A DNA stretch of 38,194 nucleotides from a virus (IMGVR_UViG_3300040771_000130:1-38194), one strand, 5' to 3'. Shown: positions 1 through 38,194, counted from the stretch's first letter. Notes: generated from the sequence alone by a model not told the origin. Numbers and translations are program-made.

Positions 1-2
1 AC

Positions 3-692
3 GGAACTATATCAGCAAGTCCAGCCACGTTATCAAATCAAGTAGTAGTTAAGTCTCAATTAGACGCTTCTGATAGTGGAAATGTTAAGCTGACAGGGAA
101 TCAATCTATTACAGGGATTAAAACATTTCAAAACGCTACAAGTGGTAACGGTTTAAATGTTACTAATTCTTCAACAGGTACGGGTTTTTTTATATTAAAT
201 TCTGGAAACGGGACTAGCTTAACTGCTAATACAACTGGCACGGGTTTAAATTTTGTGGGAGCTAATAACGGTGCGGTTACGTTTACTGTAGATAGATTAG
301 GATCAATTTTTTCCAGTTCATTGTCAGGAACAGGAACGCGTCTTGTAAGCGCAAGTTCTACAGGTCAATTAAGTGCTAGTAATTCTACTTTACTATACAC
401 AAATCAAACAATAACAGCAAATAAAACCGTTACAATTTCGGAATTTGTAAATAACAATGAGTTAATCTTAAGTGTAAACGCTACAAGCGGCAACATTACT
501 ATCACTTTACCAACTTTTACGGCTTTACAGGGATATAAATTAACTGTTAAAAAAATGGATAGTTCAGCTAATAGCGTATTAATTCAAAGCGTAGGCGGGG
601 TTAACATTGACGGAGCAAGTACATTAGTTGTTAGCGGTCAATACTCAAAAACAACAATAGGATCAAATTTATCACAATATATAATTCTATAA
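3..692 (+). CDS. Tail fibre / structural fibre protein, C-terminal part (5'-truncated by the window)
   Basis: The frame of ORF 255..692 is open from base 3 (GTISASPATLSNQVVVKSQLD...VKLTGNQSITGIKTF...). It is Ser/Thr/Gly/Asn-rich with fibre-type motifs (PATxxNQVVxKSQLD, GNQxIxGxKTF) and a C-terminal 'NATSGNITITLP...KKMDSSAN...IDG' module. Confidence 0.65.
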   Translation, partial: GTISASPATLSNQVVVKSQLDASDSGNVKLTGNQSITGIKTFQNATSGNGLNVTNSSTGTGFFILNSGNGTSLTANTTGTGLNFVGANNGAVTFTVDRLGSIFSSSLSGTGTRLVSASSTGQLSASNSTLLYTNQTITANKTVTISEFVNNNELILSVNATSGNITITLPTFTALQGYKLTVKKMDSSANSVLIQSVGGVNIDGASTLVVSGQYSKTTIGSNLSQYIIL

Positions 693-694
693 TT

Positions 695-1231
695 ATGGCA
701 CAATCAAGTCCAGACCCACGATTGATAGTAGTTAAGACTACGGCATTAAGCCTTTCAACATCTTGGCAGGAGTTAGTCTATAACGGCACTGAATCAGGTA
801 AAACAATGAATACCTACGGAAAAGATCCTATAAGCGGTAAGTTTATGTTTAATTACAATTCAACAACAAATTTATTCACTTATAACGATGTTTACCCACA
901 TAACTTTAATTTGTTATTTGAGTTCGAAACATTAAGTACAATTATAAGTACTAGGGCAACAATGCAGTTGAGGGTTCAAATACCAAACGGATTGGGTACA
1001 GGAGTACCTTTAAATTTCCCGTTTGAAAATCAAGGCGGTTTTACTGATGTTTACGATGTAACTTTGTTTAATACAAACTTTAAAAACAAACCTTTTACAT
1101 TGCCTCTTTATATTGGTGACGCATTAAAAGTAAATGGGTTTAAGATATTTGTAAGGTTAAGTAATGCTACATTAGGAGCAACATCAATAGAGTATTCATC
1201 ATTAAGTATTCAAGGAATAGCACGTAATTAA
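695..1231 (+). CDS. Hypothetical beta-rich structural or fibre-associated protein (178 aa)
   Basis: Starts 2 nt after the fibre stop codon, has a beta-strand-like pattern and lies between the fibre and holin genes. Confidence 0.5.
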   Translation: MAQSSPDPRLIVVKTTALSLSTSWQELVYNGTESGKTMNTYGKDPISGKFMFNYNSTTNLFTYNDVYPHNFNLLFEFETLSTIISTRATMQLRVQIPNGLGTGVPLNFPFENQGGFTDVYDVTLFNTNFKNKPFTLPLYIGDALKVNGFKIFVRLSNATLGATSIEYSSLSIQGIARN

Positions 1232-1267
1232 TTAAATAAATATAAAATATAATAAAATATAACTAAA

Positions 1268-1780
1268 ATGACAAACATAATGGATTATTTAACACCTCGA
1301 TCACTTTCAATAATAACAGTTTTACCTGTAATTCCAATTGTAAATGTAGTAGACTTAGTAAAAGTTGTACATATATTAATAGCTTTGTGGATTATAGATT
1401 TAGGAACAGGTTTAATTGCGTCTTATTTTTCATGGTTAAAAAACGCTCCAAAAGGTAAATACTTTTTTAGTGTATCAGGAAGCATATCAGGTGGTTTTTC
1501 AAGTGATAAATTTAAAAAAAGTTTTGTAAAAGGTATTATATATGCCGCTTTCCCATTAATTGTTTTAAAATTTCAACAAACTTTTTTAATTAAAAATATT
1601 AGTTTTAAACAGATTACTGATTCACAAGTTGATATTACAACAATTTGTATCTTAATATTTTGTGCTAATGAAATATTTTCAATATTTTGGGAAAATTTAC
1701 CTAAATGTGGAGTGAACATACCCAAAACAATTAAAAATCTAATATTAGGTGTTAAAGATATATCTAAAGAAAAAGAATAA
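1268..1780 (+). CDS. Holin (phage holin 4-1-like)
   Basis: Hydrophobic segments plus the motifs 'IDLGTG...SSDKFKK' and 'ANEIFSIFWENLPKCGVNIP'. It lies directly upstream of the endolysin. Confidence 0.7.
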   Translation: MTNIMDYLTPRSLSIITVLPVIPIVNVVDLVKVVHILIALWIIDLGTGLIASYFSWLKNAPKGKYFFSVSGSISGGFSSDKFKKSFVKGIIYAAFPLIVLKFQQTFLIKNISFKQITDSQVDITTICILIFCANEIFSIFWENLPKCGVNIPKTIKNLILGVKDISKEKE

Positions 1781-1782
1781 CT

Positions 1783-2319
1783 ATGATAACAGATAAACAA
1801 TATTTAAAATTAGCATCTGAGTTTAAAGTAGATATGTCATCTATTAAAGCTATAGACTCTGTAGAAAGTAACGGTGAAGGATTTGATTCTAAAACTGGTA
1901 AAATAAAAATACAGTTTGAACCTCATTATTTTAAAAAACTATCTAAAATAATTACAGGTTTATGGTCTACAAATAAAGTAGACGTACAAAATAAAGAATG
2001 GGAAGCTTTTAACGATGCTTTTAAATTAAACCCTAACAACGCTATGGAATCAGCTTCAATTGGTAGAATGCAAGTAATGGGTGTTCATTGGAAACGATTA
2101 GGTTTTAAATCAGTAGGTGATATGTGGGATTTTGCTAAAAAATCTGAAGCTAATCAACTATGGTTAGGTTTACAATTTATTGCTACAGATAAACGTTTGT
2201 ATACAGCTTTATTACAAAAAAATTGGAAAGAAGTTGCAAGGTTATATAATGGACCAAATTACTGGGTTAAAGGTTATGATAAAAAGTTACAGGAAGCTGA
2301 AATTAAATTTAGAAAATAA
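1783..2319 (+). CDS. Endolysin, N-acetylmuramidase (DUF3380-type)
   Basis: Motifs AIDSVESNGEGF, KIQFEPHYF, SASIGRMQVMG and ARLYNGPNY..GYD.KL. Confidence 0.9.
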   Translation: MITDKQYLKLASEFKVDMSSIKAIDSVESNGEGFDSKTGKIKIQFEPHYFKKLSKIITGLWSTNKVDVQNKEWEAFNDAFKLNPNNAMESASIGRMQVMGVHWKRLGFKSVGDMWDFAKKSEANQLWLGLQFIATDKRLYTALLQKNWKEVARLYNGPNYWVKGYDKKLQEAEIKFRK

Positions 2320-2948
2320 TGACAAATTTTAACAAACACATATCAACTCTATATATCATTATAGGGTTGTTATTGTTTGGTTTATTTATACAAAGTAAAC
2401 CAAGTAAAGATAATATAGTTTATAAAACTATAACAGTACCTGCAAAAGATGGTACATTTGTAAAAACTAAACCTGCAGAAATTAAATATGATACAATTAT
2501 AAGAGATACTATTGTTTATAAAGATAAAAAAATAATTATTGATAATACTGATAAAAAAATAGTAAATGATTATTTAGAAGCTAAAGATAGTATTGCAAAG
2601 TTAAATGTTGTAATTAATTCTTCTAAAATCAGAAGATATAAAGATCGTTTAGAAGATGATAGTATTGTAATAGATATTGAATCTGAAACAACTGGAACAT
2701 TAAATTGGATTAAACCTAGTTACAAAATTAAAGAACAAAAACTATCTATACCAGTAATTACTAAAAATACAGTATTTGCAGTATATGTAGGTGGTGGTAT
2801 TTCAAATAATTTACAATTTAACAATTTTGCTTTAGAAGGTAATTTAGGAATTCAAAATAAAAAAGGTGATATTATATCTGTAGGATATGATACTCAAAAG
2901 AATATTTCATTAAAATATTCAGTAAGATTAATAAATATTAAAAAATAA
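2319..2948 (+). CDS. Spanin-like lysis accessory protein (N-terminal TM helix, C-terminal amphipathic beta strands)
   Basis: N-terminal TM (LYIIIGLLLFGLFI), start overlapping the endolysin stop codon, third gene of the lysis cassette. Confidence 0.5.
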   Translation: MTNFNKHISTLYIIIGLLLFGLFIQSKPSKDNIVYKTITVPAKDGTFVKTKPAEIKYDTIIRDTIVYKDKKIIIDNTDKKIVNDYLEAKDSIAKLNVVINSSKIRRYKDRLEDDSIVIDIESETTGTLNWIKPSYKIKEQKLSIPVITKNTVFAVYVGGGISNNLQFNNFALEGNLGIQNKKGDIISVGYDTQKNISLKYSVRLINIKK

Positions 2949-2969
2949 TATAAAATAAAGTTACTTTTA

Positions 2970-3001
2970 TTTGGATTTAACAAATAAATTTATTATCTTT
3001 G
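2970..3001 (+). promoter_or_regulatory. Bacteroidota sigma70-type promoter (-33 TTTG, -7 TATCTTTG)
   Basis: TTTG at 2970-2973, a 20-nt spacer, and TATCTTTG at 2994-3001 matching the TAnnTTTG consensus. Confidence 0.75.
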
Positions 3002-3024
3002 TATTATTAATCAATATATTATAT

Positions 3025-3963
3025 ATGAAATTATTAGAAATTAAAGAATTTTTACGAAATAAAAAAGGTTATTTAAAATTTGGAAAACACGCATTAGCTA
3101 ATCAATTAAAGATTAAAGACTTTGATTTATGTGAACAAGCTATTCGAGAAGTTAAAGCTGAATTGAGAAGTTATATACCAGGTATTACTACGCAACCTAA
3201 ACAAACTAATTTTAATATGTCAAATCTTAATAGAAATGATGTATTTAAAAATGCATTTTTTGACAATAGTAATTATGAGCAAAAAGCAATTGATGTTTTT
3301 AAAAAAGCTAAAACTGGTAAAAATGTTTTAGTTATTGGTGATTTACATGAACCATTTTGTTTAGACGGTTATTTAGAACATTGTTTAGAAACTTATCATA
3401 AATATAAATGTAATGAAGCTGTATTTATAGGCGATATAATAGACAACCATGCAAGTTCATATCACGAAACTGACCCTGATGGACATAGTGCAGGACAAGA
3501 ACTTAAACTTGCAATACAACGTATTAAACAATGGTATAATGCTTTTCCAAAAGCAACTGTAATTATTGGTAATCACGATAGATTAATAATGCGTAAAGCT
3601 TATTCAAGTGGTTTATCTAAAATGTGGATTAAAGGTTATGCTGAAGTATTAGGTACACCAGGATGGACTTTTACAGAATCAATTGAAATTGATGATGTAT
3701 TGTATATTCACGGTGAAGGTGGTACAGCAAGAGCTAGAGTTCGTAGAGATTTACAATCTGTAGTTCAAGGACATTTACATAGTCAAGCATATATTGATTG
3801 GTGTGTAGGAGCTAAATTTAAACTATTTGGAATGCAAGTTGGATGTGGAGTTGATAATAAAGCTTATGCTATGGCATATGGTAAAGAAGGTCCTAAACCT
3901 GCAATAGCATGTGGTGTAGTACTTCAAGGAGAAGTTCCAATAAATATAATGATGAATTTGTAA
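3025..3963 (+). CDS. Calcineurin-like metallophosphoesterase
   Basis: Motifs GDLHEPF, GDIIDNH, GNHD, IHG and QGHLH. The likely start is ATG 3025 (MKLLEIK), downstream of the promoter, rather than TTG 2971. Confidence 0.85.
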   Translation: MKLLEIKEFLRNKKGYLKFGKHALANQLKIKDFDLCEQAIREVKAELRSYIPGITTQPKQTNFNMSNLNRNDVFKNAFFDNSNYEQKAIDVFKKAKTGKNVLVIGDLHEPFCLDGYLEHCLETYHKYKCNEAVFIGDIIDNHASSYHETDPDGHSAGQELKLAIQRIKQWYNAFPKATVIIGNHDRLIMRKAYSSGLSKMWIKGYAEVLGTPGWTFTESIEIDDVLYIHGEGGTARARVRRDLQSVVQGHLHSQAYIDWCVGAKFKLFGMQVGCGVDNKAYAMAYGKEGPKPAIACGVVLQGEVPINIMMNL

Positions 3964-3973
3964 TAACAAACAT

Positions 3974-4004
3974 AACCCCAGCCATAATGGTGTGGGGTTT
4001 TTTT
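3974..4004 (+). terminator. Rho-independent terminator
   Basis: AACCCCA-GCCA-TAA-TGGTG-TGGGGTT hairpin followed by a T-tract, just after the phosphoesterase stop codon. Confidence 0.75.
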
Positions 4005-4016
4005 ATACTAAATAAT

Positions 4017-4697
4017 ATGAAAATCTCAAAAATGATATACGACGTTAGAACAGCTATTCGAGATACTGTTGATGACAGTCGTTTTTCAGATAGATACATA
4101 ATCTATCTTTACAATTTAAAACGTAGTAAATATCTACGTAATGATGCAAATAATTTACAAAGATTAGTTGATACTTCTATCTTACAAAAATTTTGTATGG
4201 AAATGGAAGAAGTATCAGTCGATGAATGTAGTTTAGAGTACGATTGCGGGACAATAATGCGTACAAAAGGTATTATACCCATTCCATTAGAATTACATCT
4301 TAAATCAGCTATAACAGAGGTTAAACCATCTGTTAAAATTACTAAACCTTTTAACTTTGTAAATAAAGAACGTGCTGTATGGAGTCAGTACTCACCATTT
4401 GGTGATTCAATATATTCGTTTTTAGATGTAGATAACTACATTTATTTAATTAGTAAATCTGAAACAGTTAAATTAATTGATTGTATTACAGTTACTGGAA
4501 TATTTGAAGACCCTTTAGAATTACAAAATTATAAAAATTGTTGTAACTGTAATGATGTAAAACCTTGTTTTGATGAAGATACTACAGAATATCCATTGCA
4601 AGCACATCACATTGACAACATACGTAACGAAATTATACAATCTCTTATTGGTTCATTAAATGTGCCAGAAGATAAAATAAATGATAGTAATGATTAA
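4017..4697 (+). CDS. crAss-like tail ring (tubular) protein
   Basis: Likely start is ATG 4017 (MKISKMIYDVR), within ORF 3909..4697. Size and position (ring, IHF-like, ring, muzzle) match the crAss-like tail module. Confidence 0.55.
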   Translation: MKISKMIYDVRTAIRDTVDDSRFSDRYIIYLYNLKRSKYLRNDANNLQRLVDTSILQKFCMEMEEVSVDECSLEYDCGTIMRTKGIIPIPLELHLKSAITEVKPSVKITKPFNFVNKERAVWSQYSPFGDSIYSFLDVDNYIYLISKSETVKLIDCITVTGIFEDPLELQNYKNCCNCNDVKPCFDEDTTEYPLQAHHIDNIRNEIIQSLIGSLNVPEDKINDSND

Positions 4698-5202
4698 CAT
4701 TAGATCTGAAGGTAAAATAAATAGTCATTTTGGTATTAAAGATTATTATGATTATTATAAATCTAAATCTAGAGAACCTAAATCTAAAACTTCATTTGAC
4801 AAAGTAGTTTATGATTTTAACAAAAGAATCGTAGAAAGTATTATTAATGAAGGTTTAGAATTTACACCTGTTAAAGCTAAATTTACTTTTTGTATTCGTA
4901 AAAATAAACGAGGTATTAAATTAGTAGATAATAAAGTTGTAAATACTCACCCAATTGATTGGAAAACTACTACTCAACTTTGGGAAAGCGATAAAGAAGC
5001 TAGAGATAAGAAATTAATAATTAGATTTTTAAACAATCATACTTCTAAATATGTATTTAGAATATTAATGTTAAAGGGTAAAGGTGTTTATTTAAATAAA
5101 AAGTATTTTAGATACAAACCACCAAGATCTTTTCAAAGAGCTTTAGCTAAAAGAATATTAAATCCAGATTTAGAAAATTATGAAGCATATAAACAATATT
5201 AA
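4690..5202 (+). CDS. crAss-like IHF/HU-related basic DNA-binding protein
   Basis: Basic protein with 'IVESIINEGLEF...FTFCIRK...HPIDWKTT..LW'. Its position matches the conserved crAss-like IHF-like gene. Start is 4681 or 4690. Confidence 0.55.
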   Translation: MINIRSEGKINSHFGIKDYYDYYKSKSREPKSKTSFDKVVYDFNKRIVESIINEGLEFTPVKAKFTFCIRKNKRGIKLVDNKVVNTHPIDWKTTTQLWESDKEARDKKLIIRFLNNHTSKYVFRILMLKGKGVYLNKKYFRYKPPRSFQRALAKRILNPDLENYEAYKQY

Positions 5203-5211
5203 ATATAAATA

Positions 5212-5922
5212 ATGATAACAGGAAAAACAGTAAGTGTTGGTAATATTTTATGGAAAGTATTAAAACAACCAATTGTTCAAGATTTAAAATACGAGGATGC
5301 TGCAGAATATGCTATTGAATATTTAAGACTAATTGGTTCAGCTTTATCATCTGAAGATAAAGTTGATAAAGTTCAATTAAATAATTATAAAGCAGTATTA
5401 CCTGCAAATTTAATAAGTTTAAAAGGTATTAAATACTCACAAGAAGAATGTTCTAGCGGTATTGCAATGAGATACGCTAGTGATATATATCATACTAATA
5501 TTGATAATGATAACAATTGTGATTTTCAAGAATATACATATATTACTCAAAATAATGTAATAACTTCTTCTATTAAAGATGGTTGGTTAGAAATAGCATA
5601 TAGTGGAATTGCGGTAGATGAATTTGGTTATCCATTAATACCTGATAATGAATCATTCAAAGTAGCTTTAGAATACTATATTATTCACAGAACTTTAGAA
5701 GGTTTATGGTCAATGGGTAAAATTACAGATAAAGTATTTCAATATTATGAACAAAAACGTCATTTTTATTCTGCACAAGCTACAAATTCTATGCAAATTA
5801 AAAATATGGATCAAATGGAAACAATGTTTAACGCTATTAACCGTATGATTATAGATGTTAATCCACAACAAACTTTTTACAAAAACTTTGGAAATAAAGA
5901 AGTTATAACAAGACATAATTAA
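5212..5922 (+). CDS. crAss-like tail tubular / ring protein 1
   Basis: 236-aa gene directly upstream of the muzzle gene, with 'YITQNNVITSSIKDGWLEIAY...DEFGYPLIPDNESF..ALEYYI'. Confidence 0.6.
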   Translation: MITGKTVSVGNILWKVLKQPIVQDLKYEDAAEYAIEYLRLIGSALSSEDKVDKVQLNNYKAVLPANLISLKGIKYSQEECSSGIAMRYASDIYHTNIDNDNNCDFQEYTYITQNNVITSSIKDGWLEIAYSGIAVDEFGYPLIPDNESFKVALEYYIIHRTLEGLWSMGKITDKVFQYYEQKRHFYSAQATNSMQIKNMDQMETMFNAINRMIIDVNPQQTFYKNFGNKEVITRHN

Positions 5923-5927
5923 AATAC

Positions 5928-8900
5928 ATGGAAAACAAAAATGTAAAACATTCTTATAATGGAATGCAACAAGATACTACACAATCTCAATTTCCACAAA
6001 ACTTTTATTTTGAAGGTCGCAATATACGTATTAATTCTACAAATTTACAGAGTACTAATTCTGTAACAAATGAAAAGGGTAATAGTTTAATTTTAAAAAT
6101 ACCTACACCTGTAATTAACAACGCAAATCCAAATCTAAAAAAGATAGTTTATAATAATAAAGAACTTGTTTATAAAAATATTGAAATAGATGATTTACCT
6201 GTAAGTGGGGAACAAGTGATTATTGGTAATTCTAATAGTAGAGATGCTTTAATTTTATTTACTACCGATAATAGTGGATTTGATTGTATTTGGAAAATGA
6301 ATTATGAAAGTTATGATTTAACTCTATTGTATGTCAGAAACATGCAATTTTCTAAAAATAATCCAATACAAACAATTAATAATTTTGAAAATAAAAATAT
6401 TGATAAAGTATATTGGGTTGATTCAAATTCTCAAACAAGGTTTATTAACATAAATCATTCTATTGAAAATAAAGATTTTGAAGAATTAATAGACATTCCA
6501 GTAGGTGTTATAGATATGGTTGGTAAATATGATTTAAGTCAACCTATTATAACAGATATAACATCTGGCGGTAATCATACGTCTGGTATGATACAGTATG
6601 CTTATAATTTGTATCGTTTAAACTCATTTCAGACAAAAATAAGTCCTTTAAGTAAGTTAGTACCACTGGCTAAAGGATCATCTGGTGGTGGAGCTTTAAA
6701 TGAGTCAGTAGGATCATTACCAATTGTAAAAATTAATAATATTGATCCAAAATATACCAATATTAAAGTTTACGCTATAAAGTATACATCTTATAATGAA
6801 ATACCGTCTATTGGTTTAATTGAAGATAAAATTATCCCTGATAATAAAAATATAGAAATATTTGATGACGGTTCTGTAATAAGTACTGTTTCATTAGAAG
6901 AATTTTTATTTTTAGGTTCTGATGTTGTGATACCTAGACATATTGAAAGTAAAGATAATAGATTGTTTTTAGCTAATTATAAAGAAATAAATTTTAATAT
7001 AAATTTAGACACTAGAGCATATAGTTTTCCTTTATTTTCAAATTCAACACTTATTTATAAAGGTTTGTTTTTAGACGATAACTCACCAAGTGGAACACCT
7101 TTTACTGTAGTTGGTGATTATAATGTAGAAGAAACTCACGATAGTGTAAATCTAAATTATAACATGAATAGATACCAATACAACAGTTCTGTTATTGGTG
7201 GAGAAGGTAAATATCTAAAATACACTTTACTTCAAAATAATGTATATAATCCAAATAACAAATATTTTAAAGATGATGAAATATATAGATTAGGTGTAGT
7301 TTTTTACAATAAATATGGTCAAAAGTCGCTACCTAAATGGATTTCTGATTTTAAAAGTAATGCTGGTAATCTAAAAAATAATTATAATACTTTAAAAGTT
7401 GAATTTAAACCTGAATTTTTAGTTTGGTTGAATACAAGTTCTAATTTTGAAACAGAATATGATATACCAGTAGGTTATAAAATTGTAATTGCTGAAAGAA
7501 CTATTCGCGATAAAACTATTGTTGCAAATGGTTTCATAACACCAATGATGGTTAATTATAAAACTACAAATCAAAATGCCAATTCAGTATTTGCAGCAGA
7601 TAAAACTATTGCAGATACATTACCTAAACTACCAAATATATTAGCTAGAAATTGTACAACAACTACAAATTTATACGGTAATACTAAACCGTTAAAAAGA
7701 TGTAAACATCTTGAAACTATTCAAGGTAATCCAAGAAACCCAGATTCGGAAATTCAATCAGCTTTTACTTTAGATAAAGATACTTCAGGTAAGTTTTTTC
7801 AGTACAATTCAATGATGCAAATGTATTCACCAGAAGTTTTATTTGGAGAAAGTGTATCATTAACAGAAGGTTTAATATTTAAAGTAAAAGGTGCTATCAC
7901 TAATACTGATAATAATGCTTGGAGAAAAGTTTTAGATCCTGATGATTTAGGTATTTTTAATGAAGGTAAAGCTAAAGGAGGTTTGTCTTCATATTATTCT
8001 ACATTTAAAGAATCTATTGTAAATGACGTAAATCAAGGGTTTGATCACGGATTGTTTGCTCATCCAAGTGGTGGAGATGTTAATAAAACAATGCATACAG
8101 TATTTTATAGAGTTTATTCAAACACTCCAAATAATTTTAGTAATAATAGTTTAATATTTAAAACACCTGTTAATTCTACAATAGATTATGAATTATATGG
8201 TAAACCTGAATTTACTGAAAAAGGTCAATCATTTACAACTTATAATAATGACCCTAAATATAGATATACAAATTCTTTAGAGAGTTTCTATTCAGATGGG
8301 GATTCGGGTTTTAATGAAGATGGTTTATATGGTAGAAGAATAGTTTCTGTAAACAATTATGGAAATAGATGTTTAACATTTGTTTTGGGTAAAAATCCAC
8401 AAATTGCTCATTTTAATAGAGTTAAATTAGAAAATCTTTTAACAAATTCTTCAATAACAGGTGATAATTACGGAATTATTGGCGAGTTTATTAAAACAAA
8501 TGCTGAAATATATTTAGGTAACATTTATGGTGGAAATACTTTTGAAGATAAAAAACGAACTAACTATATTGAAATAGGTGATTATATAACTTTTAATACT
8601 AATTCTTTGATTTCAGATTTATCATTAACAATAGATTCTCCTGGAGATACATTTGTTAATAATTTTAAATTTTTAAGAATTACAAACACAGACATTGAAG
8701 GTATTAAACAAGGTGTTATTAAATACCAGGAAATTGTTGAAGTATTGTGTGAGACCACTGTAGATTTGAAAAATAGAAATGACATTAGTCCTAACAATTG
8801 GGACTCTAGGTTTTTATATCAAGATACAGATTATCATAAATATAACAGAGTTTATTCTCAAAACTCTAATTTAGTTAGAGTTAGAGATATTAATTATAAT

Positions 8901-9971
8901 GTTAAAAAGTTAAATTTTTTCGATACTAACATTATTTCTAGTAAATTAAAATTACCAGGAGAGTTAATTGATAGTTGGACTGATATTTTACAAAACGAAG
9001 TATTAACTTTAGATGGTAAATACGGCTCTATAAATAATTTAGTAAATTTTAACGATCAAATCTATGGTATTCAAGATAGAGCGTTCACTTTTATATCTAT
9101 AAATCCCAGAATTCAAATACAAGGTGATGATGGTATATCTGTAGAATTAGGTACAGGTTCAGTCTTACAAGAGTATAAATATATAAATACTAAAAGTGGT
9201 TCTGTAAACAAATGGGGTACAGTATCTACATCTAACGGTATTTATTATTATGATTTGTTAAATAAATCTTTAATGGTGTTTAATGGTCAAATAAATAATC
9301 TTTCTAATTCTAAAGGTTTACATTCTTATTTTACTAATAATTCAGTATTACAGGATTTAAAGATAGACAACCCATTAATTAAAAAAGGAGTATCTTGTGG
9401 TTATGACCAAATTAATAACGATGTGTTTATGACATTCCATCAAAATGCAAAGAATTTTACTATTTCATATAATCAAGATAGAAATCAATTTATATCATTT
9501 TATGATTATTTACCAAGTATGTATATTAATAATGGTCAATACTTTATTACTACTAATCCAGACATAACTTCTGTATACAGACAGTATGATGGTGATTATA
9601 ACAAATTTTATGGTCAGAATTATCCATCATTAATTACTTTAAATGTTAATCCTGAGGCAAATCTAGATACCGTATTTGACAACATAATGTATAAATCGGA
9701 AATTTATTTAAATGATATTGACCAGTCTGATAAAACATTAACTAAAGTTAGATTGTATAATGAATATCAAGATTCAGGTATAATACCTTTAGTAGTTGGT
9801 AGAAATTCAAATCTTAGAAGAAAATTTAGAGATTGGAATGCTATCTTACCACGTAATCAAGGTTCTAGAGAAAGAATTAGAAATCCTTGGGTTAAATTAG
9901 TATTACAGTTTGATAATACTTCTAATTATAAGTTAATACTTCACGATGTTTATGTAAATTATAGCGTATGA
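5928..9971 (+). CDS. Tail stabilization / muzzle protein (1347 aa)
   Basis: Size, position and motifs (YFKDDEIYRLGVVFYNKYG, YGGNT..KRTNYIEIG, GELIDSWT, FISFYDYLP, RERIRNPW) are typical of the crAss-like muzzle. Confidence 0.75.
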   Translation: MENKNVKHSYNGMQQDTTQSQFPQNFYFEGRNIRINSTNLQSTNSVTNEKGNSLILKIPTPVINNANPNLKKIVYNNKELVYKNIEIDDLPVSGEQVIIGNSNSRDALILFTTDNSGFDCIWKMNYESYDLTLLYVRNMQFSKNNPIQTINNFENKNIDKVYWVDSNSQTRFININHSIENKDFEELIDIPVGVIDMVGKYDLSQPIITDITSGGNHTSGMIQYAYNLYRLNSFQTKISPLSKLVPLAKGSSGGGALNESVGSLPIVKINNIDPKYTNIKVYAIKYTSYNEIPSIGLIEDKIIPDNKNIEIFDDGSVISTVSLEEFLFLGSDVVIPRHIESKDNRLFLANYKEINFNINLDTRAYSFPLFSNSTLIYKGLFLDDNSPSGTPFTVVGDYNVEETHDSVNLNYNMNRYQYNSSVIGGEGKYLKYTLLQNNVYNPNNKYFKDDEIYRLGVVFYNKYGQKSLPKWISDFKSNAGNLKNNYNTLKVEFKPEFLVWLNTSSNFETEYDIPVGYKIVIAERTIRDKTIVANGFITPMMVNYKTTNQNANSVFAADKTIADTLPKLPNILARNCTTTTNLYGNTKPLKRCKHLETIQGNPRNPDSEIQSAFTLDKDTSGKFFQYNSMMQMYSPEVLFGESVSLTEGLIFKVKGAITNTDNNAWRKVLDPDDLGIFNEGKAKGGLSSYYSTFKESIVNDVNQGFDHGLFAHPSGGDVNKTMHTVFYRVYSNTPNNFSNNSLIFKTPVNSTIDYELYGKPEFTEKGQSFTTYNNDPKYRYTNSLESFYSDGDSGFNEDGLYGRRIVSVNNYGNRCLTFVLGKNPQIAHFNRVKLENLLTNSSITGDNYGIIGEFIKTNAEIYLGNIYGGNTFEDKKRTNYIEIGDYITFNTNSLISDLSLTIDSPGDTFVNNFKFLRITNTDIEGIKQGVIKYQEIVEVLCETTVDLKNRNDISPNNWDSRFLYQDTDYHKYNRVYSQNSNLVRVRDINYNVKKLNFFDTNIISSKLKLPGELIDSWTDILQNEVLTLDGKYGSINNLVNFNDQIYGIQDRAFTFISINPRIQIQGDDGISVELGTGSVLQEYKYINTKSGSVNKWGTVSTSNGIYYYDLLNKSLMVFNGQINNLSNSKGLHSYFTNNSVLQDLKIDNPLIKKGVSCGYDQINNDVFMTFHQNAKNFTISYNQDRNQFISFYDYLPSMYINNGQYFITTNPDITSVYRQYDGDYNKFYGQNYPSLITLNVNPEANLDTVFDNIMYKSEIYLNDIDQSDKTLTKVRLYNEYQDSGIIPLVVGRNSNLRRKFRDWNAILPRNQGSRERIRNPWVKLVLQFDNTSNYKLILHDVYVNYSV

Positions 9972-10726
9972 AAAATAATATTTTAATTTATAGACATGTA
10001 AGACTTGACACAAGTCAAGTATTCTATATCGGAATAGGTAACGAAAAAAGACCTTATTCTAAACACAGAAGAAATAGATTTTGGAAAAATATTGTAAACA
10101 AAACAAAATACGAAATTCAAGTACTAAAATTTAATTTAACTTGGGAAGAAGCTGTTGAATTAGAAATAATATTAATTTCTTACTATGGTAGAAAAGACAT
10201 TAAAACTGGTATTTTATGTAATATGACTGGCGGTGGCGAAGGTTCTTATGGTCGAAAACAAACTCAAAATTGTAAAGATAAAATTTCTAAAGCAAATAAA
10301 GGGAAAATAGGATTTAATAAAGGTAAAACTTTTACAAAAGAACATTGTGAAAAAATTAGTAATTCTAAAAAAGGTAAGAGAATCTTAGGTAATAGTAAAA
10401 AAGTAATTGATAAAAATACAGGTTTAATTTATGAATCTTTAATTGATGTTTCTAATATATTTAATATTAAATATTCAACACTTGCAGGATATTTAAATAA
10501 AAATATTAAGACAAATATTACTAGTTTTGAATATATTGAAAATTATACAGTAGGTTTTGATAAAATTACAAACAACATTAAAATTACAGATCATTATAAT
10601 TATTGTAATTTGTTAAAGAAATGGATTGTTACATATAATTCCGAAATTATTGCAAAATTCAAAACTGAAAAAGAAGCTGTAAGAATAGCTAAACACGTAC
10701 AAGATGAAATTTTAAATCAAAAATAA
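9968..10726 (+). CDS. Free-standing GIY-YIG homing endonuclease with NUMOD3 repeats
   Basis: N-terminal 'IYRH...FYIGIG...R...E..LI..YG...GILCNMTGGGEG'. Two NUMOD3-like repeats (CKDKISKANKGK, HCEKISNSKKGK) and a NUMOD1/IENR1-like 'KKVIDKNTGLIYESL'. ATGA overlap with the muzzle stop codon. Confidence 0.8.
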   Translation: MKNNILIYRHVRLDTSQVFYIGIGNEKRPYSKHRRNRFWKNIVNKTKYEIQVLKFNLTWEEAVELEIILISYYGRKDIKTGILCNMTGGGEGSYGRKQTQNCKDKISKANKGKIGFNKGKTFTKEHCEKISNSKKGKRILGNSKKVIDKNTGLIYESLIDVSNIFNIKYSTLAGYLNKNIKTNITSFEYIENYTVGFDKITNNIKITDHYNYCNLLKKWIVTYNSEIIAKFKTEKEAVRIAKHVQDEILNQK

Positions 10727-10752
10727 TCGTATTTTATAGCGTGTAAAAATAT

Positions 10753-10798
10753 AAAGGTATAGGTAATATTTTAATTAATATAATCTATACCTTTTTTT
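10753..10798 (+). terminator. Putative intrinsic terminator
   Basis: AAAGGTATAG (10753-62) pairs with CTATACCTTT (10785-94), followed by a T-tract. The loop is large and AT-rich. Confidence 0.55.
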
Positions 10799-10822
10799 AG
10801 TTATAAAATATACAATAAATTA

Positions 10823-10854
10823 CTAGGAATAAAACAAAAAATTTATTATCTTTG
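10823..10854 (+). promoter_or_regulatory. Bacteroidota sigma70-type promoter for the cargo/ejection operon
   Basis: TATCTTTG at 10847-10854 in an intergenic gap, in the same TTATTATCTTTGTA context as the 2994 promoter. The -33 element is degenerate. Confidence 0.65.
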
Positions 10855-10892
10855 TAGTATAACAAAGATAAGTTATAAAATAATATATAAAT

Positions 10893-12869
10893 ATGGATAA
10901 AAATAGCAGATTAACACAAATTAATTCAGGAGGATTACATGAAATGAATCCAAACGGAGGTGTAATGATTGGTCAAAACAATAGTGTGGAAGAAGGTGAA
11001 ACTATATCTAATGATTTTGTTTACAGTAATAGAATAATGTTAGACGCAAACATTGTGTCTCAATATAATTTACCTAAATCTTTAGTTGGTAAATCAATAG
11101 CTGACGCTACTAAAATGATTGACAGTAAATTTAAAGGTAGAAATGATAAAATTTCACAATCTACAAAAGATTTAATGTTATCTAAAATTGCTGAAGCTCA
11201 AGAAGCGATGAAACCGCAAGAACCTGAAATGGAACAACCACAAGAAGGTATGGAACAAGGTTATCCTCAAGAAATAATAGGTGATGGTCAAATGGCTTTT
11301 GGTGGATTTAAAAATAGTGTTATAGGTCAAGGTTTTGGTGAAGATGCTACTTCTGAACAAAAATCAGCAGCTTTTGGTGCAGGTTTAAATACGTTAACAA
11401 GTACTTTAGATTTAGGTAGAACAGCTTTTGGAAAACCCATGCAAGATACTCGTGGTTTAGCCGCTTCAGAAGCAGTAAATACAGGTGGTATGATTACTAG
11501 TACTGCTATGAAAGGTGCTAGTGCTGGTTCCGCATTTGGACCACTAGGTGCAGGAATAGGTGCTGGGGTTGGAGCTATTGCTGGATTATTAGGTAGTGGA
11601 AAAGCTAAAAAAGCTGCTATGGAAAATACTAAAAATTTTGCAATGAATTCTAATAAACAATTTGTTGATACTTATGCGATGGGTGGACTAATGGAAGATA
11701 TTGATCCTAAAAAGAAAATTTTAACGTCTAACGCTACAGTAAACAGTTTGTTAAATTCAAAACCTTTAGATAATAACAGTCTTAATTTTGATACTAAAAA
11801 AATTGTTAAATATCAACCTGGTGTAATGAATGATAAAATGGGTTCAGGATTTTATTTATATAGTAAAGAACCTACTGAAGCAGGTTTTGATTACAAACGA
11901 GATCGAGAGTTTGTTAAACAAGCTGAAATGATGGCTGTTCAAAGAACACCTCAATGGCAAGATTATATGACATCTCAATCTTTAAAACCTGCACAATTAG
12001 CTAAAGGTGGTAAATTAAAACCACTTGAATCATTTTTAAAACCAACAACAAATTCTGATTTAAAAATGTCAACTAATGCTGCAAGTATTAATGATTTTAA
12101 ATCACCAGTAATTAATAACTTAAATACAACAAAACCAACATTTGGTCAAGAATTAAAATTATTTGGTAAAGATGCATTGAATACAACTGTTAATGCAATT
12201 AAAAATGTAGACCTTGGGAATATTGCTAGATACGCACCAATTGCAATGAATGCTTATCAATTGTCAAAATTAGAAAAACCTCAAGGTGAGAGACTAGAAC
12301 GTTTAACAAATAGATATCGTCCTGAATATGTTGATGAAAAATCATTACAAAATATTGCAGATAACACAATGAATAATTCATTGAACGCAATATCTCAATC
12401 AGGTGCTTCTCAAGGACAACTTAGATCATCTTTAATAGGTTCTCAACTACAACGTACTAAAGCGTTATCAGATGCTTATATGAATGCGTCGTCTCAAAAT
12501 AGAGCGACTAATGATAGATCACAAACTTTTAATCTAGGTGTAGATCAAGTTAATTTAAATCAATCTAACACTGAAAAAGATATTAATGCTAGAGATCAAG
12601 CAGCTTATCGTAATGAAAAATCTAAATATTTATCTGAAATAGGTAATAATATTGGAGATGTTGGTAAAGAAGAAGTTTATAAAAATATAATTTCTAAAAG
12701 TATAGGTTACAAATGGGATGGAGAATATGTTAAAACATCTAACGGAGATGTAGTTACTGATCCATCTACAGGTAAACCAATGACTCAGGAAAGATTGAAA
12801 GAAATGCAATCTGCTGGTGGTAGTAAAAAAGCGTTAGGTGGATATTTAATTAAAAATAGAAAAAAATAG
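10893..12869 (+). CDS. crAss-like cargo protein 1-like virion protein (658 aa)
   Basis: N-terminal 'GGLHEMNPNGGV...VEEGET...VYSNR' motif, a glycine-zipper hydrophobic segment and repeated AxGG motifs. It follows the muzzle gene as in crAss-like genomes. Confidence 0.6.
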   Translation: MDKNSRLTQINSGGLHEMNPNGGVMIGQNNSVEEGETISNDFVYSNRIMLDANIVSQYNLPKSLVGKSIADATKMIDSKFKGRNDKISQSTKDLMLSKIAEAQEAMKPQEPEMEQPQEGMEQGYPQEIIGDGQMAFGGFKNSVIGQGFGEDATSEQKSAAFGAGLNTLTSTLDLGRTAFGKPMQDTRGLAASEAVNTGGMITSTAMKGASAGSAFGPLGAGIGAGVGAIAGLLGSGKAKKAAMENTKNFAMNSNKQFVDTYAMGGLMEDIDPKKKILTSNATVNSLLNSKPLDNNSLNFDTKKIVKYQPGVMNDKMGSGFYLYSKEPTEAGFDYKRDREFVKQAEMMAVQRTPQWQDYMTSQSLKPAQLAKGGKLKPLESFLKPTTNSDLKMSTNAASINDFKSPVINNLNTTKPTFGQELKLFGKDALNTTVNAIKNVDLGNIARYAPIAMNAYQLSKLEKPQGERLERLTNRYRPEYVDEKSLQNIADNTMNNSLNAISQSGASQGQLRSSLIGSQLQRTKALSDAYMNASSQNRATNDRSQTFNLGVDQVNLNQSNTEKDINARDQAAYRNEKSKYLSEIGNNIGDVGKEEVYKNIISKSIGYKWDGEYVKTSNGDVVTDPSTGKPMTQERLKEMQSAGGSKKALGGYLIKNRKK

Positions 12870-12870
12870 T

Positions 12871-14679
12871 ATGGCAAATAGATACGATTCAGGAAGCGTT
12901 TCAAAATTTAACCCTTTAAGCTTTCAAGAGTTATCTGCAGTTCCTTTAATGCAACGACAAAAACACGATCAACTAATAGCTCAACAAGAAATGTTAAGAC
13001 AAGGTTTAGCTAAAGTTGATCCTTTAGATGTTCATATGAATGAAGCGATTAACTTGAAATCCCAAATTGAAAATAAATTGGTATCTCAAGCAGAATTGTT
13101 GTCTAGAGAAGGTGTTAATCCAAATACACAAGGTGATTTTTTAGCTTTAAATAGAGAATATCAAAATATGGTATCACCTACAGGTAAACTTGGTCAAATT
13201 AATGCTGCTAAACAAGTATATGCTAAAAACTTTAATGATTTTGTAGAAGATGCTCAAAAAAATAAAGGTTGGTCTAGGGAAAGAGCTTTAGCTAACTGGG
13301 ATAGGTTTTCAAAACAATATACAGGGTTTGATAATGACAATATTACAAGTATTGGTCAATTAGGCGCACCTAAAAAAGTTGAAGTTATGGATGTGCTTAA
13401 AGATGTTAAAAGTTTATTAGGTGAACAAGTTGTAGGTGAAATGAGAGCTTCAGGATTTAATTTTAAACCAGGTCCTGACGGTAGTATGGTTATGGTCGAT
13501 AGAAGTGGTAGAAGAATTGAAACTTCAAATAAACCTAACTTACAGGCTGCTCAAAATCTTATTAATCAAAAGTTAATGGGTAGAGAATGGCAAGATTCAA
13601 TTAAATTTGAAGGTGAAAATACTTTAAATGTTTACAATCAACTTAGCTCAGGTATTAATAGTATGTTATCTAATAAAGTTGTAGATAATAGAACTGAAAA
13701 TGCACAATATATTGCAGCTCCTAAACCAGCTAAAGGAGAAACAACTAAAGGGTTATTATTTAATGACGCAATACAAGACCCTACTACTATTAAAAATTTA
13801 GATAAAGATACTGGTGAAATTAATTTTAGTAAAATTGGTAGTAAATTAGGAAGTACTGGCGGCGTTGGTTCTTCATTTACAATGGGTACAAGTGGTGGTT
13901 ATACTCCTGAAAAAGCAGGTATACAGACATATAAAGATGTTCTATCACCATTACAACAAAAATTTTATGAAACTGCTGCAAAAAGATTAACTACTTCGGG
14001 AAGACTTTCTAAAGGTGCGGATTTAAATAATCCTACAAATGCTGAAAAAATTGGATTTTATATGAAAAATTATATGAAGTTTCCAACAGTTGCATCAGAT
14101 ATTATTAGAGCAGATGTAGCTATTGATAATAATTTATTTTCAGGTAATTTAGCGTCTAAAGATGCTACTGCAAGAAATAGAACTTTAACACAAGATTTAA
14201 GACAAACTGAAAATGGTGCACCACTTAGAACAATGATTGACGTAGAAAGCGGTAAAAAAATTAAGTTTGAAACAGGTGATAAAGTAGACTATTTAGGTGT
14301 AGAATCTCCTATAAATTACAGTAATTACGGTTTTAAAAATAATTTTGAACAATCTACAATGGGTCATCGTGCTCAAATTTTAGATAAAAATGGTAATGTA
14401 AAAGCTAACGTAGTAATTAGTAGAACACCTAATGAAATGAAAGATCCTACATTTAAAAAGATGTATGAAATTAATCAATCTTATAAAACAGGACTTAATA
14501 ATTTAGGAGAATGGGTTAAACTTAGTGGTAAATATTCAGGAAGTAAAGAATTATCCAAAACTAAAGTTAAGGTTAATGATGATAATACTTTTCAAATACA
14601 GGTTGATGGTTATGAAACATCTCCAAAATTAAATAACGAACAGTTTATTCAACAAATGCAATCAATAATGGAATATTAA
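12871..14679 (+). CDS. Putative internal virion cargo protein (602 aa)
   Basis: Long Cys-free ORF coupled (1-nt gaps) to the neighbouring cargo genes. Confidence 0.55.
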   Translation: MANRYDSGSVSKFNPLSFQELSAVPLMQRQKHDQLIAQQEMLRQGLAKVDPLDVHMNEAINLKSQIENKLVSQAELLSREGVNPNTQGDFLALNREYQNMVSPTGKLGQINAAKQVYAKNFNDFVEDAQKNKGWSRERALANWDRFSKQYTGFDNDNITSIGQLGAPKKVEVMDVLKDVKSLLGEQVVGEMRASGFNFKPGPDGSMVMVDRSGRRIETSNKPNLQAAQNLINQKLMGREWQDSIKFEGENTLNVYNQLSSGINSMLSNKVVDNRTENAQYIAAPKPAKGETTKGLLFNDAIQDPTTIKNLDKDTGEINFSKIGSKLGSTGGVGSSFTMGTSGGYTPEKAGIQTYKDVLSPLQQKFYETAAKRLTTSGRLSKGADLNNPTNAEKIGFYMKNYMKFPTVASDIIRADVAIDNNLFSGNLASKDATARNRTLTQDLRQTENGAPLRTMIDVESGKKIKFETGDKVDYLGVESPINYSNYGFKNNFEQSTMGHRAQILDKNGNVKANVVISRTPNEMKDPTFKKMYEINQSYKTGLNNLGEWVKLSGKYSGSKELSKTKVKVNDDNTFQIQVDGYETSPKLNNEQFIQQMQSIMEY

Positions 14680-14680
14680 A

Positions 14681-17600
14681 ATGATAAACGGAAGAAAAAC
14701 ATACGATGATTATTTTAAAGATCGTGATAAAAAAAACGGAACTGTTCAGAATAAACCAAATCCAACATCTGGAATGTTTAGTAGAAATACATCTGGAGTA
14801 TTAGCTACTAATACTGATTATGGAAATTCTAAATATGATAAAAATTTAAACTGGGGTGCTGACATAAACCAAAACGATATTAGTGGATCTTTAAATGAAT
14901 TTAGATCTAAAGAACAAGGTATCTGGGATACTGCTGGCGCAGGCTTAGGTAGAATTGGTACTAAAGTAGGTGTTGAACTTGCTAAAACAGGAGCTGCAAT
15001 TGTAGGTACACTTGTTGGTTTAGCTGGAAATACTTCAGATTTAATTACAGGTAATGATGATACAGACTTTTTAGAAGTAGCTTTTAATAATGATTTTATT
15101 AAAGCTGCTGAAAAAATACAACAATCTGTAAATGAAGAATTTTTACCAGTATATGTAAGTGATACAGTAACTAATGGAAATTTTTTAGATAAAGTTACAA
15201 GTTCTGAATTTTGGGCAACAGATGGAGCTGATGGTGTAGGGTATTTACTATCTGCTATGGCTCCTGGAGCTGCTTTTAAAGGTCTAGGATTAGGTAACAA
15301 AATATTTGGTGGTGCTTCAAAATTAACAGCATTGAGATACGGTAAAAATGTTGAAACTGCTAGAAAGTTTTTAACTAAAGCTGGTTTAACAATCGATAAA
15401 ATTGATAGTTTTACAATACCTGCTGTTAATACTTATTTTGAAGCAGGAGCTGAAGCAAAAGGTGCGGGTGATGCAATTGAATCTAGAAAGCCTGAATTTT
15501 TAGATAATTACAAAATGAATTTTGACCAAAAAAATCCTGAGTTTATTCAAAAAGTTTCTAGTAAAATGGAAGCTTTAGATTTAGATAGACGTTCAGGTGT
15601 AATATCAGACATAGAATATAATTTGTTAAGTCAAAATATTGGTGAAGAAACAGTTAATGAAATGGCTGAATTTGCATTTAAAGAACAGAAAGGTAGAGCT
15701 ATGAGAAATACTTTTCTTACTAATTTAGCTGTATTAGCTGGACCTAATTATATTCAAGCTAAACTACTATATGGTAAAAATCCATCTAAAATAATGTTAG
15801 ATAAAATTACAGGTCAAGCTGTTGAGAAATCTGTTAAGAACACTGCTAAACAAGGATTAAAACGAGTAGGTCAATCATTTTTATCTGAAGGTTCTGAAGA
15901 AGTTGCACAAACATCTACGGAACAAAGAAATGTTAATAACGCTTTAAAAAATAAATTAAGTGAATATGCAATTAATGATATTGACCCGTTTACATTTGGT
16001 AAAGATTTTATTGAAACATTAAGTACTACAGAAGGTCAAGTTGCTGGGTTTTTAGGAGGTATGTTAGGAGCACCAATATCTATTGTAGGTGGTTATAAAC
16101 AAGATAAAGAAGATAGTGAACGTACAGAAAGATTACGTGCTAAAATTAATGGTCAATCTACTGCGTTAGACGATATTTATAATACTAATCTTTATGAACA
16201 AGAAGAATATGTAAATCCTGAAACTAATGAAACATTATTACGTGATAAAGAAGTTAATGGTAAAAAAGTATTAATACCTGAAAATGTAGCTAAAGTTAAA
16301 AAAGCTTTAGATTTACAAGAAGCTTTATCACAAGTATATGACCAAGCTGTACAAGATGCAGATACTGATATATTAGAATCTCTAAAAAAGCAAGCGGAGT
16401 TTAATATTATATCTAATTTTATTGGTGAGGAAGAAGTCACTTTAGATGCTTTAAACGAACATTTAAAAACTATATTTCCAGTAACTGAAAAAATGGAAGA
16501 TGGTTCAGAACTATCCCAAGAACAAGTTAAACAAAATACAGAGAATAAAGATAGAATTAGTAATGTAATTACTAAAGCTAAAGTATTACAAAAAGATTTG
16601 TTATCTTTTAAAGATATGTCACAATCTCTTATTAGATTAAATAATAAAAATGCTACACCTAAACAAATTGAAGAATTTTTAAATGGTGTTGGAAATGCAT
16701 TTTTATCTGAAAGAGCTGAAGAATTTGATGTAAAACAAAAGCTAGCTAAACTTGAAAAAGATCGTGCTGAATTAATGAAAGATTTACCTTTGGAAAGTAA
16801 AGGATTTTTTAAATCAAATTCTCAAACTTTAGAAGATTCTGAAAAATTAGCTAAAGTTAAAGAATCTAAAGTTAATGAAAATGGTTTTGCATTTTTAACT
16901 GACAATGAAATTTATAAAAATAACCCAAGATTAAATTTTATTAATAAACAGATTGAGACAGCTAAAAATCAATTAGAAGAATATAATAAAACTACTAATG
17001 AGTTAATTTGGAATAATGAATTTCTTAATAAACAATTTGATGCTAAAATCAAAGAAGATTCTGAAGTTAAAGAAGCGTTAAGTGAAGAAAATGTAGCTAA
17101 AAATGATGAAGCTATTGTTAAAGTAAAAGAAGCTACTACAGTTGAAGAAGTTGAAGCTATTGAAAAAACTACAAAGAATCCAGTAGTTAAAGAAAGAGCT
17201 GCTATTAAAAAAGCTGAAATTATTGAAGCTGAAAAATCTAAATCTGAACAAAAAATAGCTACTGCTACACAAGAAGATAATGACTTTAATAATCCAACAA
17301 ATTATGATGATTTAACAAGTACAGAAGGTTCAACTACTTCAGATGAACTTACACCTAAAGATAACGATAATAATTCAACAGAAGAACTTAAAAGTATTCA
17401 AAACACTGAAGTAGATAATGGTAAGGGTGTTAGAGTAATAAGTACAAATAGTGAAACAGGTGAAAAGTTTAGTTTTGTATCTGAAGAATATTTAAGTTAT
17501 GAAAGAAAACCTGTTGATAAAACAGGTAATGAAGTTAAATTTGAAATTAATCAAAATCCTGGTACAAATCCAAAAGTACTTGAAGCATTAGAAGCTTTTA

Positions 17601-19270
17601 ATAAAAAAGACTTTTCTAATCCCAAATTATTAATAGATTATTTACCTATTAATATAAAATTTAATAAAGATATTAGTGCTCCAATTGATACACGAAAAAT
17701 AACTGGTAAAATTAGTTCTTCTACTGAACTATTAAGAACAGAATTAATTAATAATTTAATTAATGGTGTAGATATTAAAAACATGTTTACAACTATTCAG
17801 GGTCAATATAAGGGTCTGTTAAAAGTTGATGATAATAGATTAGCTAATAACAATATTCTTCAATTAGACGGTGTTAAAGACTTAAAATATGTCCGTGAAA
17901 ATTTACACGTAGTAAATTCTTTTGGTAAATTACAGAATGTTTTAACTGGTAAAACTTTAGATTTTAACGATGGTAAAGTTAAAGAAAATGCTAAAGGTGA
18001 AATTTATTTAATGATTCCACAAGCTAACGGCACACCATTTCCTTTAAAGCTAAACATTAAAAAAATTAATGAAGCTGAAGCATCTTTACTTTATTATATT
18101 TATAGAGAAATCATAACTAATGATAAAGCTTTAAATACTACAGTTTCAGAAATTAGTAATGATTTAAAAGAGGCTATACAAACTAGTTTTAAAGCTGAAT
18201 TAGATATTATTGGTGGTAATAAAAATGATATTAAATTGCAAGAAATTATAGATTTATTAATATATCAATCTGATAATGTTAAATCTAAAATGCAAATTAA
18301 TAATGGTGTTTTATATTTTGGTGAAAATGAATCGACAATAGATACTATTGATAACGATATGAATAGTATTATTGAATACTTAGTTAATAGTAAAAGGCAT
18401 CAAATTAAAATTGATAAAAAATTTGATACCGATAATACTAAAACTAATTTAAAATCTAATTCTGCTGATTATCTTAAATATTTAATTGACAATTTAATAT
18501 TATCTACTAATGCTGTTGTTAATGAACCAACATTTCAAGGTTTTACTAATATTTATTTAAATACTAGTGTTGCTGTTTCTAATCAAATTAAAGCTGTTCA
18601 AACAACTACTATTACTAAAACTAACGAAGAGAAAATTGTTGAATTAAGAGCTGAAGAACAAGTTAAGAAAGCTGAGATTGAAAAAAGAAGAGAAACTTCG
18701 TTATTTGAAGGACGTTCAAGATTACAAAGAGAAAACTTTAATGAATATTTTAATGAAGTAAATTCACAGTACGATGCTGAACAGAAACAACTTTATGATG
18801 AATATGATAAGTTAATATCACCTTTATTAAATAAAAATACTAAAGTTTCAGAATCAGGGATTGAAGCTAATTCTGATAATTTTGAAGGTTTAGATTTTAA
18901 TAAACAACCTCAAACAACTACTGTTCAATTTCAACCTGTTGTATCAGAACAAGGTGTTGAAGTTAATGTAGAAGATACTGGTTTAAATAGTTTATTTGAA
19001 AATAATTCAGAAAATGTTAGGAATTCTCAAGAAAGTTTTGTACCTTTGTCAGAAATACAAGGTACTATGGAAAATACAGAGTTAAAAGAAACTCAAACTG
19101 AAGTTTTTAAAGAAGTTACAAATATTCCTTCAGCTACAGAAATGAGATTGTTAAATAAAGCTGCGACTATTTTTAAAAATAATCCTGAAAATTTAACAGA
19201 TTCTCAAAGAAAAAGACTTGAAGAAGCTGCGGTAAAATATCCAGAAACGTATAAAAAATTATGTAAATAA
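14681..19270 (+). CDS. Giant ejected/cargo protein (1529 aa)
   Basis: Several Gly/Ala-rich hydrophobic helices in the N-terminal third and long coiled-coils. It lies directly upstream of the virion RNAP. Confidence 0.65.
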   Translation: MINGRKTYDDYFKDRDKKNGTVQNKPNPTSGMFSRNTSGVLATNTDYGNSKYDKNLNWGADINQNDISGSLNEFRSKEQGIWDTAGAGLGRIGTKVGVELAKTGAAIVGTLVGLAGNTSDLITGNDDTDFLEVAFNNDFIKAAEKIQQSVNEEFLPVYVSDTVTNGNFLDKVTSSEFWATDGADGVGYLLSAMAPGAAFKGLGLGNKIFGGASKLTALRYGKNVETARKFLTKAGLTIDKIDSFTIPAVNTYFEAGAEAKGAGDAIESRKPEFLDNYKMNFDQKNPEFIQKVSSKMEALDLDRRSGVISDIEYNLLSQNIGEETVNEMAEFAFKEQKGRAMRNTFLTNLAVLAGPNYIQAKLLYGKNPSKIMLDKITGQAVEKSVKNTAKQGLKRVGQSFLSEGSEEVAQTSTEQRNVNNALKNKLSEYAINDIDPFTFGKDFIETLSTTEGQVAGFLGGMLGAPISIVGGYKQDKEDSERTERLRAKINGQSTALDDIYNTNLYEQEEYVNPETNETLLRDKEVNGKKVLIPENVAKVKKALDLQEALSQVYDQAVQDADTDILESLKKQAEFNIISNFIGEEEVTLDALNEHLKTIFPVTEKMEDGSELSQEQVKQNTENKDRISNVITKAKVLQKDLLSFKDMSQSLIRLNNKNATPKQIEEFLNGVGNAFLSERAEEFDVKQKLAKLEKDRAELMKDLPLESKGFFKSNSQTLEDSEKLAKVKESKVNENGFAFLTDNEIYKNNPRLNFINKQIETAKNQLEEYNKTTNELIWNNEFLNKQFDAKIKEDSEVKEALSEENVAKNDEAIVKVKEATTVEEVEAIEKTTKNPVVKERAAIKKAEIIEAEKSKSEQKIATATQEDNDFNNPTNYDDLTSTEGSTTSDELTPKDNDNNSTEELKSIQNTEVDNGKGVRVISTNSETGEKFSFVSEEYLSYERKPVDKTGNEVKFEINQNPGTNPKVLEALEAFNKKDFSNPKLLIDYLPINIKFNKDISAPIDTRKITGKISSSTELLRTELINNLINGVDIKNMFTTIQGQYKGLLKVDDNRLANNNILQLDGVKDLKYVRENLHVVNSFGKLQNVLTGKTLDFNDGKVKENAKGEIYLMIPQANGTPFPLKLNIKKINEAEASLLYYIYREIITNDKALNTTVSEISNDLKEAIQTSFKAELDIIGGNKNDIKLQEIIDLLIYQSDNVKSKMQINNGVLYFGENESTIDTIDNDMNSIIEYLVNSKRHQIKIDKKFDTDNTKTNLKSNSADYLKYLIDNLILSTNAVVNEPTFQGFTNIYLNTSVAVSNQIKAVQTTTITKTNEEKIVELRAEEQVKKAEIEKRRETSLFEGRSRLQRENFNEYFNEVNSQYDAEQKQLYDEYDKLISPLLNKNTKVSESGIEANSDNFEGLDFNKQPQTTTVQFQPVVSEQGVEVNVEDTGLNSLFENNSENVRNSQESFVPLSEIQGTMENTELKETQTEVFKEVTNIPSATEMRLLNKAATIFKNNPENLTDSQRKRLEEAAVKYPETYKKLCK

Positions 19271-19271
19271 T

Positions 19272-22200
19272 ATGAGTAAAGAATGTGGATTTATAGTAAA
19301 CGGTCAAAAATCACCGTTATATAATAAAATACTAGAAGGTTATAATGGAAATGAAGAGTTATCAATAATTCTTCATTCCCGTTTAAAAAGTGATGAACAA
19401 TTTATAAACGATTTTGGTGATTGGGTAAATGACTACGGTAAAGAACCTTCACAACAATCTGTAAATTATGAATATCAACCTGGTATTTTAAGAGTTGAAG
19501 AAAATGGTGAACCTAAACTTTTTAAAAATGAAAAGAATGGTAATTACTATTACATAGACAAAGATTTAAACAAAGTTGAAATTATTGAAAATCAAACGTC
19601 TTTAAGTTCGTTATTTGATAATTCACAAATTGAGAGACTTACTGATGTTTTAGTTTATGATTTTTTTAAAAATAATTTAAATATTAATTTTGAAGAAATA
19701 GATTTAACTGGTAATTATACTTCAATTAGAGATCGTATTACTATTAAATTAAATGAAAGAATTAATACGTTTAATAAAAGTGGTAATGAAAATTTTGAAG
19801 TGACTGCAGAGTTGTTGGAAATTGCATTAGAAGAAAATTTAGATGAGTTAGTTAAAAATGTAACTAATGCTTTAGAATCGTATAAAATTAAATCTTCTAA
19901 AGCTTTTAACGATAATGATGAAGATACTGATTTAGCTGATACTGAAGATAATGAAAATTCTAGAGATGTTAGTTTTGGTAAAGCATCTTTTGAAATGTCA
20001 ACTAAAGGTAATGTTTCAGCAAATGTTAAACTAAGATTATCATTAATTACAAATACATCATTTAAAGACACTTTTTTAAATGATAGTACATATCTAACTT
20101 TTGATGAAGTTTATGCTTCTTTACTACCTTATTTGACTAATCAAGTATCTGTTATTAAAGATGATAAACAAGAAGATAAGTTTGAAATTTATAAATCTAT
20201 AATTTTACAACTTCAAAATAAAAAACCTTATTTTGCAGAACTTTATCAATTGTTAAGTCAACCTACAATATCTGAAAATATTAAAAATGAATTTGTTCAA
20301 GCTTTTAGTTTAGACATAAACAACTTTAATACTTCAGAATACAGTTTTGAAGAATCTAAAGATGAAAAAACTTGGACTAAGTTAGAAGATGGTAAAATAG
20401 TTAAACCATTTGTTAAAAGCTTTAAAACTATGAATATCTCTGAAACTGGTAAAAAAGAGACAGATGTATTTAATGAATGGAATAAAAATTTTAAAGAAAA
20501 GTTTGTAACTGAAGGTAAACAAGGTTTATTAATATCACAGGAAAATAAAGATAAACTATCTTTAGTAAAATCAAATTTAAATAAATTAAAGTATTCAGAA
20601 CCTGATGTAGTTAATAAAATAATTACAGAATTAAGAAACTTGGGTATTGAAACTACTATTAAAGGTTTTAATCACTTTTTAGATGACTTTAAGTTAATTA
20701 ATAACGATAATGAAATATCTAATAAAAAGTTTAATAAATTAATATCTGATTTAAATTATTTAGTAGATAGAATTAATACTAATGTAAATAAGAATTTTAA
20801 TAGTATATTATCAGATCAACCTATAACTAAACAATTAGCTAAAGCCGAATCTTTTTACATATCAGAAGGTTCTGATGCGTCTGTATTTACAGCAGGTAAA
20901 CAAAAGTGGGTTTATTCATATCCGTCATATTTATCTAATACTATTAAATCTTGGAAAAAAGATAGAAATATTTTATCAAAACATTATGAAATATCTAAAT
21001 ACAATTTAGGTTCAGATTGGATGCAATATTTACTAGCGTTAGGTGACACATATCAAGTTGATGAATTTGAAAGTGATGACGTTCAAGAAGCTTTAAGAAT
21101 TGAAGAATCCAAAAAACGTATAGACGCTTTGGATTTATATACATTTAATACTTATCAATTGGAAGGTGATTCTAGAAATGGTAAAGACGGTAAAACAATT
21201 TCTAAAGAAGAATATATTTCTGATACAATTAATAAAGTATTAGGTTTTACTAAAAATGTTCAATCATACTACAGAACTACTACTCCTGCGGATAAAGGTA
21301 CACAATACGAAATAGCAATTGGTAGAAGCATTACAACTAACGCTAGATATGGTGACGGTAACCGTGATATTGTAATTGATGACAAAGCTGTAGATATTGT
21401 ATTTAAATATTTTGATGCTGAATATCAACGTATGAAATTTGAACGTGAGTTTAAAAATGATGCTAAAAATGCAGATAAATTAAGAGTTTATTATCATTTA
21501 GGTGCGGGTCACGCTTTTAAATCACAATTGTTTCCAGCATTAAATTATGATAAAATTAAGGATACTTTAAAAGATTCAAATTTAGATTTTAAAGATATTT
21601 ATAATGAAAAAGGTGAAGCATATTTAAGTACTCTTAGAAATTCAATATTTGAAGATGCTATTAAAACTTACATTGTAAATGAACTATCTAATGGTATTCA
21701 AGAAACTCTAGATAATTTAATTAAGACTAAAATATTTGAAGAAAATAGCGATGGAATTGCAAATAGAGAATTAGATAATGATATATGGAATTCTTATGGT
21801 ACAAATAATGCTTTAAAAGCCTCTGCAGATTTTTATATTAATTCTTTAATATCACATGTTGAATATTCTAAAATGTTTTCAGGTGATATTGCTTACTATA
21901 AAAATGCAGTAGATTATAAAAAACGTGTACCAGCAACATACACTGATGGTTTATATCAAAGACTTGATGAAGAAAATAAAGATGTAAATATCGCAGTAAT
22001 TGAAAGTGTTGAAATAAATGAACCATTTTTACCTGAATTAACAGAATTGTTAGGTGAAGACCTAGCTAATAAATATATTAGTGTAAATGCTGCAGATGCT
22101 CAGGCTTGGATTACACCTGCTAGATGGAAAATTCTAATGTCATCTATTGGAAAATGGAATGATACTTACGAATCAGCTTATCAAAAATTAATTGGTGAAA

Positions 22201-23375
22201 ATACTGAACCATTTACAGAAAAAGAATTAAAAGCTGTTGCACCACCTGTAAAAGGAGTTTATTTTCAAACAATAGATGGTGTACCAACATTTCTTAAATA
22301 TTCACAAGCTGTATTAAGTCCTAGATTACGTAAAGGTAATAATCTTGAAAAGATTTATAATAAGATGGTTGCTCAAAATATTGATGAGTTAGTTACGTTT
22401 GACGCAATTAAAGTAGGTTCTAACAAACCGACTAAAATTCACGATGATAATGGTCAACTTTTAGATAATTTTGAATTTACACCGTTTACAATACCTTCTA
22501 GTGGTTGGAAATTACAACAAGATTTACCTGTTAAATTAATGCACGATACTGATGTGGGTTCTCAAATTCAGAAAAACATATTTCAAGGTTTAGCATTTAA
22601 TTTAGATAAAATGTTTGATTTAGATAATAGTGAAGTTGAGGGTAATCAAATAGTAGAAAATATTGCTAACACAATTGGTGAATTATCTAATAGAGGTTAT
22701 GAATCATTATTAAAAGAATTTAATATTGCACCTAACGGAACTATTACAAATGTTGAAGGATTTTATAATTCTATTATTGCAGAATTAAAATCAACAGGTG
22801 GTTCTCAAAATGTAATTGATGCTTTAGAATCAGAAATGAGTATCTACGGTGTTGCTCAAGCTAAAGAAAAACTTGAAAACATATTTAGTTCTATATTTAC
22901 TAAAAGAATGCTTAAAATCAAAACTAATGGTGGTTCATTTATTCAAATGAGTAACTTTGGTTTTAATAAAGATGAAGCTAACGAGCAAAATGTAATTTGG
23001 AATCCTAGGTCATTAAAAACTACACATCCACCACAATTCCTTAAAGATGAAAACGGTGAGTTTGTATTATCTGAAAATGGTAAAAAAATTATTAGACCTG
23101 GTGGTATATTAATATCAGGTAGTTTTATTGCTAAATATATTCCAGATTATGCTACTAAATATACACCAGAACAATTATTTGGTTATACTGATGAAAATGG
23201 TAAATTTATAGAAGGGGTTATTGATAGAAAGATTCTTGAAAATATTATTGGATATAGAATTCCTAATCAAGGTTTGTCATCTAATGATGCTTTAGAAATA
23301 GTAGGTATTCTTCCTGAAGAAAATGGAGATACTGTTGTAGCTTATACAGGTATTACTACTAAAACTGGCTCTGAT
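19272..23375 (+). CDS. Virion-packaged DNA-dependent RNA polymerase (phi14:2 gp66-like), exon 1
   Basis: Motifs NAADAQ, GYRIPNQG and TKTGSD. Splicing to 24336 restores GSD-FDIDK, the DxDxD catalytic motif, giving 2136 aa in total. Confidence 0.9.
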
Positions 23376-24335
23376 AAAATATCACTGTTTGAGCCAGTAT
23401 AAAAAATAAAAATATTGTTAATTGCTGGAAACTCCTAAAGCTTTGTAAACTACAACGTAATTTGAAAAAATAAACGTGAATGTTAAAAATTACAAAGATG
23501 GCGAATGGACAATCAGCAGCCGAGTTCCTTTAAAATGGAAAGGGTTCAACGACTAATACTTAACTTAAAGATTCCTATATGGATATCACAATCATACAAT
23601 GAAAACAAAATTTAACAAAGAATCAAGAAATTTGATTATTGGAATGTTATTAGGAGACGGAACAATTTCTAATAATTACGTGTTTAAACTTTCACACGGA
23701 TACAAACAAAAAGAATATTTAGAATGGAAAATAAACCTTCTAAATAAATATGGAATAAAAAATAACGGTTTGAAAGAATATATTTCAACTTGTGGTTATA
23801 ATTTAGGTTCTATAGTTTATTATAGTCAAATGAGTGTTATACCATTTATGAAAGTTCTTAGAAGAGTTATTTATAAACCTATTAAAAATTACGCTAATCG
23901 TAAAATCTTAAATAGATTAAATCCTTTAGGTATTGCGATTTGGTATATGGATGATGGTCATATTAATATTAGAAAAACTGATGATAAAATTCACGGTTTC
24001 TATATTAAAATAGCTACTTGTTTATATAAAGAACAAAATCAAGTTATTATAGATTACTTTAAAGAAGTTTGGGATATATCTTTTTATCAATTTAAAGAAG
24101 GTAAGCCTGGAAAAAATACTTATTCGCTTTGTTGTGGTACACAAGAAGGTGTTAAGTTTATAGAATTAATTAAACCTTATGTAGAATCTTGTCCGTCGAT
24201 GATATATAAAATTCAGTATGATTTAAGTCAACGTAAAAATTGCGTTGCGTAGAGATTAAAATCTCGAAACACAATACACTAGAAATAGTGAAGATATAGT
24301 CTGATCTCATATGAAAGTATGAGTTAACACAAATG
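23376..24335 (+). mobile_element. Group I intron (960 nt) in the RNAP catalytic motif
   Basis: P1 helix ACTGGCTC(23364-71)/GAGCCAGT(23391-98), with U23375-G23387 wobble in the same register. P10 AATATCA(23378-84)/TGATATT(24338-44). Core elements: P AATTGCTGGAA (23420-30), Q AATCAGCAGC (23511-20), R GTTCAACGACTAA (23544-56), S AAGATATAGTCT (24291-302). P9 is CTCATAT-GAAA-GTATGAG. The terminal G is at 24335. Confidence 0.92.
23599..24252 (+). CDS. Intron-encoded LAGLIDADG homing endonuclease (two-motif, LAGLIDADG_2-like)
   Basis: Motifs IIGMLLGDG and IAIWYMDDG. The ORF lies between the intron R and S elements. Confidence 0.9.
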   Translation: MKTKFNKESRNLIIGMLLGDGTISNNYVFKLSHGYKQKEYLEWKINLLNKYGIKNNGLKEYISTCGYNLGSIVYYSQMSVIPFMKVLRRVIYKPIKNYANRKILNRLNPLGIAIWYMDDGHINIRKTDDKIHGFYIKIATCLYKEQNQVIIDYFKEVWDISFYQFKEGKPGKNTYSLCCGTQEGVKFIELIKPYVESCPSMIYKIQYDLSQRKNCVA

Positions 24336-26642
24336 TTTGATATTGATAAAATGTACATGATGTTTGCATCATACAGATTAGAAAATGATAAATTAATATA
24401 TGAAACTTTTGATAATTCTAAACCTGAATCAGAACAATCTGAGGAAGCTTTACAAAATAGATTAGTAGAATTATATAAATCTGTTTTAATTAACGAAAAT
24501 GTTATTGGTGAAGTAATGACACCTGTAGATTTTACACACGTTAAAGATGATATAATGCATTTTGGTGATAAAACATCTAGTGGTAATTTATCTACATTTG
24601 ATCCATTAAAAGATATTGATACTAAATACGATTTCTTATCAGGTAAAGCAGGTGTAGGTCAACAAGCTAATTCATTAATGGATTATGTGTTAGGTAGTAT
24701 GGGTAATTTAAGTATTACTAATTTTAATGTACCTAAAAGTAATTTAAGATTTGATCAAGAATATTCTGCAAAATTATCTAATGAAGATTTAGAATATTAT
24801 GCTAAACAATTAGATTTAAATCCTAATGAAGTTAAACAATTAGAATTTATTAAAATTGGACATTCTTTATCTGCAATTCTTAACGCATTTGTGGACATCG
24901 CTAAAGATCCATACATTACTAGAGGTAATTGGGTTACAATGACAACTAATACAGGTAATTTATTATTACGTAAAGGTGTACATCCATTTTATGTAAATGC
25001 TTTTTTAGCACAACCTATTATTAAAGAATATGTAGCATTTTCATCACAATATGAAGTTTCTGCGGGTCAAAGTTTAAGTACTGCTGATGAATTTATTAAA
25101 CAAAGATTTGGTAAAGACGTTTATGAAAATAGAAATAATTCTAATATATTTAATGAAAGTTTACAAACATTAAGAAGTGCTAAATTTTTAAGTAATACAT
25201 CTTCACAAATGAATGTATTTGCTACTTTTTTACAATACCAAGCTGCATCTAAAGCGATGAAAAAGAATATTGATGCTTCTAAATTTATGGTGAATGGTGT
25301 TGGAGGTAGTGTAAATTCATTAATAATTTCTAAAAATGCTGTAGATTCTATATTAGATGAAGAAGATAAATACAATCAATTAGAAGATAAAACAGAGTTT
25401 AAGAAAAATATTATATTAGGTTTTAAATCTAAATTTACAAACCCTAATGGTTCTGAAAGTATGTTTAGTAAATATTATAACAATGTTATTTTAAAATCTG
25501 AACAAATTGTCAAAAGTAACCCTAAATTATTTTTTACAGGAAACAGTGTTATTCAAGAAACCTTTAATGAAATTTCAACTGATGTGAATAATGAACTATT
25601 ATTAGATAATGATTTTGGTAAAGATTTAAACAGAATGTTTTATAGTTATGTTATGTCAGGATTTAATTCTTTAAACATGTCTAGTGTTGAAAGAAAAGAA
25701 TTGACTTTAAAATTTAGTAATGAATTTGAGGCTTTTAAATTAGCAAATAAAGGTAAATATGCTATTATTGACGAACTTAATGTAAAACAAGGTGATAGTT
25801 TAGAATTTATAGGTTTAAATAATAGAAAGAAATCTAAAGATTACGAAAGAAAGTTAACTAAATCATTTTTAGATTTGTTAAATAATGAAGAAGATTTTAC
25901 TAACAAACTTATTAAATATTCTTATTTAACATCTGGATTTAATAATCACACTAGTCAATTTTTTACTATGATACCTACACAATGGTTTAATAGAAATAAT
26001 ATTAACAGATATATTATTGACAAGTCTAAAGAATATGATAAATTAAATTTAGAAAATGATGATAACTTTATTGATCAATTTTATTTATCTAACTTAGAAA
26101 ATACTAAATTTGTTAGACCTATTTCTCAAAAACAGGTATTACCAAAATCTGGAAGTCTTGAAGGATTTGTAATAAAAAATCCTGGTAAAGTAGGTTATTT
26201 TAGAGTTGGTAAAGATCCACAAGGTATTAATCCTGATACATATTATAAACTTATTGGATATAATAAAGATTATCAAGGTATTTATACTAGATTTATTTAC
26301 AACATTAATGATGAACTAACTCAAATTAAACCACTTAATGTTAAAGATAAAAAAGGTAATAGAATTATTAATTATGATGTAAACGGTATTAACCTTAAAC
26401 CATTAACTGAAACAGCACCTAAACTTGTTGAAAGCATTAATAAAGTTAAATTAGCTAATTTATATTCTAATGTAGTTTATAACAGAAATGTGTTTTACAG
26501 AGAAAACGTTATTATTAAAAAAGAAGATGATGTTAAGATTATAGAGACACCTAAAGAAATTACAACTGAAACTAAACTTATTGTTGAAGAAAATAATGAT
26601 TGGACTAAAGAAGATAATAATGATACTTGTGTACCATTTTAA
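24336..26642 (+). CDS. Virion RNA polymerase, exon 2
   Basis: Begins FDIDKMY and contains 'LNAFVDIAKDPYI'. It is in frame with exon 1 after splicing. Confidence 0.9.
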   Translation, partial: FDIDKMYMMFASYRLENDKLIYETFDNSKPESEQSEEALQNRLVELYKSVLINENVIGEVMTPVDFTHVKDDIMHFGDKTSSGNLSTFDPLKDIDTKYDFLSGKAGVGQQANSLMDYVLGSMGNLSITNFNVPKSNLRFDQEYSAKLSNEDLEYYAKQLDLNPNEVKQLEFIKIGHSLSAILNAFVDIAKDPYITRGNWVTMTTNTGNLLLRKGVHPFYVNAFLAQPIIKEYVAFSSQYEVSAGQSLSTADEFIKQRFGKDVYENRNNSNIFNESLQTLRSAKFLSNTSSQMNVFATFLQYQAASKAMKKNIDASKFMVNGVGGSVNSLIISKNAVDSILDEEDKYNQLEDKTEFKKNIILGFKSKFTNPNGSESMFSKYYNNVILKSEQIVKSNPKLFFTGNSVIQETFNEISTDVNNELLLDNDFGKDLNRMFYSYVMSGFNSLNMSSVERKELTLKFSNEFEAFKLANKGKYAIIDELNVKQGDSLEFIGLNNRKKSKDYERKLTKSFLDLLNNEEDFTNKLIKYSYLTSGFNNHTSQFFTMIPTQWFNRNNINRYIIDKSKEYDKLNLENDDNFIDQFYLSNLENTKFVRPISQKQVLPKSGSLEGFVIKNPGKVGYFRVGKDPQGINPDTYYKLIGYNKDYQGIYTRFIYNINDELTQIKPLNVKDKKGNRIINYDVNGINLKPLTETAPKLVESINKVKLANLYSNVVYNRNVFYRENVIIKKEDDVKIIETPKEITTETKLIVEENNDWTKEDNNDTCVPF

Positions 26643-26651
26643 TAAAAAAAT

Positions 26652-29600
26652 ATGAATTGTAAAGATAAAAAGAAATTTAAAACTGCTGAAGCATCAAGTA
26701 AAGCCTCCTTACGTACTAAGGGGGCTATCGATGCTTTTTTAAACATATTAGATGTTAATAAGTTTAATAAACTTAATAAAGAATGGACTGTAGATGCTGT
26801 AAAAAGATTTGATATTACAGGTAAATTGTTTTATAATGAAAACGATAAAGCTGTTGCTAATAAGGAAGCTTTTAAACAAATAGATAACGCTAAAGGTGTT
26901 AATTATTCTATAAATGAAAATAAGAGTATTTCAAATTCAATTTTTGAAAGTGATAATAAACAAATAATTAAAAGTTTACAAAAATTTGCAAAAGATAAAA
27001 AAGTAAATTTAAATTTTGTTGATTTTAAGGATGAAAAAGGGTTTACAACTTATGGTAGTTATGATAAGAAAACAAACTCTGTAAATTTAAATGAAAACAA
27101 TATAGATTCTTCTACATTTTTACATGAAATATCACATCCATTTGTTACTTATTTAAATTCAAAAAATCCTGAATTATTTAATAAAGTTTATAAAGAAGCT
27201 AAAAAGTTATATCCTGAAATAAGTTCATTTTTAGATATTGAAGCTTACTCAAACATGCCAGAATCTTGGAAACAAGAAGAGTATATTGTTAGAGCAATTG
27301 AAAAAGAATATAAAATTAAAGATTTAAAAGTAAGACGTTCAATATTAAATAAATTTTTAGATTTTATTAAAGAACTGTTTGGTATTGAAAATAATATTAA
27401 AATATCTGAAGATGCTACAATTAAAGATTTATATCAAATAATTCTTTCTAATAATGTAGTAAAGTTAGATGTTAAAATGACAGATAATATTGCACGAAGA
27501 GAACTTGAAAATATTGAAAATTATTTTGATATTAAAATTAGTAATACAAATGAAAAATTATTAGCATTAAGAGGTAAGTTATCTAATTTTAAAGATAATG
27601 TTAAAATTGGAGATTTTCAAATTGATAACAGTGTTCTTGAAGAAGTTGGACCTTTAGAATATGAAGTAACTAAAGAAATTTACGATAATCAGTTATTTAA
27701 TATTACAGACGCTATTGATAATTTAGAAACTCAAATTGAAGCTTTAGAATCATTAAAAAAGCAGAATCAAATTCAAATTAGAAAAAATATAAAAGGTTAT
27801 TATAATATTAAACCTGAAATTGATAGAGTAAATTTTAACGATCTTATAGGGTCTAAAAAAAACGAAGTTACTTCTAATGAATCACAAGAAAATAGTGAAA
27901 CTAATTCTAATTTAGATACAAATCAAACAATGTTGTTTGGTACTAAATCATTAAAAGATTCTTTTACATCAACTGAAGTATTACAAAACATTATAAATTC
28001 TAATTTAGATTTATCTGCATCAACTATTAATTTAATTGACAAAGCTACGAAACTTTTAAGAAATTCTAAAACCAGAGTTAAAGTAATTAGTCAAGAACAA
28101 TTTGATAAAATGACTACAAATTCTGAAGGTGAAGGCACTGCAGTAATGGCTTACAATTACGATTTAGGAAGTGTTATTTATATGCCAGAAAGTACATTAA
28201 GTAATTTTTCAAATCTAGATATTGTTAGTTCATTTTTACACGAAGTTGCTCACGAATTAAGTTTAAAAGCTATTTTAAATCCTGAAACAATGTCTGAAAT
28301 AGCATTTAACGAGTTTATTACAAAAGCTTTTGAGCAATACAAATATTTAGGTAAAGGTTTAAACAATAGTAATAGTTATGGTTTTACAAATATTCAAGAA
28401 TTTGTAGCTGAATTATATTCTAATGATAAGTTTCAAAATGAAATTAAAAGTTTAGATAAGAATTTCTGGCAACGATTTATATCTGAACTTAGAAGATTGT
28501 TAGGTTTACCAAAGTCTTTAAGAAACGATAATTTAATTGACAGTATATTATTAATAGAAAAGGTTAATGATTTTATAAATGAAAATGACTCTCAACTTGA
28601 AAATTATAAATTAGCGGGTTTAAAAAGTAGTAGAATTTTAGCAAAACGTATTGAAGATGATTCTCAATATAGTAGTTTAGAATCTAAAATTGATAACTTT
28701 ATTGCTAAAGCTAAAAAAGCTATGCAATCCATTCAAGAACGTACTATTAAATCTAATAGAAAAAAGTCTACTGAATCTAAAGAAGAAAACATTAGACGTA
28801 ATAAAGAACTGTTAGATACTTTAACTAAGTATGAAACTTCTCAAAAATGGAAAGCTGTTGTGGGTTATACACAATCTTTTAATAATACAATTAATCAAGT
28901 AAATGACTTATTAGATAAACTTTTAAATACTAAAAATATTTATGAAGATCAATTAGAAAGTACTATTAAACGTTATAAAGATTATCTATCTGCATATGAT
29001 TTACTTCCTGAAATTAAAGAGTTAATGAGTCAAGCAGATTTAAAATTGTTTGAATTAACTGATGAAGAAAAAGAAGATTATCAACAGTTAAAAGATTTTT
29101 TATCTAAAGCTAAAGAAAAACATGATGCTATTGAAAGTAAATTTTTAGCAATTAGTAAAGCTCAGGTATTACAAGATTTTAGTAATCCATTATTCAATAC
29201 AGAAGTTGAAACTAAACAACGTGAATTTCTAATTAGAGAATACAATAGTTTATCTGATAAAGGTGGTTTAAGTGTAGAACAATATGTTTCTAAAATGTTA
29301 ACTACTAGAGATAAAGATGATTATGAAGTGGATTTAAAAGCATCTGCTGAAAAAATTCTTAATGATCCATCACAAGATATTAGTGGATTTTCTGCTAAAT
29401 TAGACGACCAGTTAAATACTAAAAGTAAACTTATTCAAGTTGTTAACCAAATGTTAGGTGCATCATTTGACGCTGTTAAAACATTAACAGTTACTAAAAT
29501 TAAAGAAATGTCTAAAACTTTTGAAAAATTTATTAAAGAAAAAGGTAATGTTAAATTATCTGTACTTAATAAAAATTTAATTGAAAAAGATAGTGAAGGT

Positions 29601-31769
29601 AACGTTTATTTAAAAGGTAAATACAGTTTAGCATTTAAAGAAGCTTTTGACAACGAATTAAGACCTGTTTTAAACGCTAGGAGAGATTATTATGAGTCTT
29701 CTATAGAATTAGGTCTTGAAGAAGGGGATATTCTCTCTAGTGACAAATATAAAGCTTTTAATTATCAAATTAGTCAATGGTATAAAAAATATACCACTAA
29801 AGATTCAAAACGTAAAACAATACCTAAAGCTGAATATTTAAATAAACCTTTAACTGGTACTGAAAAAGAAATATTAGACGGCTATATTAAAATTAATCAA
29901 GACAACAATGAAATTGAAGGTTTTGATTCATTAATTACTAATATTGCAGGAGCTGAGTTTCATAAATTACCATCTCAAAGTAAATCTGATTTAGAAAGAG
30001 CTTTAGAAGCTGATTTCAAAGGTATTACTAAAGATAAATGGAATGATTTAACTAAAATTAGAACTGACGATATCGGTATAGATAGTGGTAGTGAAGAAAA
30101 GAATAGTCAAGGTGATATTTTAAGACGTGTTAAAACTGCTTATAGAGGTAAAATAGACGCTAACGAACAATCTTTAGATTTAGAAACAATGTTTAGGAAT
30201 GAATATTGGAATGGTCAAAATGTTAAAGAAAAACTTAGACTTGAACCTAAACTATTAATGATTACTGATATAGCTAAAGATAAAGAATACTATACTGGTA
30301 AAAATAAAGAAGTTGTTGCTGGTTTAAGCAATACTTATAACAGATTGGTAGGTTTAATGGAACGTAACGTTTATGATGTTATGAGTAAAAGTGGTGGTAC
30401 ATTTGCAGGTGCAGATATTAATAAAGTAACAAGTGCTTTAAACGGATATGCAGCAGGTTTAGCTATGACATTTAACTTAGCATCAGGTGTTACCAACGTT
30501 GCAAATGGTTTAACCCAAGTATTAATTGAATCAGTAGGTGGTAATAGATTTAATACTAAAACATTTTTAAAAGCAGAAGCTAGATATACTAAAGAAATGA
30601 TGAATGGTAATTTACTTAAAAATATGAGTAAATCTGTTAAAACTTCTTACTTTAATCAACTTCTTGAAATGTTTGATGTAATGGGTGGTCTCGGTCAAAA
30701 TGAACAGGAAGCCTTACGTAACACTATTCTTAGAAAATTTGGAACTACTAAATCTGGTAATTTTTTAAATGAATCTGGTGAACATGCAATGCACGCAATA
30801 CTTACAGAATCTATATTAGATGGTATTAAAGCAATGGATGTTAATAACAACTACTTAGATAAAGATGGTAATGTAACTACTGAAAATAAAGGTGCTTCGT
30901 TAGCAGACATGTTGTATTTTGATAATAATGGTCAACTGCAAATGAATTCTAAAGTTGCATATTCAGGATTTAATTTAACTACTAAATATCACGAAGGTGG
31001 TAAATCTCAAATTAATTTATTAATTAAACACAAAGTATTTGATTTATTTGGTGTTTATGATATTAAATATAAAAATGAATTATCTAAAGCTTGGTGGGGT
31101 AAATCTATAATGATGTTTAAAAACTTCTTTATGGGTGCAGCTAATTACAGATATACAGGATTTGCTACATCTTATAAAAAGAAATCCGATTTATCAGAAG
31201 ACGATAAATTTTATAACTCTGCTGAAAAAGAATATATTGAAGGTACATATACAACACTTGTTAGATTTTTAAGAGAAACGGGTGTTCCAAATTTAAAAAG
31301 TTTGCAAACAATGTATATGAACTGGAATAATCTTACAGAGTATGAAAAGTCTAATGTTAAAAAAGCAACTATGGAAATAATGCTAACTGCTGTAATATTA
31401 CCTTCAATTGGTTTATTAATGGCTGGTATGGATGATGACGATGATGAAAGCAATTTACTGTGGTTTGCAATGTATGTAAATAGACGTTTAACACGAGAAC
31501 TTGCACAGTTTAGAAATCCAATTGAGGCTTCTAAAATGATTCAAAACCCTGTTGCAGGTATTAGATTTATTCAAAACGGATTAAATTTTATATATGATGT
31601 TGCAACACCTATTAACTTTGCACCAGTTGAAAATGAATCAATATTTGGATATTTAGATGAAAATTCTAAAGGTGAAAACAAAATGAGTAAACACTTAACT
31701 AAACTTATACCAATTATTCCTCAAATGGGAGTAGATTATAGACAGAGGTTTGGGTTAGAATTTAAATAA
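26652..31769 (+). CDS. Giant ejected polyvalent protein with two zincin-like HExxH domains and a C-terminal hydrophobic segment (1705 aa)
   Basis: FLHEISH (27123-37) and FLHEVAH (28239-53), each followed by a downstream Glu (EEYIVRA, EFVAE). C-terminal IMLTAVILPSIGLLMAG and LLWFAMYV. Confidence 0.7.
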   Translation: MNCKDKKKFKTAEASSKASLRTKGAIDAFLNILDVNKFNKLNKEWTVDAVKRFDITGKLFYNENDKAVANKEAFKQIDNAKGVNYSINENKSISNSIFESDNKQIIKSLQKFAKDKKVNLNFVDFKDEKGFTTYGSYDKKTNSVNLNENNIDSSTFLHEISHPFVTYLNSKNPELFNKVYKEAKKLYPEISSFLDIEAYSNMPESWKQEEYIVRAIEKEYKIKDLKVRRSILNKFLDFIKELFGIENNIKISEDATIKDLYQIILSNNVVKLDVKMTDNIARRELENIENYFDIKISNTNEKLLALRGKLSNFKDNVKIGDFQIDNSVLEEVGPLEYEVTKEIYDNQLFNITDAIDNLETQIEALESLKKQNQIQIRKNIKGYYNIKPEIDRVNFNDLIGSKKNEVTSNESQENSETNSNLDTNQTMLFGTKSLKDSFTSTEVLQNIINSNLDLSASTINLIDKATKLLRNSKTRVKVISQEQFDKMTTNSEGEGTAVMAYNYDLGSVIYMPESTLSNFSNLDIVSSFLHEVAHELSLKAILNPETMSEIAFNEFITKAFEQYKYLGKGLNNSNSYGFTNIQEFVAELYSNDKFQNEIKSLDKNFWQRFISELRRLLGLPKSLRNDNLIDSILLIEKVNDFINENDSQLENYKLAGLKSSRILAKRIEDDSQYSSLESKIDNFIAKAKKAMQSIQERTIKSNRKKSTESKEENIRRNKELLDTLTKYETSQKWKAVVGYTQSFNNTINQVNDLLDKLLNTKNIYEDQLESTIKRYKDYLSAYDLLPEIKELMSQADLKLFELTDEEKEDYQQLKDFLSKAKEKHDAIESKFLAISKAQVLQDFSNPLFNTEVETKQREFLIREYNSLSDKGGLSVEQYVSKMLTTRDKDDYEVDLKASAEKILNDPSQDISGFSAKLDDQLNTKSKLIQVVNQMLGASFDAVKTLTVTKIKEMSKTFEKFIKEKGNVKLSVLNKNLIEKDSEGNVYLKGKYSLAFKEAFDNELRPVLNARRDYYESSIELGLEEGDILSSDKYKAFNYQISQWYKKYTTKDSKRKTIPKAEYLNKPLTGTEKEILDGYIKINQDNNEIEGFDSLITNIAGAEFHKLPSQSKSDLERALEADFKGITKDKWNDLTKIRTDDIGIDSGSEEKNSQGDILRRVKTAYRGKIDANEQSLDLETMFRNEYWNGQNVKEKLRLEPKLLMITDIAKDKEYYTGKNKEVVAGLSNTYNRLVGLMERNVYDVMSKSGGTFAGADINKVTSALNGYAAGLAMTFNLASGVTNVANGLTQVLIESVGGNRFNTKTFLKAEARYTKEMMNGNLLKNMSKSVKTSYFNQLLEMFDVMGGLGQNEQEALRNTILRKFGTTKSGNFLNESGEHAMHAILTESILDGIKAMDVNNNYLDKDGNVTTENKGASLADMLYFDNNGQLQMNSKVAYSGFNLTTKYHEGGKSQINLLIKHKVFDLFGVYDIKYKNELSKAWWGKSIMMFKNFFMGAANYRYTGFATSYKKKSDLSEDDKFYNSAEKEYIEGTYTTLVRFLRETGVPNLKSLQTMYMNWNNLTEYEKSNVKKATMEIMLTAVILPSIGLLMAGMDDDDDESNLLWFAMYVNRRLTRELAQFRNPIEASKMIQNPVAGIRFIQNGLNFIYDVATPINFAPVENESIFGYLDENSKGENKMSKHLTKLIPIIPQMGVDYRQRFGLEFK

Positions 31770-31780
31770 TTAAAGGGTCT

Positions 31781-31832
31781 AAAAAAAAATAAAGGCGATG
31801 TAAAACCGTAATTGGTAATACATCGCCTTTTT
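31781..31832. terminator. Bidirectional intrinsic terminator between the convergent blocks
   Basis: 12-bp stem AAAGGCGATGTA (31791-802)/TACATCGCCTTT (31819-30), with an A-tract before it and a T-tract after it. Confidence 0.85.
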
Positions 31833-31836
31833 GTGT

Positions 31837-32052
31837 TTATTCAATATTTATGTGAAACGTTTTTAATAATTTACCATTTTCATCAATTTCTAGTTCAACT
31901 TCTTCAATTATTCCATCATCGTAATAGTTATCAATTTCATCTTCTGATTCTAAATTCAATGATTTTAAAGCTTCTTTTTTAGTATTATTTAGTTCTACAG
32001 TATTTGAACCGTCTCCACAATCCCAAGCAGATAACCATAATTTTATTTTCAT
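31837..32052 (-). CDS. Hypothetical acidic protein (71 aa)
   Basis: Last ORF of the overlapping minus-strand gene chain. Confidence 0.6.
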   Translation of the reverse strand: MKIKLWLSAWDCGDGSNTVELNNTKKEALKSLNLESEDEIDNYYDDGIIEEVELEIDENGKLLKTFHINIE

Positions 32053-32327
32053 TACTTATTAATTTTAGGTTTTTCAAAATATTTCATTGCAATATAATGC
32101 ATACTAATACTACCAATAACAGCACCTACAATGTAAGCAACCATTAGTATCCAATTATCAAAATTAGTTACTACGTGTCTAATTACTAATAACCAAATAC
32201 CATTTGATAATACTGAAGCAATTGTATGATAAGCTAAGTTATCACTATTCCTAGCTCTACTTACTAAAGTAAAGCTTGCATTTTGTAAGATAGTTAATCC
32301 TAACATTATTAAAATTTCTGAAATCAT
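32052..32327 (-). CDS. Small multi-pass membrane protein (91 aa)
   Basis: Three to four hydrophobic helices. Its stop codon overlaps the next start. Confidence 0.7.
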   Translation of the reverse strand: MISEILIMLGLTILQNASFTLVSRARNSDNLAYHTIASVLSNGIWLLVIRHVVTNFDNWILMVAYIVGAVIGSISMHYIAMKYFEKPKINK

Positions 32328-32328
32328 A

Positions 32329-32556
32329 TTATTTAATCAATTTTAAACAAGTTAAAGCTTCATTACTTCTAATATTCTTATTAAAGAATTTACCTTTACT
32401 TTCAGCATTTTGCAATTTATTAAAAAATTGTTGTGAAACAGGTGTGTAAACATAAAGTTTACCTGATTTAAAACTTACTGTTAAATCTTTTCTGTCATTA
32501 TTGTAATCTAAACTTTTAATTACAGAACTTTTTGGTGTATTTATTATATTATTCAT
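32329..32556 (-). CDS. KTSC domain protein
   Basis: SSVIKSLDY...LTVSFKSG..YVY..V....F..L..AESKGKFFN.NIR matches the KTSC pattern. Confidence 0.85.
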   Translation of the reverse strand: MNNIINTPKSSVIKSLDYNNDRKDLTVSFKSGKLYVYTPVSQQFFNKLQNAESKGKFFNKNIRSNEALTCLKLIK

Positions 32557-32965
32557 TTAATTGTTTTTCTAATTTTAATATTGAACTTTTATGAGATTCT
32601 ATTTTTTTCAAAATATTATTTCTAATTTCATTTTTAGATAGAATAATTTCTTCCAGTATAGAAATTTCTTCACCTAATTCTTCATCACATATTGATTGAT
32701 CTTTTCTATAGGAAGATCCTCTCACATGATAAGTGTTTCCTAGTATTTCAGACGTATAATCACAATGAACATAGCTTGAATCAACTTTTTCACTATAGTC
32801 ACCAGCATCTTTTATACACTCTCCTAATGGGATATGTAATAAATTGTCTTCATATTCTGTAAATTCATATGATTTATCCCAGTCAGGTAAATCTTTAAGA
32901 ATTTTAGTTACTAATTCTTTAATTTCATTTTGAGTTAAAACTCTATATTTATATTTTTTACTCAT
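32549..32965 (-). CDS. Hypothetical protein (138 aa)
   Basis: ORF overlapping both neighbours in the operon. Confidence 0.6.
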   Translation of the reverse strand: MSKKYKYRVLTQNEIKELVTKILKDLPDWDKSYEFTEYEDNLLHIPLGECIKDAGDYSEKVDSSYVHCDYTSEILGNTYHVRGSSYRKDQSICDEELGEEISILEEIILSKNEIRNNILKKIESHKSSILKLEKQLNE

Positions 32966-33295
32966 TTCTTTCTAACATTTTTACATTTATTGCAGGATAT
33001 GATTTGTAATTTTCTAATTTAAAATCTTGAATTTCAATATTAGATAATAAATTACTTAAACTACAAGTTTCTAAACCATAAGTTTTAATTCTATAATATT
33101 CAGCTCTATCTTCAATATTTAGTTCACATTTATTATATTTATCAACATCTCTACTTAATTGTTCTTTAACAGCATTTAAACTATTATCATACAAATGAAC
33201 CTTATTTAAGTTACCTTGTATACCTAATGCTTTATAACCAGTTACCTTCTCTAAAATCAACGCTAATGTAGCGTAGGAAGCTATGTTATAAGGTA
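32958..33295 (-). CDS. thyA: Thymidylate synthase, exon 2
   Basis: After splicing, GGG T|TA CCT TAT AAC restores DTFLG-L-PYNIASY. The exon contains VHLYDN and ends YPAINVKMLERNE. Confidence 0.88.
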
Positions 33296-33441
33296 CATTG
33301 TGTTTATTATTAGACGCAACTCTAATAACCTGTGAGATACACAGCACTATATTACTATAGTGTTCAGACTATATCATCTAAGATCAGCTTTTCCAACACC
33401 ATAAGCTTGTGTTGTACTCCTTTCGGATAGTCGTTAGGCAT

Positions 33442-34161
33442 TTATTTATAATTATAATTTATAAACTTTTTATTTGGACTGTTTATTCTAAAACATATAG
33501 TAGTAACATGGATTCCTAATTGTCTACTAGCTTCAGATAATGAAGAATATTCCATATTTTCAATAATTACAATTTTTGATTGTATACCGTTAAATTTACC
33601 TAAAGAAGATACTCTCATTTTATCTTTAGATTCTTTACTATGTGTTTTATTATAAAATGGATTATTTATTCCAGTTCTATCTTTACATTTATTACACTCA
33701 ATAGTATTACTATTAATTCTATTTCCACATTTACAAAAAGTTTTCCCACCTTTCCAATTAGAATTATTTTCTTTAAATCTTGGAAGTCTTTTTACATTTT
33801 GCAATCTTTGTGTTGCATTTTTAATTAATTGCTCTCTATTTGGATGATTAGAAATCATATCACCACCAGTTGCTGTTTTTGAAACATTATATAAATCGTT
33901 AAAATCAAGAAAATCTAAAATTTGTTGCTCTCGTTTAATATAATTAAATGATGTTTCAATGCAAATATATTCAAAATTTTCAAGACCGTGTTTATTAACA
34001 GATCTTTGTAAATGAATACAGTGATGTGTATTATTTTTTAATTCTCGAAAATGTCTCAATTTTCTTTTATGTAAATCTTTTGTAGAACCAATATAAAATT
34101 TACCATTAATTTTGTTCAGGATTATATAAATATAACCAAATTTTATTATACTATTTTTCAT
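33442..34161 (-). CDS. Intron-encoded GIY-YIG homing endonuclease (I-TevI-like architecture)
   Basis: GYIYIILNKINGKFYIGST..L.KR...H, a Cys4 zinc finger (CKC...CNKC), NUMOD3 (FYNKTHSKESKDKMR) and a C-terminal HTH. Confidence 0.9.
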   Translation of the reverse strand: MKNSIIKFGYIYIILNKINGKFYIGSTKDLHKRKLRHFRELKNNTHHCIHLQRSVNKHGLENFEYICIETSFNYIKREQQILDFLDFNDLYNVSKTATGGDMISNHPNREQLIKNATQRLQNVKRLPRFKENNSNWKGGKTFCKCGNRINSNTIECNKCKDRTGINNPFYNKTHSKESKDKMRVSSLGKFNGIQSKIVIIENMEYSSLSEASRQLGIHVTTICFRINSPNKKFINYNYK

Positions 34162-34165
34162 AGTA

Positions 34166-34197
34166 CAAAGATAAACTAATTATATGGTAATTCCAAA
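34166..34197 (-). promoter_or_regulatory. Bacteroidota sigma70-type promoter inside the thyA intron
   Basis: On the minus strand: TTTG (34197-94), a 20-nt spacer, and TATCTTTG (34173-66), 4 nt upstream of the endonuclease ATG. Confidence 0.75.
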
Positions 34198-34301
34198 TAA
34201 ATATCGATTTATTTTATATTTTTTTTAATTATAAAATTTAGCACGGGATTGTCCTCGCAGGATATCCCCCGTTTAACTGATTTTTACTTGGGCAACCTTT
34301 C

Positions 34302-35034
34302 ACCCAAGGAATGTGTCAACACTTCTTTGATTCCAATGAAGTTCAAATCCATATTCTGTTACTAAACTAGAATTTAGATACACATCAAGACGTTCTTGTT
34401 TATTTAGAGGTCTTACAACTACTTGAAATCCATAATGACATGGTGGTAAAGCCATATCTGGTAAATCACCAGGATTCCAAGCATTTACAATATGATCTGT
34501 AGCTAAAGGTTTTACTTTAAGATTATGAATTAGTCTTGCAATTTGATCTACTGAATTTGCAATCCAATTTCCGTTATTTTTATCATAATTATGTTTTGCT
34601 CCTACAAAACTTCTCCATTGCTTACCATAAACAAGTCCTAAATCTCCAAGTTTATAATAACGAGTACTCATTGACAACTTGTCAGCTTTTATTCGTTCAA
34701 TAAACTCTTTAATATCCATTGGTATACCACCTATAAAATCTTTAGTTTTTACATAATAATTATAAGCATCTTTATTCCAAATATTGCAACCATTATCTAC
34801 AAGATATTTAATATTTGTACCACCACGTAAAAACCATATTAACTCTGTTACAACATTTTTGTAATGGAGTTTTTTTGTAGTTATTGCTGGAAAACTATCT
34901 TTAAATTCATGTTTAAAAGTATGTGATAATATTTCTAACCTGTTAACACCTTTTCTATTTGGGTCTTCATATGTATAACCTTCTAAAAGTATTTTTTTAA
35001 GAAGATTATGATATGTTACATCTATTTTACTCAT
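34302..35034 (-). CDS. thyA: Thymidylate synthase, exon 1
   Basis: FPAITTKK, ELIWFLRG, DLGLVYGKQWR, NAWNP..MALPPCH and QRSVDTFLG. The spliced product is 356 aa. Confidence 0.92.
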
Positions 35035-35219
35035 AATTCAATAACTTTCCATTGTTCGTGAATAACACAATCATCATTAATTTCTAATTCTTCAAGACTA
35101 ATACCTCTATCATCTGCAATATATTGTTTGACAATTTCTTCAGATTCAGCTTTATAAACACCCATTACACAATCCCATCCTAGTTCAGGGTTAGTTATTA
35201 CATATATATTTTTACTCAT
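35031..35219 (-). CDS. Hypothetical protein (62 aa)
   Basis: ORF overlapping both neighbours. Confidence 0.6.
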   Translation of the reverse strand: MSKNIYVITNPELGWDCVMGVYKAESEEIVKQYIADDRGISLEELEINDDCVIHEQWKVIEL

Positions 35220-35691
35220 TTAATAATTCTTCTAAAGTTTTAGGTTGATAATTTATTACTTCTGCAGATACGTTAATATAACGTTTATCTGGTAAAGTAT
35301 TTTCATGTACGTGAGCATGAATATTATATTTAAATCTATATTCTAGTTCACAAGGATGAATTGGACAATGTGTTAATATAAATTGTTTTTTATAATTAAC
35401 CATTCCTGCAATTTTATTTACATATTGTTGCAAAACTTTTGTATGTTGACCTTCATCATAGTTACCTAATACTACATGTTTAATACCATTTAATTTATTA
35501 AGTATTTCGTAACTAGCTTTTTCCATTGTAATATCACCGAGTAAATAAGTAGTATCTTTTTTATTTACAACAGAATTCCACTGTTTTATAAAAAATTCTT
35601 CATATTCAAATTCATCTTTAAAACCACGTCTTATAGCCATATCTTTATGTCCAAAATGAGTACATCCTATAAATCTAACTACACTCATCAT
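35212..35691 (-). CDS. Small calcineurin-like phosphoesterase (variant motifs)
   Basis: GCTHFGH, LLGDI, GNYD, LTHCP and NIHAHVH. Confidence 0.75.
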   Translation of the reverse strand: MMSVVRFIGCTHFGHKDMAIRRGFKDEFEYEEFFIKQWNSVVNKKDTTYLLGDITMEKASYEILNKLNGIKHVVLGNYDEGQHTKVLQQYVNKIAGMVNYKKQFILTHCPIHPCELEYRFKYNIHAHVHENTLPDKRYINVSAEVINYQPKTLEELLNE

Positions 35692-36110
35692 TTTCCAGTT
35701 GAGCCAAAACCACCTTCACCTCTTAAAGTTTCTGATAATTCATCAACTTCTTCAAATTTAATCTGTGGATACGGTATAATTAATAATTGTCCAACTCTAT
35801 CTCCCACATCATATACTAATCCTTCTTCAGAATATCTATATTTAAACATGATAGAACCTCTATAACCAGAATCAATTACTCCTACAGAATTAGATAATAT
35901 TAATGTTGTTTTATTTATAGAACTTCTTGGAAATAGCAATCCTACATAACCTTCTGGTATTTCTACAGCTATTCCTGTATCATAAGTAACCATTGTATTA
36001 TTATCATTCCATTTTTCACTAATTGCTGTTAAATCAAGACCACCGTCACCTTTTTTTTGATAACTTGGTATAATAGCATTAATATTTAATTTTTTAATCT
36101 TAACTTTCAT
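35688..36110 (-). CDS. dut: Trimeric dUTPase
   Basis: All five motifs are present: GDGGLDL, PRSS, GVIDSGYRG, GDRVGQ and RGEGGFGSTG. Confidence 0.95.
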   Translation of the reverse strand: MKVKIKKLNINAIIPSYQKKGDGGLDLTAISEKWNDNNTMVTYDTGIAVEIPEGYVGLLFPRSSINKTTLILSNSVGVIDSGYRGSIMFKYRYSEEGLVYDVGDRVGQLLIIPYPQIKFEEVDELSETLRGEGGFGSTGK

Positions 36111-36492
36111 TTTGATCTACTTTTAAAAATTCATTTGAAGACCAGTATTTTTGATGATCTTGTTCTTCACTGTATTGTTCAATTTTGTCAATAATAGATG
36201 CTTTTTTAATAAGAAGATAAATTAAATTATCATCAAATTTTTCATTAACTGTTGTAATTTTAGGTAAAATACCTTTTTCTAAATCATTTGTCATATCTGC
36301 AATAGATATTTCATGTTTTAAAAGAAATCCATCTAGTACTTTTTCACGTATTAAACCACTTCTTTTACTTCCTTCATCAAAATTATGAAATACATTATTA
36401 TTACGTCTATATTCTTTACCTTTTACAACTAAAAGATTTCTAAGATGTTCTAGTGTAGCTTCAATTGTTTCGTCAAATTTTTTTTCTGTCAT
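36100..36492 (-). CDS. All-alpha nucleotide-modification-associated / MazG-fold-like protein (tentative)
   Basis: The pattern KGKEY...FHNF...KH...KFDDNLIYL resembles phage DUF1599-like helical proteins. It is adjacent to dut. Confidence 0.4.
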   Translation of the reverse strand: MTEKKFDETIEATLEHLRNLLVVKGKEYRRNNNVFHNFDEGSKRSGLIREKVLDGFLLKHEISIADMTNDLEKGILPKITTVNEKFDDNLIYLLIKKASIIDKIEQYSEEQDHQKYWSSNEFLKVDQNES

Positions 36493-36720
36493 TTATTCAA
36501 AAAATTTATTAATATTAGTTAACATTTTTTGATTTTTATCTTTTTGAAATTCTAAAATATCTAACTCATCAGTTAACATTTTAATTTGATCTAATTTTTT
36601 TGTAGATTCTATATTAATTTCATTGTTAATTTTAGAAATATCATTTTTAGTTTTTTCAAACACTGAAACAATACTTTCACTTTTTTCAATTAATGACTGT
36701 AATTTTGTTTTTCCTAACAT
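36493..36720 (-). CDS. Hypothetical coiled-coil protein (75 aa)
   Basis: Heptad-like Leu/Ile periodicity, within the operon. Confidence 0.6.
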   Translation of the reverse strand: MLGKTKLQSLIEKSESIVSVFEKTKNDISKINNEINIESTKKLDQIKMLTDELDILEFQKDKNQKMLTNINKFFE

Positions 36721-36729
36721 ATTTTTAAT

Positions 36730-37191
36730 TTAATTATTAATTCTTTTATTAAAGTATTCTAAATAATCTTTTGGTAATTGGTCAATTGATTTATATTTTT
36801 CAAAAAAGTTAATTATATTTTTAATATGATCTGTTTTTAAATCTTTTAATAAAACATGTTTAACTTTTTTACGTTTATTACCATTTTTATAGTAAAGAAC
36901 TCCCCAAAACTTAACATCTTCAATTTTACAATAACCATTATTAATTAACCAATCACTTTCTTCTATATTCCAAATATGATTTTCAATATCCATATTTGGA
37001 ATTAATCTTAAATAACACAATAATTGACCAAATCTTGCATCTGGGTGTTTTAACCAAGTTTTTTTAATTTCATCACAATTTTCCATTACATTATCTAACA
37101 ATTTATTAGAAAAAGTGTTTAAAAATTTTTTTAAAATATCATCATTTAAAAGCAAATTTAAGCAAATTGGTATTCTTTTAGGATTTCTCAT
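36730..37191 (-). CDS. Hypothetical protein (153 aa)
   Basis: ORF in the operon, with 'MRNPKRI...W..HPD.RFGQL'. Confidence 0.6.
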   Translation of the reverse strand: MRNPKRIPICLNLLLNDDILKKFLNTFSNKLLDNVMENCDEIKKTWLKHPDARFGQLLCYLRLIPNMDIENHIWNIEESDWLINNGYCKIEDVKFWGVLYYKNGNKRKKVKHVLLKDLKTDHIKNIINFFEKYKSIDQLPKDYLEYFNKRINN

Positions 37192-37355
37192 AAATGTATT
37201 TTAAATTTATATTGAATATAATCTAGTTCTTTTAATTGACCTTCTAAAATAGCAACTTCTTCTTTATTTACAATCTTACTCAGTTTTTCACCTTTAGCAG
37301 ATTTTAATTTACTTTTAAGATTATTTTTTCTATCGTTAAACCATTTTTCATTCAT
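37188..37355 (-). CDS. Small hypothetical protein (55 aa), absent from the ORF track
   Basis: Manual translation gives MNEKWFNDRKNNLKSKLKSAKGEKLSKIVNKEEVAILEGQLKELDYIQYKFKIHL*. It fills the gap exactly, and its TGA overlaps the next ATG. Confidence 0.6.
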   Translation of the reverse strand: MNEKWFNDRKNNLKSKLKSAKGEKLSKIVNKEEVAILEGQLKELDYIQYKFKIHL

Positions 37356-37365
37356 AATAATGTAT

Positions 37366-37644
37366 TTACTTAGATTTTATTAAATACCATCTAATTTTAG
37401 CATTTTCTCTATTTTGATCACACCATTGACTTTCACCAATTTCACCTTTATATTTCAAACCAGTAGTTAAATCTTTAATTTTTACAAGTTTTTTAACACT
37501 ACTTTTTTCTGAATCAAAATTAATTATCTTTTCACTAATGTGAGAATATTGAACTTTTTCATCATTATTTTCAAAAGTAGCATCTTTTTGAATATTTAAT
37601 GAACATACTTGATTTTCTGTTAATATTATATAATCTTTTTCCAT
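37366..37644 (-). CDS. Hypothetical protein (92 aa)
   Basis: ORF in the operon. Confidence 0.55.
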   Translation of the reverse strand: MEKDYIILTENQVCSLNIQKDATFENNDEKVQYSHISEKIINFDSEKSSVKKLVKIKDLTTGLKYKGEIGESQWCDQNRENAKIRWYLIKSK

Positions 37645-37649
37645 TTTAT

Positions 37650-37913
37650 TTATAATAAACTTTTTAATTTACTTTCTATTCTATCTGCAACTTGATCATG
37701 AATATTTAGTTTTTCAAGTAATATTAAACTATTTAACGTTACGTCACCCAATTCTTCAATTAAATGTGGTATTCTATCTTCACTACCGTTAGGTTTAGTA
37801 ACTTGCTTTATTAATATTTCACCTAATTCAAATAATTCTTCTGCTAATTTTAAATAGCAATATTCTAACGTTCTTTCTTTTGCTACAATTTCTATTATTA
37901 CAGGTATGTTCAT
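37650..37913 (-). CDS. MazG-like nucleotide pyrophosphohydrolase
   Basis: LKLAEELFELGE...HLIEELGDV matches the MazG EExxE...EExGD metal-binding pattern. Confidence 0.75.
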   Translation of the reverse strand: MNIPVIIEIVAKERTLEYCYLKLAEELFELGEILIKQVTKPNGSEDRIPHLIEELGDVTLNSLILLEKLNIHDQVADRIESKLKSLL

Positions 37914-38147
37914 TTATTTAATATTTTCTAATGGATATATATCCGTTTCAACATTTATTTCGTTTTCTGGAATTAGATAAACATCATAATTTATTTCATA
38001 ATATTCACGAGTCGCTTTTAAAGCTGCTTCTACATGAAGTTTAGTAAATTCAATCATAACAATAGCTATTTCATCAGCATATATTGATAAATTTCCATAA
38101 TCATCTTTTTCTTTTAAAAATTCTTCTGCTGTTAGTATTTTACTCAT
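37914..38147 (-). CDS. Hypothetical protein (likely start MSKILTAEEFL)
   Basis: Part of ORF 37914..38183. The ATG at 38147 has an A-rich context. Confidence 0.5.
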   Translation of the reverse strand: MSKILTAEEFLKEKDDYGNLSIYADEIAIVMIEFTKLHVEAALKATREYYEINYDVYLIPENEINVETDIYPLENIK

Positions 38148-38194
38148 ATTATTTAATTTTATTAATAAATCCACTAATTCCAAAATTATGAATT

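Follow-up and report, generated by a model that had tools for sequence, protein, structure and literature searches.

No phages of the human gut are more abundant than Crassvirales. Their cargo protein amounts to about 5 MDa and comprises the polymerase with which infection starts; the way in which it is delivered is still to be explained (PMC10172136; PMC13434306). The stretch of DNA analysed here (the window; 38,194 nucleotides, IMGVR_UViG_3300040771_000130:1-38194) comes from a crAss-like phage with a GC content of 26%. Its three giant cargo proteins, here called A, B and C, carry cysteine only at the ends that face one another. Analysis of the window and of related loci suggests, with a probability of about 0.6, that A, B and C are linked end to end through two disulfide bonds between chains, which are predicted from sequence.

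The cargo locus and its cysteines

The locus has the layout of the Crassvirales cargo module, with cargo proteins 1 and 2 followed by the homologues of A, B and C, all encoded on the plus strand. Cargo protein 1 (658 aa; 10893..12869) contains the Pfam domain crAss_CARG1 (E 1.8e-20) and matches crAss001 gp45 by BLASTP (E 9e-12); cargo protein 2 (602 aa; 12871..14679) occupies the position of crAss001 gp46 and phi14:2 g068. Giant virion protein A (1529 aa; 14681..19270) is a homologue of phi14:2 g067 (BLASTP, E 3e-47) and of crAss001 gp47, and giant virion protein C (1705 aa; 26652..31769), which has two HExxH motifs, is a homologue of phi14:2 g065 (E 1.5e-111) and of crAss001 gp49. B, the RNAP encoded between them, consists of exon 1 (19272..23375, ending in ...TKTGSD) and exon 2 (24336..26642, starting with FDIDK), separated by an intron on the same strand (23376..24335, with boundaries inferred from unsplit homologues) that cuts the DFDID catalytic motif and contains an ORF for a LAGLIDADG endonuclease (23599-24252; 217 aa with 6 Cys; Pfam LAGLIDADG_2, E 5e-24). 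Joining position 23375 to 24336 restores the catalytic motif (TGSD-FDIDK), as in unsplit relatives, and yields a protein of 2136 aa, the length given in a preliminary description of this DNA. Spliced B is a two-barrel gp66-type RNAP with the DFDID motif: it matches PDB 6VR4, the phi14:2 virion RNAP gp66 (E 1.6e-148), and is 31% identical to phi14:2 g066 (tblastn, E 1e-151). The series g067-g066-g065 of phi14:2 and gp47-gp50-gp49 of crAss001 are thus homologous to A-B-C, in the same order and with the same four Cys; unlike the RNAPs of phi14:2 and crAss001, that of the window is split by a LAGLIDADG intron. Pfam finds no domain in A, B or C, Rfam at its gathering threshold finds no family in the window, the intron included, and megablast of the window against phages returns short matches only.

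A, B and C of the window are probably present in virions and ejected, as judged from their homologues: cargo proteins of the crAss001 gp47/gp50/gp49 type have been detected in virions by mass spectrometry (PMC10172136), and the phi14:2 homologues of A, B and C are annotated in their record as virion proteins identified by the same method.

Translation of all ORFs places 4 Cys in the 5370 residues of A, B and C, each encoded by a TGT codon: Cys1528 of A (residue -2, ending ...YKKLCK; 19262..19264); Cys5 of B (MSKECG...; 19284..19286), the sole Cys of exon 1 and an invariant column of the B N-terminal alignment; Cys2133 of spliced B (residue -4, ending ...NDTCVPF; 26628..26630), the sole Cys of exon 2, so that spliced B has Cys at 5 and 2133 only; and Cys3 of C (MNCKDK...; 26658..26660). 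The preliminary description had reported these Cys at coordinates that prove exact to the base, and had correctly observed that the four Cys each lie no more than 5 residues from a terminus and occur only at the A/B and B/C junctions, the outer termini and the 658-aa and 602-aa cargo proteins being Cys-free.

With the 1.28% Cys content of control ORFs from related loci, 5370 residues should contain about 69 Cys, and the chance that all four of those present land in the 20 junction-facing terminal positions is about 2e-10. Cargo proteins 1 and 2 together with A, B and C contain no internal Cys in 6630 aa, which leaves this set with a Cys content of 0.06%; the tail and muzzle proteins of the window contain 0.96%, and its minus-strand genes together with the intron ORF contain 1.81%. 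TGY triplets occur only once each in the coding frames of A, exon 1, exon 2 and C, yet the third frame of the same sequences contains 81, 68, 44 and 78 of them, respectively; their abundance in non-coding frames of the giant genes indicates that the depletion targets the amino acid rather than base composition. Across related loci, internal Cys amount to 0.044% in the cargo set versus the 1.28% of control ORFs. The observed placement of Cys is highly non-random, and chance is excluded.

Conservation of the terminal cysteines across Crassvirales

The preliminary description had proposed a comparison of orthologues, in which unpaired terminal Cys would speak against a link; phi14:2, crAss001 and more than 140 IMG/VR loci are all of the paired type. 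In phi14:2, whose host is marine and aerobic, g067 has Cys at 1797/1797, g066 at 3 and 2179/2180, and g065 at 3, with no others; g067 ends in ...NTIC, g066 begins with (M)ACK and ends in ...QECK, and g065 begins with (M)SCK. The same four terminal Cys are present in crAss001 gp47/gp50/gp49, and the same pattern in two close IMG/VR relatives; IAS virus, crAssphage, crAss002, FpV4, cr4_1 and cr53_1 also follow the rule, and the IMG/VR loci in which it holds extend down to 23% core identity.

Junctions were counted in 80 IMG/VR loci found by a profile scan (84-23% core identity; 39 clusters at 70% core identity and 16 at 50%), a junction between adjacent giant ORFs being scored as paired if Cys lies within 12 aa of the terminus on both sides. 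Paired Cys are present at 117 of the 124 junctions, while only 5% of control ORFs have Cys in the N-terminal 12 aa and 11% in the C-terminal 12 aa. The other seven junctions are all accounted for: three are pseudo-junctions created by introns, and the remaining four are due to a poly-A frameshift (L055, whose twin L056 is intact), a truncated A (L046), an A in which Cys is found at -32 (L031) and a start that was called wrongly (L068, where MAC occupies residues 23-25). Of 121 N-termini, 84 have the Cys as residue 3, in the context M-[A/S]-C-[K/G/T/I], and 103 of 115 C-termini have it among their last three residues (-1 to -3), with outliers farther from the end in A of L045 (-12), in A of L031 and in B of L156 (-14). 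A bacterial lipoprotein lipobox was considered for the Cys at residue 3 and rejected, these N-termini having no hydrophobic leader, whereas a lipobox would end a signal peptide of about 15-25 aa with L-x-x-C.

The surrounding sequence is much less conserved. Cys is the only invariant column in the last 300 aa of A (37 sequences, 12% mean column identity) and one of three invariant columns in the first 300 aa of B; it is also the only column at least 90% conserved in the last 300 aa of B and in the first 300 aa of C (57 sequences each), of which only the result for C is independent, the 57 B/C pairs having been picked for the presence of Cys at the B C-terminus. The genuine outer termini, the N-terminus of A and the C-terminus of C, are free of Cys in all of the roughly 70 complete examples of each, and apparent outer termini with Cys are inner ones that have lost the neighbouring gene to the end of a contig. 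Internal Cys are rarest, at 0.08 per 1000 aa, in the mostly environmental clade with split genes; they are commonest, at 1.67 per 1000 aa, in the clade with B+C fusions, which includes the human-gut crAssphage.

Fused, split and rearranged genes

The giant genes are fused in several lineages, and each fusion is accompanied by the absence of one pair of Cys and retention of the other. The A/B pair is absent from A+B fusions (FpV4 gp32, L057, L061-L067 and others, including cr4_1 and cr53_1 of the Suoliviridae, which have the same ends): FpV4 gp32, of 4287 aa, has a single Cys at 4286, and gp33 begins with MAC. The B/C pair is absent from B+C fusions (crAssphage gp44 and crAss002 gp33), which begin with MSC and follow a protein ending in ...SCM or ...VCS. 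An HMM of the first 300 aa of B, compared with the fused A+B proteins, matched only that of L061, from profile position 169 on. The former A/B junction is therefore not alignable residue by residue, and the lack of a junction Cys was judged from fused proteins with no internal Cys at all (L061, L062, L065, L067, L073 and L074). Two candidate remnants of such a junction, the CxxxC motif of L070 and residue Cys2220 of crAssphage gp44, were rejected: close relatives lack them, and both are sporadic substitutions.

The converse change is observed as well. L061 encodes an extra module of about 1170 aa as a gene of its own between A+B and C, with Cys at 4 and -2, whereas in L053 this module is fused into the ORF that contains B, with no Cys at the junction. 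Mapping of architectures onto a tree of the B core requires at least three fusion or fission changes, and the covariation of Cys with gene boundaries rests on 3 to 4 independent events. In good support of the head-to-tail pairing of A to B and of B to C put forward in the preliminary description, pairs vanish at fusions and arise at the extra gene boundary.

Interruptions of the DNA that do not end a protein have no such effect: the pseudo-termini of intron-split B lack Cys in the window and in L012, L013, L024, L140, L142 and L144. Separation of the genes does not abolish the pairs, either. The genomes of crAss001 and IAS virus, like 15 crAss001-like loci, have A convergent to B-C; A nonetheless has its Cys at -1 to -4 there, and B at 3-7. 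The terminal Cys codons are a mixture of 215 TGT and 21 TGC (n=236), and the spacers at giant-gene junctions vary from an overlap to 57 nt in length, with hairpins and no shared motif. The Cys rule tracks the true protein ends that face the next protein, not the DNA.

A predicted disulfide-linked chain and its alternatives

Cys that are confined to facing ends, lost when genes fuse and gained when they split are most simply explained if the facing thiols bond with each other. One Cys per side suffices for a disulfide, which fits the single Cys observed per terminus. According to the preferred model, A, B and C would be made as separate polypeptides and then packed in the capsid, with one disulfide connecting the C-terminus of A to the N-terminus of B and another connecting the C-terminus of B to the N-terminus of C. 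Bonds a few residues from the chain ends would create one unbranched thread of about 5370 residues, a covalent counterpart of the single fused polypeptides of other crAss-like phages. The thiols would oxidise once the termini meet in the virion, probably after it leaves the reducing cytoplasm; the partly unfolded proteins would thread the narrow portal and tail successively, in fixed order and a 1:1:1 ratio, and thiol reductants of the host cytoplasm would then release the subunits. Internal Cys would have been purged from all cargo, since unintended cross-links would introduce branches or knots into the thread. The time of formation, the fixed stoichiometry and the ejection order of such a link, all of which the preliminary description had anticipated, are inferences here. 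The broader proposition, that fusion and disulfide linkage are interchangeable routes to one injected thread of about 0.6 MDa, in which the bonds set ejection order and stoichiometry and reduction frees and possibly activates the RNAP, has in our judgement an even chance of being correct.

What is known of the crAss001 virion is compatible with such a thread. Its cargo must partly unfold to exit through tail constrictions of under 50 Å (PMC10172136), and bonds at extreme ends, yielding an unbranched product, suit cargo that unfolds through them. Its tail contains genuine intermolecular disulfides (the gp57 dimer, and those of the tail hub with ring proteins R1/R2), which are inter-subunit bonds like those proposed for the cargo; whereas the tail bonds staple a static structure, the proposed cargo bonds would join mobile proteins end to end (PMC10172136). 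The giant cargo proteins themselves are not resolved in the crAss001 map (PMC10172136).

Structure prediction bears on the pairing at the A/B junction. In AF2 models, Cys5 of B lies in a coil or flexible N-terminal tail before the first beta-hairpin (mean pLDDT 79.7), and the Cys of A comes right after the last confidently predicted helix. Co-folding of termini, suggested in the preliminary description, was performed with the last 300 aa of A and the first 300 aa of B and gave a score of 0.50 versus 0.03 for the best control, with at least 24% of contacts shared among three runs and a partner pLDDT of at least 66. In calibration, 58 of 80 solved complexes passed, as did 2 of 110 mismatches, and passing scores of 0.60 or less were obtained for only 7 of the 80 solved complexes as well as for both mismatches that passed; the A/B result is accordingly rated as weak support, and no interface is reported from it.

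Several observations count against a chain. The cytoplasm in which virions assemble is reducing and does not allow disulfides to form, and gut crassviruses inhabit anoxic habitats. In some lineages the Cys is set back from the end (A of L045 and L031, B of L156), and few independent fusion or fission events underlie the covariation. Moreover, some small cargo proteins of Intestiviridae and FpV4 have orphan Cys near a terminus that no partner faces (crAssphage gp47 at 856/857 and gp48 at 259/264; crAss002 gp30 at 550/557; FpV4 gp30 at Cys5), so terminal thiols may serve some purpose other than pairing with a neighbour. They might bond to a host thiol-disulfide oxidoreductase of the periplasm or cytoplasm during entry, to the portal or scaffold during packing, or to another copy of the same protein. 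Fusion would erase any function specific to a terminus, and the loss of Cys on fusion is therefore no proof of pairing; together with the orphan Cys and the weak co-fold support for A/B, this speaks for bonding to other partners, a reading that is nonetheless unlikely. It leaves unaccounted for the Cys-free N-termini of A and C-termini of C, the loss on fusion of exactly one predicted pair while the other is spared, and the inserted separate gene with Cys at both ends, and attachment to a fixed part of the virion would obstruct ejection.

The same head-to-tail link could instead be made by a metal (Zn, Cu(I) or Fe) bridging two thiolates, since two facing Cys permit linear coordination and the bridge could form under the reducing conditions of the cell. 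There is only one Cys per terminus, however, with His within the terminal 20 aa in just 27 of 235 Cys-bearing termini, no other conserved residue around the Cys, and flanks consisting mostly of Lys, which are poor for a cation site. We therefore regard a metal bridge as improbable; of the two chemistries offered by the preliminary description, a disulfide or a shared Zn site, Zn is disfavoured and the disulfide is retained as a prediction. A zinc hook or shared Zn site was rejected, the single Cys of each terminus, seldom with a His nearby, falling short of the CxxC or Cys/His set that each chain would have to supply. A split intein or trans-splicing was likewise rejected: Cys 1-5 residues from the chain ends leave no space for intein halves, and none of the three proteins has a Hint or intein match in Pfam.

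Partners are not assignable from sequence alone, and each virion contains several copies of each protein, which would permit other topologies, such as a B circularised from N-terminus to C-terminus with a bond between A and C, or homotypic bonds (A-A, C-C, polymers of B). In any of these, each fusion would break two pairs and the two orphaned Cys would have to re-pair, whereas head-to-tail bonding needs no rewiring; rearranged topologies thus seem distinctly improbable. Finally, the four codons of the window lie no more than about 25 nt from the two gene junctions, as TGT triplets would if they were a nucleotide signal for translational coupling or termination, or a product of chance. The retention of Cys in A and B of crAss001-type genomes, where the genes are convergent and far apart, the use of TGC instead of TGT in 21 of 236 codons, the variable spacers with no common motif and, as to chance, the probability calculated above for the window alone rule out both explanations.

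The disulfide-linked chain can be compared with known systems. Depletion of Cys from ejected proteins is a new instance of an already known phenomenon: ejection proteins of Schitoviridae (N4 gp50; DEV gp71/gp72/gp73) contain 0.00075% Cys versus 0.865% in the proteome, the published explanation being that these proteins traverse the oxidising periplasm (PMC11445570). The N4-type and crAss RNAP folds are unrelated (PMC13434306). Like the Schitoviridae ejection proteins, the giant RNAP and co-ejected proteins of Crassvirales are nearly Cys-free; they show suppression of the same type but not a complete absence of conserved Cys, four terminal Cys being invariant. The N4-type vRNAP is one polypeptide with zero Cys, whereas the crAss set is encoded by three genes with one Cys per facing end.

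The nearest mechanistic analogue, without homology, is that of the di-chain AB toxins (for example diphtheria toxin and the clostridial neurotoxins), in which a single interchain disulfide spans a nick, the cargo chain is translocated unfolded, and reduction in the cytosol frees the cargo. The toxin chains derive from one nicked polypeptide and those of crAss-like phages from separate genes; the toxins have two chains and a narrow channel, whereas the crAss chain would consist of three, amounting to about 0.6 MDa, with a phage tail as the conduit.

The authors of the phi14:2 RNAP preprint proposed that the fused forms are cleaved polyproteins. Neither that preprint nor the crAss001 paper (PMC10172136) mentions cargo cysteines, and a search of the literature on crAss/Crassvirales with cysteine or disulfide found nothing on them; the conserved terminal pairs are apparently undescribed in the literature searched.

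Invariant residues from which particular covalent bonds are predicted offer a direct handle on cargo delivery. If the predicted chain exists, it would account for the purge of Cys from cargo proteins, for the free interconversion of fused and split gene architectures, and for an enforced ejection order and stoichiometry, and it would add a redox-released tether to the mechanisms of phage protein ejection. The rule itself (a start of the form M-x-C, and a Cys no more than about 3 residues before the stop) also aids annotation: it corrects start calls, for example that of crAss002 gp33, and separates real gene boundaries from breaks caused by introns or frameshifts in giant genes.

Amino-acid composition of the giant virion proteins and of the tail-gene block

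The region encoding the two smaller cargo proteins and the three giant virion proteins A, B (the RNA polymerase, RNAP) and C (window 10893-31769) yields products low in histidine, at 0.48% compared with 1.35% in the tail proteins and 2.84% in the early genes, and in tryptophan, at 0.54% compared with approximately 1.1%; protein A contains 3 histidines in 1529 aa. Comparison of related crAss-like loci in which RNAP and protein C are encoded as one gene (L068-L087, a clade that includes the human-gut crAssphage) with those in which A, B and C are separate genes (L008-L060) indicates that internal cysteines of the giant proteins are approximately 20-fold denser in the former (1.67 versus 0.08 per 1000 aa), which may reflect relaxed constraint in putatively anoxic habitats. 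Unusually many cysteines are encoded by two overlapping plus-strand ORFs of the tail-gene block, seven in ORF 2971-3963 (TTG start) and nine in ORF 3909-4697 (window 2971-4697); possible crAss001 counterparts of their products are the tail hub or ring proteins, which are stapled by disulfides.

Terminal cysteines and start codons in related loci

An additional module of approximately 1170 aa lies between RNAP and protein C in two loci: in L061 (14296-17799) it is a gene of its own with a cysteine at each end; in L053 (1-10884) it is joined to the RNAP-containing ORF, and the junction has no cysteine. Some smaller proteins of the cargo region also carry a single terminal cysteine for which the adjacent gene supplies no facing counterpart: crAssphage (L005) gp47 (residue 856 of 857) and gp48 (259 of 264), crAss002 (L006) gp30 (550 of 557) and FpV4 (L004) gp30 (Cys5), with an RCGG context in crAssphage gp48 and crAss002 gp30. 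The annotated start of crAss002 gp33 (MN917146.1, 13286-13390) seems to precede the true one by 32 codons: M-S-C, the conserved beginning, occupies residues 33-35, 3' of a terminator-like hairpin. L068 is affected in the same way, its MAC lying at residues 23-25.

Interruptions of the RNAP gene

The RNAP gene of the window is interrupted by an intron (23376-24335) containing a LAGLIDADG endonuclease ORF (23599-24252), and the interruption falls exactly within the catalytic DFDID motif (GSD|FDIDK). Rfam at the gathering threshold returned no matches for this intron. The B gene is split at a similar place in six related loci (L012, L013, L024, L140, L142 and L144). The RNAP ORF of L055 is interrupted at a poly-lysine (poly-A) run (11668-11725), whereas that of the otherwise identical L056 is unbroken; a frameshift introduced during sequencing or assembly probably accounts for the break in L055.
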